Shown: positions 1 to 64,000 of the stretch, in pieces
Layout of the letters: each line of letters starts with the position of its first letter
How positions within the stretch are numbered: the first letter of the stretch is position 1
Assembly (NCBI GenBank): GCA_002269645.1
Contig: NIVC01000084.1
Coordinates: 496,001-560,000, forward strand
DNA from: Macrostomum lignano
Taxonomy: Eukaryota
Direction: 5' to 3'
Length of the DNA stretch: 64,000 nucleotides
Translations under genes and position numbers: made by a program
The notes under the pieces: generated by a model
What the model saw: only the letters and a program-made list of their open reading frames with translations
What the model was told of the DNA's origin: nothing
The model's database searches: none

Positions 1-341
1 ACCATTTTCGAACTGTCTGCTTAGTTGGTGCATAGTTGCCAAGCACTTGCTGAAGCTCGCTAAACATATCCGGTGGCTTTTTTCCTTGCAGAAACTGAAA
101 CTTCATCAAGCTTTGAACATCTTGCTTTGAAAATGATTCAGCCATGGCCAAGAAATTGAGTGGTAGCTGATAGAAATTTTCGCTGCTCTAACATAGTTGC
201 AAACTGAGGCTTACAACCCTAGACAACCCTAGAAACGTTTAGGCCATAGAAAAAACTTGGTGAAATCGCTAAAATTCTGTTTACAACGCTTTCTAAAAAT
301 AAATGCCAAAGGACCAAAAAGAACTTTTTGAATACACCTCG
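1..341 (-). mobile_element. 5' end of a mariner-family DNA transposon (runs off the window start), antisense in the first visible DNAAF4 intron
   Basis: The minus strand from ATG at 145 reads MAESFSKQDVQSLMKFQFLQGKKPPDMFSELQQVLGNYAPTKQTVRKW, a mariner N-terminal HTH (HTH_48-like). The minus-strand terminus TA-CGAGGTGTATTCAAAAAGTTC (TA at 342-343) resembles mariner TIRs. Confidence 0.75.
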
Positions 342-1495
342 TAACACTAAACACTATACTTAAAATGGATTCATTTCTTAAAGCTATCTCATTTTTTATG
401 CAAATACAATCCTTAATTTTCTTTTTTTCTATTTTCTTTTAGGCCTACCCTATATTAAAAATTTAGCATTTTAAGTTGTTCCTTTTACTATCAAAGAATA
501 TTAAATGAATTGACTAGCCTAGCCATTATATCCTAATATCACTTATATTAAAATACCCCCTCCCCTAATTCCCTTTGGTAGAAAACTATAAAACTGTTTT
601 ATGTCTTATGTTAAAAAAATATTGCAAGAAATATATAAGCTTTCAACTATAAAAGTATAAAAATATCACTTGCTTTCAAGTGTATATATTTGAATATAAT
701 TTATCTTATCATCTTATCTTATCTTATTTTCTGATCAATGTGACTTTTTCACCTCTAGTTGCAACTTAGTTGTTTCTGGTTGTGACATGGTCTTTGTCTT
801 TGCTTCTTTCTATTTTATTTTCTTTGTTTCTTTGTTTTTGTTTGACATAACACTTCTTTTATGTTTCACAAAATGTTGCTCTTTGTTTGGCATGATACTT
901 TTATAATTAACATGATGTTCCTATTTTTATTTCTTTTGTTAAGTTTTATTTTTATTAAAAATTATTTCAAAAAATTATTTTTTTCTACTAAAATTCAAAC
1001 TAGGTTGCTACATTAGCCTTTCTGTCATTTCATATCTAGGCTAGCTCTTATTGTTTCAATATTGTGAATTATAGTAGTTATAGTTTTGTTAAACACTCAC
1101 ATTGAATTAGTTAGAGTAAAAGTCACAAGGCAGCTATTATGATCAATTACCTAGGCAGTTAGTATCAGTCTTTATTAAAGTTAAGACAATAGTTACAGAA
1201 TATCAATATGAAGTACAGTACTATATGATTCCACACTGTAGATTAGCAATATGGTGCAATTCAAATCAGTGTCAAAATTCAGTTAGGGCCTAGTAAACTG
1301 ACAAATAAAAAGCCTAGTGTGATACAATCTTTATCAAAATCAGAATTCAGTAATTCATTTTTTTCTCCAGCAGTTTTACAATGCATTTCAAGTCAAAAAG
1401 TCTGCTTGACCTTTGGAAAGGGATTTTTTGAATATTTAATCTGCTTAGCTATGAGCAATTTCTTAGCCAAGAAACATATTTTTATTTATTTTTAG

Positions 1496-1646
1496 GTATC
1501 CTTTTCGCCATACATTTTTGAGTGCTTTTTCTATCAGCCAATCTCAGAAGATCAATCAACATGTGTGGCTGACAGCGGTATTATGCAGGTCACTGCCACC
1601 AAAATGGAGCAAATTGCTTGGCCACAATTGATGATTGATAATGCCG
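1496..1646 (+). CDS. DNAAF4: DNAAF4/DYX1C1 internal exon (CS/p23 domain)
   Basis: tttttag acceptor at 1495 and g|gtaatt donor at 1647. Translates VSFSPYIFECFFYQPISEDQSTCVADSGIMQVTATKMEQIAWPQLMIDNA, matching human [20 protein letters not shown]...W. The first exon lies upstream of the window. Not in the ORF track. Confidence 0.9.
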
Positions 1647-1789
1647 GTAATTAATGCCTATTTATCCTATCAAGGCATGAAAGTATTGCTACTAAGGGAA
1701 AGTCAAAAACTACTACTACAGATTAACAGTTACAAATTTAATAAAAGTTAAGCATGGTTGAGGTAGAAAGACAGGTGAGGAGAGGGAAG

Positions 1790-3170
1790 AGAGGGAAAGA
1801 GGCAAAGGAGGAGATAGATAGAGGTGGAGAAACGGTAGAGTACAGGACAGGTAGAGGGGAAGAGGCGGTAGATAAAACAAGGCAGATAGACGGAAGGGAC
1901 AGGTAGATATGGAAGAGACAGGGAAAGGGACAGGTGGAGATAAGAAGTAGAGAAGGGACAGGTATAGGAAATAAGAGAGACAAAGGGGCAGATACAGGTA
2001 GAGAGGAAGAGACAGGTAAAGGGGGAGAGATAGGTACAGGGAGATGTAGGTAGAGAAAAAAGACAGGTAGACGGGAATAGATAGGGAGAGGTGGGAGACA
2101 CAGAAAAAGACAGAGGCAGTTACATGGGAAGAGACAGGTAGAAGGGAACAGACAGGTAGAGGGGAGAGACAGGTAAATAGACAGAAAAGAAAGAGGCAGA
2201 GACAGGTAGAGGGGAGAGACAGGTAAATAGACAGAAGAGAAAGAGGCAGAGACAGGTAGAGGGGAGAGACAGGTAAATAGACAGAAGAGAAAGAGGCAGA
2301 GACAGGTAGAGGGGAGAGACAGGTAAATAGACAGAAGAGAAAGAGGCAGAGACAGGTAGAGGGGAGAGACAGGTAAATAGACAGAAAAGAAAGAGGCAGA
2401 GACAGGTAGAGGGGAGAGACAGGTAAATAGACAGAAAAGAAAGAGGCAGAGACAGGTAGAGGGGAGAGACAGGTAAATAGACAGAAGAGAAAGAGGCAGA
2501 GACAGGTAGAGGGGAGAGACAGGTAAATAGACAGAAAAGAAAGAGGCAGAGACAGGTAGAGGGGAGAGACAGGTAAATAGACAGAAGAGAAAGGGGCAGA
2601 CTGGTAGAGGGGAGAGACAGGTAAATAGACAGAAAAGAAAGAGGCAGAGACAGGTAGAGGGGAGAGACAGGTAAATAGACAGAAGAGAAAGGGGCAGAGA
2701 CTGGTAAAGGGGAGAGACAGGTAAATAGACAGAAGAGAAAGAGGCAGAGACTGGTAAAGGGGAGAGACAGGTAAATAGACAGAAGAGAAAGGGGCAGACT
2801 GGTAGAGGGGAGAGACAGGTAAATAGACAGAAAAGAAAGAGGCAGAGACAGGTAGAGGGGAGAGACAGGTAAATAGACAGAAGAGAAAGGGGCAGAGACT
2901 GGTAAAGGGGAGAGACAGGTAAATAGACAGAAGAGAAAGAGGCAGAGACAGGTAGAGGGGAGAGACAGGTAAATAGACAGAAGAGAAAGAGGCAGAGACA
3001 GGTAGAGGGGAGAGACAGGTAAATAGACAGAAGAGAAAGGGGCAGAGACTGGTAAAGGGGAGAGACAGGTAAATAGACAGAAAAGAAAGAGGCAGAGACA
3101 GGTAGAGGGGAGAGACAGGTAAATAGACAGAAGAGAAAGGGGCAGAGACTGGTAAAGGGGACAGACAAAC
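1790..3170 (+). repeat. Purine-rich intronic minisatellite: regular 50-bp unit from about 2133 to 3167, degenerate 5' part
   Basis: Unit GACAGGTAGAGGGGAGAGACAGGTAAATAGACAGAAGAGAAAGAGGCAGA, about 21 copies. Confidence 0.95.
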
Positions 3171-3200
3171 AAGATCCCACCGCCGCCGCCGCTGCCCCAG

Positions 3201-3712
3201 AGGACAAATCGGTGACCCGTGAGATTCGCGACCGGTCGATGGTCCGCCTGGCCGAGCGGCTTCAAGCAGCCGAGTCCGCGGCCAAAGCCGGCCACCGAGC
3301 CAATGAGCAGCTCAGCCTGAAAGAGCAGATGAAGCTTGAGGATGCTGATCGAGCCAGAATTGAAGCTGCCAAACAGGCCGAGCGCGACTCGGCGATGCGC
3401 GAACTCGAAGAGTTTCGTCTGCGTCAGGAGCGTCTGCGTCAGGATGCTAAACGGGTGTTTCGCGAAGAGATTGCAGCGGAGGAATCTGCTGCTATAGAGC
3501 AGGAGGAAAAAGGCGTGAAAAGTTTCGCAGCTGACGAAAGCTCAGAAGAAGAAACTCGCCAGGTTGAGCAGCTGACGCAGTCAAATCGAAAGCAGCCGAT
3601 ATCGGTGGAATCGGTGCTGGGAGTTCGCGAGCCTGGCCGCATCGGTGTCAGCTTCACTGCCAGGGTGTTTCCAACTCCAGAGAGGGAGTCGCAAAAGGCG
3701 CTGGAAGAGGAG
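3201..3712 (+). CDS. DNAAF4: DNAAF4 internal exon (coiled coil to FPTPERES motif)
   Basis: cccag acceptor at 3200 (phase 1, fits the previous exon) and gag|gtacgt donor at 3713. DKSVTREIRDRSM...FTARVFPTPERESQKALEEE matches human DKEMMQRIREKS...[20 protein letters not shown]. Confidence 0.92.
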
Positions 3713-3774
3713 GTACGTTGGTTAATTGATCATCAGTGTGAAATAATTAATTTATAATATGTTGAGGGGACGGT

Positions 3775-6700
3775 TGCAACCTCTTTATACAACCACAATG
3801 AACTGCAACCTCAAAAGTTCAACAACCACAATAAACTGCAACCTCATACATTCAACAACCACAATGAACTGCAACCTCAAAAGTTCAACAACCACAATAA
3901 ACTGCAACCTCATACATTCAACAACCACAATAAACTGCACCCTCATAGATTCAACAACCACAATAAACTGCAACCTCATAGATTCAACAACCACAATAAA
4001 CTGCAACCTCATAGATTCAACAACCACAATAAACTGCAACCTCATAGATTCGACAACCACAATAAACTGCAGCCTCAGATTCAACAACCACAATAAACTG
4101 CAGCCTCATAGATTTATCAACCAGAATAAACTGCAACCTCAAAATTTCAACAACCACAATAAACTGCAGCCTTATAGATTTATCAACCAGAATAAACTGC
4201 AACCTCAAAATTTCAACAACCACAATAAACTGCAACCTCATAGATTCAACAACCACAAAAAACTGCAGCCTCATAGATTCAACAACCACAATTAAACTGC
4301 AACCTCATACATTCAACAACCACAATAAACTGCAACCTCATACATTCAACAACCACAATAAACTGCAACATCAAAAGTTCAACAACCACAATAAACTGCA
4401 ACCTCATAGATTCAACAACCACAATAAACTGCAACCTCAAAAGTTCAACAACCGCAATAAACTGCATCCTCAAACATTCAACAACCACAATAAACTGCAA
4501 CCTCAAAAGTTCAACAACCGCAATAAACTGCATCCTCATACATTCAACAACCACAATAAACTGCAACCTCAAAATTTCAACAACCACAATAAACTGCAAC
4601 CTCATAGATTCAACAACCACAATAAACTGCAACCTCAAAAGTTTAACAACCACAATAAACTGCAGCCTCATAGATTCAACAACCACAATAAACTGCAACC
4701 TCATAGATTCAACAACCACAATAAACTGCAACATCAAAAGTTCAACAACCACAATAAACTGCAACCTCAAGAGTTCAACAACCACAATAAACTGCAGCCT
4801 CATAGATTCAACAACCACAATAAACTGCAACCTCAAAATTTCGACAACCACAATAAACTGCAACCTCAAAATTTCAACAACTACAATTAACTGCAACCTC
4901 AAAATTTCACAATAAACTGCAACCTCATAGATTCAACAACCACAATAAACTGCAACCTCATAGATTCAACAACCACAATGAACTGCAACCTCAAAAGTTC
5001 AACAACCACAAAAAACTGCAACCTCATACATTCAACAACCACAATAAACTGCAACCTCATACATTCAACAACCACAATAAACTGCAACCTCAAAAGTTCA
5101 ACAACCACAATAAACTGCAACCTCATAGATTCAACAACCACAATAAACTGCAACCTCAAAAGTTCAACAACCGCAATAAACTGCATCCTCAAACATTCAA
5201 CAACCACAATAAACTGCAACCTCAAAAGTTCAACAACCGCAATAAACTGCATCCTCATACATTCAACAACCACAATAAACTGCAACCTCAAAATTTCAAC
5301 AACCACAATAAACTGCAACCTCATAGATTAAACAACCACAATAAACTGCAACCTCAAAAGTTTAACAACCACAATAAACTGCAGCCTCATAGATTCAACA
5401 ACCACAATAAACTGCAACCTCATAGATTCAACAACCACAATAAACTGCAACATCAAAAGTTCAACAACCACAATAAACTGCAACCTCAAGAGTTCAACAA
5501 CCACAATAAACTGCAGCCTCATAGATTCAACAACCACAATAAACTGCAACCTCAAAATTTCGACAACCACAATAAACTGCAACCTCAAAATTTCAACAAC
5601 TACAATTAACTGCAACCTCAAAATTTCACAATAAACTGCAACCTCATAGATTCAACAACCACAATAAACTGCAACCTCATAGATTCAACAACCACAATGA
5701 ACTGCAACCTCAAAAGTTCAACAACCACAAAAAACTGCAACCTCATACATTCAACAACCACAATAAACTGCAACCTCATACATTCAACAACCACAATAAA
5801 CTGCAACCTCAAAAGTTCAACAACCACAATAAACTGCAACCTCATAGATTCAACAACCACAATAAACTGCAACCTCAAAAGTTCAACAACCGCAATAAAC
5901 TGCATCCTCAAACATTCAACAACCACAATAAACTGCAACCTCAAAAGTTCAACAACCGCAATAAACTGCATCCTCATACATTCAACAACCACAATAAACT
6001 GCAACCTCAAAATTTCAACAACCACAATAAACTGCAACCTCAAAATTTCAACAACTACAATTAACTGCAACCTCAAAATTTCACAATAAACTGCAACCTC
6101 ATAGATTCAACAACCACAATAAACTGCAACCTCATAGATTCAACAACCACAATGAACTGCAACCTCAAAAGTTCAACAACCACAAAAAACTGCAACCTCA
6201 TACATTCAACAACCACAATAAACTGCAACCTCATACATTCAACAACCACAATAAACTGTAACCTCGTAGATTCAACAACCACAATGAACTGAATCCTCAT
6301 AGATTCAACAACCACAATAAACTGCAACCTCATAGATTCGACAACCACAATAAACTGCAGCCTCAGATTCAACAACCACAATAAACTGCAGCCTCATAGA
6401 TTTATCAACCAGAATAAACTGCAACCTCAAAATTTCAACAACCACAATAAACTGCAGCCTTATAGATTTATCAACCAGAATAAACTGCAACCTCAAAATT
6501 TCAACAACCACAATAAACTGCAACCTCATAGATTCAACAACCACAAAAAACTGCAGCCTCATAGATTCAACAACCACAATTAAACTGCAACCTCATACAT
6601 TCAACAACCACAATAAACTGCAACCTCATACATTCAACAACCACAATAAACTGCAACATCAAAAGTTCAACAACCACAATAAACTGCAACCTCATAGATT

Positions 6701-9700
6701 CAACAACCACAATAAACTGCAACCTCAAAAGTTCAACAACCGCAATAAACTGCATCCTCAAACATTCAACAACCACAATAAACTGCAACCTCAAAAGTTC
6801 AACAACCGCAATAAACTGCATCCTCATACATTCAACAACCACAATAAACTGCAACCTCAAAATTTCAACAACCACAATAAACTGCAACCTCATAGATTAA
6901 ACAACCACAATAAACTGCAACCTCAAAAGTTTAACAACCGCAATAAACTGCATCCTCAAACATTCAACAACCACAATAAACTGCAACCTCAAAAGTTCAA
7001 CAACCGCAATAAACTGCATCCTCATACATTCAACAACCACAATAAACTGCAACCTCAAAATTTCAACAACCACAATAAACTGCAACCTCATAGATTAAAC
7101 AACCACAATAAACTGCAACCTCAAAAGTTTAACAACCACAATAAACTGCAGCCTCATAGATTCAACAACCACAATAAACTGCAACCTCATAGATTCAACA
7201 ACCACAATAAACTGCAACATCAAAAGTTCAACAACCACAATAAACTGCAACCTCAAGAGTTCAACAACCACAATAAACTGCAGCCTCATAGATTCAACAA
7301 CCACAATAAACTGCAACCTCAAAATTTCGACAACCACAATAAACTGCAACCTCAAAATTTCAACAACTACAATTAACTGCAACCTCAAAATTTCACAATA
7401 AACTGCAACCTCATAGATTCAACAACCACAATAAACTGCAACCTCATAGATTCAACAACCACAATGAACTGCAACCTCAAAAGTTCAACAACCACAAAAA
7501 ACTGCAACCTCATACATTCAACAACCACAATAAACTGCAACCTCATACATTCAACAACCACAATAAACTGCAACCTCAAAAGTTCAACAACCACAATAAA
7601 CTGCAACCTCATAGATTCAACAACCACAATAAACTGCAACCTCAAAAGTTCAACAACCGCAATAAACTGCATCCTCAAACATTCAACAACCACAATAAAC
7701 TGCAACCTCAAAAGTTCAACAACCGCAATAAACTGCATCCTCATACATTCAACAACCACAATAAACTGCAACCTCAAAATTTCAACAACCACAATAAACT
7801 GCAACCTCATAGATTCAACAACCACAATAAACTGCAACCTCAAAAGTTTAACAACCACAATAAACTGCAGCCTCATAGATTCAACAACCACAATAAACTG
7901 CAACCTCATAGATTCAACAACCACAATAAACTGCAACATCAAAAGTTCAACAACCACAATAAACTGCAACCTCAAGAGTTCAACAACCACAATAAACTGC
8001 AGCCTCATAGATTCAACAACCACAATAAACTGCAACCTCAAAATTTCGACAACCACAATAAACTGCAACCTCAAAATTTCAACAACTACAATTAACTGCA
8101 ACCTCAAAATTTCACAATAAACTGCAACCTCATAGATTCAACAACCACAATAAACTGCAACCTCATAGATTCAACAACCACAATGAACTGCAACCTCAAA
8201 AGTTCAACAACCACAAAAAACTGCAACCTCATACATTCAACAACCACAATAAACTGCAACCTCATACATTCAACAACCACAATAAACTGCAACCTCAAAA
8301 GTTCAACAACCACAATAAACTGCAACCTCATAGATTCAACAACCACAATAAACTGCAACCTCAAAAGTTCAACAACCGCAATAAACTGCATCCTCAAACA
8401 TTCAACAACCACAATAAACTGCAACCTCAAAAGTTCAACAACCGCAATAAACTGCATCCTCATACATTCAACAACCACAATAAACTGCAACCTCAAAATT
8501 TCAACAACTACAATAAACTGCAACCTCAAAATTTCAACAACTACAATTAACTGCAACCTCAAAATTTCACAATAAACTGCAACCTCATAGATTCAACAAC
8601 CACAATAAACTGCAACCTCATAGATTCAACAACCACAATGAACTGCAACCTCAAAAGTTCAACAACCACAAAAAACTGCAACCTCATACATTCAACAACC
8701 ACAATAAACTGCAACCTCATACATTCAACAACCACAATAAACTGTAACCTCGTAGATTCAACAACCACAATGAACTGAATCCTCATAGATTCAACAACCA
8801 CAATAAACTGCAACCTCAAAAGTTCAACAACCACAAAAAACTGCAACCTCATACATTCAACAACCACAATAAACTGCAACCTCAAAAGTTCAACAACCAC
8901 AAAAAACTGCAACCTCATACATTCAACAACCAACAACCACAAAAAACTGCAACCTCATACATTCAACAACCAACAACCACAAAAAACTGCAACCTCATAC
9001 ATTCAACAACCACAATAAACTGCAACCTCATAGATTCAACAACCACAATAAACTGCAACCTCAAAAGTTCAACAACCACAAAAAACTGCAACCTCATACA
9101 TTCAACAACCACAATAAACTGCAACCTCATACATTCAACAACCACAATAAACTGCAACCTCATAGATTCAACAACCACAATAAACTGCAGCCTCATAGAT
9201 TCAACAACCACAATAAACTGCAACCTCAAAATTTCGACAACCACAATAAACTGCAACCTCAAAATTTCAACAACTACAATTAACTGCAACCTCAAAATTT
9301 CACAATAAACTGCAACCTCATAGATTCAACAACCACAATAAACTGCAACCTCATAGATTCAACAACCACAATGAACTGCAACCTCAAAAGTTCAACAACC
9401 ACAAAAAACTGCAACCTCATACATTCAACAACCACAATAAACTGCAACCTCATACATTCAACAACCACAATAAACTGCAACCTCAAAAGTTCAACAACCA
9501 CAATAAACTGCAACCTCATAGATTCAACAACCACAATAAACTGCAACCTCAAAAGTTCAACAACCGCAATAAACTGCATCCTCAAACATTCAACAACCAC
9601 AATAAACTGCAACCTCAAAAGTTCAACAACCGCAATAAACTGCATCCTCATACATTCAACAACCACAATAAACTGCAACCTCAAAATTTCAACAACCACA

Positions 9701-11520
9701 ATAAACTGCAACCTCATAGATTCAACAACCACAATAAACTGCAACCTCAAAAGTTTAACAACCACAATAAACTGCAGCCTCATAGATTCAACAACCACAA
9801 TAAACTGCAACCTCATAGATTCAACAACCACAATAAACTGCAACATCAAAAGTTCAACAACCACAATAAACTGCAACCTCAAGAGTTCAACAACCACAAT
9901 AAACTGCAGCCTCATAGATTCAACAACCACAATAAACTGCAACCTCAAAATTTCGACAACCACAATAAACTGCAACCTCAAAATTTCAACAACTACAATT
10001 AACTGCAACCTCAAAATTTCACAATAAACTGCAACCTCATAGATTCAACAACCACAATAAACTGCAACCTCATAGATTCAACAACCACAATGAACTGCAA
10101 CCTCAAAAGTTCAACAACCACAAAAAACTGCAACCTCATACATTCAACAACCACAATAAACTGCAACCTCATACATTCAACAACCACAATAAACTGCAAC
10201 CTCAAAAGTTCAACAACCACAATAAACTGCAAACTCATAGATTCAACAACCACAATAAACTGCAACCTCAAAAGTTCAACAACCGCAATAAACTGCATCC
10301 TCAAACATTCAACAACCACAATAAACTGCAACCTCAAAAGTTCAACAACCGCAATAAACTGCATCCTCATACATTCAACAACCACAATAAACTGCAACCT
10401 CAAAATTTCAACAACTACAATAAACTGCAACCTCAAAATTTCAACAACTACAATTAACTGCAACCTCAAAATTTCACAATAAACTGCAACCTCATAGATT
10501 CAACAACCACAATAAACTGCAACCTCATAGATTCAACAACCACAATGAACTGCAACCTCAAAAGTTCAACAACCACAAAAACTGCAACCTCATACATTCA
10601 ACAACCACAATAAACTGCAACCTCATACATTCAACAACCACAATAAACTGCAACCTCAAAAGTTCAACAACCACAATAAACTGCAAACTCATAGATTCAA
10701 CAACCACAATAAACTGCAACCTCAAAAGTTCAACAACCGCAATAAACTGCATCCTCAAACATTCAACAACCACAATAAACTGCAACCTCAAAAGTTCAAC
10801 AACCGCAATAAACTGCATCCTCATACATTCAACAACCACAATAAACTGCAACCTCAAAATTTCAACAACTACAATAAACTGCAACCTCAAAATTTCAACA
10901 ACTACAATTAACTGCAACCTCAAAATTTCACAATAAACTGCAACCTCATAGATTCAACAACCACAATAAACTGCAACCTCATAGATTCAACAACCACAAT
11001 GAACTGCAACCTCAAAAGTTCAACAACCACAAAAAACTGCAACCTCATACATTCAACAACCACAATAAACTGCAACCTCAAAAGTTCAACAACCACAAAA
11101 AACTGCAACCTCATACATTCAACAACCAACAACCACAAAAAACTGCAACCTCATACATTCAACAACCAACAACCACAAAAAACTGCAACCTCATACATTC
11201 AACAACCACAATAAACTGCAACCTCATAGATTCAACAACCACAATAAACTGCAACCTCAAAAGTTCAACAACCACAAAAAACTGCAACCTCATACATTCA
11301 ACAACCACAATAAACTGCAACCTCATACATTCAACAACCACAATAAACTGCAACCTCATAGATTCAACAACCACAATGAACTGCAACCTCAAAAGTTCAA
11401 CAACCACAAAAAACTGCAACCTCATACATTCAACAGCCACAATAAACTGCAACCTCATAGATTCAACAACCACAATAAACTGCAACCTCATAGATTCAAC
11501 AACCACAATAAACTGCAACC
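3775..11520 (+). repeat. 7.7-kb intronic satellite, 33-bp unit, with higher-order repeats
   Basis: Unit AACAACCACAATAAACTGCAACCTCATAGATTC, about 235 copies. Variant blocks recur at offsets of 2288 (4017 vs 6305) and 1907 (7385 vs 9292; 8104 vs 10011). Confidence 0.98.
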
Positions 11521-11586
11521 TGATAGAGTCACTAATAACAATAAACCGCAAACTAACAAGTAAACCCAAAATCATGCACCATCCAG

Positions 11587-12108
11587 TGGCTGCGCAAGCA
11601 AGCGGAACGCCGCCGTCAGGCAGACGCCACAGCTGAGCCAGGAGATGCCGCCGCGGACGACTTGTCGGACCGCGAGCGCGACCCAGTCTGGCTGCGCGAC
11701 AAAGGCAACCGGCTGTTTGCTTCCGGCAATTTCTTAGCCGCTATCAACGCGTATTCGCACGCGATCTCATTGAAAAGCGAGATGCACTCGCTCTATTCCA
11801 ATCGAGCGGCCTGTCACCTCCGCCTTGGCAACTATTTTAAAGCTATGGAAGACGCTTCCAAAGCCTTAGAGCTGTTGCAGCCGCCTGTTGAGCAGAACCG
11901 ACTAGCCAGGGTGCGAGCACACTGCCGCAGAGCTGCCGCCCTGTGCGGTCTCGGCGCCAACGCCAAGGCTGTCATTGAACTGCGCGAAGCTGCCAGACTG
12001 CAGCCGGAAAATGCCGAGATCGCCGAAGACCTTCGCCGAACTGAAGCGGCCGCGGCCAAGGATGAGGAGGAGCACGATGGTGATGGACTGGACGATGTGG
12101 ACGATTGA
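11587..12108 (+). CDS. DNAAF4: DNAAF4 last exon (TPR domain)
   Basis: atccag acceptor at 11586 (phase 0). WLRKQAERRR...WLRDKGNRLFASGNFLAAINAYSHAI...YSNRAACHLRL matches human WLHKQAEARR...[26 protein letters not shown]...YLNRAACHLKL. The three exons sum to 1185 nt, in frame. Confidence 0.95.
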   Translation, partial: WLRKQAERRRQADATAEPGDAAADDLSDRERDPVWLRDKGNRLFASGNFLAAINAYSHAISLKSEMHSLYSNRAACHLRLGNYFKAMEDASKALELLQPPVEQNRLARVRAHCRRAAALCGLGANAKAVIELREAARLQPENAEIAEDLRRTEAAAAKDEEEHDGDGLDDVDD

Positions 12109-12134
12109 TTGTCTTCGGTGTGTTGCTGGAATCC

Positions 12135-12470
12135 GTCAGTTGCTGGGCCACCAGCCTCCCAGATCCTCGGTTGCTAGGCCTCTAGCCTCCCAGATCCTCA
12201 GTTGCTGGGCCAGCCTCCCAGACCCTCAGTTGCTGGGCCAGCCTCCCAGATCCTCAGTTGCTAGGCCTCTAGCCTCCCAGTTTCTCAGTTGCTGGGCCAG
12301 CCTCTCAAATTCTCAGTTGCTGGGCCAGCCTCCCAGATCCTCAGTTGCTGGGCCACCAGCCTCCCAGATCCTCAGTTGCTGGACCTCTAGCCTCCCAGAT
12401 CCCCAGTTGCTGGGCCACCAGCATCCCATAGTGTCAGTTTCTGGGCCTCTCATATCCTCAGTTGCTATGC
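12135..12470 (+). repeat. About 28-bp minisatellite just after the DNAAF4 stop (probable 3' UTR)
   Basis: Unit CCTCCCAGATCCTCAGTTGCTGGGCCAG with variants. Confidence 0.9.
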
Positions 12471-12914
12471 CCACCTTGTTTACTGTATCCCATTATCTAA
12501 CCAACTATCTTATTTGCAGTAATTACCAAGTAAATTATATAAAGTTTATCAAGGTGTATTTACATAAATTAGATGTGCACGTGTAAATGCCTAGCCTAAA
12601 AAACTATACAATTAAGCATTCCGTCCATTATTAAATTTGACCTTAAATGGCCTTAAGCTTTGATGATTTTACGTTAACTTTACAGACTGCTTTATCAGTA
12701 CGAGACACCTTAGAATGTGCCTGTCTACACACACAATAATGCTCATAGCGCTTACACAACCAGGCGTTCTTGCTATGCTTTTGAACTAAGTTTTAAATTT
12801 GTTTTTTTTATATTTCCGCTAAGCAATTTAAAAGTTTACATTGAATAAATATATTGTACAACCGTAATTATTATAGTTGATACAGCTTTCAAGAGTTTTA
12901 TTATTGAAATGCCG

Positions 12915-13760
12915 TGCTTGTTACTCCAGATCAGCTTCTGCTCACTCCAGTGCTTGCTCTGGTCACTCCAGTGCTTGCTCTGGTCACTCCAGACCAGCTT
13001 CTGTTCACTCCAGTGCTTGCTCTGGTCACTCCAGATCAGTATCTATTCACTCCAGTGCTTGCTCTGGTCACTCCAGTTCAGCTTCTATTCACTCCAGTGC
13101 TTGCTCTGGTCACTCCAGATCAGCTTCTATTCACTCCAGATCAGCTTCTATTTACTCCAGTGCTTGCTCTGGTCACTCCAGATCAGTATCTATTCACTCC
13201 AGTGCCTGCTCTGGTCACTCCAGATCAGCTTCTATTCACTCCAGTGCCTGCTCTGGTCACTCCAGATCAGTATCTATTCACTCCAGTGCTCTGGTCACTC
13301 CAGATCAGTATCTATTCACTCCAGTGCCTGCTCTGGTCACTCCAGATCAGTATCTATTCACTCCAGTGCCTGCTCTGGTCACTCCAGATCAGCTTCTATT
13401 CACTCCAGTGCCTGCTCTGGTCACTCCAGATCAGTATCTATTCACTCCAGTGCTCTGGTCACTCCAGATCAGTATCTATTCACTCCAGTGCTCTGGTCAC
13501 TTCAGATCAGTATCTATTCACTCCAGTGCCTGCTCTGGTCACTCCAGATCAGCTTCTATTCACTCCAGTGCCTGCTCTGGTCACTCCAGATCAGTATCTA
13601 TTCACTCCAGTGCTCTGGTCACTCCAGATCAGTATCTATTCACTCCAGTGCTCTGGTCACTTCAGATCAGTATCTATTCACTCCAGTGCTCTGGTCACTC
13701 CAGATCAGTATCTATTCACTCCAGTGCTTGCTCTGGTCACTCCAGTTCAGCTTCTATTCC
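12915..13760 (+). repeat. 42/38-bp minisatellite ending 6 nt before the ATG at 13767
   Basis: Unit TCTGGTCACTCCAGATCAGTATCTATTCACTCCAGTGCTTGC, plus a 4-nt-shorter variant. Confidence 0.95.
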
Positions 13761-13766
13761 CTATTC

Positions 13767-14279
13767 ATGGCCCAACAGTCAGAACACCAAGCCGCAGTGC
13801 CACCCTCCTACAGTTCAGCGAATGCTCAAGAACTTTCCAAAGTAGTCGCACAATGCGAAGCCCTGCTCACTGATGCTCTGAACCAGTTAGGCTGGACTGT
13901 TGATGGTTTAAGAAGAGGTGAGCATTCGCGACAGACATCGTCGTTTGAAGCTTCGAATTCCTCGATGCCAGCAGCCGAAGGTCAACCATTGGCATCGGGT
14001 TCTACCCCAGCAACTGAAGAAGCCGTGGCAGCTACGGAGCGCCGGGTTCGTCGACGGCTCAAGCGACTTCGCGAAGAGGCGAAAAGGAAGTCTGCTGCGT
14101 CGAGCTCGGAGCACCGGGCGGCTGCCTCGGCGTCGTCAGCGGCGGCTTGCGTGCAGCGAAGGAGGAAACACAAAACTGCAAGTGGCGGCGGCTCCGGGGT
14201 GCAGTACAGCCGCGACTACAAACTGGTGCTCCGGCATCTCATCCAGCAGATGATGGAGGAAGGGCAGGCGTCTGATTGA
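13767..14279 (+). CDS. SNRNP48: 170-aa SNRNP48 (U11/U12 snRNP 48K)-like protein lacking the CHHC zinc finger
   Basis: Non-repetitive 3' part of ORF 12909..14279. ELSKVVAQCEALLTDALNQLGWTVDGL resembles human ELNEFVESGCRTLEEVTASLGWDLDSL. RRRKHK...DYKLVLRHLIQQMMEE resembles RRRQSY...SYTEVIRDVINVHMEE. Recalled alignment, not a search result. Confidence 0.6.
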   Translation: MAQQSEHQAAVPPSYSSANAQELSKVVAQCEALLTDALNQLGWTVDGLRRGEHSRQTSSFEASNSSMPAAEGQPLASGSTPATEEAVAATERRVRRRLKRLREEAKRKSAASSSEHRAAASASSAAACVQRRRKHKTASGGGSGVQYSRDYKLVLRHLIQQMMEEGQASD

Positions 14280-14309
14280 CTGTGTTGTAGACTTCTTTCC
14301 ATTGAAAAT

Positions 14310-14700
14310 GATGGCCTCCCAGATCCTCAGTTCCTGGGCCAGCCTCCCAGATCCTCATTTGCTGGGCCAGCCTCCCAGATCCTCAGTTGCTGGGCCAGCC
14401 TCCCAGATCCTCAGTTGCTGGGCTAGCCTTCCAGATCTTCAGTTACTGGGCCAGCCTCCCAGATCTTCAGTTACTGGGCCAGCCTCCCGTGTCAGTTGCT
14501 GGGGCAGCCTCCCAGAGTGTCAGTTGCTGGGCCAGCCTCCCAGAGTGTCAGTTGCTGAGCCAGCCTCCCAGATCATCAGTTGCTGGGCCAGCCTCCCAGA
14601 CCCCCAGTTGCTGTGCCAGCCTCCCAGATCCTAAGTTGCTGGGCCAGCCTCCCAGATCAGTTGCTGGGCCAGCCTCGCAGATCCTCAATTGCGGAGCAAG
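14310..14700 (+). repeat. About 28-bp minisatellite, same family as 12135-12470, just after the 14279 stop
   Basis: CCTCCCAGATCCTCAGTTGCTGGGCCAG units. Confidence 0.9.
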
Positions 14701-15039
14701 CTCTCATCTGTTTATCTATGTTTCATAGTATGCTTTTAATAGTTTCCTGTCTGATGATATATCTAGTTTGCATTATATTTTAAAAAGAAATGTATAGTTT
14801 ATAACCAAATAATACTTTATAACAGTTTACTATACAATTATTTACTATTCCAGTTTCTTTTATTGATTTGCGTTTAGTTACATAGGTTAGGAATGTTATT
14901 ATCGTGGTTTATTAAAGTTTCTCGAGAGTAACTCAACTAGACTTTATAAGAGACTGCGATATAGAGAATGGGGTGTTCAGGTGTTCAGGGTACGTATAGT
15001 TTAGGTGGAGTCAGAGGTGGATGGAGAGAGGGTGAAGAG

Positions 15040-15365
15040 AGTCAGGGGTAAAGAGAGTCAGGGGTAAAGAGAGGCAGGGGTGGAGAGAGTCAGCGGTAAA
15101 GAGAGTCAGGGGTAAAGAGAGTCAGCGGTAAAGAGAGTCAAGTGTGGAGAGAGTCAGCGGTAAAGAGAGTCAGGGGTAAAGAGAGTCAGCGGTAAAGAGA
15201 GTCAGGGGTAAAGAGAGTCAAGGGTGGAGAGAGTCAGCGGTAAAGAGAGTCAGGGGTAAAGAGAGTCTGGGGTAAAGAGAGTCAGCGGTAAAGAGAGTCA
15301 GCGGTAAAGAGAGTCAGCGGTAAAGAGAGTCAGCGGTAAAGAGAGTCAGGGGTAGAAAGCGTCAG
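15040..15365 (+). repeat. 16-bp minisatellite upstream of the first TAF1A-like exon
   Basis: GAGAGTCAG(C/G)GGTAAA, about 19 copies. Confidence 0.9.
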
Positions 15366-15428
15366 GTGTAAAAATTCGTATAGAGTCGAAGGTAAAGAGT
15401 GAGGGAAAATCTTCAACTCCCACTTCAG

Positions 15429-15661
15429 AAACTTCAACGACGCAAGCAGAAGCTCTGGTCTCGTTGGCTCGCCGCCGCTGTCAAAGCGGACTCGACCGGC
15501 GATGTTGAATCGGCGTCACAGGAGCGTCGGCTAGATCGATTGCGTCGCATCGCTGGCGGACTACTGCGCCTTGGCGATAGCACCAAATTGTTGAGCCCGC
15601 TGCTCGGCAGTGCTAACTATGCCAGGCTGACCGCACCTGCTGATTATCGCTTCTTGTCCAG
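15429..15661 (+). CDS. TAF1A: TAF1A (TAFI48, Pol I SL1 subunit)-like exon 1; open frame with no Met
   Basis: cacttcag acceptor at 15428 (phase 0) and ag|gtgagc donor at 15662 (phase 2), which matches the next exon. GC-rich open frame KLQRRKQKLWSRW...YRFLSR. Confidence 0.65.
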
Positions 15662-15823
15662 GTGAGCGATGTTCTACTAAAGACTACTCAAGTAGGATGG
15701 GAAATGTCGTTTCTTGCAAAATTTTAGAATGCAGGCTTTTTCCGAAAAAATACACTACGGAGATAGGAAGTTTTCATTTTCTGTCAGTACAAAAATTGTG
15801 TCATTGTTCGAAATGTCTATGGT

Positions 15824-16240
15824 AATGGGGGTTGTCTGGAAGTGAGAATGCATGGTAATGGCCATAGACACGAGCGGCAGTAATAGCCGCGAGTCAATTT
15901 GGCCATTACCATGTTTTCTCACTTCCAGCTAACTTCATTGGTCAATTTGTCCATCAGGATCCGAGTGGGAGGAGGGAATGGGGCTGTGGAGGCAAAGCCC
16001 CCACTTACAACTATACACTATTTTATTTTACGCTCATAGACTCGTTCGTTTTCTAAAATGATATCCCGGTAAATTGCTTTATTGTCAATTTCGAACAATG
16101 ACTGGTCATTGCTTGAATGTCATTGCCTTAACATAAATTACCATAGACATTTTGAACAATGGCTAAATTGACACTTCCGGCTATCACCGCTCGTGTCTAT
16201 GGCCATTACCATGCATTCTCACTTCCAGACAACCCCCATT
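15824..16240. mobile_element. MITE (about 417 bp) in TAF1A-like intron 1
   Basis: About 65-bp terminal inverted repeats AATGGGGGTTGTCTGGAAGTGAGAATGCATGGTAATGGCCATAGACACGAGCGG. Flanking direct repeat CTATGGT at 15817-15823 and 16241-16247. Confidence 0.85.
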
Positions 16241-16551
16241 CTATGGTGGTTTTTTTATTCTATGTACAATTGTACATGTCATGTGTCTAAAAAGCATTAG
16301 AATGCATGGCACAGCTCGACTCATTTGTTTTTATGAATCTATTTTATCATCTCTGTTGCACATATTGTTACATACAGGCAGCTAAGAATCATAAATTAGA
16401 TTTATGAAACCAATGAGCCGAGCCGTGCTATTTTCGTGGTTTTTAAGCAGGGACGTAAAATTGTGTACCTAGTTGTCCCGTCCTTCCACTTGACGGAAGG
16501 ACGGGAAGAATCTATCTATACATGTACAATACTATTAATCATCGACCAAGG

Positions 16552-17115
16552 TTTAGGGGCGCCAGCTACAGAGGGGGCGCCAGCTACAGAGGGGGCGCCA
16601 GCTACAGAGGGGGCGCCAGCTACAGAGGGGGCGCCAGCTACAGAGGGGGCGCCAGCTACAGTGGGGGCGCCAGCTACAGAGGGGGCGCCAGCTACAGAGG
16701 GGCGCCAGCTACAGAGAGGGCGCCAGCTACAGAGGGGGCGCCAGCTACAGAGGGGGCGCCAGCTACAGAGGGGCGCCAGCTACAGAGAGGGCGCCAGCTA
16801 CAGAGGGACCGCCAGCTACAGAGAGGGCGCCAGCTACAGAGGGACCGCCAGCTACAGAGGGGCGCCAGCTACAGAGAGGGCGCCAGCTACAGAGGGGCGC
16901 CAGCTACAGAGAGGGCGACAGCTACAGAGGGGCGCCAGCTACAGAGAGGGCGACAGCTACAGAGGGACCGCCAGCTACAGAGAGGGCGCCAGCTACAGAG
17001 GGACCGCCAGCTACAGAGAGGGCGCCAGCTACAGAGGGGCGCCAGCTACAGAGGGGACACCATCATCTACGGAGGGGTCGCCATCAGCTACAGAGGGGGC
17101 GCCAGCTACAGAGGT
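16552..17115 (+). repeat. 18/17-bp GC-rich intronic minisatellite
   Basis: GGGGGCGCCAGCTACAGA units ending about 55 nt before the 17169 acceptor. Confidence 0.95.
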
Positions 17116-17169
17116 TCCGCTTTCATCAGACACACACACGAGACATTGACGCCTCATCTTTCCTCGCAG

Positions 17170-17407
17170 GTGCTCGCACTCGGCAGTGCTAGTCCTATCT
17201 ACAGTTGATGCCCTGCACAGAGGCCAAACCGAGAGGGCCTGTCAGCTACTGCTGCTCTACGTAGGCCGCGGCAAGCCCTGTCCTGCTATCCTGTGGCGCT
17301 GTGCGCTGCATTTATTCGCTACCCAATCCGAGCATCAGCTTTTGGATCGGTTTGTTAGCGCTATCAGATGCCTGCCTGTACCTGATAGGCAGAACATGCT
17401 GCTACAG
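17170..17407 (+). CDS. TAF1A: TAF1A-like exon 2
   Basis: ctcgcag acceptor at 17169 and cag|gtaaaa donor at 17408. LSTVDALHRGQTERACQLL...PAILWRCALHLF resembles human LSFIQEALLKHQWQQAAEYM...PEIIWKLGSEIL. Confidence 0.8.
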
Positions 17408-17424
17408 GTAAAAAGAAGAGGTCA

Positions 17425-17745
17425 TGCCCGCTTTACCCTCCGGTCATCTGGTTGGGTCGACCCTTCACCCGCTTTACCCTGGGGTCATCTGGTTAGGGTG
17501 ACCCGTCACCCGCTTTACCCTCTGGTCATCTGGTAAGTCCAATCCGCTTTACCCTCCGGTCATCTGGTAAATCCAACCTGCTTTACCCTCCGGTCATCTG
17601 GTAAATCCAAGCCGCTTTACCCTCCGGTCATCTGGTAAATCCAAGCCGCTTTACCCTCCGGTCATCTGGTAAATCCAAGCCGCTTTACCCTCCGGTCATC
17701 TGGTAAATCCAAGCCGCTTTACCCTCCGGTCATCTGAGCAAGCCA
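17425..17745 (+). repeat. 34-bp minisatellite filling TAF1A-like intron 2
   Basis: CCGCTTTACCCTCCGGTCATCTGGTAAATCCAAG units. Confidence 0.92.
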
Positions 17746-17785
17746 AAGCTTTTCATGCACTTAGAACTGTCACCGCCACCCGCAG

Positions 17786-18481
17786 GTCCAGCTGTACTAT
17801 TTCCATCACCGCCAATGGGACAGCCTGTTTTCCCTGTTCACCGTACGCGATCCAACTCGTCAGGGAGTGGCTGCCTCGCCAGAATCGCTTCAGTGCAGCC
17901 GGTTAAGCCAGTTATACCTGGGCCTCGCCCACCTTGACGCTTGGCAACACAGAGGATTAGAAAATCGAACGATAGCTCGAAGCCGTAGTTCAACGAGTGG
18001 CAGTACAGATGATCCTCTGGCTCAGTCGAATTTGATTGGCTGTCAGATTGATGAAGATTATCACCTGGATAGAGCTGAGGAATACTTGAGCAGTTTGCCA
18101 GATATTATTGCTAGTTGGCCTGTTGGGCTCTCGGCCGAGTCTGATAGCAACAGAGCGACCGATACTTACGATCTGTTCGTACGCGGCTATGCTGTTGTCT
18201 TTTATGTCAGACAGAAACAGCAGTCTCTGCAGAGGCAACGAAATAAGAGAGAGGTCAGGCAATTCGAGTCTCTATTGACTGATTATGCGGCCAAGTTCCC
18301 TGGCAACCCGAATTCGCATCGATTTCTGGCTACTGAGCTACCCGCTCAGTTCGGTGCTAGCCAGGGTCGAGACTCGAAATTGAAGGACGAGTTTCCGGGC
18401 AACGAATCTGACGAGTGCCTCGATTCAGGAGTTCAGGATGCCAAGTTAGACTATGTTGACTTGCTTCGGTTTCGTGCAAAG
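17786..18481 (+). CDS. TAF1A: TAF1A-like exon 3
   Basis: cccgcag acceptor at 17785 (phase 0) and aag|gtgaaa donor at 18482. LQ|VQLYYFHH ~ human LQHALYLLHH; LSQLYLGLAHLDAW ~ LIQAYKGLLQYYTW; YDLFVRGY...LTDYAAKFPGNPNSH ~ WDPFVKSY...LTNYAYDEKFPSNPNAH. Confidence 0.82.
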
Positions 18482-18574
18482 GTGAAAAATGGAAAGAAGA
18501 GACTTACGGTTTATGACTCTCTTATCTTCTCTTATCCTTCCTGAGACACAACCGCCGTTGTCTCCTATCTTCTG

Positions 18575-18756
18575 CTGTCTGTCTGTCTGTCTGTCTGTCT
18601 GCCTGTCTGCCTGTAAGTGTGTCTGTCTGTCTGTCTATCTGTCTGTCTGTCTATCTGTCTGTTTGTCTGTCTGTCCGTCTGTCTATCTACCTATCTATCC
18701 ATCTATCTATCTATCTATCTATCCATCTATCTATCTATCTATCCATCTATCCATCC

Positions 18757-18785
<29 letters not shown>
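18575..18785 (+). repeat. Compound (TCTG)n/(TCTA)n/(TCCA)n microsatellite in TAF1A-like intron 3
   Basis: Direct reading. Confidence 0.95.
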
Positions 18786-18787
<2 letters not shown>

Positions 18788-18847
18788 CAATTTATTACTA
18801 AACAAGTATAGCAGGCTCATCTCATAGAACCATCTCTCACAATTCAG

Positions 18848-19420
18848 GCCATTCGAGCCCGTTGGGATTTTGCCCTACTGTGCCCAGACTCGCCCGAAGC
18901 ACTCAGCCTAGCGCGGGACATTGTCAGCCAGTTGCAGTGCCTGTCATTGGACTCAAATTTAGACTCTATTTCTCAAGCTAACGCAGCCGCAGGCGCTTTC
19001 AGTCTGGCCGCTGCAGCCTTAGACTATCCGCAGTTCCAATGGGACCACCGGCACTGGACGGTGGCTACTGACGCTCTGTCAGCTATGCAAGCTTTCTCAG
19101 ACCAGTGTCAGTCTAATCTGCATAGCAACAAGCTTCGGCGGCATATAAAATTGTGCACTTACGTTAGGCATTGGCCTGATTACCAACTGGCTGAGTGGAT
19201 GCTAATGAGCAGTGATGCTGTCAAGTTGGAGACTGACGAACAGAAAATCTCGCCTGAGAAACAGTTGCTAGAGAAAAAATTGGTCCTCTGGAAGAGACTG
19301 CAGACTGATTGGCTGATTGATGATGACTCCGAGTCACGTGACCGGGTTGATGAGGCCGAGTGCATCATCCATGAGGACATTCTGCAATCTGTGATTCACC
19401 TGCTGTCAAGCATTTTTTAA
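18848..19420 (+). CDS. TAF1A: TAF1A-like last exon
   Basis: aattcag acceptor at 18847 (phase 0). AALDYPQFQWDHRHW ~ human GVLDFAGCTKNITAW; RHWPDYQ ~ NWWPGFH. The four exons total 1740 nt (579 aa plus stop). Confidence 0.78.
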   Translation, partial: AIRARWDFALLCPDSPEALSLARDIVSQLQCLSLDSNLDSISQANAAAGAFSLAAAALDYPQFQWDHRHWTVATDALSAMQAFSDQCQSNLHSNKLRRHIKLCTYVRHWPDYQLAEWMLMSSDAVKLETDEQKISPEKQLLEKKLVLWKRLQTDWLIDDDSESRDRVDEAECIIHEDILQSVIHLLSSIF

Positions 19421-19584
19421 TTAATAACTGACAAATGCTTCAGGGCGTGCTTAGGGTGTTTTCAAATTGACTGTGTTTTCTCTGCATGTAAATATATAAG
19501 CAAAAACTCAATTGCACTTCTTTTGTGCTTGATCATTTTTATATAAAAAATAACAAATCATTCGTTGATTTTATTGTCTCTTGA

Positions 19585-21375
19585 GGTTATTTAATGAAGC
19601 ACAGCTGCCACTCCTCAGATACTTCAGTGATGCACAGCTGCCACTCCTCAGATACTTCAGTGATGCACAGCTGCCACTCCTCATGTCCTTCAGTGATGCA
19701 CAGCTGCCACTCCTCAGATACTTCAGTGATGCACAGCTGCCACTCCTCAGATACTTCAGTGATGCACAGCTGCCACTCCTCAGATACTTCAGTGAGGTAC
19801 AGCTGCCACTCCTCAGGTCCTTCAGTGAGGCACAGCTGTCACTCCTCATGTCCTTCAGTGATGCACAGCTGCCACTCCTCAGATACTTCAGTGATGCACA
19901 GCTGCCACTCCTCAGGTCCTTCAGTGAGGCACAGCTGCCACTCCTCATGTCCTTCAGTGACGCACAGCTGCCACTCCTCATGTCCTTCAGTGACGCACAG
20001 CTGCCACTCCTCATGTCCTTCAGTGACGCACAGCTGCCACTCCTCAGATACTTCAGTGATGCACAGCTGCCACTCCTCAGATACTTCAGTGATGCACAGC
20101 TGCCACTCCTCAGATACTTCAGTGATGCACAGCTGCCACTCCTCAGATACTTCAGTGACGCACAGCTGCCACTCCTCAGATACTTCAGTGATGCACAGCT
20201 GCCACTCCTCCGATACTTCAGTGATGCACAGCTGCCACTCCTCAGATACTTCAGTGACGCACAGCTGCCACTCCTCAGATACTTCAGTGATGCACAGCTG
20301 TCACCACTCCTCAGATACTTCAGTGATGCACAGCTGCCACTCCTCAGATACTTCAGTGAGGTACAGCTGCCACTCCTCAGGTCCTTCAGTGAGGCACAGC
20401 TGCCACTCCTCAGATACTTCAGTGAGGTACAGCTGCCACTCCTCAGGTCCTTCAGTGAGGCACAGCTGTCACTCCTCATGTCCTTCAGTGAGGTACAGCT
20501 GCCACTCCTCAGGTCCTTCAGTGATGCACAGCTGCCACTCCTCAGATACTTCAGTGATGCACAGCTGCCACTCCTCAGATACTTCAGTGATGCACAGCTG
20601 TCACCACTCCTCAGATACTTCAGTGATGCACAGCTGCCACTCCTCAGATACTTCAGTGAGGTACAGCTGCCACTCCTCAGGTCCTTCAGTGAGGCACAGC
20701 TGCCACTCCTCAGATACTTCAGTGAGGTACAGCTGCCACTCCTCAGGTCCTTCAGTGAGGCACAGCTGTCACTCCTCATGTCCTTCAGTGAGGTACAGCT
20801 GCCACTCCTCAGGTCCTTCAGTGATGCACAGCTGCCACTCCTCAGATACTTCAGTGATGCACAGCTGCCACTCCTCAGATACTTCAGTGAGGTACAGCTG
20901 CCACTCCTCAGGTCCTTCAGTGAGGCACAGCTGTCACTCCTCATGTCCTTCAGTGATGCACAGCTGCCACTCCTCAGATACTTCAGTGATGCACAGCTGC
21001 CACTCCTCAGGTCCTTCAGTGAGGCACAGCTGCCACTCCTCATGTCCTTCAGTGACGCACAGCTGCCACTCCTCATGTCCTTCAGTGACGCACAGCTGCC
21101 ACTCCTCATGTCCTTCAGTGACGCACAGCTGCCACTCCTCAGATACTTCAGTGATGCACAGCTGCCACTCCTCAGATACTTCAGTGATGCACAGCTGCCA
21201 CTCCTCCGATACTTCAGTGATGCACAGCTGCCACTCCTCAGATACTTCAGTGACGCACAGCTGCCACTCCTCAGATACTTCAGTGATGCACAGCTGTCAC
21301 CACTCCTCAGATACTTCAGTGATGCACAGCTGCCACCACTCCTCATATACTTCAATGAGGCACAGCTGCCACTCC
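19585..21375. repeat. 1.8-kb intergenic 33-bp satellite with higher-order blocks
   Basis: ACTTCAGTGATGCACAGCTGCCACTCCTCAGAT, about 54 copies, with occasional 36-bp variants. Confidence 0.97.
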
Positions 21376-21740
21376 CCAGGTTTGTTTTGAAACCACAAAA
21401 TTCAATGCTCCACACGTGCAGACGTACTCTTATGCATGTGGGGTTGTCTAAGTTCACCCCAGATGCAATTTTTCAAACTCCATGAGTCGTAAATATGCAG
21501 GAACGGTAGCATGGCATCTATAGCATAAGGCTCTTCCAGTCATTCGCTAGATTAGAATGTATTAAACATTCCATTCGCTTAAAGAATTTCTGATCAATTT
21601 CTGCTTCTAAGCGGTTTCGAAACAAATTTACTTTTTTAAATTACTTCGAATCGAATAATTATTAAGTTGAAATGTTTTAGTAAATAAACTTGGTTAAAGA
21701 AAACTCTGATCTGTACGAAATCACTCGCTGCTTGCTAACA

Positions 21741-21834
21741 ATGCGCTTACTAAGCTGCATCTTGATAATTATTGTCGTCATAAGTCAGCTCCAGGTTTCC
21801 TGGTCGGATACACCTGATCAGGAGTTCTCTAAAT
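21741..21834 (+). CDS. Secreted single-WSC-domain protein 1, exon 1 (signal peptide)
   Basis: MRLLSCILIIIVVISQLQVSWSDTPDQEFSK, then t|gtaagt (phase 1). Not in the ORF track. Confidence 0.85.
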
Positions 21835-22029
21835 GTAAGTTATATGCTTGTTAAAATAATCGTCAGATTCGCAATCTTCGTGAGGATTTCCCGTGTTAAA
21901 TTGCACGACCGATGTACAAAAAAATTAAAGTTGATGTGCAAGTCGTGTGTGTTTATTTTTTGGGCTTTTTGATGGCGGTGTGAACGAGCCTTAAAGATAA
22001 TTCCCTTTATTAAGGATTTCCTTAATTGA

Positions 22030-22690
22030 AATTGCTCATGTCGAAGCTTTCCATTATCCAGGGAATCTCTCTGGAATCCTCCATTGAGGATTCCACTATC
22101 AAGGATTTCCCTTCGAGGATTCCCTGTGGAGGATCGCCTATCGAGGATTTCCCTGTGGAGGATCGCCTATCGAGGATTTCCCTGTGGATAATTCCCCTAT
22201 CGAGGATTTCCATATGGAGAATTTCCCTATCGAGGATTTTCCTGTGGGGAATTTCCCTATCGAGGATTTCCTTGTGGAGGATCCCCCTATCGATGATTCC
22301 ATATGAAGAATTTCCCTATCGAGGATTTCCCTGTGGAGGACCCCCTATCGAGGATTTCCCTATCGAGGATTTCCCTGTGGAGGATCCCCCTATCGAGGAT
22401 TTCCCTGTGGAGGATCCCCCTATCGAGGATTTCCCAATGGATAATTTCTCTATCGAGGATTTCCCTGTGGAGGATCCCCCTATCGAAGATTTCCCAATGG
22501 AGAATTCCCCTATCGTCTATCGAGGATCTCCCTGTCGAAGATTCCCCTGTTGAGGATTCCCCTATCGAGGATTTCCCTACAGAGGATTTCTCCACATATT
22601 GGAATAGGATTTCCCGCATTCAGGATTCCCTTATTGAGGGTTTTCCATTTTTAGGAATTCCGTAATCGAGGATTTCCCCGAATCGAAGGG
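22030..22690 (+). repeat. 30-bp (2x15) minisatellite in the WSC1 intron
   Basis: TATCGAGGATTTCCCTGTGGAGGATCCCCC and variants. Confidence 0.92.
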
Positions 22691-22774
22691 TATTTGCATG
22701 GAACTATTTCCCTCACAATTCCTTTTTTTCAAAAATGAACTCAACTTTAAAGTCTACTAAAACATTGTCCCCAG

Positions 22775-23115
22775 GGAAATTGGTCGGCTGTTTTCCGACA
22801 ACGGTAAGGCAGCCGGTCCTTGGCCACCAAGTCACAACTGCAGACAGTCGAAAGTTCATGTCGCACAGTGTCTGCCAGATAACGTGCAGAAAGCGATACC
22901 TCAAGTATTTTGGCCTGTACCGTGGTTCCGAATGTTACTGCGGCAACTCGAAACTTTACCTAGATTCTCCTCTACCTAAGGCGGAGTTGTGCAGGAGCAC
23001 CTGCTCTGGGAACAATGATGAATTTTGCGGCGGCAAAGCTGCCATGCTTGTGTTTGAGACTTTCTCAAAACCCATGCTGACCTGCCACGACAAGAGGCTG
23101 CTCGATCGGTGCTAG
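22775..23115 (+). CDS. Secreted single-WSC-domain protein 1, exon 2 (144 aa total)
   Basis: ccccag acceptor at 22774 (phase 1, junction codon TGG). WKLVGCF...MSHSVCQITC...YFGLYRGSECYCG...CRSTCSGNNDEFCGG is the 8-Cys WSC pattern. Confidence 0.9.
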
Positions 23116-23354
23116 GCACTGTGACCCTAAAAAACGTGAAACAGAATATCTTCACTCTTCACTGTTGTGCAAAATTACACTAAAAAATAACACAGTTCAA
23201 GATGTAATACTCTCCTAAAGTGACAATCCAATCAAGTGTTGAGCAATAAATAGAAATAAGTATTAATAATGGCTAATGTTATTGCTGTAATCAATTTCGT
23301 GAATAAAATATTTAGTAGAAGAATGGGGCCGCCAAATTGCTATGGGAGTCATTG

Positions 23355-23580
23355 CCATCCGAGGGGCGCCATCGCTATCCAAGGGGCGCCATCATATCCA
23401 AAAGAGGCCATCGATATGATCAAAGGGCGCCATCATTATCCAAAGGGCGACATCGATATTCAAAGGGCGTCATATCGCTATTCGAGGGGCGCCATCAATA
23501 TCCAAGGGGCGCCATCGGTATTCAAAGGGCGACATCGCTATCCGAGGGGCGCCATCGATTTATACAAGGGGCGTCAACTT
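23355..23580 (+). repeat. Degenerate ~21-bp GGCGCC-containing tandem repeat
   Basis: Recurring (A/G)GGGGCGCCATCG.TATCC units. Confidence 0.7.
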
Positions 23581-24099
23581 CTTTTCCAGGTCTATAGGCA
23601 GTAGATCTTACATGTTCTTGCTGAAATCAGCAAAAACAATAATTAAAATCATCAAAGGCCTATCCTCAAAGACTTATCCCAGAATCGAGTGCATGACTTG
23701 TGGGGCCAGAGGAGGGGAGAGAGGAGTGGTGAATGATGATTGCATTTTAGGCTATCTCCTAGCAATTTGACTTCTACAAGTAGAGACATTGGACTCTCAC
23801 TAATCAGCACAAAAATTTTCGGTGGACATTGCCGACCAATAGAAAATCGTCGTCCCACCTTAAGAAATGGATGAAAATGGCCAAGAAACCCTTTTCCTTA
23901 GCTTTAATTTATCTTTTAGCGCTCGTTCAATTTGTGGCAGATACACTCAGCAACATTGAAAAGTGTCCACGTACTGCACAAAAGGCTACACTAGCTGAAC
24001 AATTAGGGATTGAAAGGTTTTTAACTGTTTAGGCCATAGACAATCAAAATACAACAAAGAATGAACAGCGAAACAAGATCATGCCCATTTCCACGCTGT

Positions 24100-24400
24100 G
24101 TACCTATCAAAAGCACAGTCAGTAACAGGTACGAGCGTATAGATAGCAACCACGAGTGTCCAACAGACCGCTCACTCGTCGAGGCATTCCCGAACAAGGC
24201 GCCGCAGAATGTCTTGTGGAAGCTGTTGCCACGCGACTGAAAGCGCATTGGGCAGCTGGACCATGTTATCGGGGGATAGAGATTTTTGCACCGAATCGTG
24301 CGCTTCAGGAAATCCCGCACGTGCTCAATCGAGTTCATTTCCGGTGATCTAGACGGCCAACGCAGAATGCGCCAATCAGTCATTTAGCGGACTATCGTTG
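24100..24400 (-). mobile_element. Decayed Tc1 transposase fragment (C-terminal catalytic region)
   Basis: Minus frame LRWPSRSPEMNSIEHVRDFLKRTIR matches the Tc1 motif WPxxSPDLNPIEHxWxxLKR. Confidence 0.75.
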
Positions 24401-24790
24401 TCACCTGCGTCCAGATGCCTCCAGTAAACCCGTGTACACTCGTTACTGTAACGCTTTTACCTGTGACAGCAGATATCGGTCTTTACACTTTCCTGCCCTT
24501 TTTGCTCATTTGTCTATGGCCTAACACCAATTGGCGAAACCATCGATCGTGCTGCCCATGGACCCTTGGCGCAAGGGTGGACACTTTTAAATGTTGCTGA
24601 GTGTACACATGTACTCTAGCTGCCGTACAATATTTACAACTCAACCAAATCCATTCACTTTCTCACCATCGTCTATGGTAGAGGCTAAATCAAAGGACTA
24701 ATGAAATCAAATTCACTTCTTACAGCGGTTAGTAGCTTCAGACTGTGGATTAGACGCAATATTTGTTTCTACGTCCGTCATGGATAAATA

Positions 24791-25967
24791 CACCATTTTA
24801 CCCTCGATTTTGAACAAGGAGAACTTCGAAACTGACAAACTCCTCTTCAATATTGACACTCTATGGTCGAGCACTCAAAATCTACAATCAATATTGACAG
24901 ATCAAGCTTCATTTTTGACAAACTCTGGTTCAATTTTGACAATGCACGTTTAGTCAACTTCTCCTGGGAGAATTCGGTAACAAAGTTATCCAATGAAAGC
25001 CTGAACGGGGCTGAAGTGAGCTGTGCAAAATCAGCTTATTCTGACTTTGCTTTTTGGATCTACAAGTATTGATAAAATTTATTTTTCTCTATCCTTTACA
25101 CACAGACTAAAATAGCCTGACTGGTTGGGCTGCAAAGTCCGATTCTATTTTGACAGAGTTGCTTCAAAACTGACACTCTATGGTTTGTGTACCTAAAAAG
25201 TCCGCTTCATTTTTGACAACTCCGAATCAATATTGAACAGTTTACAATCGATTTTGACTAAGAAATTTTTTGAAATAGATTTTAACAATTTTTACTAAGA
25301 TTTCTCTCCTGAGGGGGGGGGTACTTGCTATTTGGGAGAAGGGGTACTGGCTGCATGTATCTACGAGTACATGTATGGGAATATTTCTATCCAGGGATAC
25401 ATGCAGCCAGTACCCCTTCTCCCAAATAGCAAGTACCCCCCCCCCTCAGGAGAGAAATCTTAGTAAAAATTGTTAAAATCTATTTCAAAAAATTTCTTAG
25501 TCAAAATCGATTGTAAACTGTTCAATATTGATTCGGAGTTGTCAAAAATGAAGCGGACTTTTTAGGTACACAAACCATAGAGTGTCAGTTTTGAAGCAAC
25601 TCTGTCAAAATAGAATCTGACTTTGCAGCCCAACCAGTCAGGCTATTTTAGTCTGTGTGTAAAGGATAGAGAAAAATAAATTTTATCAATACTTGTAGAT
25701 CCAAAAAGCAAAGTCAGAATAAGCTGATTTTGCACAGCTCACTTCAGCCCCGTTCAGGCTTTCATTGGATAACTTTGTTACCGAATTCTCCCAGGAGAAG
25801 TTGACTAAACGTGCATTGTCAAAATTGAACCAGAGTTTGTCAAAATTGAAGCTTGATCTGTCAATATTGATTGTAGATTTTGAGTGCTCGACCATAGAGT
25901 GTCAATATTGAAGAGGAGTTTGTCAGTTTCGAAGTTCTCCTTGTTCAAAATCGAGGGTAAAATGGTG
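24791..25967. mobile_element. 1177-bp near-perfect palindromic non-autonomous DNA element flanked by TA
   Basis: Arms 24791-25361 and 25396-25967 are reverse complements; I found two substitutions and one G-run indel. 34-bp spacer. Termini TA|CACCATTTT...AAAATGGTG|TA. Confidence 0.92.
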
Positions 25968-26049
25968 TAGTCACTTGAATAATTTTTATAGTCTATCGGC
26001 AAAGTTCTAATTCATTTACAGTTCAGTTGAGAGAAGCATCTTCTCTTTA

Positions 26050-26600
26050 GAGTCGTGTTTTAGTATAGCCTTTTGAAGCCCATTTGGGCCTACGCGGATT
26101 GAATTTAATCCAAGATAGATTTGTCACTGTAACGGAGCTTTTGTCTATGGTAGAAAGGCTGGCACAGCAGCATTTAATTTGGTGGTCCAGCAAGCATCAA
26201 TTTGGTCCAAACGCTAGTGAGCCATTCGGCCAACTCTTGCCTTCTCGCAACTGTCTGCAGGTTGTTGCGTACCGCTGGAATGTCAGCGTCTCTACCAACA
26301 ATTTTCTGTCGCTTTTCCAGAGCTCTGCTGATAGTCAAAATCTGATAACCTGCATTTTCTGCAACGTCAGCAAAGGGTTCGTCATAATTGCATCGAGTAG
26401 CAGTTGGACCTGAGGCTCTCGCAACTTGCCTTGGCGATTGCCACCCTTTCGCAGGTGACCTCTGCCGGCAGTGGTTGTGAATGAAATTTGTAAACGATGA
26501 ATATATTTTCTTCTATATTCATCAACCTTGCAATGTCCTTTGGGTGTTCACCCCTGTCGAGCGCTTCGATCACAACAAGCCAATGGCATTCGTTCGACAG
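26050..26600 (-). mobile_element. Decayed IS630/Tc1-like transposase fragment
   Basis: Minus-strand pieces in shifting frames: IEALDRGEHPKDIARLMNI (HTH-like), GGNRQGKLREPQVQLLLDAIMTNPLLTLQKM, IPAVRNNLQTVARRQELAEWL. Confidence 0.5.
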
Positions 26601-27269
26601 CCCAGCATATGATCCACAATTCTGGGGCTGATCTTGCTCCTCCGCAGCAGTTGCAAATGAAGCTATGGACCAAATTGATGCTTGTTGGACCCAATGAGTT
26701 TTATAATTAGCAACCTGGAGTAGAAACGATTTTTACCTCATGAGGCCACGCCAATTGTAAAGATAAGGAGCCAGAACTAAATGTCTAGTAGTTTTATAAA
26801 AACAACATTAATTACAATTCGGAGGTATTAATTGACAAAAAAAACTTCATGCTGTTCCATATTATTTTTCACGGCGATGTTAATTATTTCCAGGGTAAAT
26901 CCCCCAGCAGCAACATAAACAATTTACGTTGACCTCCCACAAGTAATCAGCAATATAACTAAATTGCTAGTAGCTGTCTTTACCCTGCAAAGACTGTTCC
27001 AGGAATGTTAATTTCACCATTTTTTCGAGTCTATTCTTGAAATCGAAAAATACAACCCTGCAACGATTAAAAAAGGATCTTTGCATTCCGTTTAGTTTTA
27101 AAAAAATATTTAAATTATAAAAAAAATTGTAAAAAAATTTCCTACTAATTCCAGTTCTGTTATTTATGAAAGTTCATTATGAAAACTTGATTCTTTTTTT
27201 AAGCCACACAAGATATCTCGTCTCCTTTCTATACTTCCAGCTCGGTTATAAAACTGTTGACTAATCGAA

Positions 27270-27366
27270 ATGAACTGCGTCTACCGTTGCATCCTTTTAT
27301 TCTCACTGAGCTGCCAGCTGCATACTGCATGGTCAATCGGATATTTGGAAACGGAGAATTTAAAGT
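27270..27366 (+). CDS. Secreted single-WSC-domain protein 2, exon 1 (signal peptide)
   Basis: MNCVYRCILLFSLSCQLHTAWSIGYLETENLK, then t|gtgagt (phase 1). Confidence 0.85.
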
Positions 27367-27389
27367 GTGAGTTTCAAGCTGCCGCTCAT

Positions 27390-28140
27390 TGTGCTAAAGC
27401 CCCTGGTGCTAAAGCCCCTGTTGCTGGCGCCCATGTTGCTAAAGCCCTGGTGCTAAAGACCATGGTGCTAAAGCCCCTGTTGCTAAATCCCCTGGTGCTA
27501 AATCCCCTGGTGCTAAAGCCCCTGGTGCTAAAGCCCCTGGTGCTAAATCCCCTGGTGTTAAATCGCCTGGTGCTAAAGACCCTGGTGCTAAAGCACCTGG
27601 TGCTAAATCCCCTGGTGCTGAAGACCCTGGTGCTAAATCCCCTGGTGCTAAAGCCCCTGTTGCTGGCGCCCCTGTTGCTAAATCCCCTGGTGCTAAATCC
27701 CCTGGGTGCTAAAGCCCCTGGTGCTAAAGCCCCTGTTGCTAAAGCCCCTGGTGCTAAATCCCCTGGTGTTAAATCGCCTGGTGCTAAAGACCCTGGTGCT
27801 AAAGCCCCTGGTGCTAAATCCCCTGGTGCTGAAGACCCTGGTGCTAAATCCCCTGGTGCTAAAGCCCCTGGTGCTAAAGCCCCTGTTGCTAAAGCCCCTG
27901 TTGCTAAAGCCTGGTGCTAAAGCCCCTGGTGCTAAATCCCCTGGTGCTAAAGCCCCTTGGTGCTAAATCCCCTGGTGCTAAAGACCCTGTTGCTGGCGCC
28001 CATGTTGCTAAAGCCCCTGTTACTAAATCCCCTGGTGCTAAATCCCCTGGTGCTAAAGCCCCTGGTGCTAAAGCCCCTGGTGCTAAAGAATCTGTTGCTA
28101 AAGTCCCTGGTGCTAAAGTCCCTGGTGCTAAAACCGCTGC
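27390..28140 (+). repeat. 15-bp minisatellite in the WSC2 intron
   Basis: GGTGCTAAAGCCCCT and variants. Confidence 0.95.
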
Positions 28141-28282
28141 ACAGATCAGTCCATGTGCGTCACCTCAGAGATACCTGATGCTAAGAAATTCAGGCCCCAT
28201 AACCAAGCAATGAGGTGTATTTGTAATCTGTTTACAATTTATCTAAAACAATTGTATTCGCCAAAATCCATCAATTTTACAG

Positions 28283-28632
28283 GGCAACTAATCGGCTGTT
28301 TTAAGTCTGACGCATCGAAACTGGCTCTGCAGAACAAAATGACCGATCCAGTCGGCAAAAAGTTCATGTCGCACAGTATCTGTCAGGCCGCTTGCAAGGG
28401 CGCAGGATACACGTACTTTGGTCTGATGAAGGGCTCAGAATGCTATTGCGACAGTACCATCCAGATCAAAGATTCTCTGTTGTATGAGATCAGTTCGTGC
28501 AGACATCTGTGCTCAGGGAACGAGCAGCAATTGTGCGGCGGCTTGAAAACAATGCTTGTGTTTGACACTTTCCTCAAGTCGAGGTTCGGCTGCCCGGATA
28601 CAAGGCTGTTTAATAGTTGCGGTAAAGTCTAA
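28283..28632 (+). CDS. Secreted single-WSC-domain protein 2, exon 2 (148 aa total)
   Basis: ttttacag acceptor at 28282 (phase 1). WQLIGCF...MSHSICQAAC...YFGLMKGSECYCD...CRHLCSGNEQQLCGG. AATAAA near 28680. Confidence 0.9.
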
Positions 28633-28859
28633 ACCAGTGATTGCCTATGCAAGGAGGATAAATGTTTATTGCTCCTACTAATAAACACAACAGCAAATTT
28701 CAATTTTACTTGAAGCGATCTTTAATTGCTAATTGACTGGGGAATGTGTTGGAAAATCATTTGGATGCGCCAGTGAGGGAGCTAGTAGCGCTATAATGAG
28801 GGGCGCCATTTTAGAGGCGCCACTTTTGGGGGCGCCAGAACCAGTGACGCCAGCACAAG

Positions 28860-30420
28860 GGGCTCCAGGGGACTTTAGCATTAAGGGGCTTTAGCACCAA
28901 GGGGCTTTAGCACCAAGGGGCTTTAGCACCAAGGGGCTTTAGCACCAGGGGCGCCAGCACCAAGGGGCTTTAGCATTAAGATGCTTAAGCACCAGGGGCT
29001 TTAGCACCACCGGTTTAGCACCAAGGGGCTTTAGCACCAGGGGCTTTAGCACCCAGTGGCTTTAGCAACAACAGGGGCTTTAGCAACAACAGGGGCTTTA
29101 GCAACAACAGGGGCTTTAGCAACAACAGGGGCTTTAGCACCCAGGGGCTTTAGCACCCAGGGGCTTTAGCACCCAGGGGCTTTAGCACCCAGGGGCTTTA
29201 GCAACAACAGGGGCTTTAGCAACAACAGGGGCTTTAGCAACAACAGGGGCTTTAGCAACAACAGGGGCTTTAGCAACAACAGGGGCTTTAGCAACAACAG
29301 GGGCTTTAGCAACAACAGGGGCTTTAGCAACAACAGGGGCTTTAGCAACAACAGGGGCTTTAGCAACAACAGGGGCTTTAGCACCCAGGGGCTTTAGCAC
29401 CCAGGGGCTTTAGCACCCAGGGGCTTTAGCACCCAGGGGCTTTAGCAACAACAGGGGCTTTAGCAACAACAGGGGCTTTAGCAACAACAGGGGCTTTAGC
29501 AACAACAGGGGCTTTAGCAACAACAGGGGCTTTAGCAACAACAGGGGCTTTAGCAACAACAGGGGCTTTAGCAACAACAGGGGCTTTAGCAACAACAGGG
29601 GCTTTAGCAACAACAGGGGCTTTAGCACCCAGGGGCTTTAGCACCCAGGGGCTTTAGCACCCAGGGGCTTTAGCACCCAGGGGCTTTAGCACCCAGGGGC
29701 TTTAGCACCCAGGGGCTTTAGCACCCAGGGGCTTTAGCACCCAGGGGCTTTAGCACCCAGGGGCTTTAGCACCCAGGGGCTTTAGCACCCAGGGGCTTTA
29801 GCACCCAGGGGCTTTAGCACCCAGGGGCTTTAGCACCCAGGGGCTTTAGCACCCAGGGGCTTTAGCACCCAGGGGCTTTAGCACCCAGGGGCTTTAGCAC
29901 CCAGGGGCTTTAGCACCCAGGGGCTTTAGCACCCAGGGGCTTTAGCACCCAGGGGCTTTAGCACCCAGGGGCTTTAGCACCCAGGGGCTTTAGCACCCAG
30001 GGGCTTTAGCACCCAGGGGCTTTAGCACCCAGGGGCTTTAGCACCCAGGGGCTTTAGCACCCAGGGGCTTTAGCACCCAGGGGCTTTAGCACCCAGGGGC
30101 TTTAGCACCCAGGGGCTTTAGCACCCAGGGGCTTTAACACCCAGGGGCTTTAGCACCCAGGGGCTTTAGCACCCAGGGGCTTTAGCACCCAGGGGCTTTA
30201 GCACCCAGGGGCTTTAACACCCAGGGGCTTTAGCACCCAGGGGCTTTAGCACCCAGGGGCTTTAGCACCCAGGGGCTTTAGCACCCAGGGGCTTTAGCAC
30301 CCAGGGGCTTTAGCACCATGTCTTTTAGGACCAGGGGCTTTAGCACCATGTCTTTTAGGACCAGTGGCTTTAGTACCAGAGGCACCAGCATCAGGAGCGC
30401 CAGCAGTGGTGGCGCCAAAG
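28860..30420 (-). repeat. 15/16/18-bp minisatellite, reverse complement of the WSC2 intron family
   Basis: GGGGCTTTAGCACCCA(G) and GGGGCTTTAGCAACAACA blocks; the 16-bp form is homogenised over about 29620-30310. Confidence 0.95.
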
Positions 30421-31223
30421 CCCTAAAGCCTTGGTCTGTGGAGTTGCTATAAAATTTAGGAACAGGATCGGGTTTAAACCTGTGATGGGTGCCACACACA
30501 ACGGTAATTTTTGTCAGCCTATTACATGTACATGTAATTGAGGCGAGGCGCGGTTCCTTATGCCCTCTGGCTAATTTAGCTACGCCCCGGCTGCAAAGAA
30601 TATTTAAAATTAAAAAAATTAATTGCTTTTGGTCGCCTTTAATACGTTAGCAGAAGGGGGGTCAACTTATTATAGTGCTGGACATATTAATGCATGGTTG
30701 GAATTCAATTCGATCTTGTAATCCGAACGAGAGAACGCGCCGCTGCGATAAAAAAATCTGCTTCCATTCTGGAGGCTAAATGAATTCAAATTCAAATTCA
30801 AATTATACTGACACATATGATCTCTACGATCGTATTCAGCCTATTGTCTGACGGCAGGGACGGGCTAGAGAGATGAGTGCGAGACAAAGTAGATAAATGC
30901 AGGGTGAAACAGCTAGTAGTGGTCTCTGCGACTTTCGTCATTTGGTATAACTTTTGAAAGCTTTATCATCGCGGCCTTTTTTCTCCCTCGCATGTACTGT
31001 ACATGTACCCTATTTTCATTGGACGTCGAATATCACTAAAAGTATTCGCGAACTCTGCGATTTGTCCAGCACAATCTAGTTTTACATGCATATGTACGCT
31101 CGGCTTTGATCTTCCAATTTCCAAGTTCACTACATTTTGCTTGGACTCAACCTACAATGGTACATAGACCTACTAGACTTAGAATGATTGAGCATGAGTG
31201 ATGAGAATATAATTCATTCACTA

Positions 31224-32961
31224 TCGTGTGCGCAAAAGGTATCCGGACAAAATATTGTTGGCTTTGCTTTCCGAGAGTTTGACATACTCCGGCAATTTAA
31301 AGCATCATTTGTATAATATGTCTATGGCCCAACTTCTGCCTGGAATTTTAACCCTGATATGCAAAATGGACTCATGCTGTTCATCCTTTTATTTCGAAAG
31401 CTTCGTTTTCAATCCGCGGATTTGCCACCCCAAGTTGTCACAAAATGGCAAGCTATTCCTTGGATCTCAAGAAGCGTGTCGCTACCGATTTGACTTCTGG
31501 AATGAGCGTGCGAATGTGTGCTGAGAAGTACTCAGTAGGGAAGAGCACCATCGGTGATTGGAAGAAGCTGCTGGATTCTGGCGACAGCCTGGAACCGAAG
31601 GAGAAATCGGGACGGCCGCGGACAGTCCGGACACCAGACTTCATGGCCAACCTCGAAGCCAAGCGGGCAGAAGACCCAACGAAGACGATGAGGCAAATTG
31701 CCCGAGAGGAAGGAGTGCATGAGAGCAATGTCCGCAATGCATTTTGGGAGATGGGCGTCAGGAGCTTCGTGCAGAGGGAGATCCCCATGCTGAACGCGGA
31801 TCAGCTGGGGCTTCGGGTTCAACGGTCACGGAGGCTCCTGAATGACCTCAAGACCTCTCCCGGAGTTGAAGTCATCTTCTTCACGGATGAAAAGAACTTC
31901 ACGCGGACACCCTACCGGAATCGCAGCTCTTCGCGCGTGCTGGCAGTGAGGAGCGGGACGTCTTCAACTCGCCACAGATGAAGCACCCGGCAACCATCAT
32001 GGTCTTCGGCCTCGTCGCTTCTGATGGCAAGAAAATGCAGCCAATATTTTTTGACAAGGGGTACCGACTGAATGGAGACGGGTACCTTGATGTGCTCCAG
32101 AAAGTGCTGCACTGGATTCGCAGTAACTATCCCGACAAGGTGCGGCCGGATGGCAGTTTTGCAGATGGCTGGAACTTTCGCTTCCAGCAGGATTCGGCTC
32201 TAGCACATACTCGCAATGACGTGCAGGCCTGGCTCAGCGCTCACTTCGGGCGCAAGCGCGTCTGGCTGAAGGAGGACTGGCCAGCCTACTCACCGGATCT
32301 AAATCCCCTGGATTTTTCGATCTGGAACTAGGTTGACAAGCGGGCCTGCAGAAGCTTCCACACATCCCTGGACTCGCTGAGATCTGCCATTCATGAGGCT
32401 TGGGAATCAGAGCTGACTCCGGAATATCTGGTGAGATGCTGCAAAGCGTTTCGTGGTCGTCTTGAGAAGGTGATTGCCCAAGGAGGTTCTCCAATCGTGG
32501 ATTAAATCGAGTCTGGCATGCAGAGCCGCTTGTTGGAACCATTTGAGCAGCACATGTCAGCAAGTGGGCCAGGTGATTGATTCGAGGAAGTCTGACGATC
32601 TTGAACTCTGTTAGAAAAAGCGACCGCTTCTTTAAATTAAGTTTCACTTTTGTTGCTCAATGCCCTCGTTACGTTTCTCTTGTTCGCATTTTAGAAAAAA
32701 ATCGTTTTTACGTTGCTAAATGGAACACGTGCTTGAAATTTCGCGATTTACGTCATCTACCTTTAATTAAGCCATTATCACCTTTCCAGGTGAAAATAGA
32801 CCGACCTGTTGTATTGGCCACTTTGCTGAAAAACGAGCTACGACAATTTGTTGCATTAAGTTGCGATGTGAAAATTCATTGATTTTGGGTGCAACACGTG
32901 CATATTTATCTGTCCTTCTCTGCAACACATGCAAGTGTCCGGATACTTTTTGCGTACCCGG
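31224..32961 (+). mobile_element. Full-length (1738 bp) inactivated Tc1/mariner element, maT-like
   Basis: Imperfect 26-bp TIRs (TCGTGTGCGCAAAAGGTATCCGGACA vs revcomp CCGGGTACGCAAAAAGTATCCGGACA), TA on both sides. Transposase runs 31445 to about 32505 with FTDEK, QQDS and SPDLNPLDF motifs. Frameshift near 31960-31980 and in-frame TAG at 32329. Confidence 0.92.
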
Positions 32962-34590
32962 TATAGTATCACGATATCCCATGCCAAATCAAGTTTTACT
33001 TTTACAAATCGCGGTCACTTTTACACTTGTCGCACCTTTTTTAGTCATTTCTTCAGTTCGTCTGCACTTGTGACTGCATGTTTAATTACTCTGCAATTAC
33101 TCTATTTTTCTTCCATGGACAACTAGTTGTCCATGTTTTCTTCCTCTCTGATTGAACAATAAGATTGAACTAATCTTATTGTTCTTATTATATCCCTCAG
33201 CTCCCTTTACTGCCTTCTGATTGGGATCTCCATTCTCGCCTCTTCCTTAGTCGCGTGCACTCCACCCTCTTTATCTGGACTCAACCCCACTGCTATCTGG
33301 GAAAAATGTCTGGGAAAATGTTTAAAAAATACATCATATTCGACTTGCTAAGTAGTGGCTTGAAAATTTTGCAATAATTACGGGCCCCTTGAGTTAATGT
33401 CTTATAAATATACCCGTTTTGGCCCTGCGCCTCACTTACTTCTTTTGTCTTACTGTTCACTTTAACTATAATTTAAGTAGTACGTTCTTTATACTGAGAA
33501 AAGAAATTGCAGCACAGAAAAATTCATTCTAGGATAATTCGGATTTTGTCGTAGATTAGATAAAGGAAACATCACAGTCACACTCATCACAGAGAATACA
33601 TGTAAAACCTAAAGAGATATTTAATTTATTTCAAATCGCGAATAATAATCTGAATTAAAAATTTCCAAACGTTAAATAAGTGATGCCAGGCATGTTTACG
33701 AGCTACACCGGAATTTTAGCCGTTCGTACAAACAGAATTCACCCGGACTGCAAAATCTGTAATAAACTATTTATCCTAAGTTTGACTTATTCATCTAAAA
33801 AAACATAATAAAAGAAAAACAATGACGTGTTTAGACTATTTACTGGACGTTGAAAGAAATTTGCGTGAATTCGAATCGAAAATATTTCTTGCTGAAATAA
33901 AATTAAGTAAAAAAATTGACTCAGCGGCAGCATAGGGCCTAGTCCTAGGTCTAATGGCCTTTAAGGTCATCTTCTTGCGTTAGGCCTATATACGAGTGTA
34001 TTTTGCAAAGAATTTTCACTAAAAATAGTTTGCAAGTTAATAACTGCAATGCTAATAAATTAAATAAAAACTTATATAAATGGGAAAAAATACTTTACTT
34101 AGACCTTTTTCTACTTTGACATGGAATAATCTTTTAATATTGATCTAGCTTTTATTACTATAAGGTCTAAGTCTTATGTGATAAACATTGTCATATTTTA
34201 TAGAAATGGCTTTTAAGGAAACTTTCACACTTACAAAAAGTAGGGACTTTAGTAATATAAAATTGAAAAAAGTAGTTTCTTCTAGTAGAAAAGTCATCTT
34301 TAAATACAAAGCAATAAAATAAACTATTTTTTTATTCTTAGCAATTTTTGGCAATAAAGAGATAGCTGACATCTCCTATTGTTTGGAAAGCCAAATGCAT
34401 TTATGCTAGGATTTCCTAGCATACAGTAAGGATAGGCCTACTTACTTGCCATTTTTTAGCATATATCTGCATATATCCTGCATACAGCATACATAACATA
34501 GTGGAAACATTGTGTCAGTGATGCATTTTTTAGTTCTGGCATACAAACAAGGCAACAAGGTCTTGTAATTTTTTCTAGCACGTAACTTGG

Positions 34591-34829
34591 CGGCGCATGA
34601 CTAAGACCGCCACACACCAAGACCACCATAGCTATTATTGGCTACTGGTATTGAGGGGGAACTACCAATCTTCTAGCATTGCTATTCCTCTCATAGGTTC
34701 TTTTCTTGCTGCTGGCTTTCCTACCCACTCATCACCTCTCTAGCACCATCTAATAACATATAAATTCAAATTTCTCCCTTAGCTCCCCAAGTGTGGCAGT
34801 CTTGGTGTGTGGCGGTCTTGGTCCTACAC
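34591..34829. mobile_element. Small MITE-like element
   Basis: Inverted 21-mer AAGACCGCCACACACCAAGAC (34603-34623 / 34799-34819). Flanked by direct TAACTTGG at 34583-34590 and 34830-34837. Confidence 0.55.
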
Positions 34830-34837
34830 TAACTTGG

Positions 34838-35290
34838 CCAGCATGGAATTCTTGCATCTGGCATATAAAACGGAAAATTGCAACTTTTTTTGTGCGCAAT
34901 TCCATATTGAACCAAATGCAATTTTACAATCTTAAAAAAATTTAGTGACGCAATTTTTAGCATTACCAATTGTCAAAATAATGTTTTGCAATAGTCTCAT
35001 ACTTGCATTTTTGAGGACTTGTTACAATAAATATTAAACTGATTATCTTTGTTTTTTAAGTAGAGAAATTTGAACAGTTTTTACATAACAAACTATACAA
35101 ATGTTACCTTTTTGTAGTAATTCTACATTTAATACAGTAAAGTTAATAATTTAAACTGTGCAAACAGTTGCAAAATAATTCGCAATTTTTGTCGCATTTT
35201 TTCAGCCTGTACAAGTGCGCAATTTTTTTTGCAATTTTTTTCCCAGACGCAAAAATGCATTGCAATTTTTGTGCAAGAATTCCATCCTGG
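34838..35290. mobile_element. MITE (about 450 bp)
   Basis: 19-bp TIR CCAG(C/G)ATGGAATTCTTGCA. Flanks TAACTTGG / TAACTTTA. Internal (T)TGCAA motifs. Confidence 0.7.
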
Positions 35291-35527
35291 TAACTTTATA
35301 TATTAATATACAATCTAAACTATGGGCCATCTCTAATGTCAAATGGATTCTATAGTAAGGATAAGGCTACTCTTGTTATCTTCAAGTGTGAACCCATTTG
35401 ATATTGACATAGTTGCTAGTACTATGCAGGCTTCATCGACATAGCTATTTTTTTAAAACTCTCCAATATAAGATACATTTTATATTATAGACATCACCTT
35501 TACCACATGTCTTTAGGCTCTAATATT

Positions 35528-37398
35528 CAGTGTAACTTCTAGTGTAACTTCTAGTTCCAAGGAAAGTAACTTCTGGCACTTGTTCTAATATCTGTACTTT
35601 TTATAAAAAGTAATTTCCAGTAGGCCTACTTCCATTACTGGTCCTTTAGTCTAAACAACGGCCAATTAAAAAGTGCTCAAACATGTCTTTAGAAAAAAAA
35701 ACAGAAATTATTTGTTGATCAAGACTTATACATGCTGTTATTCCTCAAAAAAGAAGCTACATCATATTTTTTATTATCATATCCAAAATTTGAGTAAATA
35801 AACAAAACCTTTACAAAACAAAGATTAGCAGCATCTGATATATCAGGATGCTACACTTGCAATTCTTAGAAAAAAATTAGAGGCCAATTTTCAAATGTTG
35901 ATTCTGACTTTTGAAAAGTATGAATGAAGATAATTTTTGTCTAATAGGTGTATGACACCACAGTTTGGATCGTGTAGTAGTGTACGCTGGAACAAGAATC
36001 CTATCTCAGCTAAATGTATGCCAGTGTACACCAAAAACAAAAAAATTACCTAAAATGTACGCCAAAAATTCCTCCTAAAAAAAGGTCATTCAGTTTTCAC
36101 GAGTACAGTTTTCTAAGAAAGGCTTTCGTATGAAAATTCCTTCAAATATTACAAATATTTTCATTTTAAACAAACTTAAATTAAACCTACAGAAAAAAGA
36201 ATGCAAAATTTAATTTACATTGTTAGCAATAATTGACACAAGTTTTATTCATTGTTAATTGTAAAAAAGCAAAAAGTTTATCACTGATTTTCTAGACTAT
36301 ATAAATTTTCCTTCATTTTACGTAAAAACTAATAAGGGTTAATTTTCATTACAATTTTTATACACAGCATCAATTTATTCACCAAAATTGGTACGCCAAA
36401 AATTTCTCAAGCTCAAAGTGGTACGCCCAAGTGGTATGCCAAAATAGCCAAACTTCTCAATGGTATGCCAGAAAATTCTAGCTTACATGTAACCTTCCTA
36501 AGTGTGGGTGTGACAATGAGTAGAATACTTCTTTAGATGACTTATAGTTTTTGTGGGTCATTCTCGTTCCCATACTAGTATAGTGCTGTAGTTTTACAAC
36601 AGCTATACTTTTACAGTAGTGTAAGTATACTTTTGCACAGCTGACTCATTTAGAATCAGTGATAATCTTCTGGTAGCCTTGGAAATGCCAGTTAACAATT
36701 AAGAAATAAGATACCTAGACAACAAATGGATAGAATTTGATAGATGGACTAATGCATAAGACTTAAAATAACTTGATTAGTGTGCCATGTGCTACAGAAA
36801 ATCATAATTAGCCTCAGGAGTTAAAAGTCAAAATACTCTTTAAATGTATCACTCTTAGAATGCATCATTTGTGTTGTCCTGTACAAATATCAAAATAAAG
36901 AAATTGGCCTTCAAAAGATTTTCCACAAATCATGTGTGTAGCATCCTGGTGCCCAGAAGGTGTACTGCTGGTTATCCTTGTTAGATCAAAATTTTGTAAG
37001 GAGTTGTTAAAGGATGTTTATTGTTTTGGAAGTGTCTTGTTTTTAGCATTAGTTACCAATAATTACTTAATTCTATGATTTTAGGATGCTTGAAACATGC
37101 TTTAACTTAAAAGTAAAAAACCACACAAACTAGGATCATCTCTTTTTTACCTTTTTATAACTGTACTACGAGTATTTTGGTTAAAGTTTTGCACTTTTGG
37201 GAAATATTTAGTTCTAAATTGGCTGTTTTTGGCAGCTAAAATTTCATTTTAAAGTGCCAGAAGACTGGACTTATTAAAAAGTAACTTCTGTTACCTTAGT
37301 CTGGCATTCTGAAAAAAAACTGGAAAAAGTGCTGCTTTAAAAAAAAGTAACCTCCGGTACTAAAAGTGCCAGAAGTGCCAGAACTTTGCCCAACACTG
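35528..37398. mobile_element. Non-autonomous hAT-type element (1871 bp)
   Basis: CAGTG...CACTG termini. Perfect 8-bp TSD CTAATATT (35520-35527 and 37399-37406). Subterminal AAGTAAC(T/C)TC and AGTGCCAGAA repeats. No transposase ORF. Confidence 0.85.
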
Positions 37399-38013
37399 CT
37401 AATATTATAGACATGATAGTTGTATCTATAAAGTATGGACCTTGGAACTGTTTAAAAAAATAGCCTCAAAACTTATAGTCTAATATACTAAAAATGAAAT
37501 GCTTGGTTGCTTGCTTGTAATTGATTTTCTCCCAAACGGCTCAACCGATTTTCTTCAAACTTGCACCATTCGATCAGAAATTTTCCCGGGACGGTACATG
37601 CATATTGGCTAAGAAATTGCTCAATGTTAAAGGGATTAAATATTCGAAAAACATGATTTTTTGCAAAGGTCAAGCAGCTCTTTCGACCTGAAATGCATTG
37701 TAAGAATGCTAGAGAAAAATCTGACTGGTTGAATTCTGATTCTAAAATAGATTGCATCACAATACACTTTATTTATCGTCTGTGTACTGGCTGAATTTGA
37801 CACTCAATTGAATTGCGTCACAGCTTTGAGGGTGAAAGTATAGTGCAGTACTGAATTTATATTACGTAACCATATTGTTAACTTTCATAGACACTGGTAC
37901 TGACTTGCCTAAGAAATTGATTATGTCATAACTGCTTTGCGTGACTTTTTACTCTACCTGACTTGGTGTGAGTGTTGAATTATATAAGTGGTACAAATTC
38001 ACTGATAACTTCG

Positions 38014-38130
38014 ATGAGAGCTAGCCTAGAGCTGAGCAGACCAGACTGCTAATGCAGCGACCTGGGTTCGAATCTAAGTAGTTTAAAAGTAGTAGTGTAA
38101 AATTTTTTATTAAAAGCTTTTATTAAAGGA
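38014..38130 (+). mobile_element. tRNA-derived SINE-like head, copy 1
   Basis: GAGCTAGCCTAGAG (A-box-like), GACTGCTAAT (core of the tRNA-Ser GCT anticodon arm), GGTTCGAATC (B box). Homologous to 39902-40000. Confidence 0.6.
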
Positions 38131-38147
38131 CTAAATAAAAACACTTA

Positions 38148-39615
38148 GATTACTGCACTCGATAAGCTAAGGATTATTGCTCTTGGCAAACCAAGGAATA
38201 CTGCACTCGATAAGCCAAGGATTATTGCTCTTGGCAAACCAAGGATTACTGCACTCGATAAGCCATGGATTATTGCTATTAATAAACCAAGGATTACTGC
38301 ACTCGATAAGCCAAGGATTATTGCTATTAATAAACCATGAATTACTGCACTCGATAAGCCATGGATTATTGCTATTAATAAACCAAGGATTACTGCACTC
38401 GATAAGCCATGGATTATTGCTATTAATAAACCAAGGATTACTGCACTCGATAAACCAAGGATTATTGCTATTAATAAACCAAGGATTACTGCACTCGATA
38501 AGCCAAGGACTATTGCTATTAATAAACCAAGGATTACTGCACTCAATAAACCAAGGACTATTGCTCTTGGCAAACCAAGGATTACTGCACTCGATAAGCC
38601 AAGGACTATTGCTCTTGGCAAACCAAGGATTACTGCACTCGATAAGCCATGGATTATTGCTATTAATAAACCAAGGATTACTGCACTCGATAAGCCAAGG
38701 ATTATTGCTATTAATAAACTAAGGATTACTGCACTCGATAAACCAAGGATTATTGCTATTAATAAACCAAGGATTATGCACTTGGCAAACCAAGGATTAC
38801 TGCACTCGATAAGCCAAGGATTATTGCTATTAATAAACCAAGCATTACTGCACTCAATAAACCAAGGACTATTGCTATTAATAAACCAAGGATTACTGCA
38901 CTCAATAAACCAAGGACTATTGCTCTTGGCAAACCAAGGATTACTGCACTCGATAAGCCAAGGATTATTGCTATTAATAAACCAAGGATTACTGCACTCG
39001 ATAAGCCAAGGATTATTGCTATTAATAAACCAAGGATTAATGCACTCGATAAACCAAGGATTATTGCTATTAATAAACCAAGGATTACTGCACTCGATAA
39101 GCCAAGGATTATTGCTATTAATAAACCAAGGATTATGCACTTGGCAAACCAAGGATTACTGCACTCGATAAGCCAAGGATTATTGCTATTAATAAACCAA
39201 GGATTACTGCACTCAATAAACCAAGGACTATTGCTATTAATAAACCAAGGATTACTGCACTCAATAAACCAAGGACTATTGCTCTTGGCAAACCAAGGAT
39301 TACTGCACTCGATAAGCCAAGGACTATTGCTCTTGGCAAACCAAGGATTACTGCACTCGATAAGCCATGGATTATTGCTATTAATAAACCAAGGATTACT
39401 GCACTCGATAAGCCAAGGATTATTGCTATTAATAAACCAAGGATTACTGCACTCGATAAACCAAGGATTATGCACTTGGCAAACCAAGGATTACTGCACT
39501 CGATAAGCCAAGGATTATTGCTATTAATAAACCAAGGATTACTGCACTCAATAAACCAAGGACTATTGCTATTAATAAACCAAGGATTACTGCACTCGAT
39601 AGCCAAGGATTACTG
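38148..39615. repeat. 48-bp (2x24) minisatellite
   Basis: AAACCAAGGATTACTGCACTCGAT alternating with AAGCCAAGGATTATTGCTATTAAT. Confidence 0.97.
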
Positions 39616-39649
39616 CGCTTGATAAGCTTGGCTACATGTATAGGATTAT

Positions 39650-39890
39650 TTCTATCCAGGGATGCTTGCTATTTAGGGATTCTTGCTATGTGCAGGATGC
39701 TTGCTATCTGGAAGGATGCTTCTACATTATTTGGGGTATGCTTGCTATCTGCAAGATGCTTGCTATCTGCAAGATGCTTGCTATCTGCAGATGCTTGCTA
39801 TCTGGGTGGATGCTTGCTAGGAGTATTAGGGGATGCTTGCTACTGGGGGGATGCTTGCTGTCTTGGGAATATTTTCTATTTAGGGGTAAT
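39650..39890. repeat. Degenerate ~18-bp tandem repeat
   Basis: CTATCTGCAAGATGCTTG core. Confidence 0.7.
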
Positions 39891-39901
39891 GACTAAAATT
39901 C

Positions 39902-40000
39902 ATGAGAGCTAGCCTAGAGGTAAACAGACTAAACTGCTAAATGCAGGGATGATGGTTCGAATTTTTAGAGAGTAGAGTTTTTTTAATTAAAGCCTTTTAA
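39902..40000 (+). mobile_element. tRNA-derived SINE-like head, copy 2
   Basis: ATGAGAGCTAGCCTAGAG...ACTGCTAAATGCAG...GGTTCGAAT, plus an AT-rich tail shared with copy 1. Confidence 0.55.
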
Positions 40001-40019
40001 CGCCAAGACAAAAAAAATT

Positions 40020-41225
40020 ATGGAAGCGTCATGTAAACAATCATACAAGCGTCATGTAAACAATCATAGAAGCGTCATGTAAAAATCATAGAAGCGTCAT
40101 GTAAAAATCATAGAAGCGTAATGTAAACAATCATAGAAGCGTCATGTTAAAATCATAAAAGCGTCATGTAAACAATCATACAAGCGTCATGTAAACAATC
40201 ATAGAAGCGTCATGTAAAAAAATCATAGAAGCGTCATGTTAAAATCATAAAAGCGTCATAAAAAATCATAGAAGCGTCATGCAAGCAATCATAGAAGCGT
40301 AATGTAAACAATCATAGAAGCGTCATGTTAAAATCATACAAGCGTCATGTAAACAATCATACAAGCATCATGTAAACAATCATAGAAGCGTCATGTAAAA
40401 AAATCATAGAAGCGTCATGTTAAAATCATAGAAGCGTCATGTAAACAATCATAGAAGCGTCATGTAAACAATCATAGAAGCGTCATGTAAAAATCATAGA
40501 AGCGTCATGTAAAAATCATAGAAGCGTCATGTAAACAATCATAAAAGCGTCATGTAAACAATCATAGAAGCGTCATGTATACAATCATAGAAGCGTAATG
40601 TAAACAATCATAGAAGCGTCATGTTAAAATCATACAAGCGTCATGTAAACAATCATACAAGCGTCATGTAAACAATCATAGAAGCGTCATGTAAAAAAAT
40701 CATAGAAGCGTCATGTTAAAATCATAGAAGCGTCATGTAAACAATCATAGAAGCGTCATGTAAACAATCATAGAAGCGTCATGTAAAAATCATAGAAGCG
40801 TCATGTAAAAATCATAGAAGCGTCATGTAAAAATCATAGAAGCGTCATGTAAACAATCATACAAGCATCATGTAAACAATCATAGAAGCGTCATGTATAC
40901 AATCATAGAAGCGTCATGTAAACAATCATAGAAGCGTCATGTATACAATCATAGAAGCGTCATGTAAAAATCATAGAAGCGTCATGTAAAAATCATAGAA
41001 GCGTCATGTAAACAATCATAGAAGCGTCATGTAAAAATCATAGAAGCGTCATGTAAAAAATCATAGAAGCGTCATGTAAAAATCATAAAAGCGTCATGTA
41101 AAAAATCATAGAAGCGTCATGTAAAAATCATAGAAGCGTCATGTAAACAATCATAGAAGCGTCATGTAAAAATCATACAAGCGTCATGTAAACAAGCATA
41201 GAAGCGTCATGAAAAAATTATAGAA
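40020..41225. repeat. 22/23-bp minisatellite
   Basis: AATCATAGAAGCGTCATGTAAA(C), about 53 copies. Confidence 0.97.
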
Positions 41226-41229
41226 GCCT

Positions 41230-42345
41230 CATATAAAAACTAATGAAAGTGTGTCATTTAAAAAATTAAGAAGCATCATGGAAGAATAAAAGAAGCGTAA
41301 CGTAAAAATCAAAAGAAGCGTCATGTCAGACATGAAAGAAATGTCATATAAAAATTAAATGAAGCTATAGTACAGTGCTGTGCTGGGGAGAATTACTGAG
41401 ACGTCAAGGCTCACAGAGAATAACTGAGATTACAGGGGGGTTTCTGAGATGTTAAAGCAAAAGTCAGAAGCTACTTCAAAGTACATGTACTTTACTTAAG
41501 TTTTTTATTGCATTCTTTGTTGGCTCGCCACGGGGGGCGCTGATAGAAGAAGAGTCATGTAAAAATAAAAGGAGCACTATGTATACATAAAATAAAAGTC
41601 ATGTCAAAGTTAAAAGATTCATTTGGGAATTGCTACGATGTCAAAGCTTGGAGGGAATCGTTATAGTGCTGTGATTCTTAAAGAAGGAATCACTTAAATG
41701 CCAAGGCTTAGGGAAGAAGAATTGCTGTGATTTCAAGGCTTTAGGTTGGGTGAAAGTTAGGTTTACGTCAGGTTTGGGTTGAGGGTTAGATTTTAGCGCG
41801 TTTCAAGGTTAACAGGGGATTTTTTAGATTTCAAGGTTTATGGGGGGCATCGCTGACATGTCAAGGCTTACGAGGGGAATCTATCTATCTATCTATAGCT
41901 GAGATGTCAAGGCTCACGGGGGAATAAATGAGATGTCAAGGCTAATGTCAGAAGCTACATGTAGTTTATTGGAAAAAAGTTATTACATTATTTGTTGGCT
42001 TCTCACGGGAGGGATCGCTGATAGAAAAAGCGTAATGTAAAAAAAAAAGAAGCTTCATGTCAAAGTTAAGAGATTCATTTGGGAATCCCTACGATGTCGA
42101 GGCTTGCAGGGAATCGCTATAATGCTGTAGTAGTGCTATAGACTCTTAGAGAGAATTACTGAAATTTCAATGCTTTAGGGTTAGGGTTAGGGTTAGGGTT
42201 AGGGTTAGAAAATAGACAGATTTTTTAAGATTTCAAGGCTTGTGGGAGCATTGCTGAGATGTCAAGGGGGAGTTGATATGTTAAGGCTTGTGGGGGGGGA
42301 TTGCTGACATGTCAAGGCTTACAAGGGTACTGGTAGCGTACTGAA
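41230..42345 (+). repeat. Degenerate repeat family with GCTGAGATGTCAAGGCT subunits, an internal ~470-bp duplication and an interstitial (TTAGGG)5
   Basis: 41520-41900 resembles 41990-42330. TTAGGG run at 42177-42208. The reverse complement of this family is at 52900-57050. Confidence 0.75.
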
Positions 42346-43053
42346 GCATACTGGTAGAAGTAGCTCTGAAAGAAGGCAAGTATGGTTGAATTTCAATGTC
42401 TGTTATAAAATTCTGCACAAACATGTTTTATTGGTACATAAGCCTGGAATTAAAATGAGAATTCGATTCCTAGCCCCCCTCCCTAAGAATTTTTTTTCAT
42501 TTAAAAGGATTCGTCCCTTGCTTATTGGCCACCCCGAAGGCCATTTTTTATCAAAAATGATAAAAATAATTTTTATCAAACACGTTGACATATACAGGGC
42601 TCTAAACTAAAAACTGTAAAAAGTTGATAGTTTTGTTTTACCTAAAATGCGTTATTAACGATCTCCAAAAATTCCTATTTTAAGCTTAAGCTTAAGAAAA
42701 ACACTTAAAGTACTCCTGCTAAAAGGTATATTATATTAGACGAATATTAATTATTTCTGCTCCCCGAAGGGGGGCAAAACTTTAGCTAGTAATGATTCTA
42801 TTCATTGTGAATCATTGATACTTATGCTTTTCTTAAGCTCAAAAATCAATATAAAAATGTACCCAAATAATATAATTAACTCTTTAACCACAAGGTCTTC
42901 TAGAAAGGCATCTTCTAAAAATAATAGAATTGAAACCATAAGCCCCTAGGCCTATTTATCGTTCTAAAGGTACCAAAAGTCAATCAGAACTCAATAATCA
43001 TTTAAGAATATTAGAATTGATCCAAAAGATCCTATCCAATCCCTTAGGAATAA

Positions 43054-43240
43054 GGAGGGCTATAGCCCAGCAGTAGCGCAACTGCTCTGGTGTGCCAGCA
43101 ACCCAGGCTCAATTCCAAGTGCAGTCACATTAATTTGGGGCTGAATTGAAATCTCAGCTTGGCTCCGCTCGTGCAATTAATGGCCTTGAGAGCCAACCCC
43201 CCAAGGCGCAGTGAAGTGTACATGCCTAATAATAATATAA
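43054..43240 (+). mobile_element. Probable tRNA-derived SINE
   Basis: A-box-like TAGCCCAGCAGTAG, B-box-like GGCTCAATTCC, (AAT)n tail. Confidence 0.5.
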
Positions 43241-43857
43241 AGTTAGGGTTGCTGTACACTACTGTGTGAGGTGTGAGTGTGTGCCTGCATATGTATCCGT
43301 GCGCTTTTGTGCCTGCTCAGGGGAGTTGGCAGAATGAGCAATAATGCCTTTTGCCGATTGTGTGCCTATGTCACTTAAAGTGCGCCAGGGTGCACACAAC
43401 CCCCCTGCCTCTAATAAAAAAGGAGACCTTTAATTAAATAACTCAATAGAAATCACTTGATCAACAACCACTAATAATAACATAGCTCTTAATGACCAAA
43501 GAACAAAGATATTTAGAAGGCTTTTCTAATAGCGCATATTTATTTTAGAGATGTTCTGGTATTCTACAGTAAAGTTTTACAAAAACTGGTTTATTCTTGT
43601 TTAATTTGATAGACTGAAATGGTTCAATCTTAGGAATTTGACTGACAGTTAAAAATAATTCTAGTAAATATAGTAGGAGTGGGAATATCATTTACCTTTG
43701 TTGGGGTCATAATTCATCGTTTACCCTGTAAAAGGTAATCATTATCAATCTCTTTCATTATTGAATGGTAACATAAAATCATTTTTCGTTTTGCTACACA
43801 TGTTTGGTTTACTCTACTTATAGTAGCATTTCTGAAGGAATGAATCTCTACAGTTAT

Positions 43858-44137
43858 AGCTTAGTGCCTTAGTGGTTATAGCATTGGACTTGCAACTTGA
43901 TGATTAAGGGGTTCAATTCCCAATCCCACTAGGAATAATTTGTGCCCTTAAGCAAGACACTTAACTCTGCATTGCTTCAGTTCACCTAGCTGTAAAATGG
44001 GTAAAGCAATAGGTGGGGTGATTAAGGGTGTGCATGGGACCCCAGTCCTTGGACTGAATAGCTATATGTAGTCTTTTTAGCTGTCGGCTGCAAAACTGGC
44101 CCAATTGGGGCAGTTGTAATCAATAATAATTATTATT
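43858..44137 (+). mobile_element. tRNA-derived SINE with a Meta-type central domain (MetaSINE-like)
   Basis: A box TGCCTTAGTGGTTA, B box GGTTCAATTCCC. Central TGTGCCCTTAAGCAAGACACTTAACTCTGCATTGCTTCAGTTCACCTAGCTGTAAAATGGGTA resembles the Meta domain as I recall it. (AAT)n tail. Confidence 0.7.
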
Positions 44138-44333
44138 ATATTTATCATACTAGTAAATTCTTGTCTGGAATCTAGATCCTTTTGCTTTTAGCCCTTATAT
44201 CTACACATACCCTTTGACCTAAACTTTTGAGAATTTTAGCCATAGAAAAATATCAAAAACTCTCATCTCAGCCTCTTTGATTTATAAATCTTCTATTGTG
44301 TTATGTATTAACCTATAGATCTCTACTTCAGCA

Positions 44334-44514
44334 ATGTCCTCGAGTGGCTGGGTCACATCTGGCATATCTGGCCCAATACCAGCTCATACACTCTATGAAG
44401 CCAATGCTGACCTTGATAGTCAGGCCAGAAGTGCTCGCATACGCAGGATAGCAGCGGCTGCTGATGCTGCTGCCGCCAATGCCACTGCTTCTGGTTTGCC
44501 ATGGGGTCGGCAAG
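44334..44514 (+). CDS. ENKD1: ENKD1 exon 1
   Basis: MSSSGWVTSGISGPIPAHTLY ~ human RISGPIPPDPTL. g|gtaatg donor (phase 1). Confidence 0.85.
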
Positions 44515-44579
44515 GTAATGCTTTATTGTATATTTTTTAAGTAGAACAGAGTTATTCATCATGAATCTAATGTTTAAAG

Positions 44580-45170
44580 TAGCTAGCACACACAGATCCC
44601 ATGGTTAGGGTAGCTAGCACACACACAGATCCCATGGTTAGGGTAGCTAGCACACACACAGATCCCATGGTTAGGGTAGCTAGCACACACAGATCCCATG
44701 ATTCGGGTAGCTAGCACACACAGATCCCATGATTAGGGTAGCTAGCACACACACAGGGATCCCATGATTCGGGTAGCTAGCACACACACAGCTCCCATGG
44801 TAAGGGTAGCTAGCACACACAGATCCCATGGTTAGGGTAGCTAGCACACACACAGATCCCATGGTTAGGGTAGCTAGCACACACACAGCTCCCATGGTTA
44901 GGGTAGCTAGCACACACAGATCCCATGGTTAGGGTAGCTAGCACACACAGATCCCATGGTTAGGGTAGCTAGCACACACAGATCCCATGGTTAGGGTAGC
45001 TAGCACACACAGATCCCATGGTTAGGGTAGCTAGCACACACAGATCCGATGGTTAGGGTAGCTAGCACACACAGATCCCATGGTTAGGGTAGCTAGCACA
45101 CACAGATCCGATGGTTAGGGTAGCTAGCACACACAGATCCCATGGTTAGGGTAGCTAGCTCACACAGATC
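44580..45170 (+). repeat. 31/33-bp minisatellite, ENKD1 intron 1
   Basis: GTAGCTAGCACACA(CA)CAGATCCCATGGTTAGG. Confidence 0.95.
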
Positions 45171-45217
45171 CATGCAGCCTAATCTAAAGTTATTTTTCAA
45201 CCCACTAAAAATCGCAG

Positions 45218-45582
45218 GCAGTCCGCCCCCAACTTCGGATTCGTCGCGAGATTTCGTTCGAGAAAATATTCGCCGATTGCGATCAAACAGCGCGCACGCA
45301 CGCAGCCGCAGGGGCTCTGAGAGCGGATGTTTGGACACTGGCCGGGATTCCTTGCAACAACGAGATTCCAAATTTGCCCACGTAGCGTCGCGAGTTTATA
45401 CAGACGTGCCGGACAGGTATCGCTACCGGGCAGATGGTGCGGCCTCGGATCGTCAGCGGACCGACCGGCCATCCAGTCGTGGCGCTTATTTGAGAGCGCA
45501 CGAGAAAACTGGCCCAAATCCGGCGCTTGACGATCATCCTGTGGCGCCGTTTCCTAGAACTGCACCGGAGCATAAGCTGACG
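45218..45582 (+). CDS. ENKD1: ENKD1 exon 2
   Basis: atcgcag acceptor and acg|gtaagg donor. RDFVRENIRRLR, KFAHVASRV and YLRAHEKTG match ENKD1 motifs. Confidence 0.9.
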
Positions 45583-45604
45583 GTAAGGCTTGTTTAGGAT
45601 GGCG

Positions 45605-46565
45605 TTTTAGTACTTCATGAACTTTAGGTAGCTTATTTAGTACTTCATGAACTTTAGGAAGGCTTTTAGTACTTCGTGAACTTTATGTAGCTTATTTAGT
45701 ACTCCGTGACCCTTATGTAGCTTATTTAGTACTTCGTGACCCTTATGTAGCTTATTTAGTACTCCGTGACCCTTATGTAGCTTATTTAGTACTTCGTGAC
45801 CTTTATCTAGCTTATTTAGTACTTCGTGACCTTTATGTAGCTTATTTAGTACTCCGTGACCTTTATGTAGCTTATTTAGTACTCCGTGAACTTTATGTAG
45901 CTTATTTAGTACTCCGTGACCCTTATGTAGCTTATTTAGTACTTCGTGACCTTTATCTAGCTTATTTAGTACTTCGTGACCTTTATGTAGCTTATTTAGT
46001 ACTCCGTGACCTTTATGTAGCTTATTTAGTACTCAGTGAACTTTATGTAGCTTATTTAGTACTTCGTGACCCTTATGTAGCTTATTTAGTACTCCGTGAC
46101 CTTTATGTAGCTTATTTAGTACTCCGTGAACTTTATGTAGCTTATTTAGTACTTCGTGACCCTTATGTAGCTTATTTAGTACTCCGTGACTTTTATGTAG
46201 CTCTTATTTAGTACTTCATGATCTTTATGTAGCTTATTTAGTACTCCGTGACCTTTATGTAGCACTTATTTAGTACTTCATGATCTTTATGTAGCTTTTT
46301 TAGTACTTCGTGACCTTTATCTAGCTTATTTAGTACTCCGTGACCTTTATGTAGCTTATTTAGTTCTCCGTGACCCTTATGTAGCTTATTTAGTACTCCG
46401 TGACCTTTATGTAGCTCTTATTTAGTACTTCATGATCTTTATGTAGCTTATTTAGTACTTCGTGACCTTTATCTAGCTTATTTAGTACTCCGTGACCTCT
46501 ATGTAGCTTATTTAGTACTTCACGACCTTAAGTAGCGTATTTAGTACTCCATGACCTTTAAGTAT
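45605..46565 (+). repeat. 30-bp minisatellite, ENKD1 intron 2
   Basis: CTTATTTAGTACT(C/T)CGTGACC(C/T)TTATGTAG. Confidence 0.95.
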
Positions 46566-46905
46566 CCTTTTAGTGCTTTAGTGCTTAGTAGCTTGTAATT
46601 ACTTAATAGCATTCGTGTTGTATTCTAGGCCTGTATAATTCTTAGGTAGCTTTTTATTAGTACTCCGTGAAACTTATTTTTTTACAAGTACCAGTTAGTA
46701 CCTGATGACCTTTGGTTACTACCTTTGGGTAGCATTTTAATATTTATCAATAAAGTTTACGAAGCCTTTGATGTAGGTTTTTATTAGTACTCGATGTCTT
46801 ACGTTTACGAGTAGGTAGCTTGGTAAATTTAAGATTACCAGATTTGGTGACTCTAAATTACTAATTATTTTACCGCCATTGCCTTAATTATTCAACAACC
46901 GGCAG

Positions 46906-47250
46906 GTGCCCAAAGCCGCCGGTAGTCGGCCGCCTCGTCCGCCGTCCGCTTCAGCGTCGCCGGCGCCGCCTGTCGACTTCGTCCGCGCCAATGCCAACGC
47001 CGCTGGCAGGCCGCCTTCGGCCGCCGGCTCGTCCCGACAGTCGTCGGCCAATCGGCACTCGAGTCTGACCGCTCCGGACTGTTACCGGCGAGGCGAACTG
47101 CCCGATTATCTGCTCAAACGTCGGCACATGTGGTCGCAGGCTCGAGCCGCGGAGGCGGCCGCCAGGCCCGATCCGGAACAGCCGCCCGGGCATCGTCGAT
47201 TGGACGAGGCTGAACGACAGAAAACTCTTGGTTTGCTGCGCGATGCCCAG
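46906..47250 (+). CDS. ENKD1: ENKD1 exon 3
   Basis: VDFVRANA...GELPDYLLKRRHMW...PDPEQPPGHRRLDEAERQKTL ~ human VDFIRHNA...GHVPHYLLERRDLW...PDPAMPPGHTRMPENQRLETL. Confidence 0.92.
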
Positions 47251-47309
47251 GTGAAAAGTTCAATAATATTTTGTTTTTGTTTTATAGTTAGTTAGGGATT
47301 GTAAGATTC

Positions 47310-47990
47310 AGTAGAGTAGCTTTGAGTTGAGTAGCTTTGAGTTGAGTAGCTTTGAGTTGAGTAGCTTTGAGTTACTTGAGTTACAAAGTAGCTTTGAGTT
47401 GAGTAGCTTTTAGTTGGAGTAGCTTTGAGTTGAGTAGCTTTGAGTTGAGTAGCTTTTAGTTAGAGTAGCTTTGAGTTAAGTAGCTTTGAGTTGAGTAGCT
47501 TTGAGTTAAGTAGACTTGAGTTGAGTAGCTTTTAGTTGAGTAGCTTTGAGTTGAGTAGCTTTGAGTTAAGTAGCTTTGAGTTGAGTAGCTTTGAGTTGAG
47601 TAGCTTTGAGTTAAGTAGACTTGAGTTGAGTAGCTTTTAGTTGAGTAGCTTTGAGTTGAGTAGCTTTGAGTTAAGTAGCTTTGAGTTGAGTAGCTTTGAG
47701 TTAAGTAGACTTGAGTTGAGTAGCTTTTAGTTGAGTAGCTTTGAGTTGAGTAGCTTTGAGTTAAGTAGACTTGAGTTGAGTAGCTTTTAGTTGGAGTAGC
47801 TTTGAGTTGAGTAGCTTTTAGTTGGAGTAACTTTGAGTTGGAGTAGCTTTGGGTCATGTAGCTTTGAGTTCAGTAGCTTTGAGTTCAGTAGCTTTGAGTT
47901 CAGTAGCCTTGAGTTGAACAGATTTGAGTTTAGTAGCCTTGAGTAGAGCAGATTTGAGTTTGAGTAGTTTTGAGTTGATTAGTTTCGATT
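47310..47990 (+). repeat. 15-bp minisatellite, ENKD1 intron 3
   Basis: GAGTAGCTTTGAGTT. Confidence 0.95.
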
Positions 47991-48117
47991 AGAGTAACCT
48001 TAAAGTTGAATGCTTTCTAGTCCAGTAATTTCATGTGTAATTAGAACATTGAATTAGAGTATTTTCATCGAATTCGGCACTTTTATTTATTAAAACTGTC
48101 AATCACTCGCTGTACAG

Positions 48118-48273
48118 GCCCAGCTGCTTAGCGAAGTCAACCGGCTGCCAATCACGGCTGACACTCTTCGAGCTCGCCAGCGTCGAGTGGAATTGGAGCG
48201 TCAATTGGCTGAGCTTGACGAAGCTGTCAAAGTGTTCTCAAGGCCCAAGGTGTTTGTGCGACTGGAAGACTGA
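48118..48273 (+). CDS. ENKD1: ENKD1 last exon (enkurin domain end; 348 aa total)
   Basis: tgtacag acceptor. AQLLSEVNRLPITADTLRARQRRVELERQLAELDEAVKVFSRPKVFVRLED* ~ human ...EEAIKIFSRPKVFVKMDD*. Not in the ORF track. Confidence 0.93.
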   Translation, partial: AQLLSEVNRLPITADTLRARQRRVELERQLAELDEAVKVFSRPKVFVRLED

Positions 48274-48356
48274 GAGCCGGGTGTTTATTGCTTTTGATTT
48301 AATTGTATCTTTTTATCATGCCGCCTAATGTGTACCCGCGATTAAGGTTTGTTCAT

Positions 48357-49235
48357 TGATCTAGCCGCAAATCCAACCATCCCCCTTTGTCTACTTTGAT
48401 CTAGCCGCCATTCCGGCCCAAAATATCCACTTATTTGATCTAGCCGCCATTCCGACCCAGAATATCCACTTATTTGATCTAGCCGCCATTCCGACCCAGA
48501 ATATCCACTTATTTGATCTAGCCGCCATTCAGACCCAAATTATCCACTTATTTGATCTAGCCGCCATTCTGACCCAGAATATCCACTTCTTTGATCTAGC
48601 CGCCATTCCGACCCAGAATATCCACTTATTTGATCTAGCCGCCATTCCGACCCAGAATATCCACTTATTTGATCTAGCCGCCATTCCGACCCAGAATATC
48701 CACTTATTTGATCTAGCCGCCATTCCGACCCAGAATATCCACTTATTTGATCTAGCCGCCATTCCGACCCAGAATATCCACTTATTTGATCTAGCCGCCA
48801 TTCCGACCCAGAATATCCACTTATTTGATCTAGCCGCCATTCCGACCCAAATTATCCACTTATTTGATCTAGCCGCCATTCAGACCCAAATTATCCACTT
48901 ATTTGATCTAGCCGCCATTCTGACCCAGAATATCCACTTCTTTGATCTAGCCGCCATTCCGACCCAGAATATCCACTTATTTGATCTAGCCGCCATTCCG
49001 ACCCAGAATATCCACTTATTTGATCTAGCCGCCATTCTGACCCAGAATATCCACTTCTTTGATCTAGCCGCCATTCCGACCCAGAATATCCACTTATTTG
49101 ATCTAGCCGCCATTCCGACCCAGAATATCCACTTCTTTGATCTAGCCGCCATTCCGACCCAGAATATCCACTTATTTGATCTAGCCGCCATTCCGACCCA
49201 AATTATCCACTTATTTGATCTAGCCGCCAATCCGT
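48357..49235. repeat. 39-bp minisatellite downstream of the ENKD1 stop
   Basis: GATCTAGCCGCCATTCCGACCCAGAATATCCACTTATTT, about 22 copies including an exact 351-bp block duplication. Confidence 0.97.
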
Positions 49236-50109
49236 CCCAATCTTTGGATTAATTAGTTCTTGATTAATCCTTATAAATAATGTTCCAAAATTGCATGTTT
49301 TTTAAACTAGCTGCTCTGTTTTACCTGTAATAATTGCTTGATATTGTATTTGTCATTGATTTTAAGAAATAAAGGTTCAGCGCTATTAAAAGAAGCCTTT
49401 TTTCTTCTTATTAATAACCATTCAAGTTTACACTGTTTTTAATTGAGTTACTGCTGCCTGCATTTTGGTTTGCTATCCGAATTGTCGGGTGAACTGTTGG
49501 GTGATTTTTATAATTAATTGAGTTTCAATTAATAAATAGTCCGTCCAAAATTCCAGAAAAGATATTTTAATGTTTTAATCGTAGTTTGTTTTGTCTTTAA
49601 TAATTCGTTTGATACGTTACGTTTTTTGACCTATACTTCTTGTCTTAGGTGCACTCCAGCTTTTATAACACATCACATTGGCTGTGTCTTCTATTTCTGC
49701 TGATGAAAACTTATAAACCTAAAACATTCTTGATTCTTGTTTACTTGCAATTATTGACTTTCCCAAGCATATATTGAACTGTTAAAATATTGTCTTTTTG
49801 CTACTGCTTTGTTAGCAGTAATAAAAGCGTGTGTTTTTTTATTTTTAGAAATCTGTTATTTGATGTCTGTGTACTATCAAATACATTGAAACTGTTTATC
49901 AAATACTTTTTAGTTCTAATTGCTTCAATTTTGAATATATATTAGTAAATAGTTATGCTTAGTATAGAGTTATTAAGCTTAGTTTTTAGTGTACATAATT
50001 TAATAATGGCTTGGATTGGGGACTAAAAAATGGTGTCATAAATAAAACGTTGTAGAAGAAATTCGTGCCTTATTAATTTTCAGGTGCATTAAACCACTCA
50101 ATTGAAGTC

Positions 50110-50328
50110 ATGTTTCGTCCACCGGCTCCATCGACTGTGGCGACGACAGCTCGTTCTGCTGGACCGCCGCAGCCGCCGCCGAAGCATCCGTGGCTAAAAT
50201 CTGTGCTGAGCTGGTACACTGAGCAGTGGAAATGGTCCATTGTGAAGGGTGCGGCATTCTTTTTTGGCTCTGTGGCTCTGGCTCATCTGATTGACGCAGA
50301 GCTCAATGCTCCAACTGAAGCAGTCTAA
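50110..50328 (+). CDS. TOMM6: 72-aa single-TM microprotein, TOMM6 (TOM complex subunit)-like
   Basis: WLKSVLSWYTE-QWKWSIVKGAAFFFGSVALAHLI-DAELNAPTEAV resembles human WLRGVYRFATDRNDFRRNLILNLGLFAAGVWLARNLSDIDLMAPQPGV. ttttcag acceptor at 50083; AATAAA near 50362. Confidence 0.6.
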   Translation: MFRPPAPSTVATTARSAGPPQPPPKHPWLKSVLSWYTEQWKWSIVKGAAFFFGSVALAHLIDAELNAPTEAV

Positions 50329-51150
50329 AGACTTTTGATTTAGTTTCAAGCTCACGTCTTAATAAAATTCTGCTTTATGGTTTTTACGACGCATTCAATA
50401 TTGTTCCGATTTATCATCTGTTGAATAAAGACGCTTAATCAATTAGTCGTGTTTAATATCGGCTTTTTTGTTTGCTTATTTTGGCATTGAAGTATTTGGT
50501 CCTCAGTGGGTATAGCCTGGGGTTGAGTAGTTAGCGGATAATTAACGCGTCTTATTTATTCATCAATTAAGCAAAATTTAACAATTAAACAATAAAAAAC
50601 AACAAGATGCTACACCTACCGATGAGAACAACTTAAATGATTGAGATGATGAGACTCTGCTCCGCTACAAGCTAAAATTCCAGCGCAAACCGGTTGAGCC
50701 ATAAACAATTCGGGAGAAACTTCTGTTTATTTAGTCGGAATGCGGAGGTGTGAAGGCTGCGCGGGGCAGGTCATTAAAACAAAGGGTGGTCAATAATGCA
50801 AACAAAAATTACTCGTAATTAAGAAGGTAATTAGTTGTAATTCAAAATAGGGTCTGCCTCAGCATTACTTCACTTTTGTGCCGCGTAACAGAGTCAGTTG
50901 AGAGAAGGGGTTTTTTCTGTTGCTGAGTATAGCATAAGCTTAAGCCCAGCTCAGTAAGTGTAAAACCCTATTGCTGCTGTGAAAATCGGTGTTTTCAAGG
51001 TTGAAATATGTTTCCTCCCAATGCTTATTCCCGCAGCAAGCTGCCAAGGAAGTGGCACGATATTGTTCGATACTAAATCAGCCTCAAACAACAGCATAGC
51101 TCAGATACTGTCTTGAAAAATCGCCGCTGTTCTCAGGTACCGTTGCAAGC

Positions 51151-51864
51151 ATGCGGCTTGGGCGTCTATTGTCCTGGCAGCCTTTGTCGCGGCTTTTCCT
51201 TCTTCCAATAAATCCTATACTGATCTTTGCTATATTTTCTATAAGCGTTGGTTGCGCCGCGGCCACTTACATAATGACGGAGGGCTTTGCTCAATACCTG
51301 CTCAATACTGGTCGATTAGTTCGGCAACACAACGGCAATTTAGATAGCGGCAAAGGCTACTTGTTCAGATTTGATTATCAGCCGCCTCTGTTATTTGTGC
51401 TTCGATCAGATGTGGGCGATGCTGATATTTACGTATCCAGCTACGGTCGGTCCCCCACGCCAGACGATTATGACCTCAAAAGCGAGAACTTCTCGCTTGA
51501 CTTGGTGTTTGTGTCGGAAGAATTGAAGCCGCCAATATCCGTGTTGATCTACGCTTCGCCTCAGAGTAGCGATAATTCCACCTTCTTATTGGAGTTGTAT
51601 AAACACGATACGCTGTTAGATGAGTACAGTCGGATTCGAAATCAAATTGAGTCGCAGTCTGGCGGCTCTGTAGACGACTATGACGATTTTATGAGCGGAG
51701 CTTTTGACAGTCGCAGGCAAAATTCTATATTCACGTCGCAATCGGATAATAATAACAATGATAATAATGGCCAATCAGAAACACTAGGTTCATTGTTATA
51801 CCAGTTATTGGTTCGATTAGGTAGATTATTGTTATTTATATTAGAAGTAGCCGCTGACGCGTGA
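51151..51864 (+). CDS. C6orf120: UPF0669/C6orf120 homolog, intronless
   Basis: RSDVGDADIYVS...PTPDDYDLKS ~ human RSLKGDADLYVS...PSFDDYELQS. N-terminal hydrophobic segment and C-terminal hydrophobic tail. ttctcag acceptor at 51136. Confidence 0.87.
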   Translation: MRLGRLLSWQPLSRLFLLPINPILIFAIFSISVGCAAATYIMTEGFAQYLLNTGRLVRQHNGNLDSGKGYLFRFDYQPPLLFVLRSDVGDADIYVSSYGRSPTPDDYDLKSENFSLDLVFVSEELKPPISVLIYASPQSSDNSTFLLELYKHDTLLDEYSRIRNQIESQSGGSVDDYDDFMSGAFDSRRQNSIFTSQSDNNNNDNNGQSETLGSLLYQLLVRLGRLLLFILEVAADA

Positions 51865-52899
51865 TATGCTTTAATATTTTGGCTACTAAAGTTACTTTCA
51901 CATTATATTAGCTTTGCCAATGTTTAGCTTTCAAATTTAAATAAAACAACTTATTATGGTTTCTGAGTATCAACACAAACATACACGTATATGTCGTATA
52001 TGTCGAAGCGTATTCCTCCCGACCGTTGAATACTTTACGTAACTGTCTTGAATTATCGTGACCTAATCTTTATTCGGACTGTAAATAATTTGCTGCACAG
52101 TATTTCAAGTGTAACTTTAATAAGATAGGTATATCTCTAACCGACTTCACATTATCTGTTCGGACTGTACGGCTTACGCGTAGGTACATGTACCTACATG
52201 CTTTACTTAGTTTTATCAGGGGTCGGTAACACACCTTGTAGAAAATCCAGCGCATGTCTGCAAGCTAGCCAGAGGAGGGGAGAAAGGAGAAACAAGGGAA
52301 TAAATGGGAAAATAGGACAAGAGAAGAAGAGAGATTAAATAGAAGAGTAGATTGTAGAGAAGGGAGCTGAGAGGAGACACGAACCTTTAGCGCGCCGGAG
52401 TTTGCCAACCCTGGTATAAAATAAGTCAAAATAGTGTACACTTACTCAGTAAATTAGACTAACTGACTTGCTCACAATTCTCAAAAACGAACTGTTTATT
52501 TTTCACAATGCTTCCATTTAATGAGCTGGTCGTGTTATCTCTAGAACTTTGAATAAAATTAAAATAAAAAATTAGGGTATAGTTTTAAAAAATATAAAAG
52601 CATATACTTACAGCGACTATAAAGTGTATACGTTTTGCGTATTTAAAAATATTTCATTGACTTGTTTGTTGTGCCAAAATTTATAATTTATTTTGTATAC
52701 GAATTCTAAGGACAAGCCAGCGCATGATTTCAAGCATCCTACTTAAATATTTGTTTTCCAACTGATTACTAAAGAACAAATGTATCAGATATGAAAAGTT
52801 TGTCTTTCACTGGCATCTTCGTTCGTGCTTCATTTTTAGTAAAGTGGACTAGCAATCAGCGCCCCCCCCCCACTTGGGAGGCAGCAAAGAATGGGATAA

Positions 52900-53102
52900 A
52901 AAAATTGAATAAACTACACAGTACATTATAATACACATAACTTCTGACCTCTCAGCCTTGACATCTCAGCAATTCCTTCATTAGTCTTGACGTTTCAGAA
53001 ATTTCGCATGAGCCTTAATTGACATCTCAGTAATTCCCCCCGTGAGCCCTGACATTTTAACGATTTCCCCTATGAGCCTTGACAACTCAGAAATCCCCCC
53101 AT
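52900..53102 (-). repeat. Left part of the AGCCTTGACATCTCAGC minisatellite family, interrupted by the retrotransposon
   Basis: Degenerate AGCCTTGACA(T/A)CTCAG units; the array resumes at 56260. Confidence 0.75.
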
Positions 53103-56100
53103 ACTTACTTGACTTACACTTTCGATGGAGCGTCCAGGACGAAAGGCGCACTGATTGGGGGAGAGCGGGAAGTTCCTCTGCTCCACGAGGAGGAGGCACC
53201 AGAACACCAGCCTTTCCATCAGTTTGAGGAAAAAAGACGTCAGACTGATACGGCGGTAAGCTTTGGCAGATATGATAGTCTCCCTTCCCTGGTTTGGGTA
53301 TGAAGACTACCGTAACCTCTTGTCAGGCTCTTGGCACGTACCCGGTGGGCCTAGCTGCGGTGCGGCACGTGGGAAAGAGCTGGTGAGCATGATGTCCAGC
53401 GATTCCCCAGGGTTCTCAGCAAGCCGGCCGTCCGGTCTTTTAATGACTGAGAGCTTTGACATTTTGTCGAGGGTGAGAGCCTTAACCACGCGGAAAATAG
53501 GACAGGTGCCTTCTTACTCCGTGCAGCATTGGCGCCATTTGTCGGACTTGGCTTTCCTGGTTTCTTGCTTAGAGTCGCGGATTGCGTCTTTTAGGCGGCC
53601 AGGTCAGCTGGGTCCTTGCTCTTGCGAGCTTTCCGTTGGAGGCGCTTTGCCTTGCGCCGGAGGGATCCGAGCGCCGGGTGCCACCAGGGGGCGGATTTTT
53701 GCCTTTGTAGGCTTTGAGAGGACAGGAAGCCTCGTGGGCTGTCAGGACGGTCTTGCTGATCAAGTCTGCAAGGTCATCCACTTCCTGACAGGTGGTTGGA
53801 GCGGCGGTGGTCAGCTGATCTGTCTGACATTTCAGAGTTTCCGCGGAAGCCGTCCAGTCAGTGTTCCGAACGTTACTTTTCCACAGGGTGAGGCTTGGGG
53901 CAAGAGGCCGGATTGCAATCGAAAACAAACGAAGCGATGGTCAGATAGAGACTCCTCTTCGTCTCACACCTCCCAGTCCTTGACTAAAGGAGCCAAGCCA
54001 TGGGAGACGAGGGTAACGTCGAAGGCCTCCGTCCATCGCCCGTTGTCAAAGTGGGGGTTCCACCAATGTTGCAAAACTCAGTGTTGGTGGTGCAGATGTA
54101 AGCAAGGAATTCCTCGCCTCTGCTGTTGGAGGTATTACTGCCCCAGTGGGTGTGGTGGGCGTGGTGGGCATTGACATCGCCCGCCACCAGCAGCTCGAAC
54201 CTACGGTTAGAACAGTAGTCCACGAGGGAGATGAGGTTGGGTGGAACCGCGGGGCCATCGCCAGGGATATAAATCGAGGCGATGATGACCGTGCGGTTGG
54301 TGATAATGTGGTTGGACCGAATGACACATAGGTCTCTGTCAGAGAGGTCCGGTCTGTGCCAAGCTTTGAGATGGATAGACACAAACATGGCTGCTCTGGG
54401 GTTTTAGGGGTCCTGAAAACAGTCAAAACCAGTAGGAATATTCGGAATTTTACCTTTCTTCGTCCAGGGCTCCTGGAGAAGGTTTTACAAAGTTTGCCAC
54501 CTGCATCAGGTTGGTCGAGGCCGCGATGCAGTGGTGTAGATTTAGCTGCAGGATGTCCGCTCCGGGGATTCCACGAGTGGTCCGCGCAGCTTCCTGCCGG
54601 TTCAGGGCGAGTTGTGCAGGAGAGCTGTCTCTTCTGCCTTGCCGATAGCTCCAGGCTCCAGTTCCATGGGCTCCTCCCGGATGGATTCCATGGTCGAGGG
54701 CGGGGCCGCCACCTGGGCGGCATTTTCGCTCTCGGCCCGGTTTCGGGGGGGCCGCAGTGGTGACACTGGGCTGGAGGTTGCTGCGGTTGTGGGCCCTGGC
54801 GGTGTCCAGCAGCTGCTTCGCGCGCTGAGTCAGACCAGAGCGGATAGTGTTCCGGGCGGGTTTCCGGCCCTTTCCACGTCCGCCTGTTGCTGCAGCTTTC
54901 GCGGCTTTCCCTCTGACAGGGTCCACGTCCTCAGAGGGGTCGTGACGACCGGGAGCTTCTTTTCCTGGGCGTTTCTGCCCGGCAGAGCCCCCGACTGCCC
55001 GCTTACGCTTCTCCGGGGGCGGTGGACGGGTGGCGTCAGACTCAAAGCTAAAGAGCTGAATCTGCATCAGCCCGACAGAGATGATGGGCATGTCCGGATA
55101 GCGGAGCATCCAGCTATCCGACAGTCCAAGAATAGCCGTGAAACCGTCTCCGCCCGGCTTGGAGATGGTCTCGTGAACTACGACGCCATTGGCTGGCAGC
55201 TCCGGGTTGGTAGCCACTAGCAGGCGACGCAGCTCGTCGGCCTTGGTGATGGAGCTGCGAGCCGGAATCCAGGCACGGTGCCGGTGTGCACCTGTTTATC
55301 TATCCTATAGATAAACAGGTTTTCCAGCTCCGTACCCCAGTCGAAGGCTTTTAGCATCTCGAGGAGCTGCTGTCCCGACTGACTGTCGGCGGGCTGGATA
55401 TGGAGGGCTTGGTCCTCGATTTTCGTCTTTTGGACTTGAATAGCGGTACCACTCAAGGCCATCTAGACCAAGTGGGAGTCCGGCCTGCGCCAGAGTAGGT
55501 CGAGCTGTTCGGCCGTAAGAGGCGTCTCCTGGCCTTGGATAATCAGGGCCGGCTGCCTCTTGGCCATAGCCGCGTAGGTGCACTTTGGCTCGGTGGTTTC
55601 GCCAGCACCCCCCGCTTTGGATCCCTCCACGGCCGTGGGAGCTTTCACACGGGCAGAGGTCCCGTCACGGGAGGGGCCAGCCGCACCAGGAGCTTCGGCG
55701 GCACCTGACGCTTCTGACCGGCGCGCGGGGTCCACCCCCTTGTCGGATGTCGGCTCCTCCGGGGGGTGGCTTAAGCCCGTACCGGCCCGACCGCTAGCAA
55801 CCGAGAAACTCCCCGGCTAAGAGCCCGCGGCTTGGGGAAACCAGAGGCCGAACCAAAGGACCATCAGCGCGGTGCTAACACTGGGCCCTTGAGGGGGACA
55901 AGTGGCTGTCCCCGGAGCCTGCGGACTGGCCGCATACCCTGTTAAGGTCAGAGGGTGGTACCTGTTCCTCAGAGCCGTGGCCAGAGGTACCTGATACGCA
56001 CAGGTTCACTTCCGGGCGGAGCCCCGTACCCAAATTGGCCAGCTGGCCACGGATGGGTTGCCACCGCCGGAGCCCAGTCAGTCCAGCAGCCTTAGAGCTG

Positions 56101-56258
56101 CCTTGAACACATGCGGGGCGTGAACCCCTGGGTCGACTTGTGAGTCAGCTTGGAGAGAGTTCTCCTGCCATTCCTGCACCAGAAAAGAAGAGGTGCGATC
56201 GCAGACCTTATCTCGTAAGCCTGGTCTGTCTCATGCTACACAGGCGTGCTGAACCCTG
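53103..56258 (-). mobile_element. Decayed APE-type non-LTR retrotransposon (R1/LOA-like): 5' UTR, ORF1, APE endonuclease, and only the start of RT
   Basis: Minus strand: ILQLNLHHCIAAS, LVAGDVNAHH...WGS, WRVSDEESLSDHRF (APE); GYVPRA*QEVTVVFIPKPGKGDY, AKAYRRISLTSFFLKLMERL, QCAFRPGRSIES (RT preamble). Several stops and frameshifts. Confidence 0.88.
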
Positions 56259-56259
56259 T

Positions 56260-57050
56260 AAGCCTTGACATCTCAGCATTTCCCCACATGACTTGACATC
56301 TCAGCATTCCCCCATAAGCCTTGACATCTCAGCATTCCCACATATACCTTGGCATCTCAGAAATCCCTCCGAAGCCTTGACATCTCAACATTCCCCATAA
56401 GCCTTGGCATCTCAGCATCCCCCATAAGCCTTGGCATCTCAGCATTTCCCCACATGACTTGACATCTCAGCATTCCCCCAAAAGCCTTGACATCTCAGCA
56501 TTCCCCCATATGCCTTGGCATCTCAGAAATCCCTCCGAAGCCTTGACATCTCAACATTCCCCATAAGCCTTGGCATCTCAGCATCCCCCCATAAGCCTTG
56601 ACATCTCAGCTTTCCTCCATAAGCCTTGACATCTCAGCTTTCCCCCATATGCTTTGAGATCTCAGAAATTTCCCATGAGCCTTGACATCTCAGCATTCCC
56701 CCATAAGCCTTGACATCTCAGCATTCCCCCATAAGCCTTGAAATCTCAGCTTTCCTCCGAAGCCTTGACATCTCAGCATTCCCCCATAAGCCTTGACATC
56801 TCAGCATTCCCCCATAAGCCTTGACATCTCAGCATTCCCCCATAAGCCTTGACATCTCAGCATTCCCCCATAAGCCTTGACATCTCAGCTTTCCTCCATA
56901 AGCCTTGACATCTCAGCTTTCCCCCATATGCTTTGAGATCTCAGAAATTTCCCATGAGCCTTGAAATCCTAGAGAATTCCCCATTGAATCTTTGACGCTG
57001 CCTTCATTTTTGAAATAGCGCATGTTTTATGTTTGACATGACGCGATTAA
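56260..57050 (-). repeat. 28-bp minisatellite plus degenerate flank
   Basis: AGCCTTGACATCTCAGCATTCCCCCATA, about 25 copies. Confidence 0.95.
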
Positions 57051-57748
57051 AAAATAATTGTACAATGCTGCATGCGAATCAACTATGAAATTTGCACAAT
57101 CATTAATAAACAACAAAAAATGCATCGTTTCAGTTTTGACTTTCATTGATTTCATTTTATTGATCTGCCGTTTTAAGGAGATTTCAATGAAATTTTCACC
57201 TGTTCACCTGAAAAAATTAAGTAAAGTCCCGTTCTCAAAATTTGCTTTTCGGACCAGCTGGTTCATCAGTGTGAAGAGGTACTTCTAAAAAAACAGTTTA
57301 TTCTTTCATTTAGTGCTTGGCTTTGGTTTTGTCACCCTTGGCTAGAAAAGCTAAACAAATATAAATCTAATTGACTGACTGATTCGTGATTTAACTACCG
57401 GAAGTTAGTTAGTGTCAATAGAGTCAATTAGTGGGTGAAAGCAAATTTGCTACCCAGACATTCAGCTGCACTATTGAAGGGCAAATATAGTAGATAGCTG
57501 CTACCTCGCCCACCTGTCAGTCGCCTAAGACAACAGCAAGTTTTTTCTCTTATGGCTCCGCGTCGACCGCATATAGAATGCAACACGTCAGCAAAAACAG
57601 TTTTGTTCCTTCGCAGCTGTGCCATCAAACTTCTAGCATATATAGCTGTTGAATTTTTCCTAAAAACTTAACCAACAGAAAGTTTATTTGGCCCGCCTAA
57701 GTTTGTGTCATAGGTTGAAGCTAATATAGTATCTGATCACTAGCAATC

Positions 57749-57808
57749 ATGCATCAAGTTTGCTTGCTGACAGCACTCTTGATTCTGGCATCTGCTGCCG
57801 CTGATGCG
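57749..57808 (+). CDS. Tyr/Ser/Pro-rich secreted polyprotein, exon 1 (signal peptide)
   Basis: MHQVCLLTALLILASAAADA, then gtaagt (phase 0). Not in the ORF track. Confidence 0.85.
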
Positions 57809-57914
57809 GTAAGTGCAATCAACTAATAAATGTATTTCATGCTTCTGTTTGCTCATACTCGTTCGGTTTTATGTCATTGCTAATGTTTTTTGAAAACTGT
57901 TATGAAAATTTTAG

Positions 57915-59507
57915 AAACCGTTAAACGATTTTTCTTCGTACTACGATCCAAGCTACTATCCAACTAGCTTCGATGTCTCTTACAAGAAGCGTGAATACAG
58001 CTCGTACTACCCGAGCAGCTACTCCTCTTTCTACCCGAGCAGCTACTCCTCTTTCTACCCAAGCAGCTACTCCTCTTTCTACCCAAGCAGCTACTCCTCT
58101 TACTACCCAAGCAGCTACTCCTCTTTCTACCCGAGCAGCTACTCCTCTTACTACCCAAGCAGCTACTCCTCTTTCTACCCGAGCAGCTACTCCTCTTTCT
58201 ACCCAAGCAGCTACTCCTCTTACTACCCAAGCAGCTACTCCTCTTACTACCCAAGCAGCTACTCCTCTTACTACCCAAGCAGCTACTCCTCTTACTACCC
58301 AAGCAGCTACTCCTCTTACTACCCAAGCAGCTACTCCTCTTACTACCCAAGCAGCTACTCCTCTTACTACCCAAGCAGCTACTCCTCTTACTACCCGAGC
58401 AGCAGCTACCCGTCCTACTCGTACTCTTACAAGAAGCGTGAATATAGCTCCTACTACTCCTCTTACTACCCAAGCAGCTACTCCTCTTACTACCCAAGCA
58501 GCTACTCATCTTTCTACCCAAGCAGCTACTCCTCTTTCTACCCAAGCAGCTACTCCTCTTTCTACCCGAGCAGCTACTCCTCTTTCTACCCAAGCAGCTA
58601 CTCCTCTTACTACCCGAGCAGCAGCTACCCGTCCTACTCGTACTCTTACAAGAAGCGTGAATATAGCTCCTACTACTCCTCTTACTACCCAAGCAGCTAC
58701 TCCTCTTACTACCCAAGCAGCTACTCATCTTTCTACCCAAGCAGCTACTCCTCTTTATACCCAAGCAGCTACTCCTCTTACTACCCGAGCAGCTACTCCT
58801 CTTTCTACCCGAGCAGCTACTCCTCTTTCTACCCAAGCAGCTACTCCTCTTACTACCCGAGCAGCAGCTACCCGTCCTTCTCGTACTCTTACAAGAAGCG
58901 TGAATATAGCTCCTACTACTCCTCTTACTACCCAAGCAGCTACTCCTCTTACTACCCAAGCAGCTACTCCTCTTACTACCCGAGCAGCTACTCCTCTTAC
59001 TACCCAAGCAGCTACTCCTCTTACTACCCAAGCAGCTACGCCTCTTACTACCCGAGCAGCTACTCCTCTTACTACCCGAGCAGCTACTCCTCTTTCTACC
59101 CAAGCAGCTACGCCTCTTACTACCCAAGCAGCTACGCCTCTTACTACCCAAGCAGCTACTCCTCTTACTACTCCTCGTACATGCCAAGCAGTTCGTATTG
59201 GAAGAAACGGGATATGGATTATGGAAGTTATGGATCCTACCCGTCTGCCGATATTGGAAGCTTTGACCCCTATCCGTCTGGCGGCACTGGAAGCTTTGAC
59301 CCCTATCCGTCTGGCGGCACTGGAAGCTTTGACCCCTATCCGTCTGGCGGCACTGGAAGCTTTGACCCCTATCCGTCTGGCGGCACTGGAAGCTTTGACC
59401 CCTATCCGTCTGGCGGCACTGGAAGCTTTGACCCCTATCCGTCTGGCGGCACTGGAAGCTACAATCCGTATCCGTCAGGTGATAAGGGAAGCTACGGATC
59501 TTACTAA
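57915..59507 (+). CDS. Tyr/Ser/Pro-rich secreted polyprotein, exon 2 (550 aa total, five KKR sites)
   Basis: attttag acceptor at 57914 (phase 0). Open frame KPLNDFSSYYDPSYYPTSFDVSYKKREYSSYYPSS(YSSYYPSS)n...YWKKRDMDYGSYG...(GSFDPYPSGGT)n...GSY*. The ORF track shows only the tail (59181..59507). Confidence 0.85.
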   Translation, partial: KPLNDFSSYYDPSYYPTSFDVSYKKREYSSYYPSSYSSFYPSSYSSFYPSSYSSFYPSSYSSYYPSSYSSFYPSSYSSYYPSSYSSFYPSSYSSFYPSSYSSYYPSSYSSYYPSSYSSYYPSSYSSYYPSSYSSYYPSSYSSYYPSSYSSYYPSSYSSYYPSSSYPSYSYSYKKREYSSYYSSYYPSSYSSYYPSSYSSFYPSSYSSFYPSSYSSFYPSSYSSFYPSSYSSYYPSSSYPSYSYSYKKREYSSYYSSYYPSSYSSYYPSSYSSFYPSSYSSLYPSSYSSYYPSSYSSFYPSSYSSFYPSSYSSYYPSSSYPSFSYSYKKREYSSYYSSYYPSSYSSYYPSSYSSYYPSSYSSYYPSSYSSYYPSSYASYYPSSYSSYYPSSYSSFYPSSYASYYPSSYASYYPSSYSSYYSSYMPSSSYWKKRDMDYGSYGSYPSADIGSFDPYPSGGTGSFDPYPSGGTGSFDPYPSGGTGSFDPYPSGGTGSFDPYPSGGTGSFDPYPSGGTGSYNPYPSGDKGSYGSY

Positions 59508-60297
59508 TCTCGTGGCAAAGGAAATGTCAGTTTTAATCCACCAAAGCTTGTATTCGATGAAGGAATCTAGTTGTGTTAGTTGACATTAACAAACTGAACT
59601 GATTCTGTTTTGTCACCTTTAAAACGGACAATTGGTGGTGGGACAATAAACAACTAAATTATTGAAGAGTTTGAGTATATCAATCACTATTTTTCTTCGA
59701 GCCTTAATTTTTGTATTTTTCTTTTATTATTTGACAGTTAGCTATTCTCCGATACATCTCAAATCTGCATCACCTTAGCTGGCTTCAGCCGCGGTTCACC
59801 TTACCGCGAGTGGCTGATTCATTGAGCAAACTTTGGCCCGCGGAGCCACTAGCTATAGCGGTAGTGTGGACCGGCCTCAATTAGATGCGTCACTTGTTGC
59901 AAAATTGCATTACTCATTCGTTATGCTTATACAATGGTCAATATTTAAGTTGGGGCGACAGAATGTCGTATGCAGTTGCTTTGCGCTGAGCACAGTTCCA
60001 GGGGGGGGGGGCTCAGTGGGCGAATTTTCTCTCATTCAAACCGGCAAGTTGCTGCAGTACAGTGGGTAAGAGCGGATTGCTGAGAACAATGGACAGGCAG
60101 TTTTATAGCTCTGTGGCATGCACGAGGCTTTTAAATTAAGTCTCCGTTCCAGCCATCTCTTGTTCGTCCCCTTTCGTTAAAAAAACTATAAGTTTTAGAG
60201 ACACCGAATATGATATAGAAAAGCGCTATTTGGCTACAAAAATTTGGCTACACCAAAAGCGACATTCTGAATAGGGTAAAAAGTTAGATACAGCAAA

Positions 60298-62559
60298 ATG
60301 TCACGCGTCAAGATTGTTCGTGAGTACCTGAACACCAGCAACGACTCGAAGACGCAATCTGCTGCAAGTCCAGCTACTGTAACAGCTTCAAGCCAGGCTC
60401 AGCCGAGGCCGCAGCAGCCGGCGCCGTCGCAACAACAGCCGCCGCAACAGCCGCAATCTCGGCAACAGGACGCACTCAAACCCGCCATCGGATCTGCTAA
60501 CAAATCACCTCGTGCTTTAGTCGCCGCCTCCACTGGAAATTTGCAAGATGCAGTTGTAAAAAAGCTAGACTTTGAGGAGCTGAGAAAGAATCTGATTCAA
60601 TCCAAGCAATTGTACGAGGATCCCAAATTTCCAGCAGAGGGTCGCAGCATTTTTCCTTCGAGGCCTAATCAGAGGTATGTGTGGAAGCGGCCGAAAGAAA
60701 TCTGCCAATCGCCAATGTTTATTAGCGATGGTGTCAGCCGGTTCGATGTTAAACAAGGAGAACTGGGCGATTGTTGGCTACTGGCTTCAATTGCTTCCCT
60801 TTCTATGAACAAAAGTTTATTTGACCGAGTGGTTCCTCCCGGTCAGGATTTCGACGCAGGCTATTGCGGAATGTTCCGTTTCCGGTTTTGGCACTTTGGC
60901 CGCTGGAAAGAGGTGGTTGTCGATGATCGGCTGCCTACTAAGGCGGGGCGGCTCTGCTTCATGCGCAGCCAGGATCGCAACGAGTTCTGGTCGGCCCTAC
61001 TAGAGAAAGCCTACGCTAAAGTCAACGGTAGCTATGAGGCCCTGACAGGTGGGAGCCAGTCCGAGGCTATGGAGGACTTCACCGGCGGCCTGTGCGAAAA
61101 CTTTGATCTCAACAAGGCACCGGCCGACTTGTTTAACGTGATGTTTCAGGCCAACAAAAGCGAGTCTCTAATGGGATGCAGCATTGAGAGCGAGGAGATT
61201 GAGGGCGAACTAGATAACGGCCTGATCACTGGACATGCTTACTCTGTGACTGACGTCAGAAATTGCAAACTGAAAAACGGCCAGGAAGAATCGCTAGTCC
61301 GGGTTCGCAACCCGTGGGGAAACGAGTGCGAATGGAAGGGCGACTGGAGCGACCGGAGCCCCCTGTGGAACCAAGTCAACGCGGATGAGAAATCCCGGCT
61401 GAAAATGGACGCCAGCGATGATGGCGAGTTCTGGATGGCGTTCAAAGACTTTGTCCAGGAGTTCACTAAACTGGAGATTTGCCACCTGTGCCCAGAGACC
61501 ATGTCCGGCACTGTGAAGGGCGCCGCCGCCAAGAAGCGTCGTTGGGAGATCAGCATAGAGAAGGGGGAGTGGAAGAAGAACGTGAGCGCCGGCGGCTGCA
61601 GGAACTTTATTGACAGCTTCCACACTAATCAGCAGTTCCGCGTGGAGATTGTCGACCCGGATGAAGAGGACGATGAAAATCTGGGCACCATTATTGTCGG
61701 CCTAATGCAGAAGGACGTGCGCAAGGTCACAGTTGGCGGCGAGTATTTCACCATTGGCTATGCTATTTACCAGCTGAGAGGCCAGAGCGACAGCCCCCTT
61801 GACCAGAAGTTTTTCCGCTATAACAAACAGATGGATAAATCGGCGTTTGTAAATCAACGCGAGGTGAGCGGCCGGCACAAGCTGCCCCCGGGTCGATACG
61901 TGATCGTGCCCTCCACCTTTAATCCGAACGAAGAGGCGCAATTCATAATGCGCATGTTCTCCGAAAAGCCGAACCTCGCGGCTGTGCTGGACTCGGAGAC
62001 TAAGATGGAGGTCAGTCCGGCCATCGCCGCCCCCGTCAGCGCACCGGAGAACGAGGAACCGTTGCGCAAAGCTTTCCAGGGCTTCTCCGGCGGCGCGGGT
62101 CGAATTCACGCATTTCAGCTGCAGCAGATCCTGAACAGATCCTTCGGCAAAGAGGTGAAGGAGTTTTCCGGATTTAGCGCCGAAGCCTGTCGCAGCATGC
62201 TTGCTCTGATGGACCTGAACATGTCCGGCTACATGGAATTCGACGAGTTCAAAGTGCTTTGGAACCAGATCCGCCTGCTGAAGACAATTTTCAAAGAGAA
62301 AGACGCCGATGGAAATGGCTCATTTGACTCGTTCGAGCTGCGCGACGCTTTGAAAGCTGCCGGCTACAATCTGAGCAACAAGGTGTTCGAGACGGTTGCC
62401 ATGCGGTATACGGACCCAACTAAGGGCGTCGTGAGCTTCGAAGATTTCATCCTGCTATCAGTGCGGATGAGGACCGCTTTTACTACCTACGAGGCGACTG
62501 TGAAGACAAAGGAGGCTTTGGAGCAGGACAACTTCATCAAGATGATGATGTATATTTGA
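60298..62559 (+). CDS. Classical calpain (CysPc + C2-like + penta-EF-hand), 753 aa, intronless CDS
   Basis: Catalytic triad motifs QGELGDCWLLA, GHAYSVT, RVRNPWG. Domain III GEW...SAGGCRN, YVIVPSTF. C-terminal EF hands. Q/P-rich N-terminus. Confidence 0.97.
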   Translation: MSRVKIVREYLNTSNDSKTQSAASPATVTASSQAQPRPQQPAPSQQQPPQQPQSRQQDALKPAIGSANKSPRALVAASTGNLQDAVVKKLDFEELRKNLIQSKQLYEDPKFPAEGRSIFPSRPNQRYVWKRPKEICQSPMFISDGVSRFDVKQGELGDCWLLASIASLSMNKSLFDRVVPPGQDFDAGYCGMFRFRFWHFGRWKEVVVDDRLPTKAGRLCFMRSQDRNEFWSALLEKAYAKVNGSYEALTGGSQSEAMEDFTGGLCENFDLNKAPADLFNVMFQANKSESLMGCSIESEEIEGELDNGLITGHAYSVTDVRNCKLKNGQEESLVRVRNPWGNECEWKGDWSDRSPLWNQVNADEKSRLKMDASDDGEFWMAFKDFVQEFTKLEICHLCPETMSGTVKGAAAKKRRWEISIEKGEWKKNVSAGGCRNFIDSFHTNQQFRVEIVDPDEEDDENLGTIIVGLMQKDVRKVTVGGEYFTIGYAIYQLRGQSDSPLDQKFFRYNKQMDKSAFVNQREVSGRHKLPPGRYVIVPSTFNPNEEAQFIMRMFSEKPNLAAVLDSETKMEVSPAIAAPVSAPENEEPLRKAFQGFSGGAGRIHAFQLQQILNRSFGKEVKEFSGFSAEACRSMLALMDLNMSGYMEFDEFKVLWNQIRLLKTIFKEKDADGNGSFDSFELRDALKAAGYNLSNKVFETVAMRYTDPTKGVVSFEDFILLSVRMRTAFTTYEATVKTKEALEQDNFIKMMMYI

Positions 62560-63520
62560 CAGGTTTTGAAAGATCAGAGTCTCAACCACATTTTTCTCTA
62601 ACAAACATGGTTTTTTCTGCCGTTAATGTTGTAATCATAATTCATCCCAGCTATATTTATCAAGCCTGCAGTATTCCTACGTTAGCTAATACAAATCCAA
62701 CTGCATATTCATTGGATAACAAATTGTAAGACAAACTTTGCCCTTAACTCGACTTAAAACAAACGTAATACGTAAACTCATGTTAGGTTTATTCTGCAGA
62801 AAGTTTTCATTTCTTAACCTATTTCATTTTTATAACATTTTCAACTATTATTAAAATCGACAGTTGTTTCTCTACTATAAATTGCATGTGTTTTACCATT
62901 TTCCATTTTAAACACCAAATAGATATCAATTATAAGTTTCTCTTATTAGCCATCGATCTGTTGAGAACTGAGGTCTGAGCCGCAACAACCTTTAATTTCT
63001 AATCCTGAAATGCTTACTCAGTTTTATGAATTGTCAATAATCATTTTCAAGCAAAAATAAAATATGCGACACCATAACTGCATGTGCTGATCGGCTATCA
63101 TCGTTTGAACTCGGGATTTAATTTGTCCTACATTATCACCCTCTTTTCTAACATAAGCTAGACCTTAGCCAGCCTGACAATGTCGACAACGTAAACAGAA
63201 GATTCTGATCTTAAATTCAAATATATTCATGCAGTCATGCACTGCTTGCTCCTGGTTATTACCTACCGGTGTTTCGCGATGCACTTTGCACCCCAAGTTA
63301 AAACGCTCGAAGTAGTAATAAAAAATCCTCTCTGTGTTTGAATAATTAAACATTTTAATAAATAAAGTAGCAGCGCTAGAGCCAAGTTTATATAGATATA
63401 GACTCGTATAATTTCGATTTTCTATGGCTGAAAAGTATATAGCTGTTTAGTAGAAAGTAAGCACGATCTAGTAACTACGATCTGGTTCAACAGTAACAAA
63501 TAACAATAGCTTCTCCGGCT

Positions 63521-63674
63521 CTAGTTGGTCGCGTACATCTGCACAAACTCTCCGTAGTCGGTGAACCCATCGTTGTTAACGTCAACTTCGTTAATCATCT
63601 CTTTGACTTCGTCCATGGTCAGCTTCTCGCCGAGTTTCGTCATCACCTCCATCAGCTCGTTGCTGCTGATTTTC
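63521..63674 (-). CDS. Last exon of a calmodulin-like EF-hand protein (rest beyond the window end)
   Basis: ctccag acceptor on the minus strand at 63675. [50 protein letters not shown] ~ CaM [46 protein letters not shown]. Confidence 0.88.
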
Positions 63675-63719
63675 CTGGAGTTTTTTGTTGCATGGATTTT
63701 ATTGTAGGGGAACAGCAAG

Positions 63720-64000
63720 CACTCTACATGACTATTCCTTCATGCACATTATTCTGAGAATTGGTGTTGTTCGCTCATTCTACATGACTATTCCTACATG
63801 CACATTATTCTGAGAATTGGTGTTGTTCGCTCATTCTACATGACTATTCCTTCATGCACATTATTCTGAGAATTGGTGTTGTTCGCTCATTCTACATGAC
63901 TATTCCTACATGCACATTATTCTGAGAATTGGTGTTGTTCGCTCATTCTACATGACTATTCCTACATGCACATTATTCTGAGAATTGGTGTTGTTCGCTC
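63720..64000. repeat. 56-bp minisatellite in the calmodulin-like gene intron
   Basis: ATTCTACATGACTATTCCT(A/T)CATGCACATTATTCTGAGAATTGGTGTTGTTCGCTC. Confidence 0.95.

What the first reader, a model, noticed from the sequence alone, without database searches (positions are those of the whole stretch)
14968..15661. TAF1A-like gene has no start codon of its own: candidate for initiation at the spliced-leader AUG
Seen: the TAF1A frame starts exactly at a phase-0 acceptor (CACTTCAG|AAA CTT, 15429) and has no Met until the end of exon 2, which is already inside the conserved region. The frame is closed upstream by TAA at 15393. The only strong upstream donor (G|GTACGT, 14990) follows an ATG at 14968 in phase 1 and would give a short out-of-frame ORF. 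Knowledge: flatworm spliced leaders end in AUG, and this AUG has been shown to serve as initiator Met in schistosomes. Inference: SL trans-splicing at 15428 yields MKLQRRKQKLW... (580 aa), so a core Pol I factor would depend on trans-splicing for translation. Alternatives: GTG initiation at 15399, an unseen phase-0 exon, or a weak-donor fusion with the upstream SNRNP48-like exon.
Basis: partly seen in the sequence, partly recalled or inferred. Interest (0 to 1): 0.78.

Follow-up and report, generated by a model that had tools for sequence, protein, structure and literature searches.

The report
Flatworm TAF1A gene lacking own ATG
A Macrostomum lignano (flatworm) gene for a TAF1A-like RNA polymerase I factor has no start codon in the genome and most likely borrows the AUG at the end of the trans-spliced leader, a mechanism already described in flatworms, so it is a useful annotation fix and not a new phenomenon.

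Summary
The window is Macrostomum lignano Mlig_3_7 scaffold NIVC01000084.1. A four-exon, 579-codon frame starts exactly at a phase-0 acceptor (CTTCAG|AAA, first exon base 15429). It is closed 36 nt upstream by TAA, and its first in-frame ATG is codon 154 (17396).

No upstream ATG-plus-donor combination in the 1.15-kb intergenic region joins in frame. The protein is a divergent TAF1A homologue: BLASTP 7e-7, hhalign 91.7%, FPxNPNxH motif, but below the Pfam cut-off. The homology begins well before Met154. All four paralogue differences before Met154 are synonymous.

The published M. lignano spliced leader ends in ...TTGCATG, and the acceptor fits the published trans-splice motif [T/C]TNCAG. The transcript-derived GenBank models, made with the leader trimmed, are all 5'-partial. 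In this copy the model starts 3 nt after the acceptor.

The best reading (about 0.65) is SL trans-splicing at 15428|15429, with the SL AUG as initiator, giving MKLQRRKQ... (580 aa). No SL-junction read could be examined here.

The mechanism is known (Cheng et al. 2006 in schistosomes) and acknowledged for Macrostomum (Wiberg 2023). This is therefore a new member of a known kind, of modest interest.

The parts
13776..14279 (+). Upstream same-strand gene (GenBank 167-aa 5'-partial model; stop TGA 14277-14279). It bounds the space available for any cis 5' exon.
   Evidence: no Pfam family
14911..14916 (+). ATTAAA, the only canonical poly(A)-signal-like hexamer between the two genes. It is the presumed 3' end signal of the upstream gene.
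   Evidence: motif only; inferred
14968..14989 (+). Upstream ATG plus 22 nt, ending at donor-like G|GTACGT (14990). It is phase 1, so joining it to 15429 gives a short out-of-frame ORF. It lies in the presumed outron.
15030..15372 (+). 16-nt tandem repeat (GGGTAAAGAGAGTCAG, 21 copies) inside the presumed outron. Each unit carries a donor-like GGTAAAG and none has an ATG.
15393..15395 (+). In-frame TAA that closes the reading frame 36 nt before the acceptor.
15409..15428 (+). Pyrimidine-rich tract (78% Y) ending in CTTCAG. This is the predicted SL trans-splice acceptor and matches the published [T/C]TNCAG motif.
   Evidence: PMC8629364
15429..15661 (+). Coding exon 1 (77 codons plus 2 nt) with no ATG in frame. 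It starts in phase 0, so the SL ...CAUG reads straight into AAA CUU CAA.
17170..17407 (+). Coding exon 2. TAF1A homology begins here, and the first genomic in-frame ATG is at 17396-17398 (codon 154).
17786..18481 (+). Coding exon 3, containing the TAF1A signature YA..KFPGNPNSH.
18848..19420 (+). Coding exon 4, with stop TAA at 19418-19420.

Best explanation
This is a Macrostomum lignano TAF1A-like gene (GenBank BOX15_Mlig002718g4, PAA91550.1). Its pre-mRNA is SL trans-spliced at the acceptor 15427-15428.

The 35-nt leader CGGTCTCTTACTGCGAAGACTCAATTTATTGCATG replaces the outron. That outron carries the out-of-frame ATG at 14968 and the 16-nt repeat array. The last three leader nucleotides, AUG, land in phase 0 and serve as the initiator codon, giving a 580-aa protein that starts MKLQRRKQKLW.

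The gene probably sits second or third in an operon-like run of same-strand genes, which would make trans-splicing obligatory.

Shown here: the gene structure, the missing ATG, the phase, the organism and its SL sequence, and the TAF1A homology. Inferred: that the SL is actually joined at this site and that its AUG is used.
For: 1. Organism and leader. The window is 100% identical to M. lignano NIVC01000084.1. The SL ends in ATG (PMC8629364).

2. The acceptor. CTTCAG| matches the published trans-splice motif and is the only AG with a pyrimidine tract. The next three AGs are also phase 0.

3. The modelled mRNA. In an SL-plus-mRNA model the SL AUG is the first AUG and opens 580 codons. Four out-of-frame AUGs (ORFs of 10, 3, 18 and 5 codons) precede the next in-frame AUG.

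4. The existing annotation. It was built from RNA-seq with the SL trimmed and transcripts cut at SL peaks (PMC5730564). It calls all copies 5'-partial, and this copy's CDS starts at 15432, 3 nt after the acceptor. About 70 nt of unique sequence upstream is not included.

5. The region before Met154 is coding.
   - BLASTP against TAF1A gives E 7e-7 and hhalign gives 91.7% probability. Both align from P0001 residue 96, about 63 residues before that Met.
   - All 4 paralogue differences before Met154 are synonymous, P about 0.005-0.02.
   - Exon 2 starts in phase 2, so it needs exon 1 to keep the frame.

6. No usable cis start exists.

7. Operon-like setting. The distance from the upstream stop to the acceptor is 1149 nt, or 427 nt after subtracting tandem repeats. 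This is under the 1-kb operon criterion of PMC8629364.

8. Precedent. Cheng et al. 2006, as cited in PMC9851317 and PMC12582326. Wiberg 2023 calls the Macrostomum SL's final ATG a translation start codon.
Against: - No read or cDNA with the SL joined to AAACTTCAACG was seen. None of the collections I could search holds M. lignano transcripts.
- The GenBank CDS begins 3 nt after the acceptor in this copy and 12 nt after it in two other copies, not exactly on it. The annotated 5' ends are therefore only approximately at the splice site.
- The presumed outron contains donor-like sites: GTACGT at 14990 and about 21 GGTAAAG units. An ideal outron should lack these.
- The SL AUG has a weak Kozak context (U at -3).
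- The first 90 or so residues, encoded by exon 1, have no detectable homologue. Their translation rests on the open frame, on frame continuity into exon 2 and on one synonymous difference.
- The block from the upstream gene through exon 1 is almost identical between paralogues. Conservation there says nothing.
Confidence: 0.65

Rival explanations
1. Translation starts at the first genomic in-frame AUG (codon 154, 17396), producing a 426-aa protein. Exon 1 and most of exon 2 would be a long 5' UTR, whether or not the mRNA is trans-spliced.
For: This AUG has a good context, cagaacATGC with A at -3. The exon-1-encoded N-terminus has no detectable homology.
Against: It would delete the part aligned to human TAF1A residues 63-135, which includes many residues invariant in mammals. 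Four out-of-frame AUGs, plus the SL AUG if present, precede it. All 4 paralogue differences upstream of it are synonymous in this frame.
Confidence: 0.12
2. An unannotated cis-spliced 5' exon supplies an in-frame ATG to the acceptor at 15428. It could lie in the intergenic region, inside a repeat, or further upstream.
For: Flatworm acceptors are often shared between cis- and trans-splicing (PMC12582326). Donor-like sites exist upstream. Repeats can break transcript assembly, and the upstream gene's model is also truncated next to a repeat.
Against: No ATG...GT phase-0 combination with a credible donor exists between 14279 and 15428. The best score is -1.2 against 3.2-6.6 for real donors. The repeat units contain no ATG. 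Transcript-based models of three copies show no such exon. The upstream gene leaves only about 430 nt of non-repeat space.
Confidence: 0.1
3. Fusion with the upstream ORF through the weak donor CGG|GTTCGT at 14046 (phase 0). The product would be a chimeric protein, as in the old fused UniProt model A0A1I8FJB4.
For: The donor at 14046 is in phase 0 and would read ...ATERR|KLQRR in frame. An earlier annotation fused the two genes (P0002).
Against: The donor score is -0.56 and does not fit the M. lignano GT[G/A]AG motif. The upstream ORF continues another 78 codons to its own stop. P0002 shifts frame at the junction (NFNDASR then KLWSRW), as expected from indel errors in the older assembly. The newer transcript-based annotation separates the genes.
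Confidence: 0.03
4. Non-AUG initiation on an unspliced or differently processed transcript, using the in-frame GTG at 15399 or a near-cognate codon in exon 1.
For: GTG at 15399 is in frame and downstream of the TAA.
Against: It lies 30 nt inside the intron-like tract, directly before a strong acceptor. An unspliced leader would carry the ATG at 14968 and other upstream AUGs. There is no precedent in this organism. The only in-frame near-cognates in the first 30 codons are two AAG codons.
Confidence: 0.03

Closest known systems
Flatworm SL 3'-terminal AUG used as initiator methionine (Cheng, Cohen, Ndegwa and Davis 2006, J Biol Chem 281:733; 'slORFs' of PMC9851317)
   Same: The leader ends in AUG and the acceptor is in phase 0. 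The recipient ORF has no AUG of its own upstream of conserved sequence. The organism is a flatworm.
   Different: The demonstration was in Schistosoma mansoni. Here the species is the free-living M. lignano and no junction or translation data were examined. In Macrostomum the idea is only mentioned in passing (PMC10468722).
TAF1A / TAFI48 (Pfam PF14929, TAF1_subA), subunit of the Pol I selectivity factor SL1; yeast counterpart Rrn11
   Same: There is collinear similarity to mammalian TAF1A over most of the length. It includes P.I.W, the region aligned to WRYGE, AYKGLL-like, DxFV..Y, YA..KFPxNPNxH and K.C.Y.R motifs. The fold is all-helical and TPR-like.
   Different: Identity is only about 20-22%. 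The protein is 130 aa longer because of insertions. The Pfam score (19.2 bits) is below the gathering cut-off (31.8), and it was seen only when the N-terminal 223 aa were scanned alone. UniProt auto-names the cluster 'Separase', for which I found no support.
SL-resolved operons of M. lignano (Ustyantsev and Berezikov 2021, PMC8629364)
   Same: There is a run of same-strand genes. The repeat-adjusted intergenic distance is under 1 kb. The downstream gene starts at a YTNCAG acceptor.
   Different: Polycistronic transcription was not shown here. The upstream gene's poly(A) site is inferred from one ATTAAA. An own promoter in the AT-rich 14700-14960 stretch is equally possible.

Membership tests
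SL-AUG-initiated flatworm mRNA | The organism's spliced leader ends in AUG immediately before its donor site | tested here: met
   The organism was identified as M. lignano. The published SL is CGGTCTCTTACTGCGAAGACTCAATTTATTGCATG followed by GTAAG (PMC8629364). The SL gene is not in this window.
SL-AUG-initiated flatworm mRNA | The SL is joined at an acceptor that puts its AUG in frame with the main ORF | tested here: inconclusive
   The phase-0 acceptor and the 580-codon ORF are confirmed in silico. The transcript-based CDS starts 3 nt after the acceptor. No junction read was available.
SL-AUG-initiated flatworm mRNA | No genomic in-frame AUG is available upstream of conserved coding sequence | tested here: met
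   TAA at 15393; first in-frame ATG at codon 154, inside the TAF1A-homologous region; no in-frame cis exon.
SL-AUG-initiated flatworm mRNA | The protein's N-terminal Met derives from the SL (translation evidence) | not testable with these tools
   This needs ribosome profiling, N-terminal proteomics or a reporter assay.
TAF1A (PF14929) | Score above the Pfam gathering threshold | tested here: not met
   The full length gives no hit at E<=1. The N-terminal 223 aa give E 8.6e-4 and 19.2 bits against a cut-off of 31.8.
TAF1A (PF14929) | Significant pairwise or profile similarity to bona fide TAF1A, including the FPxNPNxH signature | tested here: met
   BLASTP against Pan troglodytes TAF1A gives E 7e-7 over 267 columns. 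hhalign against 16 mammalian TAF1A gives 91.7% probability, E 7.7e-7. Invariant columns are shared along the whole alignment.
TAF1A (PF14929) | Helical TPR-like fold, and membership of the SL1 complex | tested here: inconclusive
   The AlphaFold models are all-helical but of low confidence, pLDDT 41 and 51. Foldseek gives only generic TPR or 14-3-3 matches, best E 0.036. No TAF1A structure is in the PDB copy. Complex membership is not testable.
M. lignano operon, downstream gene | Same-strand upstream gene, repeat-adjusted intergenic distance under 1 kb, and a trans-spliced downstream gene | tested here: inconclusive
   Same strand, and 1149 nt minus 722 nt of tandem repeats leaves 427 nt. Trans-splicing and polycistronic transcription were not observed.

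The most novel reading that the evidence does not exclude
The acceptor at 15428 may be used both in cis and in trans. The cis routes would start from the ATG-14968 mini-exon or from the roughly 21 donor-like GGTAAAG repeat units. Only the SL-spliced product would carry an in-frame AUG. The choice between cis- and trans-splicing would then act as an on/off switch for a Pol I core factor, tying rRNA transcription capacity to SL RNA supply in a stem-cell-rich animal.
Probability: 0.08. Interest if true: 0.5.

Novelty: new member of a known kind. Interest (0 to 1): 0.27.

Why it matters
The finding fixes an annotation. GenBank lists this gene as 'hypothetical protein, partial' and UniProt as 'Separase'. 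It is most likely the complete M. lignano TAF1A orthologue once the leader's Met is added.

It also shows that pipelines which trim the whole leader, including its ATG, systematically leave SL-AUG-dependent genes 5'-partial. This affects gene sets, orthology calls and transgene design in this model flatworm.

Biologically it would add an essential Pol I factor to the list of genes that cannot be translated without trans-splicing. The principle itself is two decades old.

Tried and rejected
- Rfam scan of the window found nothing, and the SL sequence is absent from the window.
P0001 is not on record there.
- phmmer against 1.8 billion representatives found only M. lignano copies, so no orthologue from another flatworm was available to test conservation of the ATG-less acceptor.
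- The PDB sequence search gave nothing useful.
- Structure prediction was low-confidence and the fold search non-specific.
- Supplements of four M. lignano papers (PMC8629364, PMC5730564, PMC5816591, PMC5173321) do not mention Mlig002718 or TAF1A in the held text; PMC8629364 has no supplement held. A full-text search of the paper library for the gene id also found nothing.
- An exact-match scan of JGI metagenome contigs for the SL-exon junction found nothing, as expected.
- I first took the near-identity of the outron between paralogues as possible constraint. I rejected this because the whole block from the upstream gene to exon 1 is about 99.8% identical, which points to a conversion or recombination boundary in intron 1.
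- The 'Separase' label has no support from Pfam.

Full report
**What the window is.** The spliced protein matches Macrostomum lignano proteins at 99-100%. The GenBank locus fetched for PAA91550.1 (BOX15_Mlig002718g4, 'hypothetical protein, partial') is base-for-base identical to window 9432-25420. The window is therefore NIVC01000084.1 (assembly Mlig_3_7, GCA_002269645.1), positions 496001-560000.

**The observation.** Reading the sequence and translating it confirms every coordinate.
- The acceptor is ...tcttcaactcccacttcag|AAA CTT CAA, with the first exon base at 15429.
- An in-frame TAA lies at 15393 and an in-frame GTG at 15399.
- The exons are 15429-15661, 17170-17407, 17786-18481 and 18848-19420, giving 579 codons plus TAA.
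- The first in-frame ATG is codon 154, at 17396.
- The upstream ATG at 14968 runs 22 nt to G|GTACGT (14990). That is phase 1 and goes out of frame when joined to 15429.

I enumerated all ATG...GT phase-0 pairs between the upstream gene's stop (14277-14279) and 15428. The best donor scores -1.2 on a simple consensus matrix, where the gene's three real donors score 3.2-6.6. The 16-nt tandem repeat that fills 15030-15372 has no ATG. Two further contigs (L001, L002) carry the same acceptor context and the same upstream ATG and donor. They differ only in repeat copy number, so the missing ATG is not an assembly error.

**Is it TAF1A-like?** Pfam finds nothing for the full protein at E<=1. phmmer against 1.8 billion representatives finds only M. 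lignano copies. Scanned alone, the N-terminal 223 aa hit PF14929 (TAF1_subA) at E 8.6e-4 and 19.2 bits, below the 31.8-bit cut-off.

I then retrieved genuine TAF1A sequences using a query I recalled from memory. That query proved 99% identical to Pan troglodytes TAF1A. Three comparisons support homology:
- BLASTP of the flatworm protein against that TAF1A gives E 7e-7 over 267 columns, including LTDYA--AKFPGNPNSH against LTNYAYDEKFPSNPNAH.
- hhalign against 16 mammalian TAF1A gives 91.7% probability, E 7.7e-7.
- A MAFFT alignment shows shared invariant residues through to the C-terminus.

So it is a divergent TAF1A homologue, although it does not pass Pfam's own threshold. UniProt's automatic name 'Separase' has no support. 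AlphaFold models are all-helical but of low confidence, and Foldseek returns only generic TPR-like folds. No TAF1A structure is in the PDB copy.

**Is the sequence before Met154 translated?** Four lines of evidence say yes.
- The homology with TAF1A starts about 63 residues before that Met. P0001 residue 96 aligns with human residue 63, and the Met aligns with about human I136.
- Exon 2 begins in phase 2 and needs exon 1 to keep the frame. Joining the SL directly to exon 2 runs into a stop.
- Between this copy and L001 there are 13 synonymous and 5 non-synonymous differences. All four that lie before Met154 (codons 19, 88, 123, 151) are synonymous, P about 0.005-0.02.
- In a modelled SL-plus-mRNA, four out-of-frame AUGs with ORFs of 3 to 18 codons lie between the SL AUG and Met154.

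**Why the SL AUG?**
- The single M. lignano leader is CGGTCTCTTACTGCGAAGACTCAATTTATTGCATG, followed by GTAAG in its gene (PMC8629364).
- The top motif at its 21,754 acceptor sites is [T/C]TNCAG placed at the junction, and this site reads CTTCAG.
- It is the only AG near the start of the frame with a pyrimidine-rich tract (78%). The next three AGs are also phase 0.
- The Mlig_3_7 annotation was made by trimming the leader from reads, cutting transcripts at SL peaks and running TransDecoder (PMC5730564). A gene that depends on the SL AUG must therefore come out 5'-partial.
- All copies are indeed 5'-partial. In this copy the CDS starts at 15432, 3 nt after the acceptor, even though 56-70 nt of unique sequence lies just upstream.
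- The gene lies 1149 nt downstream of a same-strand gene, or 427 nt once tandem repeats are subtracted. That is inside the operon criterion of PMC8629364.
- About 45% of human-conserved M. lignano genes are trans-spliced, by my calculation from that paper's figures.

**Caveats.**
- No SL-junction read was seen. No searchable collection holds M. lignano transcripts, and the held paper supplements do not list the gene.
- The annotated CDS starts are 3 nt (this copy) or 12 nt (L001, L002) past the acceptor and not on it.
- The outron has donor-like sites.
- The SL AUG has U at -3.
- The block from the upstream gene through exon 1 is about 99.8% identical between paralogues, against about 98.9% for exons 2-4 and 81-96% for introns. 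That near-identity reflects a conversion or recombination boundary, not constraint.

**Comparison with what is known.** Use of the flatworm SL's terminal AUG as initiator Met was shown in Schistosoma mansoni by Cheng et al. 2006. [quoted passage not shown] All reported flatworm SLs keep the ATG (PMC12582326). Wiberg et al. 2023 label the Macrostomum SL's final ATG a translation start codon and kept it untrimmed for that reason. This locus is therefore one more probable instance in another species and another gene.

**Verdict.** Novelty is 'new member of a known kind'. Interest is about 0.27.

Noticed in passing
window 3789-11521: A 7.7-kb satellite of a 33-nt unit (ACAACCACAATAAACTGCAACCTCAAAAATTCA, about 236 copies) with extreme strand skew (GC skew about -0.66). 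It overlaps the span of the GenBank 435-aa CS+TPR gene model, whose locus reaches window 12108, so it is probably intronic.
   Followed up: partly
window 12131-12417 and 14314-14692: The same 28-nt repeat family (GCCTCCCAGATCCTCAGTTGCTGGGCCA) sits directly 3' of the stop codons of two consecutive same-strand genes (stops at 12108 and 14279). It may be a shared 3'-UTR or intercistronic repeat.
   Followed up: no
window 13767-14279: The upstream GenBank 167-aa model is also 5'-partial, but here an in-frame ATG lies 9 nt upstream (13767) and its annotated start is not at an acceptor. A strong donor-like GAG|GTGAGC sits inside its ORF at 13918.
   Followed up: partly
window 13776-15661 versus 15662-19590, compared with L001: Identity between duplicated copies changes abruptly in intron 1. 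There are 2 differences in about 1160 non-repeat nt upstream, against about 1.1% in exons 2-4 and 4-19% in introns. This suggests gene conversion or a recombination breakpoint between the homeologous copies.
   Followed up: partly
window 15030-15372: The 16-nt repeat in the presumed outron carries a 5'-splice-site-like GGTAAAG in each of its roughly 21 units. Copy number differs between paralogues: the distance from the upstream ATG to the acceptor is 461 nt in this copy, 541 nt in L001 and 539 nt in L002.
   Followed up: partly
window 15794-16240 (intron 1): A foldback or MITE-like element with perfect 54-nt terminal inverted repeats (15824-15877 and 16187-16240).
   Followed up: partly
UniProt A0A1I8FW49, A0A1I8FY68, A0A1I8H7F6 (P0001, P0007, P0006) and A0A1I8FJB4 (P0002): Public models of this gene are named 'Separase' or fused to the upstream gene as 'Not1 domain-containing protein'. 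Both labels look like annotation artefacts. P0002 shifts frame at the junction.
   Followed up: partly

Follow-up and report, generated by a model that had tools for sequence, protein, structure and literature searches.

A transcribed two-exon gene of Macrostomum lignano encodes a predicted secreted, tyrosine-rich repetitive protein with putative KKR processing sites

We analysed a locus of the flatworm Macrostomum lignano and found a genuine, transcribed two-exon gene that is annotated yet uncharacterised. Judging from its sequence, the gene product probably contributes material to a hardened secretion; a structural or adhesive precursor restricted to this lineage is the most likely identity. 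The best explanation, taken jointly, is a secreted precursor that is cut at KKR motifs and cross-linked through Tyr into a hardened or sticky extracellular structure; we consider the chance that all of these parts hold together to be about even.

The gene is located at approximately 553749–555507 on contig NIVC01000084.1. The coordinates below are those of the window, which is the whole 64-kb stretch of this contig that was analysed, and all features of the gene are on the forward strand. Exon 1 (57749–57808) supplies the ATG and a 20-residue, predicted cleavable signal peptide, MHQVCLLTALLILASAAADA, and begins at the start of a GenBank coding sequence. The peptide has the core VCLLTALLILA and Ala at positions -3 and -1, and its mean Kyte-Doolittle value across residues 4–14 is 3.0 (a heuristic test for a secretory signal). 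By this heuristic only, the secretory signal peptide expected of dibasic prohormone-like precursors is present. Across both strands of the window (128 kb), exon 1 was the only mini-exon of the form ATG...GTRAGT to encode a hydrophobic core. The phase-0 intron (57809–57914) is 106 nt long and runs from GTAAGT to TTTTAG, and the TAG of the acceptor doubles as the in-frame stop bounding the downstream Tyr frame. Without splicing, the exon-1 frame reaches a stop at 57824–57826, and the coding sequence 57749–59507 therefore needs the phase-0 splice or an equivalent. Exon 2 (57915–59507, 1593 nt) comprises 531 codons including the TAA (59505–59507), which is the end of the GenBank coding sequence, and the first ATG of the Tyr frame in this exon is found only at 59181. 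A likely polyadenylation signal, AATAAA, is located at 59645–59650, 138 nt past the stop. The exons, the intron, the 531-codon frame, and the KKR starts and piece lengths described below all reproduce the coordinates given in the first-pass annotation, and the ORF analysis gave the same Tyr frame without a start before 59181. The spliced model with a secretory signal that it had proposed agrees with the GenBank coding sequence at both ends and with the uniqueness of the mini-exon in the window.

The same annotation had regarded the gene as hidden, but a coding sequence with ends at exactly 57749 and 59507 is already public in GenBank assembly GCA_002269645.1, although its annotated product has 372 aa and the product collinear with the genome has 550 aa. 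The annotation of this assembly was based on RNA-seq and de novo transcripts, with ORFs assigned by TransDecoder (PMC5730564). Relative to the collinear 550 aa, the repeats of the 372-aa product are collapsed, and the public gene model understates their extent. Attempts to reconstruct the 372-aa product from the genome sequence were unsuccessful. A lone canonical GT-AG intron of 534 nt does not exist in the locus; of 294 single-gap products that we listed, the ten most seamless were absent from the protein collection; 262 two-intron products give 372 aa; and 64 more products consisting of two blocks plus three units were enumerated. Because the 372-aa product could not be reproduced, the repeat number of the mRNA, and hence the 550-aa length, rests on the genome sequence.

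A calpain ORF with 99% identity to BOX15_Mlig020951g1 adjoins the Tyr-rich gene, and over 13,703 nt the window is identical to a locus of assembly GCA_002269645.1. Exact database look-ups of this ORF and of the 108-aa Tyr-frame ORF found neither on record. No paralogous Tyr-rich copy was observed beside a calpain paralogue of 69% identity or elsewhere in the window. A UPF0669 gene upstream of the Tyr-rich gene was found on contig NIVC01000084.1 only, and as it is confined to one contig, an allelic or homeologous copy for Ka/Ks is lacking.

Exon 2 encodes approximately 530 residues of low complexity (Ser 40%, Tyr 28%, and Pro 12%), in the order of a 23-aa leader piece, four YSS(Y/F)YPSS octamer blocks, and one GSFDPYPSGGT block, and the pieces separated by KKR are 23, 146, 70, 78, 100, and 98 aa long. 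The N-terminal 23-aa piece, KPLNDFSSYYDPSYYPTSFDVSY (57915–57983), is a block end in diverged form, which cleavage at KKR would turn into a pro-piece. KKR motif 1 (57984–57992) is followed by octamer block 1 (57993–58430), whose 146 aa consist of EYSSYYPSS, 16 YSS(Y/F)YPSS units, and the end SYPSYSYSY. KKR motif 2 (58431–58439), block 2 (58440–58649, 70 aa), KKR motif 3 (58650–58658), block 3 (58659–58892, 78 aa), and KKR motif 4 (58893–58901) lead to block 4 (58902–59201, 100 aa), which contains YASYYPSS variants and ends in SSYMPSSSYW. Motifs 1–4 are each encoded by AAG AAG CGT and followed by Glu; motif 5 (59202–59210) is encoded by AAG AAA CGG, with two synonymous changes relative to the other four, and is followed by Asp. 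The C-terminal module (59211–59504, 98 aa) contains six exact GSFDPYPSGGT units of 33 nt each flanked by degenerate copies, with a composition of Gly 24%, Ser 19%, Pro 15%, Tyr 13%, and Asp 10% and a single Lys (K544); the last piece is thus built on this unit, as had been proposed. Composition also bears out the earlier description of the four octamer-based pieces, which contain 32–36% Tyr, 46–49% Ser, and neither Cys nor Lys. The mature chain as a whole is 28% Tyr (151 Tyr in total) and Cys-free, contains no consecutive Pro residues, and has only five Y-x-Y motifs. All five Arg and 10 of the 12 Lys of the protein reside in the KKR motifs, every one of which lies at a module boundary and precedes Glu or Asp.

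The five sites share the form (Y/W)-K-K-R followed by E or D, with Tyr or Trp at P4. None has the Arg at P4 that defines furin-type sites, R-X-(K/R)-R, whereas all five correspond to dibasic sites, which have K-R or R-R at unit boundaries and a non-hydrophobic P1'. From these residues, the only site type to which KKR conforms is the dibasic K-R one of PC1/3, PC2, and Kex2. The proposal of a convertase/furin-type site accordingly stands for the dibasic convertases and falls for furin. As the P4 Arg is missing, ubiquitous furin is not expected to cut, and a regulated-pathway convertase in the producing cell would be required. The N-terminal 23-aa piece ending in KKR resembles a pro-region. We consider that the balance tips slightly towards the KKR motifs being putative dibasic processing sites. 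In such a process, a PC2/PC1-like convertase would cut at KKR and a carboxypeptidase would trim the ends. The predicted products are the 23-aa leader piece (one Lys, three Asp), four otherwise uncharged Tyr/Ser/Pro peptides of 8–17 kDa with N-terminal Glu as the sole charged residue, and one acidic Gly/Ser/Pro/Tyr peptide.

It is possible, though appreciably less probable than cleavage, that the same secreted protein remains uncut and that KKR(E/D) acts as charged punctuation in an intact chain of approximately 60 kDa. The Lys residues could then be nucleophiles for quinone cross-links or cation-pi "stickers" that promote condensation by pairing with Tyr, or the motifs could be solubility or spacing elements. 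This is consistent with the missing P4 Arg, which furin-type enzymes of the constitutive pathway need, and with the local +3/-1 patch that KKR and its acidic neighbour form in an otherwise uncharged chain; in addition, Lys-quinone adducts are one accepted route of eggshell tanning in flatworms (PMC11727788). However, 10 Lys per 151 Tyr at irregular spacings of 70–146 residues represent a poor stoichiometry for cross-links or stickers, and Lys is not abundant enough to be the chief cross-link partner, which favours a processing role for KKR. The exact K-K-R order also survives codon change, whereas a role of charge only should tolerate shuffling of K and R, and the motifs coincide with the module boundaries and with the end of a short leader, as in known polyproteins.

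Cleavage into bioactive products, such as seminal-fluid, pheromone-like, or defence peptides, is improbable. The signal peptide, the pro-piece, and the repeated units flanked by basic sites form a polyprotein-like layout, and many lineage-restricted M. lignano genes with signal peptides are prostate-limited and fast-evolving (PMC5977470; PMC7336406). The pieces of 70–146 aa, however, are pure low-complexity repeats with variable unit numbers, lack Cys, an amidation Gly before KKR, and a net positive charge, and are unlike neuropeptides, antimicrobial peptides, and folded signalling proteins. Classic neuropeptides are short (under ~50 aa) and carry an amidation Gly, whereas the residue before KKR here is Tyr or Trp and never Gly; these features agree with the earlier view that the product is not a classic neuropeptide precursor.

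Translation of exon 2 without the signal peptide is highly improbable. In this case, SL trans-splicing at the 57914 acceptor would give a cytosolic Tyr-rich protein beginning with M-KPLNDF. The acceptor is in phase 0, approximately 30–39% of M. lignano genes are SL trans-spliced, and the 35-nt SL of this species ends in ...TTGCATG and would donate an in-frame ATG (PMC8629364). Nevertheless, the RNA-based GenBank coding sequence begins at 57749 and not at the acceptor, and the consensus GTAAGT that closes a textbook signal peptide just 106 nt upstream is unique in the window.

The mechanical ORF list contained a 536-aa Thr/Ala frame, a 407-aa frame on the minus strand, and only the 108-aa tail of the Tyr frame, which confirms that the ORF track displays other frames in place of the Tyr frame. 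As the window holds ~25 minisatellite arrays, several of which have ORFs of 150–630 aa in two or three frames, a long ORF is not by itself evidence of a gene. We compared the codons of diverged repeat copies, which are not fully independent of one another (gene conversion, duplication of higher-order blocks) and were in some alignments guided by the translation, and found 20 synonymous codons among the 39 that differ in the Tyr frame, compared with 4/36 and 6/35 in the other forward frames and 1–9 in the reverse frames. The single-nucleotide variant types in the Tyr frame were synonymous in 11 of 18 cases (22% expected, p = 3.5e-4), and codon position 3 carried 29 of the 57 differences (p = 0.005). 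Ser was retained across the AGC and TCN codon families, and the variation among units was mostly synonymous or conservative, as the first-pass annotation had stated. At 447, 219, 243, and 309 nt, the blocks are each divisible by 3 but not by 24, every deviation from the 24-nt period comes to a whole number of codons, and the 24-nt and 33-nt arrays share one frame with the five junctions. KKR motif 5, the oldest copy, kept K-K-R through its two synonymous changes. These results indicate that the protein sequence of the Tyr frame is under purifying selection. The assignment of the gene to the Tyr frame, preferred over the Thr/Ala frame from the outset, follows from the synonymous excess in this frame only, the frame-preserving blocks, the unique mini-exon, and the RNA-based GenBank coding sequence ending at 59507.

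The least probable reading, that the locus is a 24-nt/33-nt minisatellite with a stop-free unit and no gene product or that the 536-aa Thr/Ala frame (57973–59583) is translated instead, can draw on the other minisatellites of the window with long ORFs in 2–3 frames and, for the Thr/Ala frame, on its own ATG and a score of 43.7 bits against PF02389 (Cornifin/SPRR; cut-off 34.8), but it conflicts with the arrays and five junctions holding one frame, with a synonymous excess restricted to the Tyr frame, with KKR being kept through codon changes that alter Thr/Ala-frame residues, with a GenBank coding sequence that does not extend to 59583, and with a Thr/Ala product that lacks a signal peptide and the Cys, Lys, and Gln that define SPRR. 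SPRR is a mammalian epidermal family. The likeness to it consists of an eight-residue, Pro-containing period that scores above the Pfam cut-off, whereas the transglutaminase-substrate termini of SPRR are absent from the Thr/Ala product. Cornifin/SPRR identity was rejected as a periodicity artefact, the match being in the wrong frame by both codon comparison and the end of the coding sequence.

Word-indexed homology searches had no match at thresholds up to E ≤ 10, whether the query was the 550-aa product or a chimera of its less repetitive N- and C-terminal parts; this is a weak negative, as these searches also missed the GenBank product of the locus itself, probably through composition filtering. 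An exhaustive HMMER search with the C-terminal 108 aa gave 116 matches, and the 7 inspected of the top ten were rejected as unrelated 11-residue repeats that share periodicity only. Scanning metagenomes for back-translated motifs yielded 388 pattern matches, of which none was confirmed. The Pfam-A scan of the 550-aa product (E ≤ 1) detected no family, and the trematode eggshell (TES) domain (IPR012615) was absent in the same scan. The homology, HMMER, Pfam, and metagenome searches thus found no known family, in line with the first reading of the sequence. The link to flatworm eggshells suggested there does not extend to the known eggshell family, the TES-domain vitelline family, which is defined by the conserved TES domain (PMC11727788). 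RNA815_13, a shell/cement-gland transcript of Arbore et al., was considered as the identity of the gene and rejected, as it is a 16-kb vWA/collagen-like transcript and hence a different gene. The supplements of Weber et al. 2018 contained no primer or probe sequences matchable to the locus.

Trematode eggshell precursors (vitelline proteins B and C with TES, Schistosoma p14 and p48) are Cys-free, Tyr-rich, stored in granules, and, once released, hardened by Tyr oxidation, with DOPA-Lys/His or metal-catechol links (PMC11727788). The M. lignano protein is likewise Tyr-rich, Cys-free, and predicted to be secreted. In contrast to those precursors, its Tyr content is 28–36% (vs ~12–15%), it has no TES or other Pfam match, and Lys is nearly absent outside KKR; the octamer repeat and the KKR-delimited modules are features of its own that are foreign to them.

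Mussel foot proteins (Mfp-1 with the decapeptide AKPSYPPTYK) and sandcastle-worm Pc3 are secreted, disordered tandem repeats dominated by Tyr, Ser, and Pro. These marine glues form condensates inside granules and rely on modified residues, either Tyr converted to DOPA or Ser carrying phosphate. The M. lignano protein shares the tandem repeats dominated by these three residues, but it carries basic residues at module boundaries whereas mussel proteins have Lys in every repeat, and the homology searches detected no sequence relationship to marine glue proteins. The SYSYSY at the ends of blocks 1–3 is similar to the Tyr-X-Tyr isodityrosine motif of plant extensins (see also PMC11727788), and the C-terminal GSFDPYPSGGT module is similar in composition to insect resilin, which has Gly/Ser/Pro/Tyr repeats and di-tyrosine. 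These likenesses are compositional only: the 550-aa product contains neither the Ser-Pro(3–5) motifs of plant-type extensins nor a chitin-binding domain. Tandem polyproteins with basic sites include the nematode polyprotein allergens (RxKR), profilaggrin, yeast alpha-factor (KR-EAEA), and neuropeptide precursors. The M. lignano protein resembles them in its signal peptide, its short leader, and its repeated units, each closing with an invariant basic motif and an acidic residue after it. It differs in that its units are of low complexity and 70–146 aa long, being neither folded domains nor short peptides, and in that KKR lacks the P4 Arg and amidation Gly and its cleavage is only predicted.

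High Tyr in a secreted, Cys-free, repetitive protein characterises the DOPA/quinone-tanned class, and this combination is found here. Flatworm eggshells are known to harden through Tyr chemistry (PMC11727788; PMC5544531). In the preferred reading of a cut and cross-linked precursor, the protein would enter the secretory pathway, pack into granules as a disordered, Tyr-driven condensate, and serve as raw material of a hardened or sticky extracellular structure, with cohesion provided by oxidation of Tyr to DOPA/quinone or by di-tyrosine links. The proposed function is an argument from composition. The most plausible use would be as egg-shell or shell/cement-gland material, and an epidermal or male-gland secretion would be less plausible. 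Macrostomum has no vitellaria; in M. lignano, the oocytes make and deposit shell granules, and shell/cement glands are present (PMC4490696). DOPA was not found in the adhesive footprints of free-living flatworms (PMC9229212), which counts against this reading. Among the lineage-specific secreted proteins of M. lignano that have been screened to date, most come from the prostate as seminal-fluid products (PMC5977470), which sets a base rate against an eggshell role. No oxidase gene was found in the 64-kb window.

A more specific proposal, which we regard as doubtful, is a new biomaterial family of the Macrostomum lineage, in which a convertase-cut polyprotein is cross-linked into eggshell or egg cement independently of the TES-domain vitelline proteins. 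Its products would condense and then cross-link oxidatively, with one resilin-like peptide among them. If this is true, eggshell chemistry would have evolved here apart from the TES-domain vitelline proteins of parasitic flatworms.

If the protein is merely another fast-evolving orphan secretory product, the finding would be an ordinary one. The predicted mature blocks have no Lys or Arg, so that standard tryptic proteomics would miss them, which may explain the lack of knowledge about them. With approximately one third of the residues being Tyr and the charge confined to removable linkers, the protein would be unusually clean as a natural design for cross-linkable peptides that form condensates. 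M. lignano is genetically tractable, with both RNAi and transgenesis available. Should the proposed role hold, an early-branching free-living flatworm would have its first molecular candidate for a tyrosine-hardened secretion, and the gene would offer a route to how the eggshell and cement chemistry of flatworms arose before the parasitic lineages.

We found that an exon on the plus strand of the window (57749–57808; MHQVCLLTALLILASAAADA), which starts with ATG and holds 20 codons, abuts GTAAGT and is followed by a 106-nt intron with the acceptor TTTTAG ending at 57914. The TAG of this acceptor is the in-frame stop bounding the downstream Tyr-rich frame (Tyr frame), which runs in exon 2 for 531 codons from 57915 to a TAA at 59505–59507 and has its first ATG at 59181. 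KKR motifs start at 57984, 58431, 58650, 58893, and 59202, leaving pieces of 23, 146, 70, 78, 100, and 98 aa, and AATAAA is located 138 nt past the stop. The splice, frame, motif, and piece-size assignments of the first-pass annotation, which had proposed a hidden secreted Tyr-rich polyprotein, were all reproduced. It had also stated that the ORF track displays other frames; the mechanical ORF list for the window lacks the Tyr frame and gives a 536-aa forward frame over the same repeats (57973–59583, Thr/Ala frame) and a 407-aa minus-strand frame.

A 1.6-kb open frame is no evidence of a gene here, because the window is extraordinarily rich in minisatellites and multi-frame ORFs are common. 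Tandem Repeats Finder returned approximately 25 arrays. Those at 1–57000 have periods of 15–50 nt, apart from one of 4 nt; an example is a 33-nt unit repeated 236 times at 3789–11521. Several yield ORFs of 150–630 aa in two or three frames simultaneously (e.g., 19595–21379, within 19571–21485). The Tyr-rich region itself consists of two arrays, one of 24-nt units (58001–59171, 48 copies) and, after it, one of 33-nt units (59236–59460). We therefore sought evidence independent of ORF length. Mini-exons of the form ATG-(15–35 codons)-GTRAGT number only six over the two strands of the window together, and only one has a hydrophobic core. It lies on the strand of the Tyr frame, 106 nt upstream and in phase with it; its core, VCLLTALLILA, has a mean hydropathy of 3.0, with Ala at −3 and −1.

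Window position 1 corresponds to position 496001 of the Macrostomum lignano contig NIVC01000084.1 in GenBank assembly GCA_002269645.1, and the calpain locus of this contig and the window were identical base for base across 13,703 nt. Two independent look-ups gave a GenBank CDS at 57749..59507 on the plus strand, with exactly the ends of the spliced Tyr frame. The table coordinates are taken as CDS ends because the calpain entry (753-aa ORF, 60298–62559, 99% identical to BOX15_Mlig020951g1) likewise spans ATG to stop exactly. The CDS requires exon 1 to be spliced to the Tyr frame, since the unspliced reading stops at 57826, and the Thr/Ala frame ends elsewhere, at 59583. The Mlig_3_7 annotation combined RNA-seq data (StringTie/TACO), de novo assembled transcripts placed on the genome by BLAT, and ORFs called by TransDecoder, and its GenBank submission was restricted to coding "core genes" (PMC5730564).

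We compared diverged repeat copies, each against its consensus. The comparison covered unit variants, the units at either end of the blocks, the N-terminal pseudo-repeat, the junction at the fifth KKR, and degenerate 11-mers. Synonymous changes accounted for 20 of 39 differing codons in the Tyr frame, 4/36 in the Thr/Ala frame, 6/35 in the remaining forward frame, and 3/39, 9/35, and 1/36 in the reverse frames. Nucleotide differences at Tyr-frame codon positions 1, 2, and 3 numbered 10, 18, and 29 (p = 0.005), and when the count was limited to distinct types of single-nucleotide variant whose register was unambiguous, 11 of 18 were synonymous against 22% expected (p = 3.5e-4). These p-values are indicative only, because the copies are related by duplication and gene conversion and translation guided some alignments. 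Ser was kept through switches between the AGC and TCN codon families, and non-synonymous changes were mainly Y/F, S/A, E/D, F/Y, and D/N, in line with the first-pass description of unit variation as mostly synonymous or conservative. The four octamer blocks (447, 219, 243, and 309 nt) are all divisible by 3 and none by 24, and neither the loss of 9 nt from the first 11-mer copy nor the change from 24-nt to 33-nt units disturbs the frame. The earlier preference for the Tyr frame over the Thr/Ala frame agrees with the CDS ends, synonymous excess, frame keeping, and signal exon, and both the gene model and its frame have good support and are very probably correct. The gene is transcribed, and its protein carries a secretory signal at the N-terminus.

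In regards to size, the GenBank product has 372 aa, 178 aa below the collinear reading. The GenBank calpain product likewise has 748 aa against the collinear 753, lacking SQQQP (15 nt) in a Gln/Pro-rich stretch, and 15 nt is too little for a genuine intron. The Mlig_3_7 pipeline appears to write length differences between transcript and genome as introns, and low-complexity stretches of its proteins may be systematically shortened. Exon 2 contains no canonical single GT-AG intron of 534 nt. From this absence and the calpain precedent, the 372-aa product is best read as a repeat-collapsed short-read transcript. The gene is therefore not hidden, being already deposited with the same ends as an unnamed product, but it is mis-sized.

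The neighbouring genes (enkurin, UPF0669/C6orf120-like, calpain, and an EF-hand protein) gave no functional hint. The single-exon UPF0669/C6orf120-like gene for a secreted protein (51151–51864, PF17065, E 2e-12, GenBank ends identical) sits 6 kb upstream. No second copy of the Tyr-rich gene was found, either beside the calpain paralogue or in the rest of the window. Elsewhere, an ORF of 159 aa (28153–28632) that carries a WSC carbohydrate-binding domain (PF01822, E 5e-16) lies between tandem arrays at 27391–28132 (unit GTGCTAAAGCCCCTG) and 28865–30347 (unit CCAGGGGCTTTAGCAC), which are mutual reverse complements. A 178-aa ORF with IS630/Tc1-type transposase helix-turn-helix domains (31445–31981) is probably a transposon remnant, and an interstitial telomere-type repeat (TTAGGG × 5.7) occurs at 42175–42208. 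A block at 53500–56000 has 53–66% GC against approximately 35–45% in its surroundings; ORFs of 200–300 aa overlap on both its strands, with no Pfam match.

The predicted mature chain (~530 aa, 60.7 kDa) consists of 40% Ser, 28% Tyr, 12% Pro, 5% Gly, and 4% Phe, with no Cys or His. Blocks 1–4, built of YSS(Y/F)YPSS octamers, start as EYSSYY, and blocks 1–3 end as SSSYPSYSYSY; the last module, rich in Gly, Ser, Pro, Tyr, and Asp, has six copies of GSFDPYPSGGT. All five Arg belong to KKR motifs, as do 10 of the 12 Lys; the other two Lys are residues 21 (directly past the signal peptide) and 544 (near the C-terminus). The residue directly after KKR is Glu in four cases and Asp in one. The fifth motif is encoded by AAG AAA CGG and the other four by AAG AAG CGT, so that KKR is maintained by protein-level selection rather than by mere DNA copying. 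As judged from the repeat copies, the Tyr/Ser/Pro sequence is under selection and its KKR(E/D) boundaries are conserved.

The KKR motifs may be processing sites, and we give cleavage about an even chance or slightly better. It is favoured by the confinement of the motifs to module boundaries, by the short leader piece that one of them ends, and by the survival of the K-K-R order through codon change. The first-pass annotation had called the sites furin-type; the residue before KKR (P4) is Tyr in four cases and Trp in one, so that they are not furin sites and a PC2/PC1-type enzyme of the producing cell would be required. This also suits the main alternative, an uncleaved protein in which KKR(E/D) would act as a charged sticker or a nucleophile, but 10 Lys against 151 Tyr are far too few for the main cross-linking partner, which favours cleavage.

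A structural, Tyr-cross-linked role is plausible and could equally prove right or wrong. The most economical account of a Cys-free, one-third-Tyr, disordered secreted protein would be a feedstock for cohesive extracellular material, condensed in granules through Tyr-Tyr and Tyr-Pro contacts and set after release by Tyr oxidation (DOPA/quinone or di-tyrosine). Tyr oxidation is accepted flatworm eggshell chemistry (PMC11727788; PMC5544531), and in M. lignano shell granules form in oocytes while shell and cement glands surround the antrum (PMC4490696). Glue ranks below eggshell or cement because DOPA was not detected in adhesive footprints of free-living flatworms (PMC9229212). A bioactive-peptide role, e.g., in seminal fluid, is a minor rival: many of the orphan proteins that M. 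lignano secretes are made by the prostate (PMC5977470), but the sequence is unlike any signalling or antimicrobial peptide. Secretion is likely. Spliced-leader trans-splicing onto the phase-0 acceptor, with a leader that terminates in ATG (PMC8629364), would give an in-frame start without a signal peptide; this is a genuine rival but an unlikely one, given the annotated CDS start and unique signal exon. Given the CDS ends, codon selection, frame keeping, signal exon, and AATAAA taken together, it is very unlikely that the locus is a minisatellite without coding function or that the Thr/Ala frame is the one translated. The Thr/Ala frame scores 43.7 bits for Pfam Cornifin/SPRR (gathering threshold 34.8), but it shows no synonymous excess, is not annotated, and lacks Cys, Lys, and Gln, the defining residues of the SPRR family; its match is a false family hit driven by eight-residue Pro periodicity.

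The first-pass annotation recognized no family, and our searches agree. A word-indexed search of 5.8 billion proteins found no relatives, a weak negative because the locus's own annotated product was not returned either, so that composition filtering probably blinds the search. The C-terminal module, used as the query of an exhaustive HMMER search, gave 116 matches, and the seven inspected among the best ten were unrelated, merely having 11-residue repeats. A metagenome scan confirmed no relative, and the product has no Pfam domain. The Tyr-rich protein is not an SPRR protein, nor an extensin, having no Ser-Pro runs, and when tested for membership it fell outside the TES-domain family. It would function in the manner of trematode eggshell precursors, which are Tyr-rich and stored in granules, and of marine glue proteins. 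Nematode polyprotein allergens, profilaggrin, and alpha-factor are polyproteins cut at basic sites; the modular layout is shared, whereas cleavage here is predicted, at sites unlike those of furin. The protein is probably restricted to its lineage and belongs to a known kind, but its boundary-motif architecture is unusual.
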